A stretch of 64,000 bases of DNA from an uncultured Acidobacteriota bacterium (lineage in GTDB: Bacteria; Acidobacteriota; Thermoanaerobaculia; Gp7-AA8), in NCBI GenBank assembly GCA_963822445.1, contig CAWGHO010000001.1, positions 384,001 to 448,000 on the forward strand, read 5' to 3'. Below, piece after piece: positions 1 to 64,000 of this stretch (within the stretch, counting starts at the first letter, position 1; the number at the start of each line of letters is the position of its first letter). The translations under genes and the position numbers were made by a program. The notes under the pieces were generated by a model. The model was not told the origin of the DNA and ran no database searches. It worked only from the letters and a program-made list of their open reading frames with translations.

Positions 1-3000
1 ACCGCCGGCGCCACCACCTTCTTCGGCGGGTTCTTCGCCAGCTCGTCCATCAGCAACTTCACCGCTGCTTCGAGCGACGGATCTTTGCCGGCGGCGACGA
101 GGTCGGGGCGGTCCACCACTTCGATGTCCGGCGCAACGCCCACCCCTTCGACGGCCCACATCCCGTCCGTGTCCATGAAGCGGAACTGCGGCGCGGAGAC
201 CGATCCGCCGTCCATCAGATTCGGATTGCCGGAGATGCCGATCAGGCCGCCCCAGGTGCGGGTGCCGATGATCGTGCCCAGCTGGCGCTTGCGGAAGTAG
301 TACGGCAGCGCGTCGCCGCCCGAGGCCGAGTAGCCGTTGATCAGCATGACCTTCGGACCGATGTGCGCGTAGGCCGGCGTGGCCGAGGGCGGCTGGCCGC
401 GGCGCGCCCAGTAATTCAGCACCGGACGATCGAGCATCTCGATCATGCGGTCGGGGATGAAGCCTCCGCCGTTGTAGCGGTCGTCGATGATCAGCGCGTC
501 CTTGTCCACCTGCGGATAGAAGCCCTTCACCAATTCGCGATTGCCTTCCGCGCCGGTGTTTGGCAGATGGATGTAGCCGATGCGGCCGCCGGACATCTTT
601 TCCACGTACGCGCGCCGCGACGCAACCCAGTCGAGATAGCGAAGGTTCGTCTCCTTCTTCACCGGCCGCACTTTTTCTTCACGCGCGCCGGACGTCTCCG
701 GCTTCGAGTTCACCAGCAGCGTGACCACGCGATCGGCCTTGTTCTCGAGCAGGCGATAGAAGTTGTCGACGCCCTTCGTCGACGTGCCGTCGACGGCCAG
801 GATGTAATCGCCCTGGCGGACCTTCACCCCCGGCTCGGTGAGCGGCGAGCGGAACCCCTCATGCCAGTTCTCGCCGGGATAGATGTGCTGAATGCGGAAG
901 TAGCCCGCATCGGCGACGATGTTCGCGCCGAGGAGTCCGTTGTCGACGCGGTCCTGGTTGAGGTCCGAGGGCGAGCCGACGTAGACGTGGCCGGCGTTCA
1001 TCTCGCCGGCGACTTCGCCGAGGATGTAGTCGAGGTCGGCGCGGTGCGCGATGAAGGGAACGAGCTGCCCGTACTTCGCGCGGATGGCGTTCCAGTCCAG
1101 GCCATGCATGCCCGGGTCGTAGAACCAGTCCCGCAGGATCCGCCAGGCGTCGTTGAACTCCTGCGCCCACTCCGCCTTCGGATCGACCTTCATCTCCATG
1201 TTGTCGAGCTTCAGCATCGCGTCCGCGGCTTTCTGACCGGGCTTCGCCACGACGATCGCGTAGTTGTTGCGACCCATCGACGCCAGGATCTTCTCGCCGT
1301 TCGAGGACAGCTCGTAGCCGCGCAGGCCATCGAGCACCGTCTCTTCCTTCCGGTCCTCGATGTTGTAGAGCTTGAGCGAGCGCTCGTCGTCGCCTTTGAG
1401 ATAGAGCACGCCGTTGTTCACGGCGGAGAGCGTCGAATACGTCGCCCGCGCCGCCGGGAATCGCGCGAACGCGATTCTCGAAGCCCGCCGGATCGATCTT
1501 CACCACGACCGCCGTCGATTTCTTCTCGGGCGCTGCGGGTGCGGCGGCCGGTTTCTCTTCCGCGGCCGGAGCAGGCGGCGCGGCGGCCTTCTCTTCATCG
1601 CTCTGCGGCAGGAACAGCGCCGGTCCGTCCGCGGCCAGCACGCCGACGTAAACGCGCGTCGGATCGGTGTAGACGTAGTTGAACTCCCACGCGCTGAAGG
1701 TCAGGTTGAAGTCGCGATTGGACGTGAAGTAGAGGTAGCGGCCTTTCGGATCGAACACCGGCTCGCTGTCGTTGGTCGTGCCGCTGGTGAGCCGATGCGA
1801 CTTCCCGTCGGCGAGCGAGTGAACGTAAACCGCGGAGAAGCGCGCTTCGTTGAGCTTCGTGTACGTGAGCCACTTCGAGTCCGGCGACCAGCGGTAGTGA
1901 TTGATGTCGCCGTACTTGTCCTTGTCGACGTCGGTGATCCGGCCGCTGGCCACGTCGAGCACGCGCAGGGTCATGTCCTTGTCGGAGAAGGCCAGCATCT
2001 TCGAGTCGGGCGACCAGAGCGGCGAGAACTTCCAGGCCTTCCCGTCGCGCGTGATCTGCCGCTCCTCGCCCGTGCCGTCCGCATTGCGGACGTAGATCTC
2101 GTACTCGCCATTGCGATCGCTGAGATACGCGATCGACCGGCCGTCCGGCGACCAGACCGCGTCGCGCTCGCGGATTCCGGGCGTCTGGGTGAGATTGCGG
2201 ACCTCCCCTTCCTTCGCCGGCGCGCTGAAGATGTCGCCGCGCGCGACGAGGAGCGCACGCGCGCCGGTTGGCGACGGCGTGTACCACTCGATGTTCTCTT
2301 TCACGCTGCGGAAGTACGGGAGGGTGTTGCGGAAGTCGCCGTAGACGCGGATGGGGATGCGCTCGCTGCGATTGGTCGCGGAGTCGAGGCGGTAGATGTA
2401 CCCGCCGTTCTCGTACACGACCTGGGTTTTGTCGGCGCTCGGCCACAGCACGTCGTAATCGTTGTGAGTGGTGACTTTTTTCTGCTGCTTGGAGGCGAGG
2501 TCGTACGACCAGAGATTGAGACGACCGTCTTCACGATCCGAGGTGAAGTAGATCGTGTTGCCGACCCACACCGGCTGGTTATCGGTGTACTGGTTGTTCG
2601 TGAGCTGCTCGGCCTTGTTGGACGCGAGGTCGTAGATCCAGACGTCCTGCGCGCGTCCGCCGCGATAGCGCTTCCAGGTGCGGAACTCGCGCTCGATGGG
2701 CGTGTAAACGAGCTTCGTCCCGTCACCCGAATACGACCCCGCACTCCCCTCGGGAATGGCCAGCGGCTTCTCCATTCCCCCTTCGACGTTGATCACGTAA
2801 TGCGCGGGCATGCGGTCGGACCAGGGAAGGCGATGCGGGTTGAAAAGGATCTGCTTTCCATCCGGCGTCCAGTCGAGCACGCGGTTGTCGATGCCGCCGC
2901 GCGGCGGAAGCGCGCCGACGTCGTTGTAGAACGTCAGCTGCCGCGGCGTGCCGCCTTCCGCGCTGACCACGAAGACCTGCCGGCTGCCGGTGTAGTCGCC

Positions 3001-3252
3001 GGTGAAAGCGATCCAGCGACCGTCGGGCGAGAACTTCGGGAAGTACTCCATCCCTTCGCCGGAGGTGAGCCGTCTCGCGTCACCGCCGCGGCTCGACGCG
3101 AGCCAGATGTCGCCCGCGTAAACGAAGGCCACCGTGTCGCCGTGAATGTCGGGCTGGCGCAGGAGCCTGGTGAGCCGTTCCTGCGCGAATGCGGTCGTGC
3201 CCATGCCGAGGACAACGGCGAGCGCGAAGGTGATCGTGATCAGCTTTTTCAT
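1..3252 (-). CDS. Tricorn-type S41 protease (beta-propellers, PDZ, S41 catalytic domain); runs off window start; one +1 frameshift near 1440
   Basis: Signal peptide MKKLITITFALAVVLG, PD40 repeats (PKFSPDGRW, WSPDGRSIAY). After removing one base at about 1440 the frame continues into tricorn C-terminal motifs (DWFYDPGMHGLDW, IDDRYNGGG, GYSASGGDALPYYF). Confidence 0.9.
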
Positions 3253-3305
3253 GGCGCGACTGTCTAACACGGCAGCCGCGCGGGGCGAAGTGGTTTACAA
3301 CTCTG

Positions 3306-4721
3306 TCACAGCCACTTCACGGTGAAGTCGATCAGCTTCTCTTTCAGCTTTCCGCGGTACGGCGGGAACAGCAGCTCGATCGCGCTGAACTTCAGCCGCT
3401 GGTCGAGCACGCCACGCGCGTTCGAAAACTCCTGGAAACCGGCGAAGCCGTGCGAGCGGCCGAAGCCGCTCTGCCCCACTCCGCCGAACGGCAGGTCGAG
3501 CGCGTAGAAGTGAATCATCGTGTGATTGAGCGCCGTGCCGCCCGCGCTGGTGTTGGCGAGAATCCGCCTCAGCACTTTGCGATCGCGGCTGAAGACGTAG
3601 AGCACGAGCGGTTTTTCGCGCGCGCCGATCATCACGAAGGCATCGTCGAGCGTGCGATAGGTCATGACCGGCAGCAGCGGTCCGAAGATCTCTTCCTGCA
3701 TCAGCGCCGTGTCCGGCGGCACGTCGGTGAGCACGGTCGGTTCGACGGCGCGCTCATGGAACGTTCCGCCGATCAGAACCCTGGCTCCGCGCGCAACGGC
3801 AGCATCGAACAGCTTCTTGATCCGGCCCGCGTGGCGATCGTTTACGAGAATCCCGCGCGATTCGCTGCCGAGGGCTTCGATCGATGCACGCAGTTTTTCG
3901 TTGAACTCCGCGGCCACGCTTTCATCGACGAGCACGTAATCGGGCGCGACGCAGATCTGGCCGCAGTTGAAGAACTTGCCCCAGGCGATCTTCTTCGCCG
4001 CCTCGCCGAGATCCGCGGTCCGGTCGACGATCACCGGAGATTTCCCGCCCAGTTCGAGCGTCACCGGCGTCAGATGCTCCGCCGCGGCCTTCATCACGAT
4101 GCGTCCAACCGCGGGACTGCCGGTGAAGAAGATGTGATCGAACCTCTTCTGCAGCAAAGCTGCGGCGACGGAAGCGTCCCCTTCGATGACCGCGACCTCG
4201 TCTTCCTCGAAGAGATCGCCGAGGATCCGGCGCATGCAGGTCGTCGACTCCGGCGTCATTTCCGAAGGCTTGAGGATGGCCGTGTTCCCGGCGGCGATGG
4301 CCGAGATCAGCGGGCCGAGGGTGAGATTGAAGGGGAAGTTCCACGGCGAGATGATCAGCACCGTGCCCTTCGGCTCGTAGGCGATGCGCGATTGCGACCC
4401 GAAAAGAGCGAGCCGCGTCGCCACGCGCTTCGGCTTGATCCACGACTTCAGGTGACGCCGGGCGTGACGGGCCTCGCTGACGACCGGATAGATCTCCGAG
4501 AGGTCGACTTCCGCCGCGGGCTTCCTGTAATCGGCCCACATCGCCGCGCGAATTTCGTCGCGCCGCGCGTGCATGGCCTCTTCGAGCCGCCTGATCTTCG
4601 CGATGCGCTGTGCCGCCGTCGTGGAGGCGACGGCGGCACGATTGTTTCGTTGCGCTTCGTAGACGCGCTCGATGTCGGCGAGCGCGGAGGAACTTTCGAA
4701 AAGACGGGCGGCTACGGTCAC
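3306..4721 (-). CDS. Aldehyde dehydrogenase (ALDH3/CalB-like)
   Basis: ISPWNFP, FTGS, LELGGKSP, catalytic Cys in CGQICVAPDY, EEIFGP motifs. Confidence 0.92.
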   Translation of the reverse strand: MTVAARLFESSSALADIERVYEAQRNNRAAVASTTAAQRIAKIRRLEEAMHARRDEIRAAMWADYRKPAAEVDLSEIYPVVSEARHARRHLKSWIKPKRVATRLALFGSQSRIAYEPKGTVLIISPWNFPFNLTLGPLISAIAAGNTAILKPSEMTPESTTCMRRILGDLFEEDEVAVIEGDASVAAALLQKRFDHIFFTGSPAVGRIVMKAAAEHLTPVTLELGGKSPVIVDRTADLGEAAKKIAWGKFFNCGQICVAPDYVLVDESVAAEFNEKLRASIEALGSESRGILVNDRHAGRIKKLFDAAVARGARVLIGGTFHERAVEPTVLTDVPPDTALMQEEIFGPLLPVMTYRTLDDAFVMIGAREKPLVLYVFSRDRKVLRRILANTSAGGTALNHTMIHFYALDLPFGGVGQSGFGRSHGFAGFQEFSNARGVLDQRLKFSAIELLFPPYRGKLKEKLIDFTVKWL

Positions 4722-4736
4722 CGCGAGATTGTATCG

Positions 4737-5483
4737 CTAGGGAAAAATGATCTCGGCGACGTTCGAGAACTTCGCGAAGATGATCTTGCCGCTCACGTGA
4801 TCGCGCGCGATGAAGTCGATGCTGTAGCCGCCGCACGAGTCGGTGAAGTACAGCGGCGTGACCTCGCCGGTCTTCAGCGTGGCGTTGATCTTCTGCGGCG
4901 TTCCGGTGCCGCCGCAGCACGCGCCGGCGGTTTCATTCGTGGCCGGACCGGTGATGCGCGAGAACTGGATGCGGTTGAGCACCACCGTCGTGCCGTCGGG
5001 CTTGCAGAAGTCGTCGTGGTCGCTCTTGATGTAGCTGCTGAACGGAGGAACGTAGCCGAACTCCACGCTCTCGTTGTCGACGTCGTGCTCGGTTCCGTCG
5101 ATGAGGCGAAGTTTCACGGTCGGCGTCGGCTGCACGCGCAGGGTGAGAGCGTGCGGACCGGGACCGCTGATCGGCTGGCTGAGAACGGTGTAACCGCTGC
5201 GCTCGACCATGAGGTCGGCCTGGCCGTAAATCGTCGTGCTGAGCTGGAACGAGCCGGTGGTATCGGTGCGGTCGAAGCGGTTGCCGACTTTGACGGAGGC
5301 GAACACGACCGGTGCGTTGGTGACGGCATCGAGCACTTTGCCGGTGATGGTGACGTTCGTTCCGGGGGCGGCGGGTGAAGGATGCTGAACCGCGCGGCGC
5401 TTCTGCGCGAAGGCGGGCACGGTCAACAGGAGCGCCGCAATCGCGACGGCAGACTTCCAGCTACGGTTTTTGGTTGGGTTCAT
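4737..5483 (-). CDS. Secreted protein with carboxypeptidase regulatory-like domain
   Basis: Signal peptide ending AFA, then KRRAVQHP, then ITGKVLDAVTNAPVVFASVKV...TDTTGSFQL. Confidence 0.7.
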   Translation of the reverse strand: MNPTKNRSWKSAVAIAALLLTVPAFAQKRRAVQHPSPAAPGTNVTITGKVLDAVTNAPVVFASVKVGNRFDRTDTTGSFQLSTTIYGQADLMVERSGYTVLSQPISGPGPHALTLRVQPTPTVKLRLIDGTEHDVDNESVEFGYVPPFSSYIKSDHDDFCKPDGTTVVLNRIQFSRITGPATNETAGACCGGTGTPQKINATLKTGEVTPLYFTDSCGGYSIDFIARDHVSGKIIFAKFSNVAEIIFP

Positions 5484-5683
5484 GAGTCTCCTCGGTGTGA
5501 TCTAAAGCTGCGACGATTGGAAGCGCCGCGGAGTTTCGCCGGATGGTAACACTGCACATTGGTTATACGCATGAACGCACGGGTCTGTTGGCTATACTCC
5601 CGGCCGAACGATTGCACCGCACCACCAGCGAAGTGCAACCGACCTGCAACATCCCGCCATCAATTCACTTTTCGGAGGTTGTC

Positions 5684-7579
5684 ATGCGCACACTCCCGCT
5701 GACCTTCGTCGTTCTGGCCGTGCTCGCGCTCGCCGCGTGTACGACCGCGACCACGCCCGTACCCGAGCCCGTTCCCGCGGCTGTCGTGGAACCCGCGCCT
5801 GCTGCCGAGGCCACCGCGACTCCGCCACCACCTCCCGGCCCGACGGTCGAAGAGGCAACCCGCTTCGCGAATGAAGCCGAAGCGCGGCTCGCCGCGATGA
5901 ACGTCGACGCGCAACGCGCGGCGTGGGTGCAGCAGACCTACATCACCGACGACACGCAGATCATCTCGGCGAAAGAGAACGAGAAGCTGATCAACGCCGG
6001 TGTCGAGCTCGCGAAAGGCGCGGCCCGCTTCGACAACCTCGAGCTGCCGTACGACACGCGCCGCAAGCTGGAGACGATCAAGCTCGCCCTCACCTCGCCC
6101 GGTCCGTCGGATCCCGTGCTCACCGCGGAGCTCGCGCGCATCGGCGCGCAGCTCGATGCGATGTACGGCTCCGGCAAGTACTGCCCGGAGGGGAAGACAG
6201 GCGACGACTGCCTCGACATCAACGAGATCTCGAACATCCTCCGCACCAGCCGTAAGCCGGATGAGCTGCTCGACGCCTGGCGCGGCTGGCACTCCATCTC
6301 CCCGCCGATGCGCGAGAAGTACACGCGCTTCGTCGAGCTCATGAACCAGGGAGCGAAAGAGCTCGGCTACGCGGACGTCGGCGCGATGTGGCGCGCGAAG
6401 TACGACATGACGCCCGAGCAGTTCGGCGCGGAAGTCGATCGCCTCTGGAACCAGCTCAAGCCGCTCTACGACTCGGTGCACTGTTACGTGCGCTGGAACC
6501 TCACCAACAAGTACGGCGAGAAGGTCGTGCCGCCGGGCCAGCCGATTCCCGCGCATCTTCTCGGCAACATCTGGGCGCAGGAATGGGGCAGCATCTACGA
6601 CCTCGTCGCGCCGAAGAACGCCACGCCGTCGGGCTACGACCTGACCAAGATCCTCCAGTCGCGCAAGGACATCGACGAGCTGGAGATGGTCCGCATCGGC
6701 GAGCGCTTCTTCACCTCCCTCGGATTCGATCCGCTTCCGAAGAGCTTCTGGGAAAAATCGATGTTCACCAAGCCGCGCGACCGGGACGTGGTCTGCCACG
6801 CCAGCGCCTGGGACGTCGACGACATCGAAGATCTCCGTATCAAGATGTGCATCGAGAAGAATGCCGAGGACTTCAACACCATCCATCACGAGCTGGGGCA
6901 CAACTTCTATCAGCGCGCGTACAACGAGAAGCCGTACCTCTACAAGAACAGCGCGAACGACGGCTTCCATGAAGCGGTCGGCGACACGATCGCGTTGTCG
7001 GTGACGCCGGCGTATCTGGTGAAGATCGGGTTGATCAAGAAAGAGCCGCCGGCGTCGGCCGACATCGCTCTGCTGCTGCGCGACGCGCTCGACAAGCTGG
7101 CCTTCCTGCCGTTCGGCGTGCTCATGGACAAGTGGCGCTGGGGCGTCTTCTCCGGCGAGATCACGCCCGCGAACTACAACAAGGCCTGGTGGGAGCTGCG
7201 CGAGCAGTACCAGGGCATCGCTCCGGTGGGAACTCGCGGCGAAGATCTCTTCGATCCGGGCGCGAAGTACCACATCGCGGGCAACGTGCCGTACGCACGC
7301 TACTTCCTGGCGCGCGTGCTTCAGTTCCAGTTCCATCGCGCGCTCTGCCAGCAGGCGGGCTATCAGGGACCGCTCAACCGCTGCTCGATCTACGGCAACA
7401 AGGAAGCGGGCGCGAAGCTGGAGAAGATGCTGGAGATGGGCATGAGCCGTCCCTGGCCGGATGCGCTCGAAGCGGTGACCGGTCAGCGGCAGATGGACGC
7501 CACCGCGATCGTCGACTACTTCCAGCCGCTGCTGGTCTGGCTGGAGGGGCAGAACAAAGGCAAGACATGCGGCTGGTGA
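5684..7579 (+). CDS. M2 family metallopeptidase (peptidyl-dipeptidase A, ACE-like) lipoprotein
   Basis: GGAGG SD, lipobox LAAC, HHELGH zinc motif, GFHEAVGD, FDPGAKYH, PYARYF. Confidence 0.93.
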   Translation: MRTLPLTFVVLAVLALAACTTATTPVPEPVPAAVVEPAPAAEATATPPPPPGPTVEEATRFANEAEARLAAMNVDAQRAAWVQQTYITDDTQIISAKENEKLINAGVELAKGAARFDNLELPYDTRRKLETIKLALTSPGPSDPVLTAELARIGAQLDAMYGSGKYCPEGKTGDDCLDINEISNILRTSRKPDELLDAWRGWHSISPPMREKYTRFVELMNQGAKELGYADVGAMWRAKYDMTPEQFGAEVDRLWNQLKPLYDSVHCYVRWNLTNKYGEKVVPPGQPIPAHLLGNIWAQEWGSIYDLVAPKNATPSGYDLTKILQSRKDIDELEMVRIGERFFTSLGFDPLPKSFWEKSMFTKPRDRDVVCHASAWDVDDIEDLRIKMCIEKNAEDFNTIHHELGHNFYQRAYNEKPYLYKNSANDGFHEAVGDTIALSVTPAYLVKIGLIKKEPPASADIALLLRDALDKLAFLPFGVLMDKWRWGVFSGEITPANYNKAWWELREQYQGIAPVGTRGEDLFDPGAKYHIAGNVPYARYFLARVLQFQFHRALCQQAGYQGPLNRCSIYGNKEAGAKLEKMLEMGMSRPWPDALEAVTGQRQMDATAIVDYFQPLLVWLEGQNKGKTCGW

Positions 7580-7905
7580 GTGTCGTCTTTCACGACGATT
7601 ACTCAGAAAAACTTCAGAAACTCGCCTTCCGCACGCCGGTCTGGATCGTCGACACCACGGCGAACCGGGCCGCTGCGGAAGGCGCCTGGCACGAGGCGAC
7701 GGAGTGGCCGCACATCTCGGTCACTCTGTTCCGCTTCGACGACTGGCCGTCGCTGCTCGAGCAGATCGCGTTTCAGGTGCGCGGTGTCGACGCGATCGAT
7801 GCCATCGGGACGACGTTGACGCTGCCCGCGCGGGCTGCGCTGGACGAGGCGGGATTCGAACGCGTCGACGAGAACGCGAATGGGTTTCGGGCGCGGAAAA
7901 CATAA
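7576..7905 (+). CDS. Hypothetical protein
   Basis: GTGA overlap with the upstream stop; reads MSVVFHDDYSEKLQKLAFRTPVWIVD with host-like codon usage. Confidence 0.6.
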   Translation: MSVVFHDDYSEKLQKLAFRTPVWIVDTTANRAAAEGAWHEATEWPHISVTLFRFDDWPSLLEQIAFQVRGVDAIDAIGTTLTLPARAALDEAGFERVDENANGFRARKT

Positions 7906-7980
7906 TCCCGCCACATTTCGAACCCCGACTTTCCTTCATCCCTCCCTCCCCTTGACGCGATGCGGACCTCAAATGTCTGC

Positions 7981-8712
7981 ATGTCAGAAGCAAACAACTA
8001 CCGCCTCGAGCGCTGGATCGCGGCGATTCTCTTCCTCCTCTTCTTCCTCCCCTTCGTCGCCAACGCGGACGAGATCCTCTTCACCGACCTCTTTCACGGC
8101 GATCAGATCAAAGCGAAAAGCGGCGAGAGCTATCTCGCGCTGGTGTGCAACGAAGACAACGATCGCTGCGTTCTGCAGCCGGTGAAGATTCAGGTGACGC
8201 CTGAGTTTCACCCCGTCGTCGACGCGGACGACGAGCGCACGGGCAAGCGCGTTTCCGCTCCGGGCGTGGAGATGGTCTATCTCCTTCGTAGCGCGCATCT
8301 CTCAGCCGGCCCAGTCACCGGCGCGCGCCCTTCATTCACCGAGCTTCTCCCGGTCAGCAAACCGCAGCCGATCACCCTCGGCACGACGAAGTACGTTCTG
8401 CACTACCGCTGCACCAGCGCGCCCGACCCCGACGGCTACGTCGACTGCATGCTCGTCCTCGACGGCAACGGCCTGACTCAGGTCCTGGCGACGTTTCCGG
8501 CGCTGGACGAAGACGGCAAACTGAGCTCGCTCGACGTCGAGCAGTACGTCGTGTTCGCCGGCGATCTCGATCACGACGGAAAGCTCGACCTCCTTGCGAA
8601 CATCGCCAGCCGCTGGAACGAATGGCGCCCCGCGCTGTATCTCTCGAAGGCCGCGCGCGAGGGGGAGCTGGTCGGGAAGGTCGTGGAGTGGCTGGTGGAC
8701 GTCGGTTGCTAA
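7981..8712 (+). CDS. Exported hypothetical protein with a single FG-GAP-like calcium loop
   Basis: N-terminal hydrophobic signal; GDLDHDGKLDLL near the C-terminus. Confidence 0.6.
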   Translation: MSEANNYRLERWIAAILFLLFFLPFVANADEILFTDLFHGDQIKAKSGESYLALVCNEDNDRCVLQPVKIQVTPEFHPVVDADDERTGKRVSAPGVEMVYLLRSAHLSAGPVTGARPSFTELLPVSKPQPITLGTTKYVLHYRCTSAPDPDGYVDCMLVLDGNGLTQVLATFPALDEDGKLSSLDVEQYVVFAGDLDHDGKLDLLANIASRWNEWRPALYLSKAAREGELVGKVVEWLVDVGC

Positions 8713-10313
8713 GTTCTCAACAACTCCCTCACCCGTCGCGCGATCTCCTCTTCCCCATCAACGGCGATGTCCCGTTCGCGTTCCGCGGCGTCGAGCATCG
8801 AGCGCAGCGCGCGATAGGCATCGCCGCGATCGCTCGCTTCGTTCATCAACGCGGGATTCACCCGCGCGTCGATTGCCGCACGGATCTCCGTCGCGGTCTT
8901 GCCTCCGACGATCGCATTCGCTTCACGACGCACGGCCATCTCGCGCAGCAATCGCGGGAGTCCGACGCCAGCCAGTAGCAGCGCCAGCGCGCCACCGGCG
9001 ACCCACGGCACGACGTCCGCCGGCTCGCGCGTCGCTTTCGCCGATTGCGCCGGCGTCTGGCCCACCGGCAACGCAGCCGCGCGCGCCTCCAGGGTGGCCG
9101 CTTCGCATCGCACTTCTTTCCGCTGTTCGGTGGCCGGAGAGAACGTGCGAAGACTCATCGGCGGCACGTACAGCAATCCTTCGCGCGCCGGAAAAATGAG
9201 GAATCGCCAGTGACGGGCCATCGCGGCGCTGTTCTCTTCCCGCGAGACCGTCACTTCGCCGCCTTCGATCTGCACGTTTCCTTTCAGAGGCTCCGCAAAC
9301 CGCGGCGGCGGCACGCCGCGCAGATTCGCCTCTGCCGCAACGGTCACCTGCACGACCACCGGCCCGGCATTCTGCTGGCGCGGCGGCTCGCACTTCAGGA
9401 TCACCTCGCCGACCACATCGACAGGCGGCCCGGCCGGGAGAGGCTTCGCCGCGACGGTGATCGGCGCCGAGGTGAAGCTGGTCTCGACGAGCTCTCCATT
9501 GAATCCGGCGAAAACTCCCGTGCGATACCGGCGCATCACCGCCGCCTCGACGGCCAACCCATCTACCTTCAGCGATCCGCTGCGCAACGGATAGAGCACG
9601 ACCCGCCGGATCGGAACGCGTTGCATGAGAACGTCGCCCACGTAAACGCGCTCGGCGGGCTCGTTCCGCACCGGCACTTCCTCGGTCCAGAAATCCTCCA
9701 GCTTTGGCACGGACACGACCTGCCATTGCTGCACGTTCACGGCGTTGTACAGATACCAGGTGATGCGCACCGGCTCCCCGGCAAAAACCGCGGTCTTGTC
9801 GATCTCCGAAATGACGAACACCGGATCTCGACCGCTCGCGCTGAGGTCGCGCAGCAGCGAGTCGGCGTCATTCGAGCCGAACGCGCGATCGGCCACGACG
9901 TCGAGCACGATCTGCGGCAAGGTCTCCTTCCCGCCGTCGTCGGCGCGAATGAGCATCGGTCCGACCAGGGCCTTCCCCGGCGCAATCGGTCGCACGCGGA
10001 ATCGAAAGACTTTCCGCCGCGTGACCTGGCCGTTGATCCAGGCGAATTCGGACGACACCCACGGCTCGCCGACGATGGCCAGGTTCTCGAGCGGCGGGCT
10101 GGCCGCCTCGACTTCGGCGAACGAGCCTTCGAGCGACAGCGTGACCGTGGCCATGTCGTTCATGCGCAGCGTGCGGGCGTCGACCGTGAGTTGATTCGCG
10201 TACGCGTCCGCCGGCGAATGCAGAATGCAGAATGCAGAATGCAGAAAAAATGCGACGCGTAAGGCCCGCCATCGCCACTTCTGCATTCTGCATTCTGCAT
10301 TCTGCATTCTCAC
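8709..10313 (-). CDS. batD: BatD family protein
   Basis: Last gene of the moxR/DUF58/vWA/TPR operon; Ig-like repeats and C-terminal TM; GTGA coupling to the TPR gene. Confidence 0.75.
   Translation of the reverse strand: MRMQNAECRMQKWRWRALRVAFFLHSAFCILHSPADAYANQLTVDARTLRMNDMATVTLSLEGSFAEVEAASPPLENLAIVGEPWVSSEFAWINGQVTRRKVFRFRVRPIAPGKALVGPMLIRADDGGKETLPQIVLDVVADRAFGSNDADSLLRDLSASGRDPVFVISEIDKTAVFAGEPVRITWYLYNAVNVQQWQVVSVPKLEDFWTEEVPVRNEPAERVYVGDVLMQRVPIRRVVLYPLRSGSLKVDGLAVEAAVMRRYRTGVFAGFNGELVETSFTSAPITVAAKPLPAGPPVDVVGEVILKCEPPRQQNAGPVVVQVTVAAEANLRGVPPPRFAEPLKGNVQIEGGEVTVSREENSAAMARHWRFLIFPAREGLLYVPPMSLRTFSPATEQRKEVRCEAATLEARAAALPVGQTPAQSAKATREPADVVPWVAGGALALLLAGVGLPRLLREMAVRREANAIVGGKTATEIRAAIDARVNPALMNEASDRGDAYRALRSMLDAAERERDIAVDGEEEIARRVRELLRT
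10216..10309. repeat. Inverted heptamer tandem arrays (GAATGCA)4 ... (TGCATTC)4
   Basis: Perfect 31-bp arms at 10216-10246 and 10279-10309 around a 32-nt spacer. Confidence 0.95.
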
Positions 10314-10933
10314 CAGCCCACCTTGGCCTCGCCCGATCTCGCCTTCATCCGCCGCAGCTCTTCCTGTTCCTGCTGCTGCACGGAGCGAAGCAACGCCTCG
10401 AGATCGATGTCCCCCGGCTTGGGCTGCTGTTGTCCCTGATTTCCGGGCGCCTGTTGCTGCTGCTGCCGTTCGTTCTGCTTGTCCGGGCTCTGGCTGTCTT
10501 TCCCACTCGCACCACTTTGTTGCGCCCGCTGGCGTATCAACGCAATCTCGAGATTGCGCTTCGCCGCCCCGTCGTTCGGCCGCAGCTTCAGCGCCTCGGT
10601 GTAATCGCGCACGGCGTGATCGAACGCTTTCGCCGCTAGGGCGCTGTTGCCGCGATTGAAGAACGCATCCGCGCGCAGCACCGGATCCTTCAGCGCCTCG
10701 GATAGCGTCGTCGAGCCACGTTCGCGATCGCCGGCCGCGATCTGGGCGGTGCCGAGGTTGAAGGCACCGCGTGCCGAGGGTTTGAGCGTTTGTGCCTCTG
10801 AATATGCCGCCACCGCGTCCTCGTACTTCGATCCGGCGTAGGCCTTTTCACCGCGCGTTGCCGCGGCGTGGGAGTTCGTCTCGCGGAGAAACGGCGCGAC
10901 GGAGATGGCGAGAATCGCGAGCAGAGTTTTCAT
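10310..10933 (-). CDS. batC: TPR protein, BatC-like
   Basis: TPR repeats (AFFNRGNSAL...AKRNLEIAL), Q-rich linker, C-terminal Trp, operon position. Confidence 0.75.
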   Translation of the reverse strand: MKTLLAILAISVAPFLRETNSHAAATRGEKAYAGSKYEDAVAAYSEAQTLKPSARGAFNLGTAQIAAGDRERGSTTLSEALKDPVLRADAFFNRGNSALAAKAFDHAVRDYTEALKLRPNDGAAKRNLEIALIRQRAQQSGASGKDSQSPDKQNERQQQQQAPGNQGQQQPKPGDIDLEALLRSVQQQEQEELRRMKARSGEAKVGW

Positions 10934-11880
10934 TCAGCTCCTCGATTCAGGACGGATCCGGCGATCAACAACAGGAACGCGAGGCCGAGCGGCCATTGAT
11001 AACGCTCGATCGGTACGCGGGCGTGGGTCTGCCGCTCGCGGCCTTCGCCCGATCGATCGAACAAAGCATCGAGCGCACGTTCGCCGAAGGGGTTCTCGAG
11101 CATCAACCCGCCGGTGCCGGACGCGATCTCGCGCAACACTTCTGACCGCGCGTACGTCGTCACCACTTCACCGGCATCGCGCAAAGGGCCGCGCGAAGTC
11201 GGAATGGTGCTTCCCTCCGCGGTTCCGATCAGCACCGTCGACACCGCCGTGCCGCGCTGCTTCGCGCGCTCGATCGCTTCCTTCACGCGGCTGCCCTGAT
11301 CCTCGCCGTCGCTGAGCACGACGATGTCGGCCTTCTGCGTGGGGTCGGCTTCGATGAGTCGGAGTGCGCCGAGGATTGCGTTGCCGATGTCGGAGCCGGC
11401 CTGGCCGATCTCGCCTGTTTGCAACGTGTCGAGCAGCGCGACGACGGCTTCCGTATCGGTCGTGAGCGGCGAGACCACGTCCGGAGCTCCTTCGAATACG
11501 ACGAGCGCGATGCGGCCTGGTTGCGCGTCGGCGAGGCGCTTGGCGATCGCCTTCGCCCCGCTCAGCCGCGACGTCCCGACGTCCTCGGCGCCCATGCTGT
11601 TCGAAACATCGATGACCAGCACGCGATTCGATTCACGCGCGGTGATGGGAATCAGCGTGAAGCCTGCGGACGGCCCCGCGAGCGCGATCACACCCGCGGC
11701 GATGGCCAGAGTGATGATCCACGGCCGCAACACGCGCGCCGGCGTGGTCACGCCGCGCAACCGCTCCGACGCAAATCTGCGGGCGATGCGCGTGCGCAGC
11801 TGCTCGCGCGCAAACAGAAATGCGAGCGCGAACGGCACCAGCGCCAGCAGCCAGAGCAGAGTCATGCTGCGGAAGGTCAT
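10930..11880 (-). CDS. batB: vWA domain protein, BatB-like
   Basis: DVSNSM MIDAS motif, PLTTD, LSDGED, terminal TM segments. Confidence 0.8.
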   Translation of the reverse strand: MTFRSMTLLWLLALVPFALAFLFAREQLRTRIARRFASERLRGVTTPARVLRPWIITLAIAAGVIALAGPSAGFTLIPITARESNRVLVIDVSNSMGAEDVGTSRLSGAKAIAKRLADAQPGRIALVVFEGAPDVVSPLTTDTEAVVALLDTLQTGEIGQAGSDIGNAILGALRLIEADPTQKADIVVLSDGEDQGSRVKEAIERAKQRGTAVSTVLIGTAEGSTIPTSRGPLRDAGEVVTTYARSEVLREIASGTGGLMLENPFGERALDALFDRSGEGRERQTHARVPIERYQWPLGLAFLLLIAGSVLNRGAE

Positions 11881-12884
11881 GCCGGCACCTTCAGCCAGAG
11901 CGTTTCGCCCGCGAACAACGCCAGTAAGAGCAGTGACAGGCCGGCCGCGAGCGGCCAGACGTACAGCTCATCGATCTGCTCGCGTTTCGGCGCAGTCAGG
12001 CGCGTCTTCTCCAGCGTGTCGATGCGTTGCAGCACCGCGCTGAGCGCACGCGCGTCGGTGGCGCGGAAAAAGTCGCCGCCGCTGGTCCGCGCGATGGCGC
12101 TCAACGTTTTCTCATCGAGCTCTCCGCGGATGTGCGTGTAGACCGTTTCCACCGCGCCGGTGAACGGATTCTGCCGTCGAACGGGAAGCGGAACCGGACC
12201 TTCGCTGCCGACGCCGATCGTGTAGACCTTGATGCCGCTGCGCGCAGCGAGCTCCGCGGCGACCAGCGGCTCGATGGAGCCGGAGTTGTTGACGCCATCG
12301 GTGACCAAGATGATCACCCGGCTGCGCGTTTTCGACGTCCGCAGGCGATTGACCGCCGTCGCGAGCGCGTGACCGATGGCCGTCCCATTTCCGTGCTCGC
12401 CAATCTCCGCCCGATCGAGAATCGCCTCGGCGATCCGCCGGTCGTATGTGATCGGCACGCGCGTCGCCGCGCGGCTGCCGAAGGTGACGATGCCGATGCG
12501 GTCATCGGTGCGGCGGCGGATGAATTCCGCGATCAGTTCCTTGGCCACGGTGAAGCGATTGCGCGGGCGGAAGTCTTCAGCGGCCATCGATCCCGAGGCG
12601 TCGAGGGCGACGACGATGTCGATGCCGAATCGGTCGCTGGCGGCGACCCGCACCACGCGCTGCGGCCTCGCCAGCGCGACGATCACGAGCAGCAACGCCA
12701 GCATCTCCAGCACGAACGGCAGGAGCGCCGTTCGCACGCGAGCCCCGCGCGCCGGCGCGACGAGCGAAAGCGAGGAAAAGCCGAAGGCGCCGGTGCGCGC
12801 GCGCAGATCGCGCCAGAGCATGACGGTGCGGGCGATCACGAGAATCGCGAGGGCGAAGAAGAGTGGATGGGCGAAGCGGGTCAT
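11877..12884 (-). CDS. batA: vWA domain protein, BatA-like
   Basis: ALARPQ, DASGSM MIDAS motif, GTAIG, VTDGVNN, KVYTIGVG. Confidence 0.85.
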   Translation of the reverse strand: MTRFAHPLFFALAILVIARTVMLWRDLRARTGAFGFSSLSLVAPARGARVRTALLPFVLEMLALLLVIVALARPQRVVRVAASDRFGIDIVVALDASGSMAAEDFRPRNRFTVAKELIAEFIRRRTDDRIGIVTFGSRAATRVPITYDRRIAEAILDRAEIGEHGNGTAIGHALATAVNRLRTSKTRSRVIILVTDGVNNSGSIEPLVAAELAARSGIKVYTIGVGSEGPVPLPVRRQNPFTGAVETVYTHIRGELDEKTLSAIARTSGGDFFRATDARALSAVLQRIDTLEKTRLTAPKREQIDELYVWPLAAGLSLLLLALFAGETLWLKVPA

Positions 12885-13576
12885 GACGCGAGCCTCAATG
12901 CCCGATCCGCCACCTCATCGAAATCCTCCGGCTCCGCGCCGGTGAGCGAGAACTTCTCCAGATCGCCCTGCCGCAAGATCGCGCGAACGATCCGCTCTTC
13001 CTCGCGCAATCGCGCCACGAGCTCCGTCGTCGTCAGATCGCTTCCGAGTTGCGGCCTCGTTTCCGCGAGGTAGGCGCGCGTCGCATCAGCGAGCGCCGCC
13101 CAGCGCTCCGGCTCGCGTTTCGCGGCGATCACCGCGCGGCGGAAGCGCTCATCGACAGGCATCGGCGGCGCGAGGGGCTCCTCCCTGCGTTTGCGCGAGA
13201 ACCACCCCGCCGCGAACCACGCGGCGATCGCGGATAAAGCCGCGACACCGATGGCGATGAACGGCGCGCGCGGATAGGGAACGCGTTGCGGCGGCCGCAG
13301 CGGCGCGGGCTTGAGATCGTCGTCCGGCTTCAGCACCGATTTCATCGGCACGACCAGATTCTGAAAGCGGACGTTGCCCATCGTCCCGCTCAGAGCGAAC
13401 GGTATCGGCAGGAACGAGCGGATCACCACCCGCGCGCCCTGCTGTTCGACGAGCTCGTATTCGCTCGACGCGTCGAGCACGACCGCCGCGGGAAACTGAA
13501 TGACGATGCGATCCCCCACCGTCGGCCGCGCGGGCTGGAACGTGGCGCTGACGACGGCAAGGATGACCAGGATCAT
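12881..13576 (-). CDS. Bat-operon membrane-anchored protein
   Basis: Signal peptide plus central TM; translationally coupled between DUF58 and batA. Confidence 0.65.
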   Translation of the reverse strand: MILVILAVVSATFQPARPTVGDRIVIQFPAAVVLDASSEYELVEQQGARVVIRSFLPIPFALSGTMGNVRFQNLVVPMKSVLKPDDDLKPAPLRPPQRVPYPRAPFIAIGVAALSAIAAWFAAGWFSRKRREEPLAPPMPVDERFRRAVIAAKREPERWAALADATRAYLAETRPQLGSDLTTTELVARLREEERIVRAILRQGDLEKFSLTGAEPEDFDEVADRALRLAS

Positions 13577-14478
13577 GCGGGGCGGCGATACCGGAACGAG
13601 CGCTCGCGGAAGAAGCGCAGCAGCTCCCGGTCGTAAGGAACAACGGTCGATACGGGCAGATGATCGATCGCCGCGGAGCGGAACCTTCGCACGAGCTGCT
13701 CGCGGCGGATCGCGGCCCGTTTCGCGACGTCGGCGCGTTTGAGATCGATCAGCCGCGCTTCGCCCGATTCGAGGTCGACCACGCGCATCAGACCGCGGTC
13801 TGGAAAGCGCTCCTCCCGCGGATCGATGACGGGAATGGCCACCACGTCGTGCTTGCGATTGAGCCGATTCAGCGGCCGCTCGAAGCGGCTGTCCAGAAAG
13901 TCGGAGATCACCAGGACAACGGCGCGCTTCACCGCGACGCGCTCCAGAAAGCGCATCGCATTCTCGAGATCCGCCTCGCCGCCGGCCTGCCGCATCGCCG
14001 CGTCGACCGCCGCCCGCACGATGACCTGCGCGTGCGCCCGACCGCGGCGCGGCGGGATGAACGTGCGCACGCCCTCATCGAAGAGCAGCAAACCGGTGCG
14101 ATCGGAATTCTCGACCGCGGCAAAGGCGAAGATGGCGGCCAGCTCCGCGGCGATGTCGCTCTTCCGCCAGTCGACCGATCCGAAGCCCATCGATCCCGAG
14201 ACATCGACGGCGATGAGCACGGTCAGATCGCGCTCTTCGATGAACTCCTTCACATGCGGCACGCCGCTCCGCGCGGTGACGTTCCAGTCGATCGTGCGGA
14301 TGTCGTCGCCGGGCATGTACTCGCGCACCTGCGAGAACTCGATGCCTCGCCCATGAAACGCGGAGTGATAATCGCCCGCGAACCCCGCGCGAATCAGCCG
14401 CGCGCTCATGAACTCGAGATCGCGGACGCGCCGGATCACGGGCGTGCGGAGGTCGGGGGATTTGCGTTTGAACATCAC
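13573..14478 (-). CDS. DUF58 domain protein
   Basis: GRGIEFSQVREYMPGDDIRTIDWNVTAR, DVSGSM, ISDF. Confidence 0.9.
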   Translation of the reverse strand: MMFKRKSPDLRTPVIRRVRDLEFMSARLIRAGFAGDYHSAFHGRGIEFSQVREYMPGDDIRTIDWNVTARSGVPHVKEFIEERDLTVLIAVDVSGSMGFGSVDWRKSDIAAELAAIFAFAAVENSDRTGLLLFDEGVRTFIPPRRGRAHAQVIVRAAVDAAMRQAGGEADLENAMRFLERVAVKRAVVLVISDFLDSRFERPLNRLNRKHDVVAIPVIDPREERFPDRGLMRVVDLESGEARLIDLKRADVAKRAAIRREQLVRRFRSAAIDHLPVSTVVPYDRELLRFFRERSFRYRRPA

Positions 14479-15449
14479 GGGACGGGAACCGCGCCGAGAA
14501 CCTGATCGATCACCCGATCCGCCCCCACCCCCTCCGCCGCCGCCTCGTAACTCAACACCAGCCGGTGCCGCAGCACGTCATGGGCGATGGCCTTCACATC
14601 CTCGGGGACGACATACGGACGGCCTTCGATGAAGGCGTGCGCTTTCGCAACGTGCGCCAGGGCCAGCGTCGCGCGCGGAGACGCACCGTACTGAATGTGA
14701 TTCGCGAGCGAGGGCAAGCGAAAGTCCGCCGGCTTCCGCGTCGCGGTGACGATCTGCACGATGTAGCGGCTGATGCGCTCGTCGGTGTGCACGCGCGAGG
14801 CGAGCTCGGACACTTCCCTGATCTCGCCCAGCGTGAGCACCGGCCTGATGTCGACGCCGGCGGCGGTCGCGTCGAGATACAGCGACAACATCCGCAGCTC
14901 TTCCTCCGCGGCCGGGTAGTCGACCTTCAGCTTCATCACGAACCGGTCGACCTGCGCCTCGGGCAGCGCGTACGTGCCTTCATGCTCGATCGGGTTCTGC
15001 GTGGCGATGACCATGAACGGATCGGGCAGCAGGTACGACTGATCGCCGATCGTGACCTGACGCTCCTGCATCGCCTCGAGCAGCGCGCTCTGCACCTTCG
15101 CCGGTGCGCGGTTGATCTCATCCGCGAGGACGAGGTTGGCGAAGATCGGTCCGAGGCGGGGGTTGAAGGTTCGGTTCTCGGGGTTGAAGATCTGCGTGCC
15201 GGTGATGTCCGCGGGCAGCAGGTCGGGCGTGAACTGAATCCGTTTGAACGTCGCGGCGATCGCCGCGGCGAGCGTTTTCACGAGCAGAGTTTTAGCGAGG
15301 CCGGGCAGCCCCTCGATCAGCACGTGTCCGCGGATGAGGATGGCGATGACGAGGCGGTTCACCACCGCGTCCTGGCCGATGACGGCCTTCGCCACTTCTG
15401 CCCGGAGCCGCGCGATCGTGTCGTGGGCTTTTTCGGTGGCCTGTTCCAT
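14475..15449 (-). CDS. moxR: MoxR family AAA+ ATPase
   Basis: GLPGLAKT, RIQFTPDLLPAD, DEINRAPAKVQSALLEAMQE, ATQNPIE. Confidence 0.95.
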   Translation of the reverse strand: MEQATEKAHDTIARLRAEVAKAVIGQDAVVNRLVIAILIRGHVLIEGLPGLAKTLLVKTLAAAIAATFKRIQFTPDLLPADITGTQIFNPENRTFNPRLGPIFANLVLADEINRAPAKVQSALLEAMQERQVTIGDQSYLLPDPFMVIATQNPIEHEGTYALPEAQVDRFVMKLKVDYPAAEEELRMLSLYLDATAAGVDIRPVLTLGEIREVSELASRVHTDERISRYIVQIVTATRKPADFRLPSLANHIQYGASPRATLALAHVAKAHAFIEGRPYVVPEDVKAIAHDVLRHRLVLSYEAAAEGVGADRVIDQVLGAVPVP

Positions 15450-15455
15450 GGTCGA

Positions 15456-15465
15456 AGTCTAAACT
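15456..15465. promoter_or_regulatory. Overlapping divergent -10 hexamers for leaderless moxR and rsmA
   Basis: TAGACT on minus 6 nt before the moxR ATG and TAAACT on plus 7 nt before the rsmA GTG, sharing one TA; 23-bp intergenic region without SD. Confidence 0.6.
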
Positions 15466-15472
15466 GCGCGCC

Positions 15473-16228
15473 GTGCGGCCCAAGAAGAAATGGGGTCAAA
15501 ACTTCCTGCGAAATCGCGGCGCGGTCGAGAAGATCGTCGCGGCGATCGAGCCGCAGCCCGATGAGCTCGTACTGGAGATCGGGCCCGGTGAAGGCGCGCT
15601 CACGGACAAAGTGCTCGCGCTGCCGAACCGGGTCATCGCGCTGGAGATCGATCCCGACCTCGCCGCGCGTTTGCGCGCGAAGTACGGCGATCGCCTCGAA
15701 ATCCGCAATGAAGACGCGGTCGACGCGGAGCTGCCGGCGACGCCCTTTCGCGCTGTGGGCAACCTTCCCTACAACGTCGGCACGCCCATCCTGCGCCGGA
15801 TCATCGCCGAGCCCAATTGCCGCCGCGCCGTGTTCATGCTGCAGAAGGAAGTCGCCGATCGCATCGTGGCCAAGCCGGGCTCGGATCCATACGGCTACCT
15901 GACCCTGTACGTCGCCGCCTACGCATCGGCGAAGACACTGATGACCCTCGATCCGCGTTCGTTTTACCCGCCGCCGAAAGTGCGCAGCGCGGTGGTGGTG
16001 CTCGATCCTCGCGATCCCGGCCTCACGTCGCCGCGCGAAGAACTGCTCGACCTCGTCAGCGCGTCCTTCCGCATGCGCCGCAAGAAGCTGGTCAACAACT
16101 TGACGACGTGGCGGGATCACACTCGGGAGCAGGTGCTCGAGGCTATGGTGAGCGCGGACATCGACGTCGATGCCCGCGCCGAGACGCTTTCGCTCGCTGA
16201 TTTCGACCGGCTGTACTCCCGACTTTGA
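15473..16228 (+). CDS. rsmA: 16S rRNA adenine dimethyltransferase
   Basis: KKWGQNFL, LEIGPGEG, NLPYN, MLQKEVADR, FYPPPKV. Confidence 0.95.
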   Translation: MRPKKKWGQNFLRNRGAVEKIVAAIEPQPDELVLEIGPGEGALTDKVLALPNRVIALEIDPDLAARLRAKYGDRLEIRNEDAVDAELPATPFRAVGNLPYNVGTPILRRIIAEPNCRRAVFMLQKEVADRIVAKPGSDPYGYLTLYVAAYASAKTLMTLDPRSFYPPPKVRSAVVVLDPRDPGLTSPREELLDLVSASFRMRRKKLVNNLTTWRDHTREQVLEAMVSADIDVDARAETLSLADFDRLYSRL

Positions 16229-16263
16229 GGTACATTTCTTTCCCTTACCTGGAGGACCTCTCG

Positions 16264-18804
16264 TTGACCCGGACCCTGCTCGCCTCTCTTCTCCTTCTCG
16301 TTCTCGCCACCCCGGTTCTCGCCCAGCAATGTGACCTGCAGATCACCGCCACCTGTACACCGGGCGGCCACTGCACCAGCACCACGACCAACACCGGCCG
16401 CAACGCGTGCAGCGGCGTGTATTACATCGGCTGGATCGGCACCGATCCGACGGCGGCCGGCTCGCTGTCGGGCATCCAGAATTCGCTCGGCATCGACGAA
16501 TGCTTCGACACGAGCGACTTTCCGCCCGGCACGTTCCCGCAGGCGTTCGCCGTCTGCTTCGGCGAGGCGTCCCTCGCCGCCGGCGCCAGCTTCACCACGT
16601 CGGCGCGCATCACCGGCGCGAACGCGAACGTACCGCTGGTGGCCGTCACTCAGGTCATCGACCTGGAGGCCGGCGAAGCGCTTGCCGTGGTCCATGCGTT
16701 TGCGAACGCGGACGTGCCGTCGTGCAAACCGCGAATCAACGCGCCGGCCATCGCCCAGACCGGCGCCGACTACACGGTGTCCTGGTCGACCGTCGCCGAT
16801 CCGTCGGCGAGCTTCTTCGTCGAGGAATCGACGACGCCGGACTTCAGCGCCAATGTCGTGACCACCACAGTAAATGGCACTTCCAAGACCTTCCGCCACG
16901 ACGTCAGCACGGCGACGACCTACTACTACCGCGTGCGGCCGACGCAATGCGCCGGAGGTACCGCGGAGCATTCCGAGGTTGCTTCGACTGTCGTGCAGCC
17001 CCCGCCGCCGGTCGTTCGCGAGTCGGGTGAAGCCGCGGTGCCGCTTGGCAGCACGACACCGGTGCAGTTCCCGGTCTTCATCCCCGGTTTTGCGGGGAAC
17101 TCCACGCTCGCGACGACGACGTTCACAGCCTCCACCGACAAGTCCTTCCTGGCCGTGACCCCGAGCTCGGGAACGCTGCCGCCGGAAGGAACGACGGTCA
17201 CCGTCACCGCGAATCCAACCGGCCTGCAGGCGGGCGCGAATACCGGCTCGCTGAAGGTCACTGCCAACAACACCACCACCAGCATTCCCATCTCGATCAG
17301 CCTCGTGACACCGGTGCAGCCGGGAACGAAGAGCGTTCCCCCGTCGAATGCGCTGGTCATCCCCGTCGTCACGCACGTGCAGGGAGCGACCGGACCATTC
17401 CTCTCCGACGTCCGCCTCACCAACGCCTCGGCGAGCCTGCTGAAGTATCAGATCTCGATGACACCGACCGAGACCGATGCGACAAAGTTCAGCAAGGTCA
17501 CGACCGTCGACGTCGAGCCGCAGCAGACCATCGCCCTGAACGACATCGTGAAGAACTTCTTCGGCTTCGGCGCGACGACCGCGCCGGGCGATTTCGGGTT
17601 CGGCTCGCTGGAGATCCGGCCGCTGAACAGCTCCACGACGCAGACCTTCGCGTCGAGCCGCACCTACGCCAGCACGTCCACCGGCACCTTCGGCCAGTTC
17701 ATCGCCGCGGTGCCGTTCGGGCAGTTCATCACCCGGCGCTCCTCGGGCCTTCCGATTCCCGGCGAGCCCACCAGCAGCGCCGTCGTGTCGCTCCAGCAGA
17801 TCGCCCAGTCAGCGAAGTTCCGCACGAACCTCGGGCTGGTCGAAGGAGCCGGCGAAGCAGCCAGCGGCCGCATCCGCGTGTTCAACGACGCCGGAACGCT
17901 GCTGAAGGAACTGCCGTACAGCCTCCAGCCCGGCGAGCACAAACAGATGAACCGCTATCTGGAGGTGGAAGCGGGCATCACCAATCTCGAGGACGGCCGC
18001 ATCGAGGTCACCGTCGACTCGACCACGGGCGCGGTCACCGCCTACGCGTCCGTTCTCGACAACGTGACCACCGATCCCCTGGCCGTGATGCCGGTGGAAG
18101 TGTCGAAGGTCAGCGCCTCGCGTTACGTACTGCCGGGCATCGCCGAGCTTCCGGGCGAGAACAACTTCCACTCCGACATCCGCGTGTTCAACGGCGGCGC
18201 ATCGGACGTGGTGGCGAACTTCACCTACTACACCACCGGCATCGCGCCGATCAGCGCCGCACCGCGAACGATCAGGAAGGGCGAGGTCCTCGCGATCGAC
18301 AACGTGCTGCCCACGATGTTCAACCACAGCGGTACCGGCGGCTCGATCGTCATCACCACGAGCGGCAATTCGTCGCTCGTGGCCACGGCGCGCACGTACA
18401 CGAACGTCACCGGTGGCGGGACGTACGGGCAGTTCATCCCGGGCGTGACCCCGGACGAAGGGATCGGTCTGGGCGACGCTCCCCTCCAGGTCCTGCAACT
18501 CGAGCAATCAGACCGTTTCCGCTCCAACCTGGGCCTCGCCGAGTTGAGCGGCAATCCGGTCAGCCTGCGTCTCTCGGTGCATTTCCCCGACACGAAGATC
18601 ACGGCGTCGGTGCCGATCGATCTGGCGGCGAATGAGTTCGTCCAGCACGGCCGGATCATCGAGAACTTTTTCACCAACCCCGGCGATCAGACTTACAACG
18701 CGCGCATCACCGTGGAGGTGACCGGCGGCAGTGGACGCGTCACTGCTTACGGTTCGGTGATCGACAACAAGAGCAAAGACCCGACGTACGTTCCCGCGCA
18801 GTGA
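16264..18804 (+). CDS. Large secreted protein: Cys-rich N-terminus, FN3/Ig-like domains, two tandem copies of an uncharacterised beta module
   Basis: GGAGG SD before TTG 16264; signal peptide; TTYYYRVR FN3 motif; repeated RTY..GTxGQF and FRxNLGL..SVxDN..DP motifs. Confidence 0.75.
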   Translation: MTRTLLASLLLLVLATPVLAQQCDLQITATCTPGGHCTSTTTNTGRNACSGVYYIGWIGTDPTAAGSLSGIQNSLGIDECFDTSDFPPGTFPQAFAVCFGEASLAAGASFTTSARITGANANVPLVAVTQVIDLEAGEALAVVHAFANADVPSCKPRINAPAIAQTGADYTVSWSTVADPSASFFVEESTTPDFSANVVTTTVNGTSKTFRHDVSTATTYYYRVRPTQCAGGTAEHSEVASTVVQPPPPVVRESGEAAVPLGSTTPVQFPVFIPGFAGNSTLATTTFTASTDKSFLAVTPSSGTLPPEGTTVTVTANPTGLQAGANTGSLKVTANNTTTSIPISISLVTPVQPGTKSVPPSNALVIPVVTHVQGATGPFLSDVRLTNASASLLKYQISMTPTETDATKFSKVTTVDVEPQQTIALNDIVKNFFGFGATTAPGDFGFGSLEIRPLNSSTTQTFASSRTYASTSTGTFGQFIAAVPFGQFITRRSSGLPIPGEPTSSAVVSLQQIAQSAKFRTNLGLVEGAGEAASGRIRVFNDAGTLLKELPYSLQPGEHKQMNRYLEVEAGITNLEDGRIEVTVDSTTGAVTAYASVLDNVTTDPLAVMPVEVSKVSASRYVLPGIAELPGENNFHSDIRVFNGGASDVVANFTYYTTGIAPISAAPRTIRKGEVLAIDNVLPTMFNHSGTGGSIVITTSGNSSLVATARTYTNVTGGGTYGQFIPGVTPDEGIGLGDAPLQVLQLEQSDRFRSNLGLAELSGNPVSLRLSVHFPDTKITASVPIDLAANEFVQHGRIIENFFTNPGDQTYNARITVEVTGGSGRVTAYGSVIDNKSKDPTYVPAQ

Positions 18805-18812
18805 TGGATGAG

Positions 18813-18841
18813 GGAAAGCGGCGGCACTGCCGCCGCTTTCC
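18813..18841. terminator. Perfect GC hairpin (REP-like or terminator) after the secreted-protein gene
   Basis: GGAAAGCGGCGGCA-C-TGCCGCCGCTTTCC. Confidence 0.6.
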
Positions 18842-18868
18842 GTTCCTTGGAGCAGTAGTATCTAGGGC

Positions 18869-19744
18869 ATGCTCGACGCGTCCGCCACCGTCGACCGCAC
18901 GCGGCCGTTCATCTGCGACACGCTCACGCCGCTGTACTACACGGCGTCCTGGGCTGAGCTCGAAGCGCAGGAGCGTCTGACCTACAACCAGCTCAACGGG
19001 ATGTACTGGAACGAGCTGATCGCCGCGTTCGAGAGGGAGATGGCGATCGCCGTGCTGAACGCGGCGGGTAAGCGCGGCGACCTGCCCGCGGCAATCCACG
19101 AGCGGCTCCGCGGTTTCGCGAATGACGAGATCGAACACGCGCGGGCGTTCGCGCGACTCAATCAGCTGAGCGACCCGCGCCGTTACGCGAACGGGGACCG
19201 CTCACTGCTGCGCCTTCCCCCGGGTGCCGGATTGCTCGTGCCGCTGCTCGCGGCGTCGTCTGCCGTCAGCGCGCTGGTGTGGCTGATGTTGCTGATCGAG
19301 GAACGCTCGATCGCCGTCACCGAGATCGCGGCACGCAATCCGGACCTCGATCCCGCGTATGCGACTGTGTATGCCGCGCACGCGGAAGACGAGCGGCGGC
19401 ACGTGGCCGTCGACGTGGAGCTGCTGGCGCTACTGCACGAGCGTCGCGGAGCAACCGTCCGCTCGCTGACCGCGACCGTCTTTCGCTCGCTCGTGCAAAG
19501 GTTCCTGGTCGGCCCGGGTCCCGCCGCGATGCGCATCCTCGATGCGCTGATCGCCAGCCATCCCCGCCTCGCACCACTGCGTCCTCGATTGCGCCGCGAG
19601 TTACGCGCGCTGACCAGCGACCGCGGCTATCACCGGATGATGTACTCGCGCGAGAAGGTGCCGATCACCTTCGGCCTCTTCGATCGCCTTCCCGAGATGC
19701 GCCGCATGCAATCGGTCCTCCTCGGCTACGAGGCCACGGCATGA
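18869..19744 (+). CDS. Ferritin-like diiron oxygenase (AurF-like)
   Basis: NELIAAFE, DEIEH, LLIEE, EDERRH carboxylate/His ligand pattern. Confidence 0.7.
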   Translation: MLDASATVDRTRPFICDTLTPLYYTASWAELEAQERLTYNQLNGMYWNELIAAFEREMAIAVLNAAGKRGDLPAAIHERLRGFANDEIEHARAFARLNQLSDPRRYANGDRSLLRLPPGAGLLVPLLAASSAVSALVWLMLLIEERSIAVTEIAARNPDLDPAYATVYAAHAEDERRHVAVDVELLALLHERRGATVRSLTATVFRSLVQRFLVGPGPAAMRILDALIASHPRLAPLRPRLRRELRALTSDRGYHRMMYSREKVPITFGLFDRLPEMRRMQSVLLGYEATA

Positions 19745-20655
19745 CCCGCCATCGAATCCCAGGTGTCGCCAACGCGCTCATCGCCGTCGTCCAAGTGGCC
19801 GTGGTCGCCGCTCTTCTGCAAGCATCCTCGGGCGCGCGCGGCTGGCGGCTGGCGCTTTTCGCCGCGGGCTTCGCCCTCGTGATGAACTCGGTCTACTCGA
19901 TCATTCACGAGGCCGAGCACGGCATTCTCTTTTCGCGGCGATCGCTCAATGACGCCGCCGGCGTGAGCATGGCGTTGCTCTTTCCCGCGCCGTTTCACCT
20001 GATCCGGCAGGGACACATCGGTCACCACCAGCGCAATCGCTCGGACGACGAGGCCTTCGATTTCTATTTCGAGGGGGAACATCCGCTGTGGAAGCGGATG
20101 CAGTTCTACGGAATCCTCACCGGCTTCTACTGGCTGGTGGTGGTGATCTCGAACCTAGCCGTTCTGCTCGTGCCGCGGCTGTTCGACCGGACCCGTTTCG
20201 AGTTCGATCGCCCGTCCGCGGCGTTCATGGACGCGCTCAATCCCGCGTATTGGCGATGGATTCGCGTCGAGGCAGTCGCGGCGATCGCGATCCACGCCGG
20301 CGCGATCTGGTTTCTCGGCGACCCTCTCGCATATGCGGTGTTGTACGCAGCTTGGGGCGTGTCGTGGTCGGCGATGCAGTACGTGCATCACTTCGGCACC
20401 GAGCGCGACGTCCTCGACGGTGCCCGCAATCTCCGCCTCCTCGGCCCCATCGACGCGCTCTGGCTCAATCACAACTGGCATCTCACCCATCACCGCCATC
20501 CCACCGTTCCCTGGCCTCACTTGCCGAAGGTTGCCGCTGAGGAACAGCAGGGGGAGCGGGGATTCCTGCCGGTGGCGTACTTCAGAATGTGGCGCGGCCC
20601 CCGATTCACCGACGTGCGAGTGAGGAACCGCTATGCAGGACGCATCGTCAATTGA
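19741..20655 (+). CDS. Membrane fatty acid desaturase family protein
   Basis: His boxes HEAEH, HIGHH, HLTHH; several TMs; ATGA overlap at 19741. Confidence 0.88.
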   Translation: MTRHRIPGVANALIAVVQVAVVAALLQASSGARGWRLALFAAGFALVMNSVYSIIHEAEHGILFSRRSLNDAAGVSMALLFPAPFHLIRQGHIGHHQRNRSDDEAFDFYFEGEHPLWKRMQFYGILTGFYWLVVVISNLAVLLVPRLFDRTRFEFDRPSAAFMDALNPAYWRWIRVEAVAAIAIHAGAIWFLGDPLAYAVLYAAWGVSWSAMQYVHHFGTERDVLDGARNLRLLGPIDALWLNHNWHLTHHRHPTVPWPHLPKVAAEEQQGERGFLPVAYFRMWRGPRFTDVRVRNRYAGRIVN

Positions 20656-21328
20656 GCCGGTTCCGGTGATCGCGCTGCCGGTGTCGCGCCGGCTGGCGAT
20701 GCTGGTGATGGGCTATGTCTCACTGCTGCATCTCCTCGGATGCGTTGCGCTCCTTTTCGTGCCGCAGACGCCGGCCGTGCGCATCGGAGCATTCCTCGCC
20801 GCGCTCTACCTGCTTCCGCCGCTGGTCGCGCGGATCACGCTCGCGGTCGCGCCGCTCGAGCCGCGCGTGCACGGCATTCACGAGCGCGGATTTCTGGTCT
20901 GGTGGTGGACGCAGCAGTGGCAGACGCTCTTCAACCGCATTCCGCAACTCGAGGAGCTGCTGCGGCTCGTTCCCTCGCTCTACAGCGCCTGGCTGCGGCT
21001 CTGGGGATCGCGCGTGGGAAAGCTCGTGTACTGGGGGCCCGGCGTCACGATCCTCGACCGCCCGCTGATGATCATCGGCGACCAGGCCATGTTCGGCGCG
21101 GGCGTGCGCATGATCGCCCACATCGTCAATCGCACGGCCGACGGCCGCGTCGACGTGACCATTGCACCGGTGACCATCGGCTCGACCGCGATCGTCGGCG
21201 CGTACTCGCTCCTCGGACCGGGCGTGATCATCGGCGAGGGCGAGTCGACGCCCGCGGCGCTCCCGATGTCGCCGCATTCGGAGTGGCGCGGCGGACGGCG
21301 CATCGCCCGGAGACGCAATGCGCTCTGA
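20633..21328 (+). CDS. Membrane-anchored left-handed beta-helix acyltransferase-like protein
   Basis: Two TMs, WLRLWGSRVG, hexapeptide repeats (VTIGSTAIVGAYSLLGPGVIIG). Confidence 0.65.
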   Translation: MQDASSIEPVPVIALPVSRRLAMLVMGYVSLLHLLGCVALLFVPQTPAVRIGAFLAALYLLPPLVARITLAVAPLEPRVHGIHERGFLVWWWTQQWQTLFNRIPQLEELLRLVPSLYSAWLRLWGSRVGKLVYWGPGVTILDRPLMIIGDQAMFGAGVRMIAHIVNRTADGRVDVTIAPVTIGSTAIVGAYSLLGPGVIIGEGESTPAALPMSPHSEWRGGRRIARRRNAL

Positions 21329-21953
21329 GCTCGCGGCGCGGCTGCGCAGCGAGTGGCGGTACAAGCTTCTGCTCTCGATCGCGTTGCCGCTGTATTTCTG
21401 CGCGCTGTACTTCGCGCTGCAGCGGGTCGTGATCTTCACGCCGCGCGTGCTGTCGCTGACGGCGCTCGATCGCGCGGTGCCGTTCGACATCCGCTGGACG
21501 GCGGTTTATCAGTCGCTCTACCTCTTTCTGCCGATGCCCTGGCTCGCGGCGCGGCGCGAAGAGCTCCATCGCTACACGCGAGGCTTCTTCGCCTTCACCC
21601 TGATCAGCTTCGCCGCTTTCTACCTGGTGCCTGTCGCCGGCCCACGTCCGGTGAGCAGCGACAGCAACGTGCTCTATCAGTTGCTGATCACCTACGACCG
21701 CAATCTCAACGCCTTCCCCTCCCTCCACGCCGCGCTGGCCGTCTACACCCTCTTCCTCGGTGCACGGCTGCTGTCCCGTGCGCGAACGATGATCCTCGCC
21801 GCGGGCGGCGTCTGGTGCATGCTGATCCTCTATGCGACGCTCGCCACCAAACAGCACTACGCCGTTGACGTCGCGGCCGGAATCGCGCTCGCCGTCGCCG
21901 CCGACGCATTCGCCTGGGGATACACTCCGCTCACACAAGCAGAGGAGGTTTGA
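21318..21953 (+). CDS. PAP2 superfamily phosphatase/phosphotransferase (AUR1/IPC-synthase-like)
   Basis: Six TMs; NAFPSLH and KQHYAVD catalytic motifs. Confidence 0.8.
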   Translation: MRSELAARLRSEWRYKLLLSIALPLYFCALYFALQRVVIFTPRVLSLTALDRAVPFDIRWTAVYQSLYLFLPMPWLAARREELHRYTRGFFAFTLISFAAFYLVPVAGPRPVSSDSNVLYQLLITYDRNLNAFPSLHAALAVYTLFLGARLLSRARTMILAAGGVWCMLILYATLATKQHYAVDVAAGIALAVAADAFAWGYTPLTQAEEV

Positions 21954-21954
21954 G

Positions 21955-22581
21955 ATGAGACAGATCCACGGATCCCGGATCGCGCTCGTTCTCCTGGTTC
22001 TTTTCGCGTTCCCGCTGATGGCCAGTGAAGAGGCGGATCACGAGGCGCTGCGGCAACTGCGCGCTCTGTACGAGAAGGCCGTCAACGAGGACCAGCTCGA
22101 CCTCCTCCGCCCGCACGTGGCCACGCCGCTGTATGGCGTGATGATCACCAGCAAGCGCGTATCGAGCGTCGACGACATGAAGCAGTACTGGGCGGCGATG
22201 AAGAAGCTGATGGGTCCGGGCAGTACGTATCAGGTCAAGGTCGAGCCCGAGCGGAGCGTGTTCATGGGCGACTTCGCGCTTGCCCGCGGCACGACCTCCG
22301 ATGTCGTCACCACCGGCAACGGCAAGACCTATCGCTTCGGCACGAACTGGACCGCCGTCCTCCGCCGTGACAACGGCGTCTGGAAGCTCGTGCAGGTGCA
22401 GGGCTCGATGGATCCGGTGAACAACGAGTTCGTGCGCACGTTCATGCGCGACGCAATCGTGAAATCGGCCGCCGCGGCGGGCATCGTCGGCCTGCTCATC
22501 GGTGTCTTCGCCGGATACCTCTTCGCAAGAAGGGGAGCGGGCGTCCCGCCCGCGTCGGTCGGGCGTCCCGCCCGATCGTAG
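21955..22581 (+). CDS. Exported NTF2/SnoaL-like protein with C-terminal TM anchor
   Basis: GAGG SD, signal peptide, NTF2 signature WTAVLRRDNGVWKLVQ, C-terminal hydrophobic helix. Confidence 0.7.
   Translation: MRQIHGSRIALVLLVLFAFPLMASEEADHEALRQLRALYEKAVNEDQLDLLRPHVATPLYGVMITSKRVSSVDDMKQYWAAMKKLMGPGSTYQVKVEPERSVFMGDFALARGTTSDVVTTGNGKTYRFGTNWTAVLRRDNGVWKLVQVQGSMDPVNNEFVRTFMRDAIVKSAAAAGIVGLLIGVFAGYLFARRGAGVPPASVGRPARS
22537..22575. repeat. Two REP-like short palindromes CGGGCGTCCCGCCCG
   Basis: GCGGGCGTCCCGCCCGC and TCGGGCGTCCCGCCCGA at a convergent gene junction. Confidence 0.55.
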
Positions 22582-22593
22582 AAGCGCACAACC

Positions 22594-23619
22594 TCAGAAC
22601 CGCAGCGTAACCACCGACGTCGACTCCTCCGTGGCCCGCGACGCCACGGCATCGCGCCACAGGCGAAGAATGCGGGGGCCGAGGAGGTCCGTTTCGGCGA
22701 AGGTGTAGCGGGGGGCGTCGAACCTTCGCAGATTCGCGGAATGCTCGGCGAGGATCTCCACGTCCTGGCGCAGGATGCGGCGCGACAGCGGCTCGAAGTA
22801 GAGCCTCACCAACGGCGCGATGGAGCCGTAGCGAAACGTGACCACCGTGTACACATCGGTCTCGTGCGCGGAGACCGGCGTGCACTGCGAGGTGATGATG
22901 AAGTGCCGCTCGCTGCTGAACGAATAATCGACGCGGCTGGTGGTGGGCATCACGAAGCGATCCGTGTGGGTGAGCTTTCCCGCCCTGGGAAAAAGCAGGC
23001 GCGCGACGACACTTCGCCGTTCCGGCTCTTCATCAAACTCCGCGACCGCGCCGTCGCGCTCCGTTCTCACCGTTGCCGTGGCCACGCGTGTCGCGCGCGT
23101 GCGGAAGAGTCCTCCGTGAACGTAGACCGTGTGCGGGACGTCGAGAAAATTCTCGAGACAGGCAAACGCGCTGGCCTCGAAGCGCGTGGTCATGCGGAAC
23201 GTCGTCCATCGGGGTTCATCGACGTTGGGAAAAACGAAAGGCTGCACCGCCGGCTCCCCTTCGCCCATGTAAATCCAGATGAAGCCTTGTTGTTCGCGAG
23301 CAGGAAACGACGGCACTTTCGCCTGAGGTAGGTCCTCACGCACGAGCGAAGGTGCCGCGGTGCACGTGCCGCGGCCGTCGAAGGTCCAGCCGTGGTACGG
23401 GCACTCGATGCCGTTCGCGGTCGTGCGGCCGGCGGAGAGGCGCATGTTGCGGTGCGCACAGCGATCGAGCAGCGCGGACGCAACGCCGTTTCCGTCGCGG
23501 AACAACACGATGGGCTGGCCGAGGATCGTGCGGCGGATGGGTTTGTGGCGAAGGGTTTGCGCGGTTGCCGCGATGTACCAATACCGAGTCAGACTGAGTG
23601 CCAGCTCCGATTCGGTCAT
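22594..23619 (-). CDS. Rieske non-heme iron oxygenase (VanA-like)
   Basis: CAHR...CPYHGW Rieske ligands; ENFLDVPHTVYVH mononuclear iron motif. Confidence 0.9.
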   Translation of the reverse strand: MTESELALSLTRYWYIAATAQTLRHKPIRRTILGQPIVLFRDGNGVASALLDRCAHRNMRLSAGRTTANGIECPYHGWTFDGRGTCTAAPSLVREDLPQAKVPSFPAREQQGFIWIYMGEGEPAVQPFVFPNVDEPRWTTFRMTTRFEASAFACLENFLDVPHTVYVHGGLFRTRATRVATATVRTERDGAVAEFDEEPERRSVVARLLFPRAGKLTHTDRFVMPTTSRVDYSFSSERHFIITSQCTPVSAHETDVYTVVTFRYGSIAPLVRLYFEPLSRRILRQDVEILAEHSANLRRFDAPRYTFAETDLLGPRILRLWRDAVASRATEESTSVVTLRF

Positions 23620-23626
23620 CGACGTT

Positions 23627-23636
23627 ACTGTACGAT
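23627..23636. promoter_or_regulatory. Overlapping divergent -10 hexamers inside the biosynthetic cluster
   Basis: TACAGT on minus and TACGAT on plus share one TA; each lies 7 nt from an ATG (23619, 23644). Confidence 0.55.
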
Positions 23637-23643
23637 ACCGGAC

Positions 23644-24249
23644 ATGCTCCCCGTGCGGCCGTTCCTTGCCGCGGCGTCAGGTCTGGCGCTGACGGCAGCG
23701 ATCTTCTTCTGGCGGCAGAATTTCGGAGGGCAGATCGGCGGGGAGATGTCCCTCGCCAAGATCCTCTGGCTCCACTACACCATCCTGGCCTGGTTCGTCC
23801 TGCCGGCGTTTCTGTGCCGTTCGCCGCTGCTGCCGCGCCCCTGGCGGCGCGTCTTCGCGGCCCATCTGATCAACTTCAGCGCGCGCGCGGTGATCGAGCT
23901 GTTCCTGCTGTACGTGACGGTCAGCTGGAGCCCGCTCTACGGCATCGTCCACGACCTTTTCTCGATCGCCCTCATCGCCGTGCTCGCGCGCGACGCGGCG
24001 GTTACCAGCGAACATGCTGTATTGGCGCGGCGGTTCTCGTGGACGCTGCGCGTGACGCTGGTCTGCGAGATCGTTTTCGCGGCGATGTTCTTCGTCGCCC
24101 AGGCCGGACAACGCGATCTCTACTTCGCCAGCGACGATCCCCGATTCCGCCTGATCAACGCGCTGACGACCATCGTCGACCTCGCCGTTTACACAGATCT
24201 GTTCCTGCTGCTGCGCCGCGCCCTGATCCGGGAGCCCCAGCGTGTCTGA
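23644..24249 (+). CDS. Integral membrane protein of unknown function
   Basis: About six hydrophobic helices; overlaps the next gene. Confidence 0.7.
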   Translation: MLPVRPFLAAASGLALTAAIFFWRQNFGGQIGGEMSLAKILWLHYTILAWFVLPAFLCRSPLLPRPWRRVFAAHLINFSARAVIELFLLYVTVSWSPLYGIVHDLFSIALIAVLARDAAVTSEHAVLARRFSWTLRVTLVCEIVFAAMFFVAQAGQRDLYFASDDPRFRLINALTTIVDLAVYTDLFLLLRRALIREPQRV

Positions 24250-24982
24250 GGAAACGCTCACCAGCGCGGTGATCCCTGCATCGCGCGTCGATCGGGATGC
24301 CCTCTTCACGATCTTCGAGGCGAATTACGACCGCGCCGATCGCGCGCGATTCGAAGAGGACCTCGACGGCAAGGACGCGGTGATCGTGCTGCGGCGCTCC
24401 GATGGCTCGATCGCCGGATTCTCGACGCAGGCCGTCTTCGAAGTCCTGCACGAGAACCGCCGCGTACGCGTGCTCTTCTCCGGCGACACGATCATCGATC
24501 CGCGCAACTGGGGCACGCAGGAGCTCGTGCGGGCGTGGTGCCGTTTCGCCGGAACGGTCAAAGGCGAAACACCCGATCTGCCGCTGTACTGGCTGCTCAT
24601 TTCGAAGGGCCACCGGACGTACCTGTATCTCCCCTTCTTTTTCCACCGCTTCTTCCCTTCGTGCGAGCACGTGCCGCCGGCCTTCGAGCAGTCACTCATG
24701 CACCGGCTCGGAACGAAGCGCTTCGCCGATCGTTATGACGCGCGGACCGGCTTGATCGATGCCGATGCACCGCTCGATCGCCTCCGTCCGGAGATCGACT
24801 CCGCGCCGCAGCGCGCGCACAACCGCCACGTCGCGTTTTTTCTCGAGCGCAACCCGCGCTACGCGGACGGCGTGGAGCTGCTGTGCCTCACGGAGATCGA
24901 TCCGTCGAACATGCGCTCGTTCGCCCGGCGTGAAGCGGAGCGCGGGATGGCCGAGGTCGTGGAGCTGGCGGGGGTGCGGTGA
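24242..24982 (+). CDS. GNAT-like protein associated with the GH3 gene
   Basis: IAGFST, FSGDTIIDPRNWG acyl-CoA-binding-like strand-loop, WLLISKGHRTY. Confidence 0.55.
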   Translation: MSEETLTSAVIPASRVDRDALFTIFEANYDRADRARFEEDLDGKDAVIVLRRSDGSIAGFSTQAVFEVLHENRRVRVLFSGDTIIDPRNWGTQELVRAWCRFAGTVKGETPDLPLYWLLISKGHRTYLYLPFFFHRFFPSCEHVPPAFEQSLMHRLGTKRFADRYDARTGLIDADAPLDRLRPEIDSAPQRAHNRHVAFFLERNPRYADGVELLCLTEIDPSNMRSFARREAERGMAEVVELAGVR

Positions 24983-26454
24983 GAACGGCCGTTGAGCGAT
25001 GGCTCGCGACCGGCGAGCAGGGCGCGGCGCGTTTCTCCGCTGCGGTTCACCATCCGCGCGTTGCGCAGGAGCAGATTCTGCTCGAGACGCTACGCGCGAA
25101 TGCGAACAGCGAATACGGTCGGCGGTTTGGATTTGGCGCGATTCGCTCTGTCGCCGAGTACCAGCGCCACGTTCCGATCGTCACGTACGACGACATCGAA
25201 GACGACGTGATGCGGAACGTGCTCACCAGTGAGCCCGCGGTCATGTTCGAGAAGACTTCCGGCTCGACATCGGCGGCGAAGTACATCCCCTTCACCGAGT
25301 CGCTGCGAAGACAGTTTCTGAACGGCGTGTCGGCGTGGATGCGCGATTTGTACGGCGCGCACCCGGAATTGAAGCAGGGCCGCGCCTACTGGTCACTCTC
25401 CCCGCTCGCCGCCGATCGCGAGATGACCAGCGGCGGATTGAAGGTTGGATTCGAAGACGATCGCGACTACTTCGCTGGCGAGGCCCGGGAGGCACTGGGT
25501 GAGATCCTCGTCCGGCCGCGGCTCCGTGATCAGTACGGAACCCTGCGAGCGCTTGCCGGGGAAGAGTCGCTCGCGTTCATCTCCATCTGGAATCCGACAT
25601 TCCTCACGGCGATGCTGGCGCGGCTCGAGGAGTGGAGCGAGCGGATCGTCGCGGAGACCGCGAACCCCCGTCTGCATCGACTGCTCGCTCGCGACGGACG
25701 GCTCATTCCGCACCACGTCTGGCCCAATCTGCGGGTGATCAGCTGTTGGACCCACGCCGCCGCCGCACTCGCCGTTCCAAGGCTCGCGGCGATCTTTCCA
25801 AACGTCGAGCTGCAGCCGAAAGGGTTGCTTGCAACGGAAGGTGTCGTCTCGATTCCCATCACCGCCGCCGGCGGCGCGGTACTGGCGATCACCTCTCATT
25901 TCCTCGAGTTCCTCGACGAGCGCGGCGACACCCATCTCGCCGATGAGTTGCGCGAGGGCCACGAATACCGCGTCCTCCTCACAACCGCCGGCGGCCTGTA
26001 TCGCTACGACCTCGGCGACATCATCTGCGTAACCGGCCTCTTCGCATCGACGCCGATCGTCGAGTTCGTCGGCCGCGCGGGCGACGTGAGCGATCTCTGC
26101 GGCGAGAAACTGTCGGAAGCGTTCGTCGGTGCCGCGCTGGCACGGGAGCGGATCGATGCGGCATTGCTCTTCCTCGCGCCCCGCGAGGGCAATCCGCCGC
26201 GCTACGCGCTGTTCGCCGAGACCAATGCGCCGATCGACGCGGACCGGATCGACACGGCGTTGCGCGCGAACCCGCACTATCGCTTCTGCCGCGATGCGGG
26301 ACAGCTCGCGCCCATCGAAGTCGTCCGGCTGCGGCAAGGTGCGGCGGAAACGTATCTGCGCCTCCGCGCGGGAAGCGGCAGAACAGGCGACGTGAAACCG
26401 CGCTCGCTCGAACGGAACGCCGACTGGCTGACGGCGCTGGAGGCCGCGTCGTGA
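24979..26454 (+). CDS. GH3 family acyl-adenylate/amide synthetase
   Basis: TSGST, LLATEG, GGLYRYDLGD, FVGR, GEKLSE motifs. Confidence 0.88.
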   Translation: MRTAVERWLATGEQGAARFSAAVHHPRVAQEQILLETLRANANSEYGRRFGFGAIRSVAEYQRHVPIVTYDDIEDDVMRNVLTSEPAVMFEKTSGSTSAAKYIPFTESLRRQFLNGVSAWMRDLYGAHPELKQGRAYWSLSPLAADREMTSGGLKVGFEDDRDYFAGEAREALGEILVRPRLRDQYGTLRALAGEESLAFISIWNPTFLTAMLARLEEWSERIVAETANPRLHRLLARDGRLIPHHVWPNLRVISCWTHAAAALAVPRLAAIFPNVELQPKGLLATEGVVSIPITAAGGAVLAITSHFLEFLDERGDTHLADELREGHEYRVLLTTAGGLYRYDLGDIICVTGLFASTPIVEFVGRAGDVSDLCGEKLSEAFVGAALARERIDAALLFLAPREGNPPRYALFAETNAPIDADRIDTALRANPHYRFCRDAGQLAPIEVVRLRQGAAETYLRLRAGSGRTGDVKPRSLERNADWLTALEAAS

Positions 26455-27530
26455 CGCGTTACGTCGTCGAGCTCGCGCGAAACGAGGACGACGCCGCCCT
26501 GCGCGGCCTGCTCGCGCGCAACTCGATGGCCGGACCGATCGAGCTGGCCTTTCTGCGCGAGCCCGGATACTTCCTCGCGTCCCCCGTTCAGGCCCCGCGA
26601 CACCAGATCATCGTCGCGCGCGACGGCAAGGAAGTCGTCGGCGCTGCATTCCGCGGCATCCGCAAGACCTGGCTCAATGGCCAGGTTCGCGACGCCGGCT
26701 ACCTCGGCGATCTCCGCCTCGACGTAGCCCACCGCGGCGGCTCGCTGGTCGCCCGCGGCTATCGCTTTCTGCGCGAGTTGCACGCTGACCGCGGCGCGTC
26801 GCTGTACCTGACTCTCATCGCCGGCGCGAATGAAATCGCGCTGAAGACGATCGCCGCAGGCCGCGCCGGCCTGCCGTCGTACAAGCCACTGGGCCGGATC
26901 TTCACCCCAGCGGTGCGGCTGAGTGGATGGTCGAAGAAACCGGCGCGAATCAAGATCGTGCGCGGCAGTGAAGTCAGCCGAGGCGAGCTCGCGGCGTGCC
27001 TTCAACGGAATCTCGCCCGCCGCCAGTTCGCGCCGTTCCTCGATCTCGAGACGCGCTTTCCCGGTCTGACCCTCGACGATTTCGCGGTCGCCGTGCGCGA
27101 TGGGAAAGTGATCGGCGCGGTCGCGGCGTGGGATCAGAACGCATTCCGGCAGACGCGTGTCGTTCGCTACCGCGGAACGGTGCGGGCGGGACGGCCGCTG
27201 TACAACCTCGTGGCGCCGCTGCTCGGCACGCCGCGCTATCCGAAGCCGGGCGAAACGCTGCGATTCTTCTACGCGTCCTTCGTCGCCATCGATGACGACG
27301 ATCCGGAAGTCTTTCGCGCTTTGCTGGCGCGTCTCGCAGCCGACCGCGCCGGGCGTTACCACTATTTCGTGGTCGGACTGCACGAGCGCGATCCGCTGCT
27401 GCCGGTCGTGAATCAGTTGCCGAGAACGCCATTCACCGCGCATGCGTTCGCCGTCCATTTCGAGGACGGCCTGGAGGATTTCGAATCGCTCGACGGACGC
27501 GTGCCGTACGTCGAGCCGGCCATGCTATGA
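26451..27530 (+). CDS. GNAT-fold protein (tandem GNAT-like)
   Basis: FLREPGYF, GYLGDLRLDVAHRGG motif A; GTGA coupling. Confidence 0.65.
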   Translation: MTRYVVELARNEDDAALRGLLARNSMAGPIELAFLREPGYFLASPVQAPRHQIIVARDGKEVVGAAFRGIRKTWLNGQVRDAGYLGDLRLDVAHRGGSLVARGYRFLRELHADRGASLYLTLIAGANEIALKTIAAGRAGLPSYKPLGRIFTPAVRLSGWSKKPARIKIVRGSEVSRGELAACLQRNLARRQFAPFLDLETRFPGLTLDDFAVAVRDGKVIGAVAAWDQNAFRQTRVVRYRGTVRAGRPLYNLVAPLLGTPRYPKPGETLRFFYASFVAIDDDDPEVFRALLARLAADRAGRYHYFVVGLHERDPLLPVVNQLPRTPFTAHAFAVHFEDGLEDFESLDGRVPYVEPAML

Positions 27531-30256
27531 GCACGCTCACCGCCGACACACCGCTTTCCACACCGCAGGTAACCGCGGCCGCGAGACGTCTCGACGCGCG
27601 GATTCCGTTCGCGATCCTGCTGACGCTCTACGCCGTCGCGGGCGTGACCGTTCTGCGCTTCAACCGCACGCCGCTGCAAATGCTCATCACCGTCTCCGCG
27701 ACCTGTGCACTGGACATGTTCTTCGCGCGCGTCATCCGCCGCGAGAAGCTCGTCCCGCTCAGCGCCTACATCAGCGGCCTCTCGCTCGCGCTGCTCCTCA
27801 ACTACGCGCACGACAGCTGGATTCTGCTTCTTCCGGTCTTCCTGACCATCGCCTCCAAGTACGTCCTCACGTTCGAAGGGCGCCATGTCTTCAACCCGTC
27901 GATGTTCGGAGTCGCGGTCTCGCTGCTGATCGGCGGAGACCTCATCACCACCGCGCCCGCGTATCAGTGGGGCGGCGGCGCGGCCGGCACGTGGGCGATG
28001 TCCGCATTCCTGGCCGCCGCCGCGCTCTCGCTTTTCGTCTTCCGCGTCGGACGCGCGCCGCTGATCGTCTCCTTCCTCGGCTTCTACGCCATCCAGATTC
28101 TGCTGCGCGCCTACTGGATGCGCTGGTACCTGCCGCCGGAGTCGCTGATCCTCGGCACGCTCACCAGCGCACCGTTCTTCCTCTTCGTCTTCTACATGAT
28201 CACCGACCCCAAGACTTCGCCGGCCAGGCCGCGCGATCAGGTCCTGCTCGCGTTCGGGCTCACCGTCGTCGATCTTCTGTTTCACACGCGCGGCAGCCTC
28301 TACACCTTCTTCTACGCCGCGCTGGTCGTCGCATCCGCGCGTTTCGTCTTCCTTCACCTCCGCCGCAGACGATTCGCATTCAACGCCCGCGCATGGACCG
28401 TCGTCGCCGCAACCGGCGCGGTGATGATCGCGACGTACGCGATAACCGTGCAGCCCTTCGCCGCACCGCCGCCGCTCACATTCGACTTGGTGAAGCTCGA
28501 TCCACTGCAGACCGGCGTGGCGCCGAAACTCGACGGCTCGATCATCAACGAGGCCGATCCGCGCGTGCGTCACATCGCCAAGTGGCTCCTCTCCGCGGGT
28601 GACGCGGCAGCCGCGGCGGACTTCGACAACGACGGCCGGCTGGACCTCTTTCTCTGCGGTCCCTTCAAGACCGTCGACGACCGGGCTATCCTCTATCGCG
28701 GCACCGGGGCGATGACGTTCGAGCGCGTCCGCGTACCGGCGCTCGAGAAAATCGTCGCCGACCCGCGCCGCTTCGGCATCATCTCCAGCGGCTCGTTCGT
28801 CGATCTCGACAACGACGGCGATCGCGACCTCTTCCTCACCGTCGGTTACGGCCGCAGCATCCTTCTGCGCAACGACCTTACCGAGCGCGGCGTGGCGGAG
28901 TTCGCCGAGGTTGCGGATGCGGGGACGGGCGATTACTCGATCAGCATCGCCGCGAACTTCCTCGACTTCGACAACGACGGAAAGCTCGACGTCTTCGTCG
29001 CCAACGCTCTCGATCCGATGCTCCGCAAATACGACCCGCCGCGGCCGCTGAGCATCTTCGCGCTCGAGCAACCGGAGCATCCCGGCGACCGCCGCATGCT
29101 GCCGTTCATGCACAGCAGCTGGGACAACGCGCGAAACGGCGGCCCTAACGTCCTCTACCGCAACCAGGGCGCCAACCGCTTCACGCGCGTCGATCCGGGC
29201 ATGCCCGAAACGCACTGGAGCCTGTCGGTGGCGACGGCGGACTTCAACGGCGACGCGCGCACCGATCTCTACGTCGCCAACGACTTCGGTCCCGACGACT
29301 TCTATCTGAATGAAGGGAAGGGGCGCTTTCGCAAGATCGAAGGGCGCATCGCCGGCGAGATCAGTCACGACACGTACAAAGGCATGAACGCGTCGCAGGG
29401 CGACGTCGACCGCAATGGCCATCCCGACGTGTATGTGTCGAATGTGCACATGCCGCTGCAGGCCGAAGGAAGCCTGCTGTGGATGACCTACCCGGGGCGC
29501 GATGGCGTGCCGGAGCTGCGCGACGAGGCCAATCAACGCGGCGCGCTCAACGAGCATCGCTTCGGCTGGGGCGGGGCGATGGGCGATCTCGACAACGACG
29601 GCTGGCTCGACATCGTCCAGGCCAACGGCATGATCGACGACGCGTTCGACAGGAAATTCGAGCAGTGCCGGGATTACTGGTACGTCAACGAGAAGCTGAT
29701 GCGCTCCGGCCCGGAGATTCACACCTACGCGGACAAGTGGGGCGATCTGCGCGGCTACTGCATCAACGGGCGCGAGTCGAATCGCGTGTACCTCAGCCGT
29801 GGCGATCGCGAGCGGCTGCAGTTCGCCGACGTCGCCCCGCGCCTCGGCTGGAAGGACGAGCCTCCATCGCGCGGCGTCCTCCTCGCCGACTTCGACGACG
29901 ACGGCGATCTCGACCTGGGCATGACCCACATCACCGCGCCGATCACGCTGTACCGCAACACGCGCAATGAGCGGGGCGGGCGGTGGATCGGCTTCGACGT
30001 CCGCGGAAACGGAACGACGTGCAATCGCGACGCGGCCGGCACGCGAGTAACCATCTCCTATCCGGAAAACGGACGTACCGTGACCCAGATGCGCGAGATC
30101 TCGATCGTCAACGCGTTCGCCGCCCAGGGCGATCGCCGCGCGCTCTTCGGCCTCGGCGACTACAAAGGCGACGTCGACGTGACCATCTCCTGGTGCGGCC
30201 GCAGCGAGACCCGGATGCGCGTCAACACGAATCGCTATCACGTGATCCAACAATGA
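27527..30256 (+). CDS. Fusion: RnfD/NqrB-like (UnbU-like) membrane domain + FG-GAP propeller + ASPIC/UnbV domain
   Basis: Multi-TM N-terminus with FNPSMFG and YMITDPKTSP; about seven DxDxDGxxD repeats; C-terminal RDAAGTRVTI...ALFGLG. Confidence 0.8.
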   Translation: MSTLTADTPLSTPQVTAAARRLDARIPFAILLTLYAVAGVTVLRFNRTPLQMLITVSATCALDMFFARVIRREKLVPLSAYISGLSLALLLNYAHDSWILLLPVFLTIASKYVLTFEGRHVFNPSMFGVAVSLLIGGDLITTAPAYQWGGGAAGTWAMSAFLAAAALSLFVFRVGRAPLIVSFLGFYAIQILLRAYWMRWYLPPESLILGTLTSAPFFLFVFYMITDPKTSPARPRDQVLLAFGLTVVDLLFHTRGSLYTFFYAALVVASARFVFLHLRRRRFAFNARAWTVVAATGAVMIATYAITVQPFAAPPPLTFDLVKLDPLQTGVAPKLDGSIINEADPRVRHIAKWLLSAGDAAAAADFDNDGRLDLFLCGPFKTVDDRAILYRGTGAMTFERVRVPALEKIVADPRRFGIISSGSFVDLDNDGDRDLFLTVGYGRSILLRNDLTERGVAEFAEVADAGTGDYSISIAANFLDFDNDGKLDVFVANALDPMLRKYDPPRPLSIFALEQPEHPGDRRMLPFMHSSWDNARNGGPNVLYRNQGANRFTRVDPGMPETHWSLSVATADFNGDARTDLYVANDFGPDDFYLNEGKGRFRKIEGRIAGEISHDTYKGMNASQGDVDRNGHPDVYVSNVHMPLQAEGSLLWMTYPGRDGVPELRDEANQRGALNEHRFGWGGAMGDLDNDGWLDIVQANGMIDDAFDRKFEQCRDYWYVNEKLMRSGPEIHTYADKWGDLRGYCINGRESNRVYLSRGDRERLQFADVAPRLGWKDEPPSRGVLLADFDDDGDLDLGMTHITAPITLYRNTRNERGGRWIGFDVRGNGTTCNRDAAGTRVTISYPENGRTVTQMREISIVNAFAAQGDRRALFGLGDYKGDVDVTISWCGRSETRMRVNTNRYHVIQQ

Positions 30257-31146
30257 CAACGCCGTTCAACAACCCGGACCTGCACGTCGAGAGCTGGTAC
30301 GTGGCCATGCCGTCGCGCGAGCTCGCACGGGGGAAAGCGAAAACGCTCGACGTTCTGAACCGCAAGATCGTCTTCTTCCGCGGTGAAGACGGGACTGTCC
30401 GCGCGCTCGACGCACGCTGCCCGCACCTAGGCGCGGACCTCGGCATCGGCACCGTGGAGGGCAACCGCATCCGCTGCGCGTTTCACGGCTGGACGTTCGA
30501 TGGCGATGGGCATTGCGCGAATGCGCGCGCCGTCGCGTACCCGGTCGAGGAGCGCCACGGCGCGATCTGGTTCTTCAACGGCGCACGCGCCTCATTCGAG
30601 GTTCCGGCGTTCGCCTCGAACGACCGCGTGGTGATGCTGAAGCCGCAAGTCATCCACTGCCATCCGCATCTGATCGCCTGCAACGGCCTCGACCTCGATC
30701 ACTTCGCGACGTTGCACGAAATCGCCTTTCTCGACGAGCCTCGCTTCGAACAGCCCGATGCGTTTCGCACGCGGATGCGCATGCGGTTGCGTTTCACCGG
30801 CAACGGCCTGATCGACCGCATGCTCCGTTCGCTGGGCGGCAACGACGTCACGGTCGCGTTCACGACCTGGGGCGGGAACATCGCCACGATCGACGGCTCG
30901 CTCGGCCGCATCCCCATCCGCGTGCTCTTCTCCCACCGCCCCATCCTCGGCCGCAACAGTCTTTCGCGCACATTCGTGTTCGTGCCGACACGCTTCATGT
31001 TGCCGGTGGTGCTGATGGTTCTCGCGCGAATCGTCGTCGGCGACCGTGAGCTGCTCGACCGCCTCGATTTCCGCGAGAACCTCACCAGCCGGGACTGGGC
31101 ATTGGCCGCGTTCATCGAGCAGGTGAACGCGATGCCTGTGCACTGA
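30253..31146 (+). CDS. Second Rieske non-heme iron oxygenase
   Basis: ATGA overlap; CPHLG...CAFHGW; NGLDLDHFATLH. Confidence 0.85.
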   Translation: MTTPFNNPDLHVESWYVAMPSRELARGKAKTLDVLNRKIVFFRGEDGTVRALDARCPHLGADLGIGTVEGNRIRCAFHGWTFDGDGHCANARAVAYPVEERHGAIWFFNGARASFEVPAFASNDRVVMLKPQVIHCHPHLIACNGLDLDHFATLHEIAFLDEPRFEQPDAFRTRMRMRLRFTGNGLIDRMLRSLGGNDVTVAFTTWGGNIATIDGSLGRIPIRVLFSHRPILGRNSLSRTFVFVPTRFMLPVVLMVLARIVVGDRELLDRLDFRENLTSRDWALAAFIEQVNAMPVH

Positions 31147-32211
31147 CTACTCGGCGCGGCTCGATCCCGGCTCGTACACCCATTCGGTCTGCGTCTTGGC
31201 CCCTTCGGCGAAGCGCGGATCGATGTACTCCTCGAAGGCGATGTCGCGTTCGAGCACGCCCGTTTCGCGCATCAGCTTCACGATCAGCTCGAAGTCTTCG
31301 CGCAACGGTGTTAGCGGCTGGTACTGAACGCGATCGAGCGGGTTCGTGAGCGCCCACTTCAGCAATCGCGGGTCCTGGCGGAAGTAGAAGCGTCCGACGA
31401 AATCGGCGGCATGCTCGCGGCGTGCTCGTTTCTTTGGCGGGTTGTCGAGCCAGAGGCCGGATCGGGCGATGCCGTCGACGAGGACCTGCACGGCTTCCTG
31501 TTTCTTCTCGATCACGTCCTCGCGCACGACCAGGACGCAGGAGATGTAGTCCGGCCAGTACTCGCGCGCGTGGAAGAGGACGCGGCCGAAGCCGGCCATC
31601 TCCGCCTGGGACGGGTAAGGCTCGCCCATCGAGAAGGCGTCGATCGCTTTCGCCGCGAGCGCGCCGGCAACGTCGGGCGGCGCCATCTCGACCATGCGCA
31701 GATCGCCGGCGCTCATCCCGTTCGCGGCCAGCGCACGGAAGAGGATCAACCGCTCGTCGGAGTAGCGGCTGGGAATGGCCACAGTCTTCCCCTTCAGATC
31801 GGCGAAGGTCTTCACCGATCCGTTCTTGTGCACCACCACGGCGCTGCCGTAGCGATGTCCGAGGTAGACGATCCTGATCGGAACGCCCTGAGCACGCAGG
31901 GCGATTGCCATCGGCGCGACCATGAACGCCGCCTGCATCTGATTCGAGATCAGCGCTTCCTTGATCTCAGGGAAGCCCTGAAACATCCGCGGGATGAACA
32001 GATGACCCGACTTCGAGTAGGCGGAGATGTAGTCGGTGACCGGGCACGCCAGGTGTCACGTCACCGGGATGTACGCGACGTTGAGCTTCCGCTCGCTCTC
32101 CGGCAGCCGGTCATTGAGCAGCACCGTCCAGTCGACGTTCGCGGTCATATGCGCCGCGGTGATGAGAACTACCCAGGCCGCGATCATGTAAGCGATTTTG
32201 CGCGATGTCAT
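31147..32211 (-). CDS. NrtA/SsuA-like ABC substrate-binding protein with in-frame TGA at codon 52 (candidate selenoprotein)
   Basis: GGAGGT SD and ATG at 32211 are in frame with the 31986 ORF (75 codons upstream). The only interruption is TGA at 32058-32056 in AYIPVT*HLACPVTD. Includes an N-terminal hydrophobic anchor and LKGKTVAIP, GEPYPS motifs. Confidence 0.85.
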
Positions 32212-32231
32212 TTGTTCACCTCCCTTCGGTC

Positions 32232-32309
32232 GAGTTACGGGGTTTCGAGGTTACGGGGTTACGGGGTTTCTCCTCCTCGTAACCTCGTAACCCCGCAACC
32301 TCGAAACCT
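32232..32309. repeat. Inverted octamer tandem arrays (consensus RGGTTACG ... CGTAACCY)
   Basis: About five G-rich units then four complementary units, between the permease stop and the SBP ribosome-binding site. Confidence 0.9.
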
Positions 32310-33033
32310 AATCATTGAACGCCCACCTCACCCTCCTCGCCTTCTCCATCCTCTGAATGGCCATGTCCAGTGCGAGGCCGATCACTCCGATCAGGAGCAT
32401 TCCTCCGACGACCAGGTCATAGCGCTTGCCCGCGTTGCGGGCGTCGATGATGAGGTAGCCGAGGCCGGAGTCGACGGCGATCATTTCGGCGGCGACGAGA
32501 ACCAGCCAGGCCACGCCGAAGGCGATGCGCAGGCCGACCACGATGCGCGGGAGGATGGCCGGGAAAATGACCCGGACGATCAGCGCGCCCGTCGAGAGGC
32601 CGAAGTTGCGGCCGGCCTGCACGTACATCGGCGGCACGTTGCGCACGCCGTTCATCGTCGCCACCACGATCGGGAAGAACGACGCCAGGAAGATCAGAAA
32701 AATCGGCGCGAGATTGCTGACGCCGAACCAGATCACCGCGAGCGGCATCCAAGCCAGCGGCGAGATCGGCCGGAGCATCTGGATGACCGGATTCGCCGCG
32801 CGCGAAAGGGCACTCCACCACCCCAGGGCCAGGCCGGTCGGCACGCCGAGGATCACCGCGGCGAGGTAACCGCTCCCGACGCGGAAGAGCGAGTCGGCGA
32901 TGTACGCGGCGAGATGCGGCAGCTCGCGGAGGCCTTTGAGCACGTCCAGCGGCGACGGAAAGATCGTCGTGCCGGTCAGAAGAACGGCCGTCTGCCAGAT
33001 GGCGATCACGATCAATGGCACGAGCACTCTCAT
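32308..33033 (-). CDS. ABC transporter permease (SsuC/NrtB-like)
   Basis: LRPISPLAW, AGRNFG EAA loop, VAAEMIAVDSGLGYLI. Confidence 0.92.
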   Translation of the reverse strand: MRVLVPLIVIAIWQTAVLLTGTTIFPSPLDVLKGLRELPHLAAYIADSLFRVGSGYLAAVILGVPTGLALGWWSALSRAANPVIQMLRPISPLAWMPLAVIWFGVSNLAPIFLIFLASFFPIVVATMNGVRNVPPMYVQAGRNFGLSTGALIVRVIFPAILPRIVVGLRIAFGVAWLVLVAAEMIAVDSGLGYLIIDARNAGKRYDLVVGGMLLIGVIGLALDMAIQRMEKARRVRWAFND

Positions 33034-33794
33034 ACCTGGTGGGCCAGTCCGATCTCGCCGAAGATCTCATCGCGGCAGGCGATGTAGCGCGGGTCGCTGA
33101 GATCGCGGGGATGCTCGATGCCCACGTCCACGATCCGCTGCACGCGGCCGGGGCGGGCGCTGAGCACGACCACGCGATCGGCGAGCTGCACCGACTCCTC
33201 GATGTCGTGCGTCACGAACAGAATCGTCTTGCGCTCGGCCTCCCAGATCCGCAGCAGTTCGCGGCGCATCTGCAACCGCGTGATCGAATCGAGCGCGCCG
33301 AACGGCTCGTCGAGATAGAGCACGTCGGGATTCACAGCCAGCGCGCGGGCCACTTCCAGCCGCTGCTTCATGCCGCCGGACAGCTCGCGCGGATACGACT
33401 TCTCGAATCCGCGCAGGCCGACCATGGCCACGTAATGCGCGACCCGCTCGCGCTGCTCCTTCTCATCGAGGCGGAAGAGACCGAAGGAGATGTTCTGCTC
33501 GACGGTGAGCCACGGAAAGACGCCGCGCTCCTGGAAGACGAAGATGCGGCGCGGATCCGGCTCGGTGACCCGCTCGCCGTCGATCGTCACCTCTCCCTCC
33601 GTCGGCGTGATGAAGCCGCCCACGATGTTCAGCAGCGTCGATTTGCCGCAACCCGACGGGCCGAGGATGCAGACGAATTCGCCTTCGTGGACGTCGAGGG
33701 TGATGTCGTCGAGGACGCGCATGCCCGCAAGGGCATCATGGCCAACGGCCCCGAAGTTCATCCCCACGTTGCGGAAACGGACCTTGGTCGTCAC
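33030..33794 (-). CDS. ABC transporter ATP-binding protein (SsuB/TauB-like)
   Basis: GPSGCGKST, LSGGMKQR, DEPFGALD, VTHD; GTG start overlapping the upstream permease stop. Confidence 0.92.
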   Translation of the reverse strand: MTTKVRFRNVGMNFGAVGHDALAGMRVLDDITLDVHEGEFVCILGPSGCGKSTLLNIVGGFITPTEGEVTIDGERVTEPDPRRIFVFQERGVFPWLTVEQNISFGLFRLDEKEQRERVAHYVAMVGLRGFEKSYPRELSGGMKQRLEVARALAVNPDVLYLDEPFGALDSITRLQMRRELLRIWEAERKTILFVTHDIEESVQLADRVVVLSARPGRVQRIVDVGIEHPRDLSDPRYIACRDEIFGEIGLAHQV

Positions 33795-34547
33795 TCGGCC
33801 GCGTACCCCCAGCGCACACCCGGCAATCGCTCGAAGCGGCGCATGATCAGATCGAGGACCACTCCGATCAGGCCGATGAGGATCATTCCGGCCACGACCA
33901 TGTCGTAGCGATTGCCGGCATTGCGCGCGTCGATGATCAGAAATCCGAGTCCCGAGCTCACGGCGATCATCTCCGCGGCCACGACCACCAGCCAGGCGAT
34001 GCCGAGGGTGATGCGCATGCCGACGAGGAGCTGAGGGAGGATGGCCGGGAGCACGACGTTGCGGACCAGCTCGCGGTGCGTGAGACCGAAGTTGCGGCCG
34101 GCGGCGAGATGGATGCCCTCGATGTTGTGCACCGCGTGAATGGTGGTCAGGGTCAGCGGAAGCGCCGAGGCGAGGAAGATCAGGAAGATCGCGGCGGTGT
34201 CGCCGACGCCGAACCAGAGGATGGCGATGGGGATCCAGGCCAGCGGCGAGATCGGCCGCAGGAGCTGCAACATGCGGGTTGATCGCCATCTCGCCGCGGC
34301 GCCAGAGGCCGAGGAGAACGCCGGCCGGAACGGCGATGAGGAGCGCGGCGAGATATCCCCAGGTCACGCGATAAAGCGAGGCCACCACGTAGCGGAAGAG
34401 CAGGCCGCGCTCGGCGAGCTCGACGATCGCGCGCGCCGCTTGCGCGGGCGTGGGAACCAGCGTCCCCGCCGACCAGGCCACCGCGAAATGCCAGGCGGCC
34501 ACGACCAGAGCGAGACCCGAGAACGGAAGGAGATACCGCGAAAACAT
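33791..34547 (-). CDS. Second ABC permease; one +1 frameshift near 34274
   Basis: MFSRYLLPF...GEMAINP joins MLQLLRPISPLAW...VAAEMIAVSSGLG after removing one base. Confidence 0.85.
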
Positions 34548-34588
34548 GGACTGATTTCGAACGGCGGGGAGGGTAACACGTCCGCTTT

Positions 34589-34604
34589 CGTGACCAGCGT
34601 CACA
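34589..34604. promoter_or_regulatory. CRP/FNR-family-like palindrome
   Basis: CGTGA-N6-TCACA between the divergent ABC operon and the diguanylate cyclase. Confidence 0.4.
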
Positions 34605-34618
34605 TAGCGTCAATGACA

Positions 34619-34634
34619 CGGCACCTGCTTTGCT
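34619..34634 (+). promoter_or_regulatory. sigma54-like -24/-12 promoter
   Basis: CGGCAC-CTGCT-TTGCT, ending 13 nt before ATG 34648. Confidence 0.5.
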
Positions 34635-34647
34635 CCCGTGCCCGCCG

Positions 34648-35617
34648 ATGGCGACGCGTGACGAGATGCCCTCGAGACGAAAAAACGATTACGAGCCCGA
34701 GTCCCTCCCCCTTCGCGTTCTTGCGGTCGACGACGACGGTTCCTATCTGCGCCGTCTGAAACTCGTCCTGACGCGCGCCGGTTTCGATGTGACCACGGCC
34801 GATGACGGCGCCACGGCCATCGAGCGCATTCGCGCCGATCGCGACATCGCCGTGCTGGTCAGCGATCTGTCCATGCCGGGCATGGACGGCATCGAGACCG
34901 TTCGCCGCGCCCGCGAAGCGTCGGCGTTTCCCGGGCTGTACACGATCCTGCTCACGGCGACGGATGGCGTCGAGGTGAAGCTTCGCGCGCTCGACAGCGG
35001 CCTCGATGATTTTCTGACCAAGAGCTCCTCGGACTCGGAGATCGTGGCCAAGCTGCGCAGCGCCGCACGGCGTTTGACGATGGAGCGGCGGCTGCAGGTC
35101 GAGAACGAAGAGCTGCAGACGCTGGCCCTCACCGACGAGCTGACCGGCGTCGCCAATCGGCGCGCCCTCTTTCGCGAGGCCGACGCCGATTCTCGGAGCG
35201 GGACGCGGCTTGAGCGTGGTGCTCTTCGACCTCGATCGCTTCAAGCACGTCAACGACACGTACGGTCACCTGATGGGCGACCGCATCCTCGCCGACGTCG
35301 CCGCCGCGCTGAAGCTCGACACGCGCGTCGGAGACGTGATCGCGCGCTACGGCGGCGACGAGTTCGTGCTCTTGCTGCCCGATACGCGCGGCGACGAAGC
35401 ACGGGCCATCACCGGGCGCATCGTGCGGCGGATTTCCGATCTGCGCTGGGTGATGGGGGACTACGTCGTGACGTCGAGCGTGAGCACGGGCGTGGCCACG
35501 TCGGGATCGGCGAGCACGATCGCCACGCTGCTCGCGGAGTGCGACGCGCGGCTGTACGAGGCGAAGAACGCGATGGATGAGGAAGAGGACGAGCGGGATC
35601 TTCAGTTGCCGATCTGA
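34648..35617 (+). CDS. Response-regulator diguanylate cyclase (REC-GGDEF); +1 frameshift near 35188
   Basis: VLAVDDD, SDLSMPGMDG, TDELTGVANRR, then DLDRFKHVNDTYGH and RYGGDEF in the next frame. Confidence 0.88.
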
Positions 35618-36413
35618 TCGTCGTAGAGATACTTTTCTCTGACCTCGGCTGACCACTCGGAATTCGGGTCGATGGCCAGGTAGTCCTTCCAGGCTTGGTC
35701 TGTATATAGGATCGTGGCGCGCGTCCAGGCGATGTTCGGCGATTTTTTCAACTGCCAGGCGCGCTCGATCGTCTCCTTGGCCCGCGGGTCCTGAGTCTCG
35801 TAATACGCCGCGGCGAGGTCGTTCAGAACGTCCGGATTAGTGGGCGTCTGGGCGACGGCCTTTTCGAGGAACTCGACAGCGACTTTCTTGAAGTCAGCGT
35901 TATCCACCAGCAGGCAGGCTACCCCCGCGGCGTGGAGATTGGCAGCAGTCTCGCGCTTTTCGGCAATGTCAGCGAGTCGCACCGCCTCGGTCATCATGCT
36001 CGACTCAGCCTGCTGCTCGTCTTTGCCTCCTCGAGGATTGCTGCGGTCCTTGTAGGCGATCTCAATGCTTGGTCGTGCGGCGATTGAACGCTCCCTCAGA
36101 TTCGCGCTGGCCGCGGTGATCTTCCGGAGGGATCGCTCCGCCAGAATCCGTCGGCCGGTCCAAGGAACACGGCGGCCGCAATCGCCGCTGCCGCGGCCAG
36201 CGTCGCCGCCGGAATCAGCCAGGAACGCCAGATCGGAACGACCTTCCCCTCGTGGTCTGCCTCCTCGGCAATCTCGTGTGCTGTCTGGAACACGTCGCGG
36301 CACTCGCTGCAGGTCGACACGTGCTCGAGCACTTGCTGTCGCGCGTCGCCTGTCAAATGGCCATCAATGAAAGCGGCCAGGGTTTCGTCGGCAGGGCAGT
36401 TCGGCATCATCAC
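35602..36413 (-). CDS. zf-HC2 anti-sigma factor with TM and TPR-like C-terminus; frameshifted near 36150
   Basis: HVSTCSEC zinc motif, TM segment, then VLNDLAAAY...PNSEWSAE in another frame. Confidence 0.7.
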
Positions 36414-37296
36414 GGGAGCGGTCTCCTCAAGCCTCTCTTACCCCGTCTGTCACCGTTCCCACCTGAACCCTGAGAGGGACGAAAAGGGGCGATTTCCTTG
36501 GTCCTTCCAAGAAGATTGAGATTTATCTCCTGATCTCCTCTGCTGAGCAGGGCGGCGACTTCGTCTTTCGCCTACACCGGCGCGCTCCAGGGCGGGGCGC
36601 ATCACCCCGCAAAGCTTGTCCAGCCGCTTGTACAGCTTCTTCTGCTCGACGTGCAGACGGCGGGCGATGTCCGGCACTTTCAGGCCGTCCCAGAAGCGCA
36701 TATGCAGTAACAAGCGGTCCTCGGCGTCCATCTTCTCGAGCAAACCATCGAGCGTGCTCGCCGCCTTCCGAGCGGACCGCTCCCGGTCCGCCCTCTCCAC
36801 CCGATCATCGGCCTCGGCGTCGACCGACGCCGCATCCGACGAGATCTCGCCGGAGACCTCAATCGGCCGCGGCGCGCGATGCGGCAGGCGGATGTAGATC
36901 GCTTCGAGCTCGGCCGGCGTGTACTGAAGCCGCCCGGGGTGGTGAGCTCCTTCACCGCCTCATCGAAGGTGTAGCCGTCGCGGGTCATCAGCCGTTCGAG
37001 GGCGATGGCCTTTTCACCGAGGCGTTTCGCCTCCGCCGACGGTCGCCACTTGCCCCATAGCTCGACGCGGTACTGGTAGAAAAGACGCTTGATGACCGTG
37101 GTCAGGTAAGTCGTGAGCTTGCTTTCTCCCTGGAACTTGCGGATGACCGCGTAATCGTCATCGAACAACCGGACGCACACTACCTGGATGAATTCCTCCG
37201 CTTCGGATGCGTTGAGATGGTTCCTCCGCGCCACGAACGCAGCGATGCGCTTGATCCTGTCGAGGTTCTCTAGGTAAAGCCTTCCGGAGTACTCAT
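36410..37296 (-). pseudogene. ECF-type sigma-70 factor, broken by at least two frameshifts (artefact or decay); 3' end approximate
   Basis: LYLENLDRIKRIAAFVARR, KFQGESKLTTYL region 2, EDRLLLHMRFWDGLKVPDIARRL region 4 spread over three frames. Confidence 0.7.
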
Positions 37297-37369
37297 GATC
37301 CTGTTCTGACGCTTATCGGGGACGGAATGCAGTCTAGCAGGCAGCACGGGCCTTGCAGCGGCCGCAGCG

Positions 37370-37669
37370 ATGCAGAGAACGATCGAGCGCACCGACTGGC
37401 CGGTTTTCTTCGAGACTTTCACGATGCAGCACGACCATTGGCTGGTCAGCGTCGATGGAGAGCGGGAGTCCATGCCCCTGGAAGGGATCATCGCCCGCGA
37501 CGACGGCCGGGTAACCATCACCCTCGGCGGCGACATCAGCCATCACCGCCGGATCGTCATCGACGCGGCGGCGGTGCGGGTCGACGAGAACGATGTCGAG
37601 ATCGAATCGACGGACAAGCACGTGACCCGATTGGCGTTGCGCGCGGCGCTTGACAACAATCAACTTTAG
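37370..37669 (+). CDS. Small hypothetical protein (DUF5335-like)
   Basis: IERTDWPVFFETFTMQHDHWLVSV...MPLEGI pattern. Confidence 0.6.
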   Translation: MQRTIERTDWPVFFETFTMQHDHWLVSVDGERESMPLEGIIARDDGRVTITLGGDISHHRRIVIDAAAVRVDENDVEIESTDKHVTRLALRAALDNNQL

Positions 37670-37680
37670 ACTTAGTCTAA
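37650..37680 (+). promoter_or_regulatory. sigma70 promoter with overlapping 7-1-7 operator (ICE/Per-box-like)
   Basis: TTGACA (37650)-17 nt-TAGTCT (37673); perfect palindrome TTAGACT-T-AGTCTAA at 37666-37680; GTG 7 nt after the -10. Confidence 0.75.
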
Positions 37681-37685
37681 CTCTC

Positions 37686-38094
37686 GTGAACCCGCAGGAG
37701 CTCCTCGAAAAAGCCGGCATTCAGGCCTCCGCACAGCGCGTGGCCGTTGCCGACTACGTCCTGCAGACGCACGAGCATCCATCGGCCGACCTGGTCTGGA
37801 AGCGGGTGCGCGAGAAGTTTCCCTGGATCTCCCGGGCCACGGTCTACAACACCCTCAACCTCTTCGTCGAAAAGCGGCTGCTGCAGCGGCTGAACATCGC
37901 CGAGGATTCGGTGGTGTTCGATCCCATCGTCGAGACGCACCATCACTTCATCGACGAGAACGACCGGCACCATTCACGACGTGCCCTGGGACAAGGTCCA
38001 GGTCTGCAACATCGAGTCGCTCCGCGACTTCGACGTCCACGACTACCAGGTGGTCATGCGCGGCAACGTGAAGTCCCCGCGCCGCAAGCGCTAA
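37686..38094 (+). CDS. Fur family regulator (Irr/PerR-like); +1 frameshift near 37962
   Basis: HPSAD, ISRATVYNTL, HHHFID; no CxxC; upstream of ahpCD. Confidence 0.85.
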
Positions 38095-38112
38095 AAAATT
38101 TTGCCAACTGAC

Positions 38113-38127
38113 TTAGATCACGTCCAA
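38113..38127. promoter_or_regulatory. Second degenerate operator upstream of ahpC
   Basis: TTAGATCACGTCCAA resembles TTAGACTTAGTCTAA. Confidence 0.45.
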
Positions 38128-38163
38128 AACTGGACGATGTAAACAAAAGGAGAATCGCAAACG

Positions 38164-38701
38164 ATGTTGACCGTTGGTGACAAGTTTCCCGAATTCAAGC
38201 TGAACGCAAACGTGAGTCGTGAGAAGGGCAAGGAGTTCAAGGAAGTCTCGAGCAGGGACTTCGCCGGAAAGTGGCTGGTCTTCTACGCCTACCCGAAAGA
38301 CTTCACCTTCATCTGCCCGACCGAGATCGTCGAGTTCGGCAAGCACACCAAAGACTTCGCCGACCGCGACGCCGTGGTCCTAGGCGGCTCGACCGACAAC
38401 GAGTTCTCGCACCTGGCGTGGCGCAATGCCCATCCCGACCTGGCCGACCTTCCCACCCCGCTCGTGCACATCAAGCCGGAGCTCGCGTCGCAGCTCGGCA
38501 TCATGCACAAGGAAGATGGCGTGGCCCTGCGCGTGACGTTCGTCGTCGACTCCGAACGGCATCATCCGCTCGGTCGCCGCGTACGACCTGTCCGTCGGTC
38601 GCAACGTCGGCGAGACGCTGCGCACGCTGGACGCGCTTCAGACCGACGAGCTCTGCCCCTGCAACTGGCAGAAGGGCGAAGACACGATCAAGGTGGCGTA
38701 A
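38164..38701 (+). CDS. ahpC: Peroxiredoxin AhpC; +1 frameshift near 38557
   Basis: YPKDFTFICPTE; after the shift GIIRSV...VGRNV...DELCPCNW. Confidence 0.92.
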
Positions 38702-39235
38702 ATGAGTGCACTGGAAGCGTTGCGCGACACGATTTCCGAACCGGCCCGGGACATCAAGCTGAACCTGCAGAGCGTGCTGCAGCCGGGCTCACTCACTGCC
38801 GCGCAGCGCTGGGGAGTGGCGATCGCTTCGGCGGTCGCCGCTCGCAACACCTCGCTGCGCGACGCGCTCATCAGCGACGCGCGGGCCGAGGTGGGGCCGG
38901 AGGTCATCGATGACGCCCTGGCCGCCGCGTCGCTGATGGCCATGAACAACGTGTACTACCGCTTCCGCCATCTCGTCGGGAAGCCGTCGTACTCGCAGAT
39001 GCCGGCGCGGCTGCGCATGCAGCGCATCGCCAAGCCGGCTACGAACAAAGCGGACTTCGAGCTGTTCTGCCTGGCGGTGAGTGCCATCAACGCCTGCGAG
39101 ATGTGCATCCGCTCGCATGAGGACGTGGTGATCAAAGCCGCGCTGACCGAGGAGCAGGTGCATGATGCGGTGAGGATCGCGGCGGTGGTGAATGCCGCCG
39201 CGGTGGCGTTGGAGTCTAGGAGTGCGGCGGCATAG
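38702..39235 (+). CDS. ahpD: Alkyl hydroperoxide reductase AhpD
   Basis: DIKLNL, MAMNNVYYRF, SAINACEMCIRSH CxxC. Confidence 0.92.
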   Translation: MSALEALRDTISEPARDIKLNLQSVLQPGSLTAAQRWGVAIASAVAARNTSLRDALISDARAEVGPEVIDDALAAASLMAMNNVYYRFRHLVGKPSYSQMPARLRMQRIAKPATNKADFELFCLAVSAINACEMCIRSHEDVVIKAALTEEQVHDAVRIAAVVNAAAVALESRSAAA

Positions 39236-39284
39236 CCGCCGCTTTGCGATACCAAAGCGGTGGCTAAACGCCACCGCACTCCTA
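39217..39284. repeat. REPIN-like nested inverted repeat overlapping the ahpD stop
   Basis: TAGGAGTGCGGCGGC..GCCGCCGCTTTG..CAAAGCGGTGGC..GCCACCGCACTCCTA. Confidence 0.75.
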
Positions 39285-39316
39285 AACGTGGCGTACCTAC
39301 TGCACCCGTCCGCACC

Positions 39317-40999
39317 GTGAACCGCCGTCGTGCAGTTGGTGCGGAAATCGTCGATGGCGGCGTCCACTTTCGCGCGTGGGCGCCGTCGCAAACCGAAGTC
39401 GCGGTCGTCATCGACGGCCGCGATTTTCTTTTGCAACGCGAGCCGGACGGGTACCACTCGGGTGTAGTCGCGGAGGCAGGAGCCGGAACGTTGTATCGAT
39501 TCAGGCTCGAGGACGGCGACTATCCCGATCCCGCATCGCGCTTTCAACCGGACGGCGTGCACGGTCCGTCGCAGGTCATCGATCCGGCGTTCGCCTTTCG
39601 CGATTGGCCGGGCCTTCCGCAACAGCGCGTGCTGTACGAGATGCACATCGGCACGTTCACGCCCGAGGGAACGTATGCCGCGGCGATGCAGCACTTCCCC
39701 TTCCTCGCGGACCTCGGCATCAACGTCATCGAGCTGATGCCGGTGAATGAGTTCCCCGGCGAGTTCGGCTGGGGTTACGACGGCGTCGATCTCTGGGCTC
39801 CTACGCGTCTGTATGGCACGCCCGACGACCTGCGCCGCTTCGTCGACGAGGCCCACGCCAACGACATCGCCGTGATCCTCGACGTCGTCTACAACCACCT
39901 CGGTCCCGACGGGTGCTACCTCGCGAAATTCACGAAGGACTACTTCACCGACAAGTACGAGAACGAATGGGGCGAGGCGATCAACTTCGACGGCGAGAAC
40001 GCGCACGGCGTGCGCACGTTCGTCCTCGAGAACGCCGCGTACTGGATCGACGAGTATCGATTCGACGGCCTGCGCGTCGACGCCACGCAATCGATCTTCG
40101 ACGACTCGAAGCAGCACATCCTGTGCGAGATCACCGACGCGGTCCGCGCCGCCGCGAACGGACGCGCGACGTTCGTCGTCGCCGAAAACGAGCCGCAGGA
40201 CACGCGCCTCCTTCGCGAATACGGCTTCGACGCGATGTGGAACGACGACTGGCATCACGCGGCGATGGTCGCCGCCGGCGGCAGACGCGAGGCGTACTAC
40301 ACCGACTACGCCGGCACGCCGCAGGAATTCGTCTCGATGGCGAAGCTCGGCTTTCTGTATCAGGGGCAGTGGTACTCGTGGCAGAAGCAGCGCCGCGGCA
40401 CGTCCTCGATCGACATCCCATCCGAGCAACTCGTCGTCTACCTGCAGAACCACGATCAGATCGCGAATTCCGAGCGCGGTCAGCGCACGCATCATCCAGC
40501 CCTCATTGCCCTGCTCCTGCTGCAACCGCAAACGCCGATGCTTTTCCAGGGGCAGGAGTTCGCGGCTTCGGCGCCCTTCACCTACTTCGCCGATCACAAG
40601 CCCGAGCTCGCGGAGAAGGTCGCGAAAGGCCGGCACGAGTTTCTAGAGCAATTTCCTTCGATCAAAGGAAAAGAGCTGCCTCTGCCGCATGACCGCGCCA
40701 ACTTCGAGCGCTGCAAGCTCGATCACTCCGAGCGTGAAAAACACGCCGAGGTCGTCGCGATGTATCGCGAGTTGCTACGCCATCGCCGGGAGATGCCCTT
40801 CAGCGCCCGTATGGAAGGCGCGGTTCTCGGCGAGAAGGCGCTGGCCCTCCGCTGGTTCGGCGACGACCCTCGCCTGCTGCTGGTGAATTTCGCCGGAAAA
40901 GTCGACGTGAATGCCTCGGGCGAGCCGCTGCTCGCGGGCGACTGGCAGGTGCTCTGGAGAGCGGAGTCAGCCGTTCTGCTGGGTCCGAAAAAGGCGTAG
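39317..40999 (+). CDS. treZ: Malto-oligosyltrehalose trehalohydrolase (GH13); start may be 39260
   Basis: FRAWAP, YEMHIGTFT, WGYDGV, DVVYNHLGP, DGLRVDAT, QNHDQIAN. Confidence 0.88.
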   Translation: MNRRRAVGAEIVDGGVHFRAWAPSQTEVAVVIDGRDFLLQREPDGYHSGVVAEAGAGTLYRFRLEDGDYPDPASRFQPDGVHGPSQVIDPAFAFRDWPGLPQQRVLYEMHIGTFTPEGTYAAAMQHFPFLADLGINVIELMPVNEFPGEFGWGYDGVDLWAPTRLYGTPDDLRRFVDEAHANDIAVILDVVYNHLGPDGCYLAKFTKDYFTDKYENEWGEAINFDGENAHGVRTFVLENAAYWIDEYRFDGLRVDATQSIFDDSKQHILCEITDAVRAAANGRATFVVAENEPQDTRLLREYGFDAMWNDDWHHAAMVAAGGRREAYYTDYAGTPQEFVSMAKLGFLYQGQWYSWQKQRRGTSSIDIPSEQLVVYLQNHDQIANSERGQRTHHPALIALLLLQPQTPMLFQGQEFAASAPFTYFADHKPELAEKVAKGRHEFLEQFPSIKGKELPLPHDRANFERCKLDHSEREKHAEVVAMYRELLRHRREMPFSARMEGAVLGEKALALRWFGDDPRLLLVNFAGKVDVNASGEPLLAGDWQVLWRAESAVLLGPKKA

Positions 41000-41032
41000 T
41001 GGTTGCACTGTGAAGCGACTCAGGAGCTCAAC

Positions 41033-42511
41033 ATGCGCAATACATTTCTCGCCCTCACGCTAACGCTCGCTACCGTCGCGTGCAGCACGAATCCGGCGAC
41101 GGGGAAGCGCGAATTCAACATCGTGTCCGAGGGACAGGAAGTCTCGATCGGACAGCAGTCGCACCAGGAAATCATCAAACAATTCGGCGTCTACGACGAA
41201 AAGCCGGAGCTGAACCGGCTCGTGTCGCAGATCGGAACGCGGCTGGCCGCGGCGTCCGAACGCCCTCACCTTCCGTGGACCTTCACGGTTCTCGATTCCC
41301 CGATGGTGAACGCCATGGCGCTGCCGGGCGGTTACATCTACATCACCCGCGGGATGCTTGAGAACATCAATTCCGAGGATGAGCTGGCGGGTGTGCTCGG
41401 CCACGAGATCGCGCACGTGACGGCGCGACATTCGGCCCAGCAGATCTCCCGTCAGCAGCTGGCCCAGTTCGGCATGGTCCTCGGCGCGGTCCTGGCCGGC
41501 CCGGAAGCCGTGCAGCAATACGGGCAGCTCGCCGAGATCGGACTGGGACTGCTCTTCCAGCGCTACTCGCGCGCCCATGAGACTCAGGCTGACCTTCTCG
41601 GCACGGGCTATCTCGCCGAAACGAATTTCAATCCCGTCGGCGCGGAGCGGATGCTGATGACGCTGCAGCGTCTCGACAAGAATCCGGCGACCGGCATCGA
41701 TCGCTACTTCCTCTCCCATCCCGATCCCGCCAAGCGCGTCAAGGACGTGAGGGCGAAGGTCGCGGAGCTGAGCGGCAGCGGCATGCTGTCCGCGAGCGCA
41801 ACGACGCCGCCCGATCGTGATTCGTATGTGCGGATGCTCGACGGGATCATCACCTCGAACAGCACCGAGCACATGACCATCAAGGACGGCGTGATTTACG
41901 ACCGCGGCCATGGTCTGGTCGTGCGCGCGCCGCAGGGCTGGGTGGCCACCACCGCGCCGGGCGTGCTCTTCGCGATGACGTCAAAGCGCGACCCCAACTC
42001 GCAGTTCATCGCCCAGGAGATCGACGTCAATCAGTTGCAGGGCCGGAACGCCCAGGAGGCGATCCGCATCCGCCTCGAACAGATGGGACTTCGTTACGCC
42101 GGCTCGCGGCAGGCCAACATGGCCAGCGGCGAGCGGATGGCTGTCGACGTCTGGCAGGGGCAAACCCAGGGCGGTGTGGTCGGCGTTGAAACGACGCAGT
42201 TCACTCACGGCGACCATGTGGCCGTGCTGATGTTCGTTTCGCCGTCGATCAATTCACGCAACAGTCCGATGAGCGCCGTGCTCTCGAACATCGAGCGCAA
42301 CCCGGCGCGCGTGCGGTCGGTCACTCCTCCGCGCATGCGCGTAGGCGAAGTGCGCCGCGGCGAATCGTGGAGCGATCTCGCCCGCCGCGCGACCGGGAAC
42401 GCCGGCGACGCGGAAGCGATCGCGAACATGAACGGCTTCGACGTCCAGACGCCGCCCTCGAGCGGCATGGCCGTCAAACTGCCGGAAGAGGTGATCGCCG
42501 AGGAGCGGTAA
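41033..42511 (+). CDS. M48 family metalloprotease lipoprotein with LysM-like C-terminus
   Basis: Lipobox TVAC-STNPATG, NAMALPGG, HEIAH, ETQAD, SHP. Confidence 0.9.
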   Translation: MRNTFLALTLTLATVACSTNPATGKREFNIVSEGQEVSIGQQSHQEIIKQFGVYDEKPELNRLVSQIGTRLAAASERPHLPWTFTVLDSPMVNAMALPGGYIYITRGMLENINSEDELAGVLGHEIAHVTARHSAQQISRQQLAQFGMVLGAVLAGPEAVQQYGQLAEIGLGLLFQRYSRAHETQADLLGTGYLAETNFNPVGAERMLMTLQRLDKNPATGIDRYFLSHPDPAKRVKDVRAKVAELSGSGMLSASATTPPDRDSYVRMLDGIITSNSTEHMTIKDGVIYDRGHGLVVRAPQGWVATTAPGVLFAMTSKRDPNSQFIAQEIDVNQLQGRNAQEAIRIRLEQMGLRYAGSRQANMASGERMAVDVWQGQTQGGVVGVETTQFTHGDHVAVLMFVSPSINSRNSPMSAVLSNIERNPARVRSVTPPRMRVGEVRRGESWSDLARRATGNAGDAEAIANMNGFDVQTPPSSGMAVKLPEEVIAEER

Positions 42512-43098
42512 GGAGAATGACAGCGATCGCGATCCCGACCAGAACTTCGGAGATCGCGAAACCGACGAGAAACGTCTCGGTGTTCTTCGCCAGTCCGGCC
42601 GGGCGTAAGGCTTGGTCGGACGCGTTCCACCCGAGGTGGAGCCCGATGGGAAGCCATAGCGTGCGGCTCCTCAGGAATGCGAGCGCCGAACGCAAGCCCG
42701 AAGACTGTGATCGCGATCCACTCGCCGCGTGAATCCACCAGCGCCTTGAAGGCGAAGCCGCGGAAAAGAAGCTCCTCGACGAGGACAGACGACAGCAGGA
42801 AAAGCACCACTGCCAACTCGACCTTCGGCTCGATGGTGCCGCCGTAAACCGACGTGAGGGTGACGGCGCGAATGACGTTCATGGCCACGCCTGCAACCAG
42901 GCCGATTCCGGCCAGACCAATTCGCGCGGGGCGAGGAGTCAGCCCCAAAGTGGCCAGCGCTCGACGATCGAAAGCGAACGTCAACCCCAGGATCAACAGC
43001 GGATACGCGAACGGCACGCCGACCATGCCTGCCACGGGCAAGAGCGCGAGAGTCAGTACCAGAAAGGCAAGCGCGCGCACGGCAAGCGACGGTACCAC
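42474..43098 (-). pseudogene. CPBP (CAAX/Abi) intramembrane protease, frameshifted and apparently lacking the FxxxH segment
   Basis: EELLFRG in one frame, LWLPIGLHLGWN in another; the intervening motif is absent. Confidence 0.65.
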
Positions 43099-43116
43099 GG
43101 GCTAAACTGAGGGGGC

Positions 43117-43641
43117 ATGTCGGAAGAGCGTTTCTCGGAAGTCCGCCCCCGCCCCAGCGTCGATCAGTTACTGCGCACGGTGCAACAGCATCACGTGCAC
43201 CTCAGCGCGCTCGCCGATACCAAGGCCGGCCTGATCATCACCATCTCCTCGATCGTGCTGACCATCGCCTTGAGCCGTGCCGGCGACCCGCAGCTGCGCG
43301 CCGCGCTCCTCACACTGGCGATGGCATGTCTGCTCGCGCTTTTGCTGGCGATCTTCGCGGTGCTTCCGACATTCGCTCCCCGCCGTTCGAAAGGCGGACC
43401 GGTCCGGCGCAACCTGCTGTTCTTCGGCCACTTCGCCGCGCTGAGCGAGGAGGAGTTCCTCGACGAGATGGAGAAGGTCATCACCGACGACACGCTGCTC
43501 ATCGAGACCGCGCTGCGGGACATCTACGCGCTGGGCATCTACCTCTATCGCAAGAAGTACCGGCTGCTGCGGATGTCCTACGTCGCGCTGGTGACGGGGT
43601 TCATTCTGGCGACGATGGTCGAGGTGTTCGTTCTCATCTGA
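43117..43641 (+). CDS. DUF5706 / Pycsar-effector-like membrane protein
   Basis: LSALADTKAG, NLLFFGHF, RKKYRLLR and three TMs. Confidence 0.8.
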   Translation: MSEERFSEVRPRPSVDQLLRTVQQHHVHLSALADTKAGLIITISSIVLTIALSRAGDPQLRAALLTLAMACLLALLLAIFAVLPTFAPRRSKGGPVRRNLLFFGHFAALSEEEFLDEMEKVITDDTLLIETALRDIYALGIYLYRKKYRLLRMSYVALVTGFILATMVEVFVLI

Positions 43642-44494
43642 ACGTTTCGCAGTCCTCGACCCGTCCCGACCGGAATCCCCGCTGGAACCACTCCATCCGT
43701 TGCGCGGCTGAGCCGTGGGTGAACGACTCCGGATTGACCGCGCGGCCGGACATCTCCTGAATGCGGTCGTCGCCGACCGCCGAGGCTGCGGCGAGGCCTT
43801 CCTCGACGTCGCCCGCCTCGAGGAGATTGCGCTGAGCGGTGTCGTGTCCCCAGACTCCGGCAAAGCAGTCCGCCTGCAGCTCGAGACGCACCGACAGCTC
43901 GTTCGCGTCGCCGCGACCGCTCTGCCGGGCGTTCTGAACCTGGTCGGAGATCCCAAGCAGGTTCTGGACGTGATGGCCGACCTCGTGGGCGATGACGTAA
44001 GCCTGGGCGAAGTCGCCCGGCGCGCCGAAGCGGCGGCTCAACTCGTCGTTGAACGCGAGATCGATGTACACGCGTTGATCGCCGGGGCAGTAGAACGGCC
44101 CCGCGGCCGCCTGACCCGTTCCGCAGGCGGTCTGGGTGATGTCGCGGTAGAGCACGAGGCGCGCGCGCTCGTACTGCATGTTCCGCGCGGCGAAGATCTT
44201 CGTCCAGACGTCCTGCGTGTCGGTCACCACGAAGGACGCGAACTGTGCCGAGCGCGACTCTTCGGGCGTCTCGTCGGTCGGTGCCGCGGTCTGGGTCCCC
44301 GGCTGGGTCGCCACACTGCCGCCGCTTCCGTCGAAGAGAGCGAAGAAATTCTTGCCGGTCAAGAGACTGAGAACGAGCAGGATGATCGCGCCGCCGCAAC
44401 CGACGGTGGGACCGCGGCCGAAGCCGAATCCACCGCCGCCCATGCCACGCCGATCTTCCACATCAGAGCCGAGGCCGCCTGGTGTCCAACGCAT
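43634..44494 (-). CDS. Neutral zinc metallopeptidase (YpfJ-like)
   Basis: VEDRRG, GPFYCPGD, AHEVGHHVQ, ELQADCFAG, FTHGS. Confidence 0.92.
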   Translation of the reverse strand: MRWTPGGLGSDVEDRRGMGGGGFGFGRGPTVGCGGAIILLVLSLLTGKNFFALFDGSGGSVATQPGTQTAAPTDETPEESRSAQFASFVVTDTQDVWTKIFAARNMQYERARLVLYRDITQTACGTGQAAAGPFYCPGDQRVYIDLAFNDELSRRFGAPGDFAQAYVIAHEVGHHVQNLLGISDQVQNARQSGRGDANELSVRLELQADCFAGVWGHDTAQRNLLEAGDVEEGLAAASAVGDDRIQEMSGRAVNPESFTHGSAAQRMEWFQRGFRSGRVEDCETFR

Positions 44495-44536
44495 GAAACG
44501 GTGGATAGCAGAAGCGGTGCCTAACGAGCTCGGCGG

Positions 44537-44615
44537 AGTGATTAGTCGTTAGTGGTTAGTGATTAGTAGAACGGCTTCAGGGCTACTAACGACTAATCAC
44601 TAACGACTAACGACT
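44537..44615. repeat. Inverted heptamer tandem arrays (AGTGATT/AGTCGTT ... AATCACT/AACGACT)
   Basis: About 4.5 units per arm around a 13-nt spacer, directly after the ftsK stop. Confidence 0.92.
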
Positions 44616-44618
44616 GGT

Positions 44619-47126
<2,508 letters not shown>

Positions 47127-47205
47127 CCCCTGCCCATCACTCCCAACTGACTATCGCGTGAGTGTAACAGAAGAAGTTACTTGCAACAGCAGGGCCCGGC
47201 CGGCA

Positions 47206-48282
47206 TCAGTTGGCGGGACTGACCTCGATCGTGCCGTTCATCGTGGTGTGCCCCGCACCGCATCCGCTGTTGGCGCAGACGTACGAGTAGGTCCCGCTCG
47301 CAGGAAGCGTGATGACCCGCTCGGTGGCCTCAGCCTCGTCGTCAAGGAACGGGATGTTGATCAGGATCTGGCCGGTCGGCGAGAAAAGCGTGAAACCGTG
47401 ATCGCCGAACGCGGCCGCGATCTCGAAGCGAACCTGATCCCCGGCCCGCAACGCCGCGGACTGATTGACCACGAAGAACCAGTTCGAGGCCGTGACCGTA
47501 ACGTTCTTCTGCTGCGGCGCGGGCGGCGCAACGCCCGTGTCCTCGAACGCCGGAACGAAGGTCGGATCCTCGGAACCGTTATCGACGACCGAACCGTAAA
47601 TGAACACCGGCTGGTCGGAGTCGTAGCTGATCCAGGCGTCGGTCAGGTCGCGATCGGGATCGCCGAAGAAGCCGGTGATGTTCGACGGCGACACGACACC
47701 GAAGGGCTGGAAGGTCAGGGTGTTGGTTCCGGCAACGGTGTTGTTGCGGTCGTACAGGGTGAAGTTGACCGTTGCCACGACGCTGTTCGGATTCGCGCCG
47801 CCCATGTTCGTGCGGAAGTTGCCGAGGGTTGCCTGGCCGGACTTGAGCTGGGAGATGACGCCTTTCTTTTTCGCCGCGCTGGCCTCGAGACCGGGCACGA
47901 ACTGGCCGAGCGTTCCGCCCTGCCGCGATGTGCGCTTGTCGGCGTAAATTCGTTGCGAGGCGATGAAGTCGTCGTCGGACGTCAGCCGGATCGCGCCGAG
48001 CGCGGGCGAGCCGGGGAAAAGGGCCTGGACGACGTCGTCGTAAACGGCCATCGACCGCTTGGCGACGGTGATGGTCTTGGTTCCCACGCCGCTGTTGTCG
48101 GCATTGCCGACCGGCAGATAGCGGGCGGTGATGGTGATGTCTTTGGTGAAGGACGGATTGACGATGCGCGCGTCCGTGAAGAACCCGTTCGCGCTACCGC
48201 CGATGGAGAGGTACACGTCCTTGGCGAAGCCGGACGTCGCGAAAACGAGTACACACACGAGTAAGAGCAGTCTGCGCCGCAT
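47206..48282 (-). CDS. Secreted protein: uncharacterised beta module fused to a C-terminal cupredoxin
   Basis: Signal peptide; GTLGQF, FRTNMG, GSVVDN..DP motifs; DHGF and CANSGCGAGHTTMNG. Confidence 0.75.
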   Translation of the reverse strand: MRRRLLLLVCVLVFATSGFAKDVYLSIGGSANGFFTDARIVNPSFTKDITITARYLPVGNADNSGVGTKTITVAKRSMAVYDDVVQALFPGSPALGAIRLTSDDDFIASQRIYADKRTSRQGGTLGQFVPGLEASAAKKKGVISQLKSGQATLGNFRTNMGGANPNSVVATVNFTLYDRNNTVAGTNTLTFQPFGVVSPSNITGFFGDPDRDLTDAWISYDSDQPVFIYGSVVDNGSEDPTFVPAFEDTGVAPPAPQQKNVTVTASNWFFVVNQSAALRAGDQVRFEIAAAFGDHGFTLFSPTGQILINIPFLDDEAEATERVITLPASGTYSYVCANSGCGAGHTTMNGTIEVSPAN

Positions 48283-48359
48283 TGAGATCCTCCGTATGGG
48301 AATGGTCGATGATACCCGCCCGGCAGTCCGGCTGCGGCGTCGTTACCGTTTCGTTTCCG

Positions 48360-48520
48360 GGCATGAGCAACCGGGAGGCCTCCGGCGGGCCGGCACGGCC
48401 GGCAGCGCTGATGTTGGCGTGAACGCGACTCGCGCTAGCTACCGCGACCGCGGCAGCAGGCACAACCAGCGCCTGCCGGCCCGTGGCCGGCCCGCCGGAG
48501 GCCTCCCGGTCGCTCGTGCC
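48360..48520. repeat. About 160-bp imperfect inverted repeat (MITE/REPIN-like)
   Basis: Arms of about 50 bp: GGCATGAGCAACCGGGAGGCCTCCGGCGGGCCGGC... and ...GCCGGCCCGCCGGAGGCCTCCCGGTCGCTCGTGCC. Confidence 0.8.
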
Positions 48521-50283
48521 TAGAACAGAGCCGGTTCCTGATACGTACCGAAGACGTCGCGGAACGCGTCGGAGATCTCCCCCACCGTCGCGTAAACCTT
48601 CACCGCCTCGATCAGCGGAGGCATCGTGTTCGCCTCCGGATCGGCCGCGGCATTGCGCAGGGCCTGCAGGGCGTCCTGCACCTTCTGGTTGTCGCGCGTG
48701 GCCCGAACCTGGTTCAGCAATGCGATCTGTTCGGCCGTGACCGACTCGTCGATATAAAGCGCGTCGTAAGGCTCCTCGGTCTCCATCCGGAACGCGTTCA
48801 TGCCGACCACGACCTTCTCGCCGGAGTCGACCGAGCGCTGGAACTGATACGAGGCGTCCCAGATCTCGCGTTGCGGGAAGCCGGCCTCGATCGCCTCGAC
48901 CATGCCGCCGAACTGGTCGATCTTCTCGATGTACTCGAAGCAGCCCTTCTCCATCTTGTTCGTGAGCTCTTCCATGAAGTACGAGCCGCCGAACGGATCG
49001 ACCGTGTTGATGACGCCCGACTCGTGGGCGATGATTTGCTGCGTGCGCAGGGCGATGCGCGCGGCCTGCTCGGTCGGCAGGGCGAGCGTTTCATCGAGTG
49101 AGTTCGTGTGCAGCGAGTTCGTTCCGCCGAATACCGCGGCGAGCGCCTGGATCGTGACGCGAACGATGTTGTTGTACGGCTGCTGTGCGGTGAGCGAACA
49201 ACCGGCGGTCTGCGTGTGGAAGCGGAGCTGCCACGAGCGCGGGTCCTTGGCGCCGTAACGGTCGCGCATGACCTTCGCCCAGACACGCCGCGCAGCGCGG
49301 AACTTCGCGACCTCTTCGAAGAGATCGTTGTGCGAATTGAAGAAGAACGAGAGCCGCGGCGCGAAGTCATCGACGTCGAGACCGGCACGCACCGCGTATT
49401 CGACGTACTCCATCCCGTCGCGCAGGGTGAATGCGAGCTCCTGCAGCGCCGTCGATCCCGCCTCGCGGATGTGGTAGCCGCTGATGGAGATCGTGTTGTA
49501 GCGGGGCACGTGCTCGGTGCAGAACTTGATCGTATCGGTGATCAGCCGCATCGAGGGCCGCGGCGGGTAGATGTACTCCTTCTGGGCGATGTACTCCTTG
49601 AGGATGTCGTTCTGCAGCGTGCCGGAGATCTTCTTCCAGTCCGCTCCCTGCTTCTCGGCGACGGCGAGATACATCGCCAGCGCGACGGGGCCGGTGGAGT
49701 TGATGGTCATGGAGACGGTGACGTCCTCGAGGTTGATGCCGTCGAAGAGCGTCTCCATGTCCGCGAGCGTGTCGACCGCGACGCCGCACTTGCCCACTTC
49801 ACCGGCGCTGTAGTGGTGATCGGAGTCGTAGCCGTACAGCGTCGGCAGGTGGAACGCCGTCGACAGACCGGTCTGCCCCTGGGAGAGCAGGTACTTGAAG
49901 CGCTCGTTCGTCTGACGCGCGGTGCCAAAGCCGGCGAACTGCCGCATGGTCCAGAGACGGCCGCGATAGCCGGTCGGATGAATGCCGCGGGTGTAGGGGA
50001 ACTCGCCGGGATAGGCGACTTCGTGAAAGTCCTGGTCGGCCGTCGAGAGCGGCGTGGCCAGCGGATTCACTTCCATCCCGCTGACGGTGGTGTAGTCGTT
50101 CTTCCAGTATGGCTTCTTCTTGAGGACCGGGCCGAGCACGTCGCGCCGCCAGGCCGACTCTTCCTTCTGGATGCTCGCGACGGCTTCGCGTGAGAAGAGT
50201 GAAAGCTGCTCCTCCGCCGCTTTGGGAACCTGCGGAAGAGTGGTGGTCTCAGTGCTGCGAAGATCGGTTTCGTGACGGCTCAT
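48520..50283 (-). CDS. B12-dependent acyl-CoA mutase large subunit (isobutyryl-CoA mutase-like specificity residues)
   Basis: [40 protein letters not shown]; no cobalamin-binding domain. Confidence 0.9.
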
Positions 50284-50301
50284 GTGGAAGCTCTCCGGGC
50301 G

Positions 50302-50781
50302 TTAACTATAACGCGGTGATTTCTTTGCGAGGAATGCGCCGAGGCCCTCCTGGGGCTCGCCGATGGCGAAGAGGCGGGCGAATTCGGCACGCTCGAGGCG
50401 ATCTCCGCCGCGGGCTCGAATGAGCGTCGCAGCGGAGTCGAGGGCCAGAACGCTTCGATTGCGCGTCCAGTTCCCGAGCCAGGTATCGGCGTCATCGTCC
50501 GTGATCTCGTCGACCAGCTCCTCGGATGTACCGCCACGGAGGTACCAGCGCCAGGCACCGCGGCCCAGCCGCCAGGCCGCCCCCGCCCACCCTTCCGGCG
50601 CGTCGAGGACGAGGGTCGCGCCGCGGCGAAGAACCGCGTAATCGGCGAAGAGCATCGCCGCGGCGGCGAGGCCGCGCAGCTCCCCTTCCCCGAATGCGAC
50701 CACGAGCTCGCTCCGAGTGAGAAGCTCGTCGAGCGCCGCGCCGTCGACTGCGCGCAGCTCGGCGCCCGTCAGAAAGAGCAT
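50302..50781 (-). CDS. Short degenerate crotonase/enoyl-CoA-hydratase-like protein
   Basis: C-terminal EGLGAFLAKKSPRY; LVDEI; reduced length. Confidence 0.55.
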   Translation of the reverse strand: MLFLTGAELRAVDGAALDELLTRSELVVAFGEGELRGLAAAAMLFADYAVLRRGATLVLDAPEGWAGAAWRLGRGAWRWYLRGGTSEELVDEITDDDADTWLGNWTRNRSVLALDSAATLIRARGGDRLERAEFARLFAIGEPQEGLGAFLAKKSPRYS

Positions 50782-51095
50782 TACTTGAAGATGGAGAAGA
50801 CCCGGCCGACGAGTCCCGTGTCTTCGTGCTTGGCGATCTGCTCGATCTCACCGGCGTCGAGGAACATGCCGCCGCAGTTCGCGCACTGATCGACTTTCAC
50901 GCCGTGCAGGTCGATTTCCTTCAGGTCCATGCCGCACTTCGGGCACTTCATCCAGTGGGCCTGCTTGAGCTTGTCCTTCTCCTCGGCGGCCATCTTCGCC
51001 GACTGTTCTTTCGCCCATTTCTTGCGGCGCTCGAGCTCCTGCCGCGCAAAGTACTCGTCTTCCGCTTTGCTGGGCTTGTCGATTCCGTCTGACAT
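50781..51095 (-). CDS. zf-TFIIB zinc-ribbon protein
   Basis: EDEYF, CPKCG...DQCANCGGMFLDAGE. Confidence 0.85.
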   Translation of the reverse strand: MSDGIDKPSKAEDEYFARQELERRKKWAKEQSAKMAAEEKDKLKQAHWMKCPKCGMDLKEIDLHGVKVDQCANCGGMFLDAGEIEQIAKHEDTGLVGRVFSIFK

Positions 51096-51122
51096 GGTGA
51101 ACCTCCCGTTCGACGGGCGATT

Positions 51123-51509
51123 CTATCGGAGTTGCGCGAGCCGAAGTGACGTATGCGCGGCAAGGCGCGAGAAGACGTCATCTCGCGAAAACAGGACCCC
51201 GTTCAGATCGAGCGCACATTGCGCAACGTGTGCATCGGGGATGGTGACCTTGACCCCTTTTGCACTGAGGATGCGACGCAATTCTCCTACTCGCATCCAG
51301 TGCTCGAGAGGCGTTTCATGGAGCGGAAAATCCTGGAGGAGCTCACCAACCGCCGCCCGATGCCGTGGAGTCATGTCGCCGGATAGAAGCTCTGCAACGA
51401 CGAGCGGAGGTACGACAACCGTGCCGTGGGCTAACGCATCTTCGACATCCTCGATGATCGCACCGCCGAGAATGTCGATCCAGACCGACGTATCAACGAT
51501 GGCGGCCAC
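51123..51509 (-). CDS. vapC: PIN-domain toxin (VapC family)
   Basis: VDTSVWID, AELLSG, IPDAHVA, SRDDVF. Confidence 0.88.
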   Translation of the reverse strand: MAAIVDTSVWIDILGGAIIEDVEDALAHGTVVVPPLVVAELLSGDMTPRHRAAVGELLQDFPLHETPLEHWMRVGELRRILSAKGVKVTIPDAHVAQCALDLNGVLFSRDDVFSRLAAHTSLRLAQLR

Positions 51510-51699
51510 GGAGCGCGTCGATATCGAGTTTGAGATGAATCTTGCCGCGCAGATTCATCAACTTGTCATGTGCGCGTGTGCGTTTGATGTGCTCCAGGCC
51601 TTCCACGATCGTATCCGTGATCCCTTTTCCGGTTACGTTCATTGCCGAGTCGAGGAGGTCTTCGGGAAGATTCGCGGTGATGCGTCTTACTTTACCCAC
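51493..51699 (-). CDS. RHH antitoxin (VapB-like)
   Basis: RRITANLPEDLL ribbon-helix-helix; overlaps the PIN gene. Confidence 0.75.
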   Translation of the reverse strand: MGKVRRITANLPEDLLDSAMNVTGKGITDTIVEGLEHIKRTRAHDKLMNLRGKIHLKLDIDALRGRHR

Positions 51700-51739
51700 A
51701 TGACGATACTACCGACCGTATTGATCGTCGTCAATATGA

Positions 51740-52480
51740 TCAGCGTACCTTCCGCGCGACCATGAGCAAGCCCGGCCCGAACGGCAGCCAGGCGAAGAGA
51801 CGATCGATGGCGAAGACGGCCCGGACGAGATTGACCAGCGCGCGGGCCTTGCCTGCTTTGGCGACGCCGCGAAGGGCCGCATCTTCGTCAACCTTGCGGC
51901 GTGCGCGGCGCTTGTTCATCGGCAGAAGGAAAAGCGTGTCGTAGGCGAGGACGACGGGAAATCCCCAGTAAGTCGTCTTCCGCGCGTCGAGGCCGGCTGC
52001 GTCGAACATCGATCGCAACTGCGCGGCCGAATAGCGGCGGCGATGTTCGTAGTAGTCGTCCGACGCGCTCCACAGGCTTTGCAGGGCGGGCACGGTCGCC
52101 ACGCACGAGCCGCCGTCGCGCAGCACGCGACCGATCTCCCGTGCCGCGGCAGCATCGTCATCGAGATGCTCGAGGGTCTCGCCGGTCGTCACGCCCCCGA
52201 AAACGCCATCGCGGAAGGGCATGCGGGTCATGTCCCCGACGACGACCGGAATGGACGTCGTCCGCCGCACGTGCAATGCCGCGTCGAACGAGTAGTCGAT
52301 GCCGAACATGTCGAAGCCGCGCTGCTGCAGGCGCGTGGCGAGCTGGCCGAGACCGATCGCTCCGTCGAGCAGCCGCGCGCCGCGCGGCAGACGCTCGACT
52401 TCCCGCACGATCATGCCGAGGCGATGCTCGTGGCGGGGACCGAACATCTCGGGCTGCGTGCCCCAGGCGTGAGTGCTCAT
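51740..52480 (-). CDS. Class I SAM-dependent methyltransferase
   Basis: LLDGAIGLG, GDMTRMPF, ETLEHLDDD, HRRRY. Confidence 0.85.
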   Translation of the reverse strand: MSTHAWGTQPEMFGPRHEHRLGMIVREVERLPRGARLLDGAIGLGQLATRLQQRGFDMFGIDYSFDAALHVRRTTSIPVVVGDMTRMPFRDGVFGGVTTGETLEHLDDDAAAAREIGRVLRDGGSCVATVPALQSLWSASDDYYEHRRRYSAAQLRSMFDAAGLDARKTTYWGFPVVLAYDTLFLLPMNKRRARRKVDEDAALRGVAKAGKARALVNLVRAVFAIDRLFAWLPFGPGLLMVARKVR

Positions 52481-52483
52481 TTC

Positions 52484-52585
52484 AGTAGGCAAGTGGGCAG
52501 TGGGCAGCAGGCAGGAGTAAAAACCGAGGCAGCAGGCGGTAGGACAGGTTCAATCCTGCCTACCGCCTACTGCCTACTGCCTACT
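52484..52585. repeat. Inverted heptamer tandem arrays (AGTAGGC-like ... GCCTACT-like)
   Basis: AGTAGGC/AGTGGGC/AGCAGGC units followed by CCTACCG/CCTACTG units filling the intergenic space. Confidence 0.88.
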
Positions 52586-54008
52586 AATTGGTGGGAACGA
52601 CTGTCGCGGTCAGGCTATTCGCCGTCCCGCAGGGGTTGGTCACGCGGACCCAGAACTGCGTTACTTCGTTGATGACCGGTGTGGTCAGCGTGGACGAGTT
52701 CGAGCTCGCGATCGGTGAACTGGTCAGCGGCGCGTGGCCCTGGTACCACTGGTACGTGTACAGCCCGCCCGCGGACGGCGTGACCTGCAGTGTTGCGCGC
52801 TGGCCGCGGCGGACGGTGGTGCTCTGCGGCTGGTTGATGCCCAGGATCTTCGGCGGCGTGCACAGGACGTCGAGTCCGATGAATGCGGCGTGGGTCTCTC
52901 CGCCGCCCGTGCCGAAGATGGGCAGGTTCGAATAGAGCTGCGGGAAGACGGTGCTGTCCAGCGAGATGGTCGCTTTCACCGAGCCGGTGCCCGGCGCGTC
53001 GATCGTGGTGCGGTCGAAAGTCACGGTGACCCCCGGCGGCAGGTTCTGGGTGAAGAACCGAACGGCCGAGTTGAAATCGAGGGTCGGGTTGTGCGTCGAG
53101 GTGATCGTCACCTGCGCGGACTCGCCCGGCGCCAGAGAGATGAAATTCGGGCTGGGGCTGAGGGTGAAGCCATGGAAGTTCGCGGCCGAGGGGACCTCGC
53201 CGAACGAGATCGCGGAGTTCAGCTCGATCGACGTGCTGCCGCTCCTCATGATGTCTTCCCACTTGATGGCCGCACCGTTGTCGATGCAGGCGCTTCCCTC
53301 GCTGCTGTTGTTCAGCGTGCCTTCACCGATCTGCCGCCAGACGTCGGCGAACTGCGCTGCCGTGAAGGAATCGGCCGGGGTGATGGGGATCAGCAGGATG
53401 TTGTAAGAGCCTTCGTCGGCATCGCAGCTGCGCCCGCCGACGGCATTGAGCTCGGGAACGCTGACGAAGAAGCCGTTGTCGGAGCCGGCCAGGTAGATGT
53501 CGGCGCCGAGGTAGACGTCGATCTCATGAAGCGTGTTGGTCGTCGAATAGACGTGGGTCCGGAGGCGGAAGAAGTTCTGGCCGCGTACGTAGGAGACGGT
53601 GAAGTTGACGCGGACGTCGGAGTCCGGCGCGGCGAGCAGTGCCGACACGATGAACGGATCGGAAGGTGCGCCGGAGCCGAGCGGCCGCTGCGAGAGCGAC
53701 ACCGGTTCCCACGGAGTGAATTCGCCGAGGGCGGTCGTCGCCGTACCGCCGTGCGCGCTGAAATCGGGGGCGTGCAGCACGCCGTCGATATAGGCAAAGA
53801 TGCCCATGTCGGCCAGGTCGTTGGAGGTCGGGAAGACCTGTCCGACTCCTCGAATGGCCGTGTTGTAGATCTGGAACGAGCCGTCAGCGCCTACGTTGAT
53901 CTTGAGCGGCGACGCGTTGATGGTGGTGAACGCCGTCTGCGCCTGGACTCCTGCCGCGACGAGGATGAGCGCCACGGCGAATCCTGACATTCGCACTCTC
54001 TGCATCAT
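52584..54008 (-). CDS. Secreted protein with C-terminal Ig-like domains
   Basis: Signal peptide ending VQA; QPQSTTV...YTYQWYQG...FWVRVTNPCGTANS. Confidence 0.75.
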   Translation of the reverse strand: MMQRVRMSGFAVALILVAAGVQAQTAFTTINASPLKINVGADGSFQIYNTAIRGVGQVFPTSNDLADMGIFAYIDGVLHAPDFSAHGGTATTALGEFTPWEPVSLSQRPLGSGAPSDPFIVSALLAAPDSDVRVNFTVSYVRGQNFFRLRTHVYSTTNTLHEIDVYLGADIYLAGSDNGFFVSVPELNAVGGRSCDADEGSYNILLIPITPADSFTAAQFADVWRQIGEGTLNNSSEGSACIDNGAAIKWEDIMRSGSTSIELNSAISFGEVPSAANFHGFTLSPSPNFISLAPGESAQVTITSTHNPTLDFNSAVRFFTQNLPPGVTVTFDRTTIDAPGTGSVKATISLDSTVFPQLYSNLPIFGTGGGETHAAFIGLDVLCTPPKILGINQPQSTTVRRGQRATLQVTPSAGGLYTYQWYQGHAPLTSSPIASSNSSTLTTPVINEVTQFWVRVTNPCGTANSLTATVVPTN

Positions 54009-54067
54009 GCACCTCCACACCCGGGCTTGCGAATGACTCCATTAATAAAGGAAAACCGCGGCAAAGC

Positions 54068-54250
54068 TTAGCACGGCTCGATGCGGGGAGGAGGGGGCGG
54101 AGGCTCGGGCGCCGCGGACTGGACCGGCTTCGAACGGGCCAGGGAGAGGCGTCGGAGGCGCATCGTGATGGCCTTGTCGGAGTAATCCACGTTGGGTCAT
54201 GACGCCTCCAGCTTCTCAATGTCTGCGAGATCCTGAAGACTCGACCGGAA
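54068..54250 (-). pseudogene. Relic of a nucleotidyltransferase C-terminus plus coupled small partner ORF
   Basis: GR..LQDLADIEKLEAS* overlapping ATGA into a frameshifted MT(N)VDYSDKAITMRLRRLSLARSK. Confidence 0.4.
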
Positions 54251-54256
54251 CCTAGT

Positions 54257-56906
54257 CTACGCCCCCAGAATCTCCCGCAGCGCGCCCTCCGCCCGCCCCA
54301 GCGCCTCGTTCAGCTTGTCCGGGTCTTTACCGCCGGCCTGGGCCAGGTCGGGCTTGCCGCCGCCTTTGCCGCCGACGATCGGCGCGAGCTTGGAGATCAG
54401 CGTGTTGGCCTGCACGCGGTCGAGCAGGTCCTTCGTCACCGCGGTCAGGAGGGTCACTTTCCCGTCTGCTGCACTGCCGAGAACGACCACTCCGCTCTTC
54501 ATCTTCGAGCGCATGGCGTCGGCCAGGCTCCGGAGATCGATCCCTTCGTCGACGACGCGCGTGATGAGCTGAACGCCATCCACGTTGATGGGCGAGTCCT
54601 CGCTTTCGCCGCGTCCGCCCGTGGCGAGCTTCTGCTTCAGCGCCTTGAGTTCTTTCTCCAGCTGCTTCTGCTTCTCCTGCAGCGAGCGCACGTACGTGGG
54701 TAACTCGTCGAGAGCGACGTTCGCCTGCGAGGCCAGTGTGCTCGTCGCGTCGTCGAGCTTCTGGAAGTGCTGCAGCGCCCCGCGGCCGGTGACCGCTTCC
54801 ATGCGCCGCACGCCGGCAGCGAGCGAACGGTCGGACGTGATCTTGAAAATGCCGATGTCGCCGGTGCGATTGACATGGCAGCCGCCGCAGAACTCGCGCG
54901 AGTAATCCCCCGCGGCCACGATGCGCACCTGTTCGCCGTATTTCTCGCCGAACATCGCCACGGCGCCGCTCTGCTTCGCCTGTTCGATGCCCATCACGGT
55001 CTTCGTGACTTCGAGATTCGCGCGGACGCTTCTCGTTCACCGCGTCCTCGATCTCCCTGATCTGGTCGTCGCTGAGCGGCTGGTGATACGTGTAATCGAA
55101 GCGGAGCCGGTCCGGGGCGACGAGCGAACCGGCCTGCTGCACGGTCGGTCCGAGAATGTCCTTCATCGCTTTGTGGAGGAGATGGGTGGCGGTGTGATTG
55201 GCGGTCGTGTCGAGGCGAAGCGGAACCGGCACTGACGCACGCACGTCCATCTTCGGCGAGAGCGAGCCCTCCTCGACACGAACACGCGACATGGTGACCT
55301 CACCGACTTTGTAGGTATCGAGGACGACGGCTCGTCCGGTTTCCCACTCCAACGTACCGGTGTCACCGATTTGTCCGCCTGACTCCGCGTAGAACGGCGT
55401 CGGCGTCAGTACGACACCGCCCTCGGTTCCATGATGCAGCGCGTCCACCGGTGCGCCTGCAACGAAAATTGCCTGGATGAAGGATTCGACATCAGTGAGA
55501 CGGTCATAGCCGACGAACTCCGTCGGGGGTAGCTTCTCGTTGAGGATCGCGGAGGTGTCCGCGTCGATCGCGAACTTCGAGCTCGCCTTCGCCTTCGTGC
55601 GCGCGTCGGCCATCATCTGCTCGAAGCCCGCGCGATCGAGCGTCACGCCCTCTTCCTCCGCCATCTCCGCGATGAGATCGATGGGGATGCCGAAGGTGTC
55701 GTACAGGCGGAACACTTCCGCGCCGCCGAGGGTGGTCTCGCCGCGCTGGCGGACGTCGTCAAGAACTTGACCAACGCGCTCCATGCCCGTGGTCAGCGTC
55801 CGCGAGAAACGCTCCTCCTCGGACGCCAGCGTCTTGGCAATGGCCTGGTGCCGCTCGCGAAGCTCCGGATAGGCATCGCCCATCGCTTCGTTGACGGAGT
55901 CGACGAGATGCGTGAGCAGCACAGGCGACGGCAGCTTGCGCCCGAAGCGGATGGCCCGCCGGATGATGCGCCGCAGCACGTAGCCGCGGCCTTCGTTCGA
56001 CGGGATGACGCCGTCGCTGATGAGGAACGTCGAGGCCCGGGCATGGTCGGCGAGCACGCGCACCGCGGTGTCGAGATCGCTCTCCATGTCCCCGCCGTAC
56101 TCGTGGCCGGACACCGCCTCGATCCTGTGGATGATCGGCGTGAAGAGATCGGTGTCGTAGTTCGTCCCGGCTTTCTGCAGGACCAGGGAGATGCGCTCGA
56201 GGCCCATCCCCGTGTCGACTGACGGCGCCGGCAGCGGATGGAGCACGCCGTTCTCGTCGCGGTCGTACTGCATGAAGACGAGGTTCCAGACCTCCATCGT
56301 GTCGTCCCCCGGTCCGTTGACCAGCTCCGGGACGTTCTTCGAAAGGTCGTCGCGGCGGAAGTAGTGAATCTCCGAGCACGGTCCGCAGGGACCGGTGTCG
56401 CCCATCTGCCAGAAGTTGTCCTTCTTGCCGAACTTCAGCACGCGCTCGGGCTTCGCACCGACTTTCACCCACAGCGCCGCCGCCTCTTCGTCCGCCGGAA
56501 CCTTGTCGTCCCCTTCGAACACGGAGAACCAGAGCCGTTCGGGATCGAGGCCGTACACGTCGACCATCAGCTCCCAGGCGAAGCGGATCGCGTCTTCCTT
56601 GAAGTAATCGCCGAACGAGAAATTGCCGAGCATCTCGAAGAAGGTGTGATGGCGCGCGGTGCGGCCGACGTTCTCGAGGTCGTTGTGTTTGCCGCCGGCG
56701 CGGACGCACTTCTGCGAGGTCGTGGCGCGGGCGTAGTCGCGCGGCTCACGGCCGAGGAAGGTGTCTTTGAATTGATTCATCCCGGCGTTGGTGAACAGGA
56801 GGGTGGGATCTCCGGCGGGGACGAGAGACGAGCTGGAAACGCGGCGGTGGCCGTTTTTCTCGAAGTAGTGGAGGAAAGCCTCACGAATCTGGCTGGTGGT
56901 CAACAA
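54257..56906 (-). CDS. alaS: Alanine--tRNA ligase; +1 frameshift near 55028
   Basis: LLFTNAGMNQFK, RHHTFFEMLGNFSFGDYFK, DTGMGLER, NHTATHLLH, EFCGGCH, GGKGGG; AAGGAG SD before TTG. Confidence 0.97.
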
Positions 56907-57372
56907 CAGATGTCTCCTTGATGCAGGCAAAAACGAGCGCGGCATCGTAACCCTGCTTCAACAGATACGCGGCCAATTTGTTTCGCCCCTCGGCGCTCTT
57001 CAAATACTCGGGTCCATGCCTCCTCACGAGCGTTCTCGCCTTGCGATCGCAGAGCGTCCGCAAAGCCTCCGCCTCCCGCTCCGGATCGACGTTCCCCGCG
57101 ACCGCGTCAGCGGCCGTTTCGCGATCGATTCCCGCCGCCTGCAGCTCCCGGAGAATGCGCTTCCTGCCGATGCTCTTGTTCGCTTTCGTCCGGGTGAAGG
57201 CGCCGGCGAAGCGGCTGTCGTCGAGCCACTTCTCGTCCCGCAACCGGATCATGGTCGCGTCGATGGTTTCCTTGTCGAACTGCTTGAATTTCAGCTTCCG
57301 CCGCAGCTCGACTTCGCTGTTGAAGCGAAATTTGAGGATGCGCAGCGCGGCGATGTATGCGTCGTCTTGCAT
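56881..57372 (-). CDS. recX: Regulatory protein RecX
   Basis: ELRRKL, WLDDSRFA, RILRELQAAGI, YLLKQGY; immediately upstream of alaS. Confidence 0.85.
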   Translation of the reverse strand: MQDDAYIAALRILKFRFNSEVELRRKLKFKQFDKETIDATMIRLRDEKWLDDSRFAGAFTRTKANKSIGRKRILRELQAAGIDRETAADAVAGNVDPEREAEALRTLCDRKARTLVRRHGPEYLKSAEGRNKLAAYLLKQGYDAALVFACIKETSVVDHQPDS

Positions 57373-57432
57373 TGGCGTAGTCTACGTCTCTGCTAGACTC
57401 GCCGCATTGATGGAGATATTCCGGAGAAAGGT

Positions 57433-58902
57433 GTGACCGAACGAGGTTCGTTGACCTGGCTTCACCTTTCGGACCTTCATCTGTGCCAGCCGAAGAATGG
57501 CCATGACCGGTATCGCATTCTGAGGACGCTGATCAACGATCTGCGCAAGCTTCGGCGCGAGGAAGGTCTCCAGCCTGACTTCCTCTTCATCACCGGCGAC
57601 CTCGCCTACGGGAACCTCGGGGCCGGCGATCGCTCGCTGGTCTCGCAGTACGCCGAAGTCCAGACGTTCATCGAAGAGATCCAGCAAACCTACGACGGCG
57701 AGCTTTCACAGTCTCGCGTCTTTCTCGTCCCGGGAAACCACGACGTGGACCGGAAAAAGGCGCCACAGCCCCTCAACGACTGGCTGGAAAAGCTCGCCCA
57801 GCGCAGCGACGTCGAGGACATGATCCAGTCGGGCGAGCATCAGTGGAAACTCTACGCCGAGCGCCTTCACGCGTACCGCGAATTCCTGACGACCTACGGT
57901 TACTCGCACCTTCTCGATGATCCGGACCGACTCACTTACGCGAGCCGGATCTTCGTCAACGACGTAGACGTGGCCGTGGTCGGCCTGAACACCGCGTGGT
58001 CCTGCAGCCATAAAGACGAGCGATCGATCTGGGTCGGGGGCCGGTCGCAGATCGACAGGCTTTTCCCGGTTTTCGTCAACTCCGACGTCAAGATCGCATT
58101 GATGCATCACTCCACGCGCTGGATCCACACGGACGAGTCACCGAAACTCGAGCAGCAGCTCATCAGCGACTTCGATTTCTGCTTGCATGGGCATGAGCAC
58201 GAGATGTTTCTCTCCGTCGTCGCCCCAGGTCATCATCGGATCGCTGCCGGCGCTTCGTACCAGGGCCCGCACGAGGAGAACTCGTACAACTTCGTGCGGC
58301 TCGATCTCGCCAGCGGCACGGGTCAGGTGTGGATGCGCAAATACGAGCATCTGGAATGGGGGCCAAAACGCGTCGCCTCGTACACCAACGATCACGGCGT
58401 CTGGCCGCTCGAGCGGTCCCTGCAGCGGATCGTCGATCGGTTCCGCACGGTCGCTCCGCTGCTGCAGGAGCCGGTGGCACGGCAGGCCGCCGCCGTGTGC
58501 ATTGAGCAGACGGAACACGGACTGCGGTTTCTTCTCACGATGACGAGCAAAGACAGGTGGCTGTTTCAGAAAGCGCGCGTGACGCGCGAATCGGCGGCCG
58601 CGGTGGCCATCCGCGCGGCCGGCTCGGAGGCCGGTGCGATCGGAAAGCTCCATGAGCCGATGCTGGAGCAGTTCGACTACCGCCGCGACGACGATCCGCC
58701 CATTCCGACAGCGGCCTACTTGTTCACTGTCGAAAGCCTCAGGGACTCCGCCCCGCCCGACCGCCATCCGACGTGGTACACCACGGCAGAAGCCGTCTCG
58801 GCGCTCATGGAAAAGCGGGAGCCTCACGAATGGTGGCCGCTCGTATCCGTAATCCGAAAGGCGTGGGAGCGGCTGGAGGGACCCGATGCTCATCGTCTAT
58901 GA
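57433..58902 (+). CDS. Calcineurin-like metallophosphoesterase fused to a degenerate Nudix domain
   Basis: HLSDLH, TGDL, PGNHD, MHH, LHGHEH; C-terminal RQAAAVC...RWLFQKA...AIRAAGSEAGAIG. Confidence 0.8.
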   Translation: MTERGSLTWLHLSDLHLCQPKNGHDRYRILRTLINDLRKLRREEGLQPDFLFITGDLAYGNLGAGDRSLVSQYAEVQTFIEEIQQTYDGELSQSRVFLVPGNHDVDRKKAPQPLNDWLEKLAQRSDVEDMIQSGEHQWKLYAERLHAYREFLTTYGYSHLLDDPDRLTYASRIFVNDVDVAVVGLNTAWSCSHKDERSIWVGGRSQIDRLFPVFVNSDVKIALMHHSTRWIHTDESPKLEQQLISDFDFCLHGHEHEMFLSVVAPGHHRIAAGASYQGPHEENSYNFVRLDLASGTGQVWMRKYEHLEWGPKRVASYTNDHGVWPLERSLQRIVDRFRTVAPLLQEPVARQAAAVCIEQTEHGLRFLLTMTSKDRWLFQKARVTRESAAAVAIRAAGSEAGAIGKLHEPMLEQFDYRRDDDPPIPTAAYLFTVESLRDSAPPDRHPTWYTTAEAVSALMEKREPHEWWPLVSVIRKAWERLEGPDAHRL

Positions 58903-59536
58903 GGGAATTGACGGCAGCGGGAAGACGACCAGCAGCCGGAAACTGTGCGAGTCGCTCCTGGCTCGGAGCGAAGACGTCACGATCGTGCAGTGGACGTCGT
59001 TCCAGGTCCGGCCGGAGGAAGAGAATCCGTTGTTCCGGACCGCGGAACGAAACCGCAACCGGGGAAGGCTCGGACCCCTTGCCTACTCCGTCTGGCATTG
59101 CGCGGACTTCGCGTACCGGCTCGAGGAGTTCGTTCTTCCCGCGCTGAAACAGGACCAGATCGTAATCATGGACCGCTACAAATACACCGGCCTTGTGCGC
59201 GACGTGCTTCGCGGCGTCGACGAAAAGGTCGTCCGCTCGCTCTACACCTTCGCACCGGAACCCGACCTCGTCATTTATCTCGACGTCGATCCGGCGATCG
59301 CCTACGCCCGCAAGAAGGCTGACGGTGCGCCGATCGGCTTTTACGAACGCGGACTGGACATGTTTGAAGACATGACCGAAGAAGCAGGGTTCCGAGCGTT
59401 CCAGAGTCTCTGCCGCCGCCGCTATCCGGCTGTGCTGCCAGCCGGCTCGCTCCAGCTCGACGCCAGTCGCCCCCAGACCGCGGTCCTGGCGGACATCATG
59501 AGCGCCGTCGACACGAAGTTGCGTAAGCGGCGCTAG
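58886..59536 (+). CDS. Thymidylate kinase family protein
   Basis: YEGIDGSGKTT, MDRY, PDLVIYLDVDP; overlaps the upstream gene. Confidence 0.85.
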   Translation: MLIVYEGIDGSGKTTSSRKLCESLLARSEDVTIVQWTSFQVRPEEENPLFRTAERNRNRGRLGPLAYSVWHCADFAYRLEEFVLPALKQDQIVIMDRYKYTGLVRDVLRGVDEKVVRSLYTFAPEPDLVIYLDVDPAIAYARKKADGAPIGFYERGLDMFEDMTEEAGFRAFQSLCRRRYPAVLPAGSLQLDASRPQTAVLADIMSAVDTKLRKRR

Positions 59537-59540
59537 GCCG

Positions 59541-60353
59541 TCATGGCGCGATCGCCGCGATGAGCCTCTGGTACCCGGCGGCGGCAGCAGGCCACAAGAA
59601 CGCATTGCCGTGGGTCGCTTTCGGGACGACGACCAACTCCTTGTACTGCGACGGCGACGCGGCCAGCAGCGTTCGCGACATCGCCACCGGCGTGACCTTG
59701 TCCGCCTCCCCCGCCACGAGCAGCAGTGGACCGCGATAGGCCTTTACCCGCGCGAGGTTGTCTTCCTTCAGCATGCGCGGCGGAATGACGACGCGCACGC
59801 CGATCGGCGTCTGTGCCTTGGCCCAGTCGCTCACGTTCGTGGCGGTGCTCTCGAGCACGAGCGCGGCCGGCTGGCGCTGTTCGCCGACGTACGCGGCCAT
59901 GAAGCTGCCGAGGGAAAAGCCGTGGACGATGATCGGAAGCTGGGACTGAGCGCGCAGCCAGTCGTAGACCGCGAGGACGTCGGTCTGCATGTTGTCGATG
60001 GTCGGCTTGCCTTCGCTGCGGCCGTAGCCGCGGTAGTCGATCATCAGTGCGTTCACGGGATGGGCGACGAGACCGTTGGCAGTCGTCGCGCCGAAAAGCT
60101 CAGTGCGGAACGAGTCGCCGCCGAAATAAAGAACTTCCGCCTTCGCCCCTTCGCGCACTATGCGCACGGCGTGCAGGCGCGTGCCGTCGGCCATCGGCAG
60201 CATGACGTCGGTCGCCGTCGCACCGGCGGGCAGCGTCCACTTCGTGGTGTCGTCCGCGGCCGCGGGCGGGCCGGGGTGGAAGAACATGTCCTCCCGCAGC
60301 CGGAACGTGCAGGAGGCGAGAAGAAGCGCCGCGACGAGGACCGCGCGGCGCAT
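59541..60353 (-). CDS. Alpha/beta hydrolase lipoprotein
   Basis: Lipobox LASC, DYRGYGRSEG, GFSLG. Confidence 0.88.
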   Translation of the reverse strand: MRRAVLVAALLLASCTFRLREDMFFHPGPPAAADDTTKWTLPAGATATDVMLPMADGTRLHAVRIVREGAKAEVLYFGGDSFRTELFGATTANGLVAHPVNALMIDYRGYGRSEGKPTIDNMQTDVLAVYDWLRAQSQLPIIVHGFSLGSFMAAYVGEQRQPAALVLESTATNVSDWAKAQTPIGVRVVIPPRMLKEDNLARVKAYRGPLLLVAGEADKVTPVAMSRTLLAASPSQYKELVVVPKATHGNAFLWPAAAAGYQRLIAAIAP

Positions 60354-61534
60354 CAGATGCTGTTGGAGAAGTCGAACGGCGACTCGTCGTTGAAGGGATC
60401 GTCGTTGCCCTGGCCGGACAGGGTGAGCTTCCCTTCCATCTCTTCCTTCGACATGTCGGCCGTCGACTGAATGCCGGAGAGCTTGAGGCGGAACTCGTCG
60501 GGATTCGACGCGCGCCGCAACGCTTCATCGAGCGTGATCAGGCCGTTCTTGTAGAGGATGTAGAGCGACTGATCGAAGGTCTGCATGCCGTACTGCGAGG
60601 TGCCCTGGGCGATCGCGTCCTTGATCAGCTTCGTCTTTTCCTTGTTCTCGATGCAGTCGCGGATGTACGCGGTCGAGATCAGGATCTCCGCCGCGGGAAC
60701 GCGTCCGAGTCCGTCGGCGCGCGGGAGCAGGCGGAGGGAGACGACCGCTTTGAGCACGGCCGCGAGCTGCAGGCGGATCTGCTTCTGCTGGTGCGGCGGG
60801 AAGACGGAGATGATGCGGTTGACGGTTTCCGTCGCGTCCATGGTGTGCAGCGTGGACAGGACGAGGTGACCCGTCTCGGCCGCGGTCAGCGCGGTCTCGA
60901 TGGTCTCGTAGTCGCGCATTTCGCCGACGAGGATGACGTCGGGATCCTGACGGAGCGCGGATCGCAGGGCCTGGGAGAAGGACTTGGTGTCGACTTCGAC
61001 CTCGCGCTGGTTGACGATCGATTTCTTGTCGCGATGGAGGAACTCGATGGGGTCCTCGACGGTCATGATGTGCTCGGTGCGGTGAGCGTTGATGTAGTCG
61101 ATCATCGCCGCGAGGGTGGTCGACTTGCCCGAGCCGGTCGTCCCCGTGCAAAGAATCAGTCCCCGCCGCTCTTCAGCGATCTTTTCGAGGACCGTGGGGA
61201 GCATCAGCTCGCGGATGGAGAGGATCTTGACCGGGATGACGCGGAGGACCATGCCCACCGTCCCACGCTGCTGGAAGATGTTGCAGCGGAAGCGGCCGAG
61301 GCCGGGGACCGAGTAGGCGATGTCGATCTCGTAGTTATTCTTGAACTTCTCTTTCTGGCGGGAGGACATGATCGAGAACGCCATCGCGATCGTGTCTTCC
61401 TGCATGAGGCGCTTGAGCTCGACGAGCGGCACGAGCTCGCCGTCGACGCGGATGACCGGATGGGAGCCGACCTTGATGTGAAGGTCCGAGGCCCGTCTCT
61501 CCGCGGCAATTTTCAGAAGATCGTTGATGTGCAC
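60353..61534 (-). CDS. pilT: Type IV pilus retraction ATPase PilT family
   Basis: ASDLH, GTTGSGKSTT, EDPIE, ALRQDPDVILVGEMRD, STLHT, GMQTFDQSL. Confidence 0.92.
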   Translation of the reverse strand: MHINDLLKIAAERRASDLHIKVGSHPVIRVDGELVPLVELKRLMQEDTIAMAFSIMSSRQKEKFKNNYEIDIAYSVPGLGRFRCNIFQQRGTVGMVLRVIPVKILSIRELMLPTVLEKIAEERRGLILCTGTTGSGKSTTLAAMIDYINAHRTEHIMTVEDPIEFLHRDKKSIVNQREVEVDTKSFSQALRSALRQDPDVILVGEMRDYETIETALTAAETGHLVLSTLHTMDATETVNRIISVFPPHQQKQIRLQLAAVLKAVVSLRLLPRADGLGRVPAAEILISTAYIRDCIENKEKTKLIKDAIAQGTSQYGMQTFDQSLYILYKNGLITLDEALRRASNPDEFRLKLSGIQSTADMSKEEMEGKLTLSGQGNDDPFNDESPFDFSNSI

Positions 61535-61542
61535 GAGTCACC

Positions 61543-62205
61543 TCAGGGGATTCGGAAACCATTGGATTCTACTCCCAGACGTCCGGGCATCTCGAATTGG
61601 GGGTCGAGGATGCTGACCCCGATCCGCGCCATCATCGACCGGAGATACTCCTCGGGCGCGATGCCGAGACTCTCGATCCGTTTCGCGACCGCCGCCCGCC
61701 GGGCCATGCTCCTCGCCTGCTCTTCGTAATGCTGCCGGGCGCTGGCCACGAAGTCTTTGGCCAGGAATCGCTCGAGAACTTCCAGGGACGGGTACCGGGC
61801 CGCCTCCCGGCGAAACTCGTCCAGGGATTTGTTCATCGGCGCGATCACCTCCTCGTAGACCGCTTCGATCGGCTCGCCTCGATAAACCCGCGCGACCGCC
61901 TCCGGCACTTTCCGACCCAGATCGGCGAGGCCGCGCAGCATCGCTTCGTCCTTCAGGATCGGTGAGCGAAACGCGTCCACCTCGGCATCCGACGGCTCGC
62001 ACCCTTCGATCGCGCAGATCTGTTCGGCGAGAATCCGGGCCGCGACGGCGTGAAACCTCTCGCGCTCGGCTTCCACGCAGGCTTCCTCGACCGTCTTTCC
62101 GCGCAGCCACTTCGGGTTCTCAGCGGCCACCTCGCGGCTGCACCAGACCTCGCCGTACATGACCTCGCGGCCGCCGATCCGCGCAATCACCCTGTCTTCG
62201 GCCAT
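61543..62205 (-). CDS. Hypothetical protein (SurA N-terminal-like helical)
   Basis: VIARIGGREV start and PSDAEVD; no clear family. Confidence 0.45.
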   Translation of the reverse strand: MAEDRVIARIGGREVMYGEVWCSREVAAENPKWLRGKTVEEACVEAERERFHAVAARILAEQICAIEGCEPSDAEVDAFRSPILKDEAMLRGLADLGRKVPEAVARVYRGEPIEAVYEEVIAPMNKSLDEFRREAARYPSLEVLERFLAKDFVASARQHYEEQARSMARRAAVAKRIESLGIAPEEYLRSMMARIGVSILDPQFEMPGRLGVESNGFRIP

Positions 62206-62234
62206 CGTCCGCGAAGATTACAATCCGCGACCCC

Positions 62235-62870
62235 ATGCCTGCGAGCGACCTCTCCCTCCGCTACCTCGTCACCCCCGACAGCGATGCCGAACTGCCCCTG
62301 GTGCTCATGCTCCATGGCCGCGGCGCGGACATGCACGACCTCGCCGATCTGGCTCCTGTGCTGGCTGACCGCAACACCTGCCGTTTCGTCTTCGCCAACG
62401 CCCCTCGCCCTTTTGAAGCCGCACCGGGGATGACCTTCGGCTGGACCTGGTTCGACGGATGGCCGCCGGAGGAAAAATCGGTCGCGGCGTCGCGCGAGAT
62501 TCTTCTGAAGTTCATCGGCGAGATCACGAATCGCTACAAGACCTCGAAGCTCGTCGTCGCCGGCTTCTCGCAGGGCGCGATGATGTCGCTCGACGCCGGA
62601 CTGCGCACCGAATGCGCGGGCATCATCGCCATGAGCGGCGGTTTGTATGAGCCCGCGCTTCCCGATCTCAGTGCGAAAAAAGGATTACCGGTTCTGATCG
62701 CGCACGGGATTTACGACGACGTCGTCCCGGTCGCGTACGCGCGACGCGCGCGGCACGTGCTGGAGGAAGCGGGACTCGCCGTCGAATATCACGAGTACCC
62801 GATGCAGCACGCCGTCGCACAGGAAGAAGTCGCGGTGGTGCGCGACTTCATTGCCCGCGCGACAAAGTAA
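62235..62870 (+). CDS. Phospholipase/carboxylesterase
   Basis: LHGRG, GFSQG, HGIYDDVVP, MQH. Confidence 0.9.
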   Translation: MPASDLSLRYLVTPDSDAELPLVLMLHGRGADMHDLADLAPVLADRNTCRFVFANAPRPFEAAPGMTFGWTWFDGWPPEEKSVAASREILLKFIGEITNRYKTSKLVVAGFSQGAMMSLDAGLRTECAGIIAMSGGLYEPALPDLSAKKGLPVLIAHGIYDDVVPVAYARRARHVLEEAGLAVEYHEYPMQHAVAQEEVAVVRDFIARATK

Positions 62871-64000
62871 TCGTCGCCTTCGCGCCGCCCGACTTCTGCG
62901 CGGACACCCACTCGTTCATCCGCGTTTCCAGCACGGACATCGGCAGCGGTCCGGCGCCGAGAAGCTGGTCGTGAAACTTGCGCACGTCGAACTTGTCGCC
63001 GAGGTCCTTCTGCGCTTTCGCGCGCAGCTCCTTCATCTTCAGTTCACCGATCTTGTAGGCGAGCGCCTGGCCGGGCCAGGAGATGTAGCGGTCGATCTCC
63101 ACTTCGATGTCGTGCAGCGGCTTGGAGGAATTGCTCACGAAGAAATCGATGGCCTGCTGCCGCGTCCATCCCTTCGTGTGCATGCCCGTGTCGACAACGA
63201 GCCGCACCGCGCGCCACATCTCGTACGTGAGCTGGCCGAAGCGCGAGTACGGGTCCTTGTACATCCCCAGCTCCGGTCCCAGCGACTCGGCGTACAAGCC
63301 CCAGCCTTCGACGAACGCCGTGATGCCGCCGAAGCGGCGGAAGCGCGGCAGGTTCTCCAGCTCCTGGGCGATGGAGATCTGCAGGTGATGCCCCGGCACG
63401 GCCTCGTGCAGGGTCAGCGCCTCCATCTCCCACTTCGGCCGCGATTTGAGGTCGAACAGATTCGCGTAGAAGTAGCCGGGCCGGTTTCCCTCCGGCGATC
63501 CCTGGTTGTAGTACGCGGTGGTGCTGGTCTTCTCCGCATACGCCGGCACGGGAATGACGCCGTACGGAGTGCGCGGAAGCTTGCCGAAGAGCCGCGTCAA
63601 TTCGGGATCGATGCGCTTGGCGATGTCGCGATAGCCGCGCAGGAGGTCTTCCCGCGTCTCGTAATAGAACTGCGGATCGGTGCGCAGGAAGTCGAAGAAC
63701 TCCGCGAGCGTGCCCTTGAAACCGGTGTCGCTCTTGATCCGCTCCATCTCCGCGCGGATCCGTTTGACTTCCGACTGGCCGAGGTCGTGGATCTGATCGG
63801 GCGTCATGTCGGTGGTGGTCATGACCTTGACCCGATGCGCGTACCACTCCTTGCCGTTGGGCAGTGCCGTGAAGGCGATGGTCTCGCGCGTCTTCGGGAA
63901 GTACTCCTCTTCCCAGAATTTCTGCAGTTTGCGCAGCGACGGCATCACCTCTTCGCGCAGCACTTTCACCGCCTCGGCCTGCAACCGCTTCTGATCGGCT
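62848..64000 (-). CDS. DUF885 domain protein (5' part outside window)
   Basis: HEAVPGHHLQ, EGWGLYAE, RAVRLVVDTGMH, PGQALAYKIG. Confidence 0.92.
   Translation of the reverse strand, partial: ADQKRLQAEAVKVLREEVMPSLRKLQKFWEEEYFPKTRETIAFTALPNGKEWYAHRVKVMTTTDMTPDQIHDLGQSEVKRIRAEMERIKSDTGFKGTLAEFFDFLRTDPQFYYETREDLLRGYRDIAKRIDPELTRLFGKLPRTPYGVIPVPAYAEKTSTTAYYNQGSPEGNRPGYFYANLFDLKSRPKWEMEALTLHEAVPGHHLQISIAQELENLPRFRRFGGITAFVEGWGLYAESLGPELGMYKDPYSRFGQLTYEMWRAVRLVVDTGMHTKGWTRQQAIDFFVSNSSKPLHDIEVEIDRYISWPGQALAYKIGELKMKELRAKAQKDLGDKFDVRKFHDQLLGAGPLPMSVLETRMNEWVSAQKSGGAKATITLSRGQ

Follow-up and report, generated by a model that had tools for sequence, protein, structure and literature searches.

Gene content and boundaries of the locus

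The window analysed here is a stretch of 64,000 nt, and all coordinates are positions in it on the forward strand. Between 18869 and 31146 it holds twelve open reading frames, g01 to g12, preceded by a hairpin.

18813..18841, plus strand: hairpin with a 13-bp stem and a 3-nt loop, downstream of an 859-aa gene, at the upstream edge of the cluster
18869..19744, plus strand: g01, AurF-like ferritin-type diiron oxygenase, 291 aa, one hydrophobic segment (Pfam AurF)
19741..20655, plus strand: g02, membrane His-box diiron enzyme (desaturase or hydroxylase), 304 aa (Pfam FA_desaturase)
20633..21328, plus strand: g03, membrane-anchored left-handed beta-helix (LbH) acyltransferase-like protein, 231 aa (Hexapep, NCBIfam)
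21318..21953, plus strand: g04, PAP2_3 lipid-phosphate enzyme of the AUR1/sphingomyelin-synthase-like subfamily, 211 aa (Pfam PAP2_3)
21955..22581, plus strand: g05, NTF2-like protein (SnoaL/DUF4440) with an N-terminal signal-like and a C-terminal anchor segment, 208 aa (Pfam SnoaL_3)
22594..23619, minus strand: g06, Rieske non-haem iron oxygenase, alpha-type subunit with a VanA_C catalytic domain, 341 aa (Pfam)
23644..24249, plus strand: g07, polytopic membrane protein with five hydrophobic segments, 201 aa (no family)
24242..24982, plus strand: g08, GNAT-fold protein of an undescribed family, core triad, 246 aa (AF2/Foldseek)
24979..26454, plus strand: g09, GH3 acyl-acid amido synthetase, centre of the triad, 491 aa (Pfam GH3 domains)
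26451..27530, plus strand: g10, tandem-GNAT protein with an N-myristoyltransferase-like fold, core triad, 359 aa (AF2/Foldseek)
27527..30256, plus strand: g11, fusion of an RnfD/NqrB-like membrane domain, an FG-GAP beta-propeller and UnbV_ASPIC, 909 aa (Pfam)
30253..31146, plus strand: g12, second Rieske oxygenase, one C-terminal hydrophobic segment, 297 aa (Pfam Rieske)

Non-coding sequence within the cluster totals 37 nt, in gaps of 1, 12 and 24 nt. Five junctions (g01/g02, g08/g09, g09/g10, g10/g11 and g11/g12) are 4-nt ATGA/GTGA overlaps, and three longer overlaps measure 23, 11 and 8 nt. An earlier note on this DNA had described twelve packed genes with named domains, and the reading-frame layout, Pfam and NCBIfam agree with it on packing and domains but not on strand, the first Rieske gene (g06, 22594-23619) being on the minus strand. 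With only 37 nt between genes there is no intergenic room for a precursor-peptide gene, and Pfam finds no condensation, adenylation, thiolation or ketosynthase domain in the twelve proteins. Hence, the claim that the locus lacks a PKS, an NRPS and a precursor peptide stands, save for one hint: g03 weakly matches an NRPS terminal domain.

Both boundaries named in that note were recovered. The hairpin has a folding energy of -35.7 kcal/mol (z -4.76), and none of 200 shuffled sequences was equally stable; it is missing from the terminator scan because no T-run follows it. The other boundary is a convergent ABC operon encoding an NMT1-like binding protein, a permease and an ATPase. For comparison we used 80 related loci, a non-random sample consisting of the best GH3 relatives among 594 confirmed matches. 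All open reading frames of the window that have a family in common with at least three of these 80 loci lie within 18869-31146, and the flanks within 8001-42000 contribute none. Half of the twelve proteins have 2-9 hydrophobic segments each and count as membrane proteins, in agreement with the membrane-associated pathway that had been proposed. The catalytic motifs are intact (the GH3 nucleotide motifs, three His boxes, two DExxH motifs, the Rieske and 2-His iron ligands, and the PAP2 His/His/Asp), and, judging from these residues, the enzymes of the cluster look active.

The centre of the cluster is g09, which matches the N-terminal, middle and C-terminal GH3 domains in Pfam (GH3 126.2, GH3_M 57.7 and GH3_C 24.9 bits; cut-off 23.6 each). 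It carries TSGST at residue 93 and YRYDLGD at residue 341; across 17 relatives there is no variation in G95, R342, Y343, D347 or the ATEG block A285-G288. We take these to be the three nucleotide-binding motifs of the family. The protein is a member of the GH3 superfamily and, by family membership, would be amide-forming.

Its two partners are recognised mainly by fold. The window's g08 has no Pfam family match, and 8 of 45 relatives match Acetyltransf_9 weakly; its AF2 model (pLDDT 94.2) has GNATs as best PDB matches in Foldseek (E about 1e-5, TM about 0.4). For g10, the Acetyltransf_1 score of 18.9 bits is below the cut-off, with 17 of 42 relatives matching Acetyltransf_1 and 12 of 42 Acetyltransf_9, while its model (pLDDT 95.3) resembles N-myristoyltransferases (TM 0.58-0.62, E about 1e-11 to 1e-12) and also Eis-like GNATs. 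By predicted fold, both are members of the GNAT superfamily, and at that level the high-confidence models uphold the earlier description of two GNAT-like proteins. The g08 family comprises 2623 representatives at E<=1e-3. In other organisms g08 is fused to GH3 (P0003, P0297, P0314, P0378, L003 and L052), to PAP2_3 and FA_desaturase in a single protein (P0374), to Cupin_8, or to Lnb_N (P0377).

The remaining genes form two accessory sets. One consists of g06, g07 and g11. The g06 protein scores 73.5 bits for Rieske and 43 bits for VanA_C, has the CxH...CxxH and ExxxDxxHxxxxH motifs, and occurs in 21 of the 80 loci (at least 70% coverage). No match to g07 was found in Pfam or NCBIfam, and an atlas search returned only unnamed clusters, at 0.89; it occurs in 13 loci and adjoins g06 or g11 in most of the mapped ones. 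In g11, which matches FG-GAP_3 (123 bits), NQR2_RnfD_RnfE (45.5 bits) and UnbV_ASPIC (35.6 bits), all of the about nine hydrophobic segments fall within residues 22-308. Other proteins of this architecture, carrying the labels of about ten phyla, share the membrane domain at 54-81% identity; among the 80 loci g11 is found in 10, and radical-SAM genes are absent from all of these. Hydrophobic-segment analysis assigns periplasmic domains to both g11 and g05.

The other set consists of g01 to g05 and g12. The g01 protein exceeds the Pfam AurF cut-off (34.6 against 29.6 bits) and has two DExxH motifs, DEIEH and DERRH, at residues 86 and 174; E87, H90, D174, E175 and H178 are invariant in nine homologues. 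Its closest solved structure in a profile search is AurF (3chh/2jcd, E 2e-5), and homologues with at least 70% coverage occur in 9 of the 80 loci. For g02, an FA_desaturase score of 98.8 bits is accompanied by the His boxes HEAEH, HIGHH and HLTHH and by four hydrophobic segments; it is present in 20 loci and is fused to PAP2_3 in locus L047. Its second-best NCBIfam match, a weak one, is the guanitoxin arginine hydroxylase GntB. Enzymes of the FA_desaturase family can hydroxylate free amino acids, a point that counts against a lipid substrate.

The g03 protein has N-terminal hydrophobic segments and a Hexapep score of 26 bits, just below the 27-bit cut-off; it matches positions 481-671 of the 695 in TIGR02353, the Pls/PosA NRPS terminal domain (E 2e-10, 39.6 bits against a cut-off of 423), weakly resembles polysaccharide O-acetyltransferases such as WcaF in NCBIfam, and is present in 4 of the 80 loci. 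With 55.1 bits for PAP2_3, four hydrophobic segments and a weak NCBIfam match to the bacterial phosphoinositol dihydroceramide synthase, g04 has PSLH at residue 134 and HYAVD at residue 180, and lacks KxxxxxxRP. We take the two motifs to supply the C2/C3 catalytic His, His and Asp. It is found in 7 of the 80 loci at 70% coverage or more, and in 13 by clustering. The g05 protein reaches 23.3 bits for SnoaL_3 (cut-off 22), has hydrophobic segments at 9-27 and 167-185, and matches NTF2-fold structures by profile (3h51, E 6.5e-9; also ketosteroid isomerases, BaiE and SgcJ); it is present in 12 loci. Finally, g12 (Rieske, 81.5 bits; CxH...CxxH and DxxHxxxxH motifs) is found in 16 loci; in most mapped loci that have both kinds it lies near g02/g05 genes, with radical-SAM genes retained there as well. 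Neither the twelve genes nor the nearest flanking genes encode a reductase or ferredoxin domain that could partner the Rieske enzymes, and such a partner may be encoded elsewhere; this lack of a cluster-encoded partner counts against the lipid reading set out below.

Recurrence of the genes across phyla

Co-occurrence in other genomes had been named beforehand as the point on which the cluster would stand or fall. Among the 80 related loci, eleven of the twelve genes recur in three (L044, L037 and L002) and ten in a fourth (L013); these four come from Planctomycetota and Verrucomicrobiota, and their gene order is shuffled relative to the window. The triad of g08, GH3 and g10, each at 50% coverage or more, is found in 60 of the 80 loci, from 13 named phyla that include gut anaerobes and are diderm and monoderm alike, and in 39 of these loci its genes lie within 4.5 kb. 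Counted singly, g08 is found in 68 loci and g10 in 59, and unbiased clustering likewise ranks GH3 (78 loci), g10 (62) and g08 (62) as the most widespread families. Thus, the cluster is a widespread core, g08-g09-g10, plus swappable accessory modules. The genes of the proposed twelve-gene cluster do belong together, but they are not a fixed unit: a three-gene core is combined with exchangeable tailoring modules.

The accessory content differs among the loci. A B12-radical-SAM gene alone is present in 42 of the 80, a g06-type Rieske gene alone in 20, both in one and neither in 17; the window has the Rieske gene and no radical-SAM gene, and anaerobic relatives retain the triad with radical-SAM genes. 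The split tracks the GH3 tree, leaving only 2-3 informative independent pairs (p about 0.25), and so does not demonstrate functional replacement of one by the other, which weighs against that part of the reading set out below. Loci of relatives in the Acidobacteriaceae carry in addition a second FA_desaturase, a P450 and an FA_hydroxylase. Phyla are intermixed within GH3 clades, which suggests horizontal spread. Across the 80 loci, no conserved transporter, exporter, receptor, regulator or resistance gene accompanies the cluster, and family clustering of the same loci found no glycosyltransferase or flippase conserved with the triad.

Candidate product and rival explanations

We regard the cluster as real because eleven of its genes recur in shuffled order and its flanks share nothing with related loci. 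The reading that we favour, with roughly even confidence, is that these genes form a genuine, modular cluster for the biosynthesis of an amphiphile with an amide linkage, a membrane aminolipid being the most likely candidate. A lipid or membrane product is indicated by the fusions of g08 with PAP2_3 and FA_desaturase, of g08 with Lnb_N, and of PAP2_3 with FA_desaturase; by the six membrane proteins and the extra FA_desaturase, P450 and FA_hydroxylase of the Acidobacteriaceae loci; and by the precedent of OlsH, together with the absence of a conserved transporter or regulator.

From superfamily membership we infer each chemical step of the following scheme. The GH3 enzyme would adenylate a lipophilic carboxylic acid, perhaps a free fatty acid by analogy with OlsH, and join it to an amine, for instance an amino acid; the two GNAT-fold proteins would supply or attach further acyl groups from acyl-CoA or acyl-ACP. 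Four O2-dependent iron enzymes could then hydroxylate, desaturate or N-oxygenate the product, with B12-radical-SAM enzymes possibly taking over tailoring in anaerobic relatives. The PAP2_3 enzyme might move a phosphate-containing head group on a hydroxyl, or strip it, and the LbH protein might acylate, while g05, g07 and g11 would work in the membrane or at its periplasmic side. A more ambitious version, which we put forward only tentatively and consider rather doubtful, is that the triad marks out a large and so far undescribed class of amide-lipid pathways in bacteria, with an anaerobic B12-radical-SAM version and an aerobic Rieske/diiron/His-box version; where the aerobic set is complete, as here, hydroxylation and then transfer of a head group by PAP2_3 would give a ceramide-like phospholipid without serine palmitoyltransferase.

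Alternatively, the product could be soluble, a specialised metabolite that serves as, for example, a signal, chelator or antibiotic; an aromatic or amino acid would undergo GH3 ligation, GNAT acylation, AurF-like N-oxygenation and Rieske ring hydroxylation, and the membrane proteins would serve export or self-protection. We consider this fairly unlikely. The structural kinship of g01 with AurF agrees with it, since small aromatic molecules are the usual substrates of AurF-type enzymes and of VanA-type Rieske enzymes, a preference that equally counts against a lipid substrate. The same holds for GH3 enzymes, which also use aromatic and other acids. The weak match of g02 to the amino-acid hydroxylase GntB, the UnbV domain of g11, known from enediyne clusters, and the mixing of phyla in GH3 clades, suggestive of the horizontal spread typical for specialised metabolism, point the same way; NRPS-independent siderophore pathways likewise combine acyl transfer with ATP-dependent amide ligation. 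Conjugation of aromatic acids by members of the GH3 family is described in the part of PMC12493201 that was consulted. However, a soluble product fits poorly with the lack of any exporter, receptor, regulator or resistance gene conserved with the cluster, with the fusion of g08 to integral-membrane lipid enzymes and to Lnb_N, and with membrane proteins making up half of the cluster; moreover, 13 named phyla including gut anaerobes is an unusually wide range for a single specialised metabolite.

Modification of an existing envelope component, be it a phospholipid head group, a lipoprotein N-terminus, lipid A or a cell-wall or polysaccharide precursor, would account for the periplasmic domains of g11 and g05, the likeness of the g10 fold to protein N-myristoyltransferases and the weak resemblance of g03 to WcaF-like O-acetyltransferases. 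Envelope lipid phosphatases are found among the PAP2 enzymes, which fits this explanation as well. It also agrees with the g08-Lnb_N fusion, Lnb being a lipoprotein N-acyltransferase of Bacteroides (PMC11573676, consulted in part). Nevertheless, we think it improbable: GH3 enzymes are known for joining a free acid to a free amine, and the consulted part of PMC12493201 has none acting on a macromolecule; the triad occurs in diderm and monoderm phyla, so that the modified target must be common to both; and neither a glycosyltransferase nor a flippase is conserved with it. Least probable by far is that the genes serve to break down an aromatic or amide compound, or that their adjacency has no functional meaning. 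Aromatic demethylation and catabolism are the typical setting of Rieske oxygenases of the VanA_C type, but the cluster lacks a ring-cleavage enzyme, reductase, transporter and regulator, its ATP-consuming ligase and three acyltransferase-like proteins indicate synthesis, and the triad is kept with radical-SAM genes in anaerobic relatives. Chance adjacency is excluded by the conservation across phyla in shuffled order and by the gene fusions.

Comparison with known systems

Literature searches yielded no characterised equivalent of the cluster, in line with the earlier note's failure to recognise it as a characterised pathway. The nearest precedent for an aminolipid is the ornithine-lipid pathway of Singulisphaera acidiphila (OlsH/OlsI/OlsG). 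According to the consulted part of PMC12493201, OlsH is the only characterised bacterial GH3 enzyme; it carries the GH3 nucleotide-binding motifs and converts a free fatty acid and ATP to N-acyl-ornithine, with OlsI, an alpha/beta-hydrolase O-acyltransferase, encoded in the same operon. The proposed likeness is that a GH3 enzyme opens the route to a membrane aminolipid by using ATP to link a free fatty acid to the nitrogen of an amine, and that tailoring enzymes are encoded beside it (PMC12493201, same part). The candidate assignment of g09 as OlsH itself was rejected, with 52.5 bits against an NCBIfam equivalog cut-off of 620 and a best stretch confined to residues 22-120. The cluster has no OlsG methyltransferase, and Pfam finds no OlsI-type alpha/beta-hydrolase domain in any of the twelve proteins; together with the distance of g09 from OlsH, these absences speak against the lipid reading. 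In contrast to the Ols pathway, the window has two GNAT-fold partners, four iron oxygenases, a PAP2_3 enzyme, an LbH protein and the RnfD-like/beta-propeller protein.

AUR1/IPC synthases and sphingomyelin synthases share with g04 the PAP2_3 subfamily, the His/His/Asp residues and the absence of KxxxxxxRP. Neither serine palmitoyltransferase-type (aminotransferase) nor ceramide-synthase families match any of the twelve proteins in Pfam or NCBIfam, and no serine palmitoyltransferase-type alpha-oxoamine synthase is among the conserved families annotated in the 80 loci; therefore, an acceptor lipid for g04 would come from the GH3/GNAT core.

In g11, UnbV_ASPIC follows the FG-GAP repeats at the C-terminus, as in UnbV (E4) of enediyne cassettes, and some g11 relatives are named 'enediyne biosynthesis protein E4' in source labels; unlike UnbV, g11 additionally bears the N-terminal RnfD-like membrane domain. 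The enediyne PKS cassette is E3/E4/E5/E/E10, with the PKS (E) and the thioesterase (E10) adjoining E4/UnbV (PMC5181780, consulted in part). An enediyne cassette was rejected for this cluster, whose twelve genes include no PKS (E), E3, E5 or E10 and only the UnbV_ASPIC domain of g11 by Pfam. The C-terminal membrane/LbH domain of Pls/PosA synthetases resembles g03 in having transmembrane segments followed by hexapeptide repeats, and the last TIGR02353 repeat is matched, whereas g03 is a standalone protein of 231 aa without adenylation or thiolation domains.

The arylamine N-oxygenases AurF and CmlI share with g01 a Pfam AurF match above cut-off and two DExxH motifs, and AurF is its best solved relative; the relationship is remote (E 2e-5), and g01 differs in its hydrophobic segment and its membrane-enzyme neighbours. 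Plant GH3 amido synthetases, finally, resemble g09 in all three GH3 Pfam domains and in the nucleotide-binding motifs. The plant enzymes act singly on hormone acids, whereas GH3 in this kind of cluster is tied to two GNAT-fold partners and, in some other organisms, fused to one of them.

Gene content and boundaries of the cluster

Twelve ORFs fill window positions 18869-31146 and leave only 37 nt of non-coding sequence in total, with 4-nt ATGA/GTGA overlaps at five junctions (g01/g02, g08/g09, g09/g10, g10/g11 and g11/g12) and overlaps of 8-23 nt at three further junctions within the cluster. The tightly packed twelve-gene run described in the earlier note is thus recovered, and its list of domains is reproduced by Pfam and NCBIfam; on strand, however, the description had to be amended, as g06 lies on the minus strand.

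Genes of the cluster and neighbouring features (window positions)
8709-15449, minus strand: Bat/MoxR-type operon, unrelated to the cluster (BatD-like, TPR, two VWA proteins, one with a BatA N-terminus, an ORF without assignment, DUF58 and a MoxR AAA_3 ATPase)
16225-18804, plus strand: 859-aa protein
18869-31146: the cluster, g01 to g12
g01: AurF-like protein (Pfam, 34.6 bits; cut-off 29.6)
g02: FA_desaturase (98.8 bits)
g03: hexapeptide-repeat (LbH) protein with N-terminal membrane segments (Hexapep, 26 bits, slightly below cut-off)
g04: PAP2_3 (Pfam)
g05: SnoaL/DUF4440 protein with signal-like and C-terminal anchor segments
g06: Rieske and VanA_C, minus strand (22594-23644 including the gap to g07)
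g07: membrane protein without a Pfam or NCBIfam family
g08: protein without a Pfam or NCBIfam family
g09: GH3, with all three GH3 domains
g10: GNAT match below the Pfam cut-off
g11: RnfD-like (27527-28490), FG-GAP and UnbV_ASPIC domains
g12: Rieske

As the note had stated, the cluster lacks PKS and NRPS domains, apart from a single weak NRPS-terminal match in g03 (Pls/PosA type, E 2e-10, NCBIfam), and its near absence of intergenic sequence leaves no space for a precursor-peptide gene. Beyond 18869-31146, no window ORF belongs to a family found in three or more of the 80 related loci considered below, which fixes the cluster's edges. The hairpin and the convergent ABC operon that had been proposed to bound it are both present, the former as a 13-bp stem upstream of the cluster (dG -35.7 kcal/mol, z -4.76) and the latter by domain annotation. 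G+C is even across the window (0.62-0.68), so the cluster is not distinguishable by composition. The 859-aa protein, which ends shortly before the hairpin, has a putative signal-like N-terminal hydrophobic stretch in translation and only weak BACON_2/Cep192_D6 matches, and is not conserved among the related loci.

The g06 gene faces g05 tail to tail and g07 head to head, with 24 nt between the g06 and g07 starts. Its inversion relative to the other eleven genes is also found in the closest relative, L003 (Thermoanaerobaculia), while it is co-directional with the cluster in L002, L013, L041, L044 and others. A promoter scan found no sigma-70-like site upstream of g01 and no promoter-like site in the g06/g07 gap.

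As far as sequence motifs indicate, the active sites of the cluster's enzymes are intact. TSGST, the ATEG block and YRYDLGD are all found in the GH3 protein, two DExxH motifs occur in g01 and three His boxes in g02, and g06 and g12 each have a CxH...CxxH and a 2-His iron motif; residues of the GH3 and g01 motifs are invariant among the aligned relatives. PSLH and HYAVD are present in g04 and KxxxxxxRP is absent, a pattern of the transferase branch (IPC and sphingomyelin synthases). Half of the cluster's proteins are membrane-localised by their hydrophobic segments, of which there are 2-9 in g02, g03, g04, g05, g07 and g11. Furthermore, the N-terminal RnfD-like domain of g11 is 54-81% identical to relatives found by protein search (P0122-P0240) from about ten phyla by label; such unusual conservation suggests a tightly constrained function, possibly cofactor binding. 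No FMN-transferase gene lies near g11. The enediyne membrane protein UnbU/E5 was considered for this domain and dropped, there being no NCBIfam match and no paper found in its support.

The conserved core and its fusions

A GH3 alignment scan of one genome per species yielded 594 confirmed matches. The best 80 loci among them were retained and searched with the twelve proteins by tblastn; these are the closest GH3 relatives and not a random sample. A lack of co-occurrence elsewhere was looked for, and 11 of the 12 genes were found to recur in two Planctomycetota loci (L044, L037) and in Chthoniobacter (L002), and ten in Udaeobacter (L013), with varying gene order. L003 is a short contig carrying g06-g11 at 53-74% identity. 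At a coverage of at least 70%, g09 is present in 80 of these 80 best loci, g08 in 68 and g10 in 59, followed by g06 (21), g02 (20), g12 (16), g07 (13), g05 (12), g11 (10), g01 (9), g04 (7) and g03 (4). The triad of g08, g09 and g10, each at a coverage of at least 50%, occurs in 60 of the 80 loci, from 13 named phyla, and lies within 4.5 kb in 39 of those 60. All-against-all clustering of ORFs of at least 80 aa returns the same three as the top families (GH3 in 78 loci, g10 and g08 in 62 each). The cluster is real and widely conserved, with a three-gene core.

Searches of PDB sequences with g08, as a single sequence or as a profile, gave nothing usable, nor did g10 as a single sequence, and its profile gave only weak GNAT matches; fold prediction was therefore needed. 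Structures were predicted for both, and relatives from the related loci were aligned (45 for g08, 42 for g10). The g08 model (pLDDT 94.2) has a GNAT fold over its first ~135 residues, and the PDB structures it matches best are GNAT acetyltransferases (E about 1e-5, TM about 0.4). For g10, the model (pLDDT 95.3) shows a tandem GNAT; its nearest structures are eukaryotic N-myristoyltransferases (TM 0.58-0.62, E about 1e-11 to 1e-12), with Eis-like bacterial GNATs next. Together with weak Pfam GNAT matches in 8 of the 45 g08 and 17 of the 42 g10 relatives, these folds bear out the earlier reading of two GNAT-like proteins. A protein atlas search placed g08 in unnamed or 'GNAT family' clusters; for g07 it gave no family and no score above 0.89. 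In a set of 1.84 billion cluster representatives, the g08 profile matches 2623 at E<=1e-3 (927 of them at E<=1e-30), a family counted at 50% identity that has no Pfam model. Prediction of a GH3-g08 complex scored 0.00, which carries no weight for or against pairing.

Eight unusually long g08-profile matches were scanned for domains. Three are g08-GH3 fusions, as also seen in L003 (P0003) and L052; P0374 joins PAP2_3, FA_desaturase and g08 in a single protein; P0299 fuses Cupin_8/JmjC to g08, and P0377 g08 to Lnb_N; the remaining two show no other domain. Lnb is described in PMC11573676 as the lipoprotein N-acyltransferase of Bacteroides. In a Myxococcaceae locus (L047), a PAP2_3-FA_desaturase fusion lies 8 kb from GH3. 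Fusions of this kind link the soluble core both with lipid acyl-transfer chemistry and with integral-membrane enzymes of the second accessory module (g01-g05 and g12), and those of P0299 and P0377 suggest further variants of the pathway.

Oxygenases and radical-SAM enzymes around the core

After the triad, the commonest neighbour family is a B12-binding radical-SAM enzyme, absent from the window, with 127 ORFs in 43 of the 80 loci and 2-5 genes per locus in Clostridia, Fibrobacter, Bacteroidales, Melainabacteria and Chloroflexota. Radical-SAM genes alone are found in 31 loci, oxygenases alone in 24 (plus the window), both in 12 and neither in 13, the last being mostly short contigs. Set against the g06-type Rieske gene, 42 loci have only radical-SAM, 20 only Rieske, one both (L053) and 17 neither; no locus holding g11 has a radical-SAM gene. 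A GH3 tree was built from 77 rows (IQ-TREE quick, LG+G4). The window and L003 form a pair in it (support 98) and fall together in a clade of 20 rows, 18 of them oxygenase-only. Clades contain a mixture of phyla, an indication of horizontal transfer. Since the radical-SAM/oxygenase pattern follows this tree, only 2-3 independent contrasts are informative, and a phylogenetically independent test is not significant (p about 0.25). Thus, despite the nearly exclusive raw counts, replacement of radical-SAM enzymes by oxygenases in aerobes is kept as an attractive hypothesis only. Nine radical-SAM neighbours have generic B12-radical-SAM similarity in NCBIfam (HpnJ, BchE and PhpK models, all far below cut-offs), which gives no clue to their reaction. 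Neighbour families c16, c18, c25 and c30, of which some could be opposite-strand shadow ORFs, have no Pfam or NCBIfam match.

It should also be noted that Acidobacteriaceae and Acidiferrum loci (L016-L018, L032, L052, L007) carry, next to the triad, g06 and g11, a second FA_desaturase, a cytochrome P450 and an FA_hydroxylase-family gene, all missing from the window. A contig labelled Nanoarchaeota (L024) encodes GH3 as well as a Rieske protein. In the tree this GH3 has a Melainabacteria sequence as its sister (support 99), which reflects either wrong binning or gene transfer into an archaeon. The GH3 genes of L009 ('Clostridia' MAG) and L010 ('Acidobacteriota' MAG) differ only slightly (end branches 0.03 and 0.045), and one of the two labels is probably wrong.

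Putative pathway and known systems

We conclude that the cluster encodes a putative GH3-initiated amide or aminolipid biosynthesis by a previously undescribed gene combination. By analogy with OlsH, the GH3 of the ornithine-lipid pathway, g09 would adenylate a lipophilic acid and join it to an amine; g08 and g10 would carry out further acyl transfers, and a long-chain donor would suit g10 with its N-myristoyltransferase-like fold; the iron enzymes would oxidise the product; g04 would add a phosphate head group to, or remove it from, a hydroxyl; g03 would acylate; and g05, g07 and g11 would act in the membrane or periplasm.

We rate the chance that the product is an amide-linked lipid as even. 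Clustering of the 80 loci and the comparison of the window's flanks revealed no exporter, regulator or resistance gene that is conserved alongside the cluster, which fits a product that stays in the membrane. Small aromatics are the usual substrates of AurF-type and VanA-type enzymes and g02 weakly resembles an arginine hydroxylase, both of which favour a soluble specialised metabolite; we consider this unlikely, if still a serious candidate. Modification of an existing envelope component is rather improbable, and catabolism or chance adjacency highly improbable.

If an amide-linked lipid is indeed made, an overlooked family of membrane lipids or lipid-like amides would exist in soil Acidobacteriota, Verrucomicrobiota, Planctomycetota, Chloroflexota and Myxococcota as well as in gut Clostridia, Fibrobacter and Bacteroidales, and products of the abundant soil phyla could serve as lipid biomarkers. 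To our knowledge, bacterial GH3 has so far one known role, in ornithine lipids, and this would be its second. The triad, free of PKS/NRPS domains and of a precursor-peptide gene, offers anchor genes for genome mining; the earlier note conjectured that rule-based BGC finders would probably overlook such a cluster. The radical-SAM/oxygenase split lends itself to testing whether the availability of oxygen influences tailoring chemistry.

Taken together, these results partly support the earlier interpretation: co-occurrence and the lack of a known equivalent stand, but the genes form a modular architecture and not a fixed unit. Added here are that architecture, its core of three genes, the fusions and, in anaerobes, the radical-SAM counterpart. 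The cluster is uncharacterised, as had been supposed; full-text searches of literature outside subscription journals turned up no equivalent of the gene combination. It belongs to none of the NRPS, PKS and RiPP clusters, shares only the UnbV domain with the enediyne cassette, and has no protein matching the serine palmitoyltransferase-type family of the sphingolipid pathway. The nearest system is that of OlsH, with which alone GH3 is connected in the relevant passages of the review PMC12971839, but the cluster does not belong to that pathway. The window's GH3 scores 52.5 bits against the OlsH cut-off of 620, and the alpha/beta-hydrolase OlsI and methyltransferase OlsG are absent from the cluster; the likeness lies in the GH3-based mode of working. 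As stated in the pertinent parts of PMC12493201, OlsH forms N-acyl-ornithine from free fatty acid with ATP and Mg2+, without CoA or ACP; cell-free extracts supplied with fatty acid were required in that study, and its authors expect other GH3 clades, including one enriched in Acidobacteria, to use other amines.

Follow-up and report, generated by a model that had tools for sequence, protein, structure and literature searches.

A predicted selenocysteine in the substrate-binding protein of an ABC importer from soil Acidobacteriota

Introduction

The locus described here raises the question of whether a TGA triplet within the frame of a substrate-binding protein (SBP) of an ABC importer ends translation or is read as selenocysteine (Sec), and what such a residue might do in a binding protein. 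It lies in a window of 64,000 nucleotides from an uncultured Acidobacteriota bacterium (assembly GCA_963822445.1, contig CAWGHO010000001.1, positions 384,001 to 448,000), to which all coordinates refer. Sec-containing SBPs of ABC transporters were first proposed in 2022, namely SaoB and the rare SaoX (Haft and Gwadz, bioRxiv 10.1101/2022.07.06.499078), and the accessible text of a selenoproteome review of 2026 also lists a Sec form of BtuF. An earlier note on this DNA suggested that the SBP gene starts well upstream of its predicted start and contains Sec in a U-x3-C motif.

Results

Gene model and operon

In the list of open reading frames the gene starts at 31986, which is Met76 of a longer frame. 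The Shine-Dalgarno sequence and the ATG that the earlier note had placed 75 codons upstream in the same frame were both located, and the gene thus runs on the minus strand from ATG 32211-32209 to the stop TAG at 31149-31147 (Table 1). The frame is open throughout except for a single TGA at 32058-32056, codon 52, so that no frameshift is needed, and retranslation gave exactly the string reported before, MTSRKIAYMIAAWVVLITAAH...IPVT*HLACPVTDY. A hydrophobic segment, IAYMIAAWVVLITAA, is found in the read-through form only and is a candidate export signal. The in-frame TGA in the SBP gene is a confirmed observation.

The description of the system as a two-permease importer also held: upstream of the SBP gene, the same strand encodes two permeases and one ATPase. 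The TGA of the ATPase gene overlaps the ATG of permease 2, and the order permease 1, ATPase, permease 2, SBP is kept in all 13 relatives that were fetched with wide flanks. Neither permease contains a cysteine. Permease 1 carries an extra base near 34270-34276, with seven bases here versus six in 10/10 relatives compared, and at 34275 one base is missing from two contigs of sequencing run X3. Unless the extra base is an assembly error, this strain may therefore have a defective transporter. The neighbors of the operon encode a response regulator, a Rieske protein, sigma and anti-sigma factors and others. Neither at the source locus nor in six distant genomes did the gene neighbors give a clue to the substrate, and no conserved metabolic neighbor was found in those six genomes, where only receiver-domain genes recurred.

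Table 1. Features of the SBP locus, with positions in the window.
Feature	Position	Strand	Remarks
SBP gene	31147..32211	-	354 codons + TAG; N-terminal hydrophobic segment, putatively for export or anchoring; NMT1_2/SsuA-like fold
Shine-Dalgarno GGAGGT	32218..32223	-	6 nt before ATG; equivalent start place in relatives
UGA codon 52, predicted Sec (T-U-H-L-A-C)	32056..32058	-	TGA/Cys column in orthologues
Cys56 codon TGC, second residue of U-x3-C	32044..32046	-	Cys invariant in alignment of relatives
Candidate SECIS region, nt 10-39 after U of UGA	32020..32049	-	Synonymous change suppressed, specific to Sec-type genes
Mini stem-loop, nt 12-30	32029..32047	-	First 10 nt GUGCCCGGUC (32047-32038) equal FDH SECIS 5' arm and loop start
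His119 codon, proposed metal ligand	31855..31857	-	His in 50/54; covaries with columns 52 and 225
Cys225 codon, proposed metal ligand	31537..31539	-	Invariant in alignment of relatives; covaries with columns 52 and 119
Permease 2	32308..33033	-	241 aa, BPD_transp_1, NitT/TauT type; syntenic in 13/13 relatives
ABC ATPase	33030..33800	-	About 256 aa, start approximate; ABC_tran 2.9e-33; syntenic
Permease 1	33791..34547	-	Split over two frames by one extra base; continuous frame in 13/13 relatives

Column 52 in related proteins

Whole-genome searches yielded 47 full-length orthologues of 68-100% identity, and at the column of codon 52 these have TGA in 39 cases and Cys in the remaining 8. Among the best 80 species-representative loci the codon is TGA in 44, TGC in 30 and TGT in 6, with no other codon. 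In the 26 full-length relatives taken from databases the motif is invariably PVT-C-HL[A/T]-C-P, with Cys at this position. The comparison with homologues that the earlier note had suggested hence returned either TGA or Cys throughout, and such a recurrence of an in-frame TGA at one column, in 39 of 47 orthologues and 44 of the best 80 loci, is far beyond chance. The flanks IPVT and HLACPVTDY are conserved on both sides, and the U-x3-C motif is real in that it corresponds to an invariant C-x3-C in relatives. At least 591 relatives of the SBP were confirmed in a genome scan, and of the best 80, roughly half are predicted Sec forms.

Upstream of the TGA the codons show synonymous changes while the residues are fixed, which argues that translation starts upstream and runs through the TGA; purifying selection acts on the 51 codons concerned, in frame with the downstream part. 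In a quick tree, well-supported branches force at least five Sec/Cys exchanges at column 52, and as judged from these alignments the predicted Sec and Cys have been swapped repeatedly in evolution.

Selenocysteine machinery

The source genome contains selA, selB, selD and a tRNA-Sec with the anticodon UCA, the complete set that the earlier note had proposed looking for, and its selD is a selenoprotein gene itself with an in-frame TGA of its own (GG-U-ACK). Among the genomes of 61 relatives, selA was found in 60 and selB in 60. Of these genomes 35 are of the TGA type, and selA is present in 34/35 and selB in 34/35, each genome having at least one of the two, so that the case of TGA genomes devoid of Sec machinery, which had been named as an argument against Sec, was not encountered. 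The two single misses of selA or selB fall in genomes that are 93% and 85% complete. The TGA/Cys column and the presence of selA, selB, selD and tRNA-Sec support the proposed reading, and on this comparative evidence it is very likely that UGA codon 52 of the SBP is decoded as Sec by SelA, SelB, SelD and tRNA-Sec.

A proposed RNA element downstream of the UGA

A canonical, stable SECIS element was not found after the UGA of the SBP gene with Rfam, RNAalifold or folding across the Sec-type set. The Rfam search of the region, at E values up to 10, returned two chance snoRNA rows only, RNAalifold consensus structures on 35, 37 and 63 sequences were weak at about zero to -3.7 kcal/mol, and no compensatory change supporting any hairpin of the SBP gene was found. 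In the same genome, the hairpins of selD, FDH and two Prx-like genes reach -12 to -16 kcal/mol.

Nevertheless, the region carries a constraint at the nucleotide level. In codons +3 to +12 the mean wobble entropy is 0.34, versus a mean of 0.84 for the gene (the fifth lowest of 285 windows of codons), and it amounts to 0.42 in 9 divergent Sec-type genes versus 0.85 in 8 Cys-type genes. Several codons are fixed in the Sec-type genes, although the counts ignore kinship: TGC for Cys56 in 63/63 versus 31/43 Cys-type genes, CCG in 63/63 versus 26/43, and GAC in 63/63 versus 37/43, while ACG directly precedes column 52 in 56/63 versus 10/43.

Within this stretch a mini stem-loop can be formed with the pairs G12-C30, U13-A29 and G14 with U28 or C27, and a CGG/CCG core that allows two registers. 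Its core is formable in all 63 unique Sec-type sequences, and core plus flanking pairs in 63/63 Sec-type versus 22/43 Cys-type genes, again in counts that ignore kinship. The structure is weak, with about -2.9 kcal/mol at best and a pair probability of about 0.02 in context. Its first ten nucleotides, nt 12-21 after the UGA, are identical to nt 16-25 of the FDH SECIS of the source genome. This 10-mer occurs 15 times in 12 Mb and is part of the FDH SECIS in 25 of 27 relatives, and the FDH SECIS itself is supported by compensatory changes in relatives. At a third site (contig 3, near 668467), a TGA located 11 nt before GUGCCCGGUC lies antisense to a long gene, and it does not belong to a selenoprotein.

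In comparison with the fdhF-type SECIS of the genome's own FDH-alpha, the SBP gene thus has the same 10-mer at a similar distance from UGA-CAC, and could also pair in a matching GUG/UAC lower stem. The FDH element, however, forms a hairpin of 7 bp whose loop is GGUCU, at about -13 kcal/mol, whereas the SBP element has no matching 3' arm and consists of a 3-bp core with two to three outer pairs at about -3 kcal/mol. We conclude that a short and weak RNA element, located 10-30 nt downstream of the UGA, probably steers Sec insertion in the SBP; for its exact form, a partial copy of the FDH SECIS (5' arm and start of the loop), we would put the chances at about even.

Other hairpins were considered and discarded. 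The one drawn in the earlier note (GGCG..GGUC-ACC-GACU..CGCC) comes out as the fold of lowest energy for nt 4-50, at -7.0 kcal/mol, but all of its pairs form in only 3/63 unique Sec-type sequences, and it is therefore not the conserved element. The accompanying caution that it is not a canonical SECIS was justified, and the FDH-like element fits better. Hairpin B (nt 10-44) has 94.6% of cells paired in the genus-level set, but is complete in 27/63 of the wider set and shows no covariation. Hairpin C (nt 23-37) forms in 19/63 with two compensatory cells, and the same pair is also present in Cys-type genes. A pairing of the two copies of CCGGUNAC across the UGA scores 6.0 of 7 pairs in Sec-type and 6.07 in Cys-type genes, and this equality marks it as a by-product of the P-V-T repeat.

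Fold and putative metal site

The SBP matches Pfam NMT1_2 (PF13379) with 8.3e-32 and 111 bits against a cut-off of 24.7, PF09084 with 65 bits against 20.5, and TIGR01728 SsuA_fam with 1.9e-35 and 122 bits, below the cut-off of 163.5; it does not reach any of the curated equivalog cut-offs. Among solved structures the closest relative is PDB entry 3UN6, an ABC SBP from Staphylococcus aureus (E 6.2e-22, residues 27-332 versus 19-315), and further matches in the PDB are SsuA, TauA, CmpA and NrtA.

Among 54 members of the superfamily, column 52 holds Cys in 29, Asp in 16, His in 7 and Ser in 2, and both sequences with Ser52 also lack His119 and Cys225. Column 56 is Cys in 26/54, a subfamily-specific feature, and hydrophobic in the rest. 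All 25 sequences that have both Cys52 and Cys56 carry Ser224, while 25 of the 29 others have C, D or E at 224. In 3UN6, residues of ligand type occupy the columns of Sec52 (His), His119 (aligned with the first His of G-H-H) and Cys225 (C-C); it differs by having His for Sec52, Leu for Cys56, and C-C for the S-C of the SBP. The accessible text of PMC6344411 and PMC13592312 describes 3UN6 as a zinc- or metal-binding SBP. The covariation of column 52 with His119 and Cys225, together with the zinc binding attributed to 3UN6, makes a metal ligand the probable role of Sec52. We moderately favor the further reading that Sec52, Cys56, His119 and Cys225 are the four ligands of a metal site located in the binding cleft, on the basis of sequence covariation and of what others have written about 3UN6 and about an AlphaFold 3 model.

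An alternative is a redox function, in which Sec52 and Cys56 would form a selenenylsulfide that acts as a binding gate, or would capture a thiol, persulfide or selenium substrate covalently. In many redox selenoproteins Sec pairs with a nearby Cys, and the subfamily-specific occurrence of Cys56 fits such a pair. Most prokaryotic selenoproteins are moreover thought to be redox proteins, according to the accessible text of the 2026 review. On the other hand, Asp or His at column 52 in relatives, and the loss of this residue together with His119 and Cys225, fit a metal rather than a dithiol, as does the zinc-binding described for the closest solved relative, and a redox pair would hardly account for the swap of a fourth ligand between position 224 (C or D) and position 56 (C). 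We consider a redox role unlikely, though deserving of attention. From the suggestion of a metal- or metalloid-binding or redox site in the earlier note, it is thus the metal part that gains by the covariation of columns and by 3UN6, and the redox part that is less favored.

Other readings of the TGA

If the TGA were a real stop, the gene would be broken or split and would yield a product of 279 or 297 residues from an internal start. This is how the SBP appears in public entries, which are shortened at the UGA and not named selenoproteins; the best 120 database entries mostly have 297 or 279 residues, and the start of the 297-residue form is the first GTG or ATG after the TGA. The failure to find a strong SECIS hairpin would also agree with a stop. 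However, the shortened product lacks the putative export segment, the first beta-strand, the conserved PVT-x-HL-x-CP loop and two of the four putative metal ligands, the 51 upstream codons are under the purifying selection described above, and the stop is TGA in every case (39 + 44 sequences) instead of TAA or TAG, with Cys as its only alternative. A genuine stop is accordingly very improbable.

Hardly better placed is a read-through of UGA without Sec, by a near-cognate tRNA for Trp or Cys or through a lineage-wide reassignment of TGA. UGA read-through is known in bacteria, and the weakness of the SECIS would fit it. But TGA terminates the ATPase gene and is thus an ordinary stop in this very operon; column 52 alternates with Cys only and never with TGG in the best 80 loci; the Sec machinery is present in the source genome; and the bases that copy the FDH SECIS are frozen in the Sec-type genes alone. 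We give this reading just as little credence as a real stop.

Finally, a mistake in the source assembly is effectively refuted and of negligible probability. In its favor one could adduce the 1-nt insertion in permease 1 against 10/10 relatives, and the fact that the best sequencing run contains 0.15 of the sampled words; no RNA run is listed. Dozens of independent assemblies, however, carry this TGA as well, and where contigs from related strains span codon 52 (runs X2, X3 and X5) they have no listed difference at 32056-32058.

Discussion

Taken as a whole, we find it likely that the locus encodes a full-length Sec-containing SBP of a four-gene importer, with an FDH-like RNA element and a metal site. 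The SBP would be the exported component of a NitT/TauT-type ABC importer made up of permease 1, ATPase, permease 2 and SBP, in which codon 52 would be translated as Sec by the dedicated machinery of the host, guided by an RNA element that would copy the FDH SECIS within the limits set by the conserved peptide C-P-V-T-D-Y. Sec52 would be placed on the loop following the first beta-strand, where selenium would replace sulfur at one ligand position of the metal site, and the metal in the cleft might be the cargo itself or, as a cofactor, might hold a small anionic substrate.

The nearest precedents among selenoproteins, SaoX and SaoB, are likewise SBPs of ABC importers that have Sec in place of Cys at a presumed metal site in the cleft (10.1101/2022.07.06.499078), and according to the accessible text they are shortened in databases, as is the SBP studied here. 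SaoX shares the same broad NitT/TauT/SsuA-like fold, and the partner ATPase and permease of the SAO system belong to the same transporter family as those of our operon. The profile scores nevertheless set them apart: the SBP reaches 59.2 bits against a cut-off of 300 for SaoX (NF040735), the operon permease 153 against 295 for SaoP, and the ATPase 239 against 360 for SaoA. The motifs differ as well, with U-x3-C on the first loop in the SBP versus CU in SaoB or UxP in SaoX, the latter as listed in the accessible text of the 2026 review. The SAO system employs a thiol relay, whereas the permeases of the SBP operon contain neither Sec nor Cys, and the lack of Cys in both argues against a relay of that kind. 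Of the SAO neighborhood (nine genes, with SaoL, SaoB, SaoE, SaoC, SaoT and SaoD), none was found among the scanned neighbors. The hosts, finally, are soil Acidobacteriota in the one case and strict anaerobes such as clostridia in the other. The family is separate from SaoX and SaoB and apparently much more populous.

Another group for comparison is formed by the SBPs adjoining genes for clade B Ni-CODH (PMC6344411, PMC13592312). No CODH gene was found among the scanned neighbors of the SBP operon, and the accessible text of these two sources holds no mention of a Sec form of SBPs of the 3UN6 type. With the cluster-F proteins NrtA, CmpA, SsuA and TauA the SBP shares the fold (NMT1_2, NMT1, SsuA_fam) and the NitT/TauT-type permease and ATPase in an operon, but it differs in its Cys/Sec-His-Cys site and in the two different permease genes. 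Mention of the family was found neither in the accessible text of the 2026 selenoproteome review nor in that of deep-Sep and BSepDB, whose supplementary tables could list it. Note that functional or structural work on the present database records, cut as they are at the UGA, starts from the wrong protein.

The most far-reaching version of our proposal, a Sec52 that is a direct metal ligand in the cleft of a soil importer and is inserted by means of a minimal half-SECIS embedded in an invariant coding motif, is put forward tentatively. If it is true, SelB can do with much less RNA structure than today's search tools demand, and this would be the reason why the family has been missed so far. For weak SECIS elements that escape standard finders and Rfam, the SBP family can serve as a test case, and with its five or more exchanges it provides a natural Sec/Cys series to ask what selenium adds at a binding site as opposed to a catalytic one. 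The family is common in soil Acidobacteriota, and this phylum is among the dominant ones in soil; selenium would, if the proposal holds, tune the capture of a substrate from soil water, a non-redox and extracytoplasmic use of Sec.

The binding protein gene and its operon

Re-reading the sequence confirmed every detail that an earlier note had reported for this ABC substrate-binding protein (SBP) gene: the ATG, the Shine-Dalgarno motif GGAGGT, the single in-frame TGA, and the ORF-list start at 31986, which is Met76 and lies 75 codons downstream of ATG 32211. The read-through protein has a hydrophobic N-terminal segment that is absent from the short form, and it matches the Pfam families NMT1_2 (8.3e-32), NMT1 and Phosphonate-bd. 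In the orthologue alignment, codons upstream of the TGA differ between genes without altering the encoded residues, with four codons in use for Arg -11 and three for Ala -6; the upstream part is therefore translated in the SBP frame.

Features of the SBP locus and further genes with one in-frame TGA in the same genome (G000)
Feature	Position	Strand	Basis or remark
SBP ORF, 354 codons	ATG 32211 to TAG 31149-31147	minus	sequence read
GGAGGT before SBP ATG	32223-32218	minus	sequence read
Sole in-frame TGA of SBP frame, codon 52	32058-32056	minus	sequence read
Spacer hairpin, permease 2-SBP	32241-32308	minus	68 nt, near-perfect
Frame change in permease 1	34270-34276	minus	7 bases vs 6 in 10/10 relatives compared
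Response regulator	34630-35580	plus	receiver domain
909-aa protein	27527-30256	plus	NQR2/RnfD/RnfE, FG-GAP, ASPIC/UnbV
FDH alpha, I-U-H (L158)	contig 3: 471697-474603		in-frame TGA
AhpC/Prx-like pair, PV-U-T and PG-U-T (L161, L162)			in-frame TGA

Genes for a permease, an ABC ATPase and a second permease precede the SBP gene on its strand. This order recurs in all 13 relatives fetched with wide flanks, in agreement with the two-permease importer proposed earlier, and the SBP gene completes a four-gene importer operon that is conserved. In NCBIfam, all three component types are nearest to the nitrate/sulfonate/taurine group and the SAO system, under every equivalog cut-off, and neither permease contains a Cys. 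The flanks outside the operon differ among relatives, with receiver-domain genes as the sole recurring neighbours, and the context therefore does not reveal the substrate. The receiver-domain neighbour in the window is a response regulator; in relatives (flanks of loci L053, L055 and L058) there are receiver domains fused to GGDEF or HD domains, Ser/Thr kinases that include a receiver domain, and a histidine kinase whose receiver domain is encoded by a gene of its own.

Three further observations concern the surroundings. The extra base in permease 1 (gene 34547..33791, minus strand) falls after the Asn-Pro codons, AAC CCG in the window, and before the CAG that follows; the base at 34275 is missing in two contigs of sequencing run X3, and one contig of run X2 is ungapped at this site. 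Either the assembly contains an indel, or the strain has a frameshift of its own, which would inactivate the importer. The spacer hairpin extends from the permease 2 stop codon onward (-53.5 kcal/mol, z = -6.5; none of 200 shuffles folds as well). Unrelated strong hairpins occupy the same spacer in L016 and L047, other spacers being short and hairpin-free, and the element may stabilise the transcript between the cistrons, mark a processing site or be REP-like. In the 909-aa protein, an N-terminal NQR2/RnfD/RnfE match (8e-12, residues 29-135) stands, unusually, alongside FG-GAP repeats and an ASPIC/UnbV domain.

The TGA column across relatives

Of the 38 full-length matches from a read-through search of 61 related genomes, 35 have a single TGA and three have none. 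All 35 carry the TGA in one column, IPVT*HLACPVTDY, and the three TGA-free matches have IPVTCHLACPVTDY at that place. A phylum-wide draw of 401 genomes, with matches at E <= 1e-80 in 17, added four TGA forms (one of another class) and five Cys forms. Combined, the full-length orthologues comprise 39 Sec-type (TGA at codon 52) and eight Cys-type (TGC or TGT) genes of 64-100% identity, and the C-x3-C loop is also present in three remoter relatives (45-48%). Sec rows G002 and G025 and Cys row G042 come from unpublished genomes; the conclusions are unchanged without them.

A scan of species-representative genomes confirmed at least 591 relatives. In the best 80 of these loci, which partly overlap the first set (some genomes are the same), the column holds solely TGA (44) or Cys codons (TGC 30, TGT 6). 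Of these 80, 78 are labelled Acidobacteriota and two Myxococcota; the latter, at 67-68% identity, are a Byssovorax sp. with TGA and a Myxococcaceae member with TGC (L155, L156), reflecting either inter-phylum transfer or mis-binned contigs. In a quick tree of 76 rows, well-supported branches force at least five Sec/Cys exchanges, the parsimony count being nine, and this repeated exchange makes the compared groups partly independent.

Selenocysteine machinery and genetic code

The 6.0 Mb genome (three contigs) contains selA (405 bits), the SelB-specific winged-helix domain (74 bits), a tRNA-SeC with anticodon TCA, and a selD (L003) that itself has an in-frame TGA at its GG-U-ACK site, so that the search for the Sec machinery proposed earlier found all parts present. 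Among 61 relatives, selA and selB are each found in 60; the single misses, in G027 (93% complete) and G025 (85% complete), each keep the other gene. As the machinery is class-wide, its presence is a necessary but not a discriminating support. The ATPase gene of the SBP operon stops with a TGA overlapping the next ATG, and the code is therefore not reassigned. Further one-TGA genes are those for FDH alpha and two AhpC/Prx-like proteins; these and selD have a strong hairpin 3' of the UGA (-12 to -16 kcal/mol within 40 nt).

A candidate RNA signal 3' of the UGA

No single strong hairpin common to the Sec-type SBP genes was found (RNAalifold -2.7 and -3.7 kcal/mol), nor did Rfam return anything relevant for the SBP region. 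The hairpin drawn in the earlier note did not hold up as a SECIS, all its pairs forming in just 3 of 63 unique Sec-type sequences. Directly 3' of the UGA, however, synonymous change is suppressed: wobble entropy over codons +3 to +12 averages 0.34 versus a gene mean of 0.84, the fifth lowest of 285 windows. Over the same codons, nine divergent Sec-type genes give 0.42, ranking fourth lowest of 210 windows, whereas eight Cys-type genes give 0.85 and rank 50th lowest of 198. As evidenced by raw counts that ignore kinship, TGC at codon +4, CCG at +5 and GAC at +8 are invariant in the 63 unique Sec-type sequences, versus 31, 26 and 37 of 43 unique Cys-type sequences, and ACG at codon -1 occurs in 56/63 versus 10/43.

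The frozen bases of Sec-type genes include GUGCCCGGUC at nt 12-21, counted from the U of UGA. The identical 10-mer occurs in the FDH alpha gene of this genome, at nt 16-25 after UGA-CAC, where it supplies the 5' arm of a 7-bp hairpin and the first bases of the GGUCU loop. It is present 15 times in 12 Mb, both strands included, and in the FDH genes of 25/27 relatives, where two pairs of the hairpin show compensatory changes. E. coli SelB reads one G and one U within the apical loop. The conserved peptide C-P-V-T-D-Y leaves no room in the SBP for a matching 3' arm. A 3-bp CGG/CCG core can form in all 63 Sec-type sequences, in one of two registers depending on nt 24, which varies, with closing pairs U13-A29 and G14-C27 or G14-U28; the identical pair set is available in 22/43 Cys-type sequences. 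Note that this mini stem-loop is weak (about -2.9 kcal/mol, pair probability about 0.02). We conclude that nt 10-39 hold a putative Sec-type-specific RNA element resembling half of the lineage's FDH SECIS, with the stem-loop as candidate structure. Residue 64 (codon 32020-32022) is an amino-acid position that tracks Sec use: it is Ala (GCC) in 56/63 Sec-type sequences, and almost all of the 43 Cys-type sequences have Arg or Lys. Either the RNA element (G37 C38 C39) or the protein could benefit.

Proposed role of Sec52

Across 54 diverse relatives, the residue aligned with Sec is Cys (29), Asp (16), His (7) or Ser (2), followed directly by His in 45. Of the 54, 50 have His119, and both Ser52 sequences are without His119 and Cys225; column 52, His119 and Cys225 thus behave as one unit. 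All 25 relatives with Cys52 and Cys56 have Ser224, and 25 of the remaining 29 have Cys, Asp or Glu there, a pattern suggestive of a fourth ligand that shifted from position 224 to position 56. In 3UN6 (E 6.2e-22), the closest relative with a solved structure, these sites are His, G-H-H and C-C. Two papers (PMC6344411 and PMC13592312) describe 3UN6 as zinc- or metal-binding, the second of them as zinc-binding and of unknown function; this second paper also reports a related SBP modelled with AlphaFold 3, in which two Cys together with one or two His hold a metal. From this covariation and the 3UN6 residues and descriptions, we read Sec52, Cys56, His119 and Cys225 as a putative metal site in the cleft, the metal being cargo or cofactor. 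Of the metal or metalloid-binding or redox site suggested earlier, the metal side is favoured.

Comparison with known selenoproteins and database annotation

SaoB, with a CU motif, and rare SaoX selenoproteins were the first Sec-containing ABC binding proteins, according to the available part of Haft and Gwadz (10.1101/2022.07.06.499078), and a 2026 review on prokaryotic selenoproteomes names, in its accessible portion, SaoX and SaoB along with a BtuF form. That portion has no match to UxxxC, PF13379, PF09084 or TauT, nor have the main texts of deep-Sep and BSepDB to ABC transporter, substrate-binding, sulfonate or NMT1. With 59 bits against a cut-off of 300, the present family falls short of the SaoX model, the SAO gene neighbourhood is absent around it, its Sec position differs from that in SAO-system SBPs, and unlike SaoX and SaoB it is found in Acidobacteriota (78 of the best 80 of at least 591 loci). 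On these differences it ranks as a new family among the Sec-containing ABC binding proteins, themselves recognised only recently.

All 26 full-length database proteins fetched have Cys in the codon 52 column. The best 120 database matches carry generic names only, none being named a selenoprotein, and are mostly 297 or 279 aa long. The short entries begin at the first GTG or ATG 3' of the TGA, 297 aa corresponding to Val58 (read as Met or Val) and 279 aa to Met76, and they are without the export segment, Sec/Cys52 and Cys56. The proposal that a hidden UGA is read as Sec in an ABC binding protein is borne out on comparative grounds by the TGA/Cys column, the Sec machinery and the Sec-specific RNA constraint. 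The SBP family is a true selenoprotein family with a wide distribution, and its database annotation is systematically wrong.
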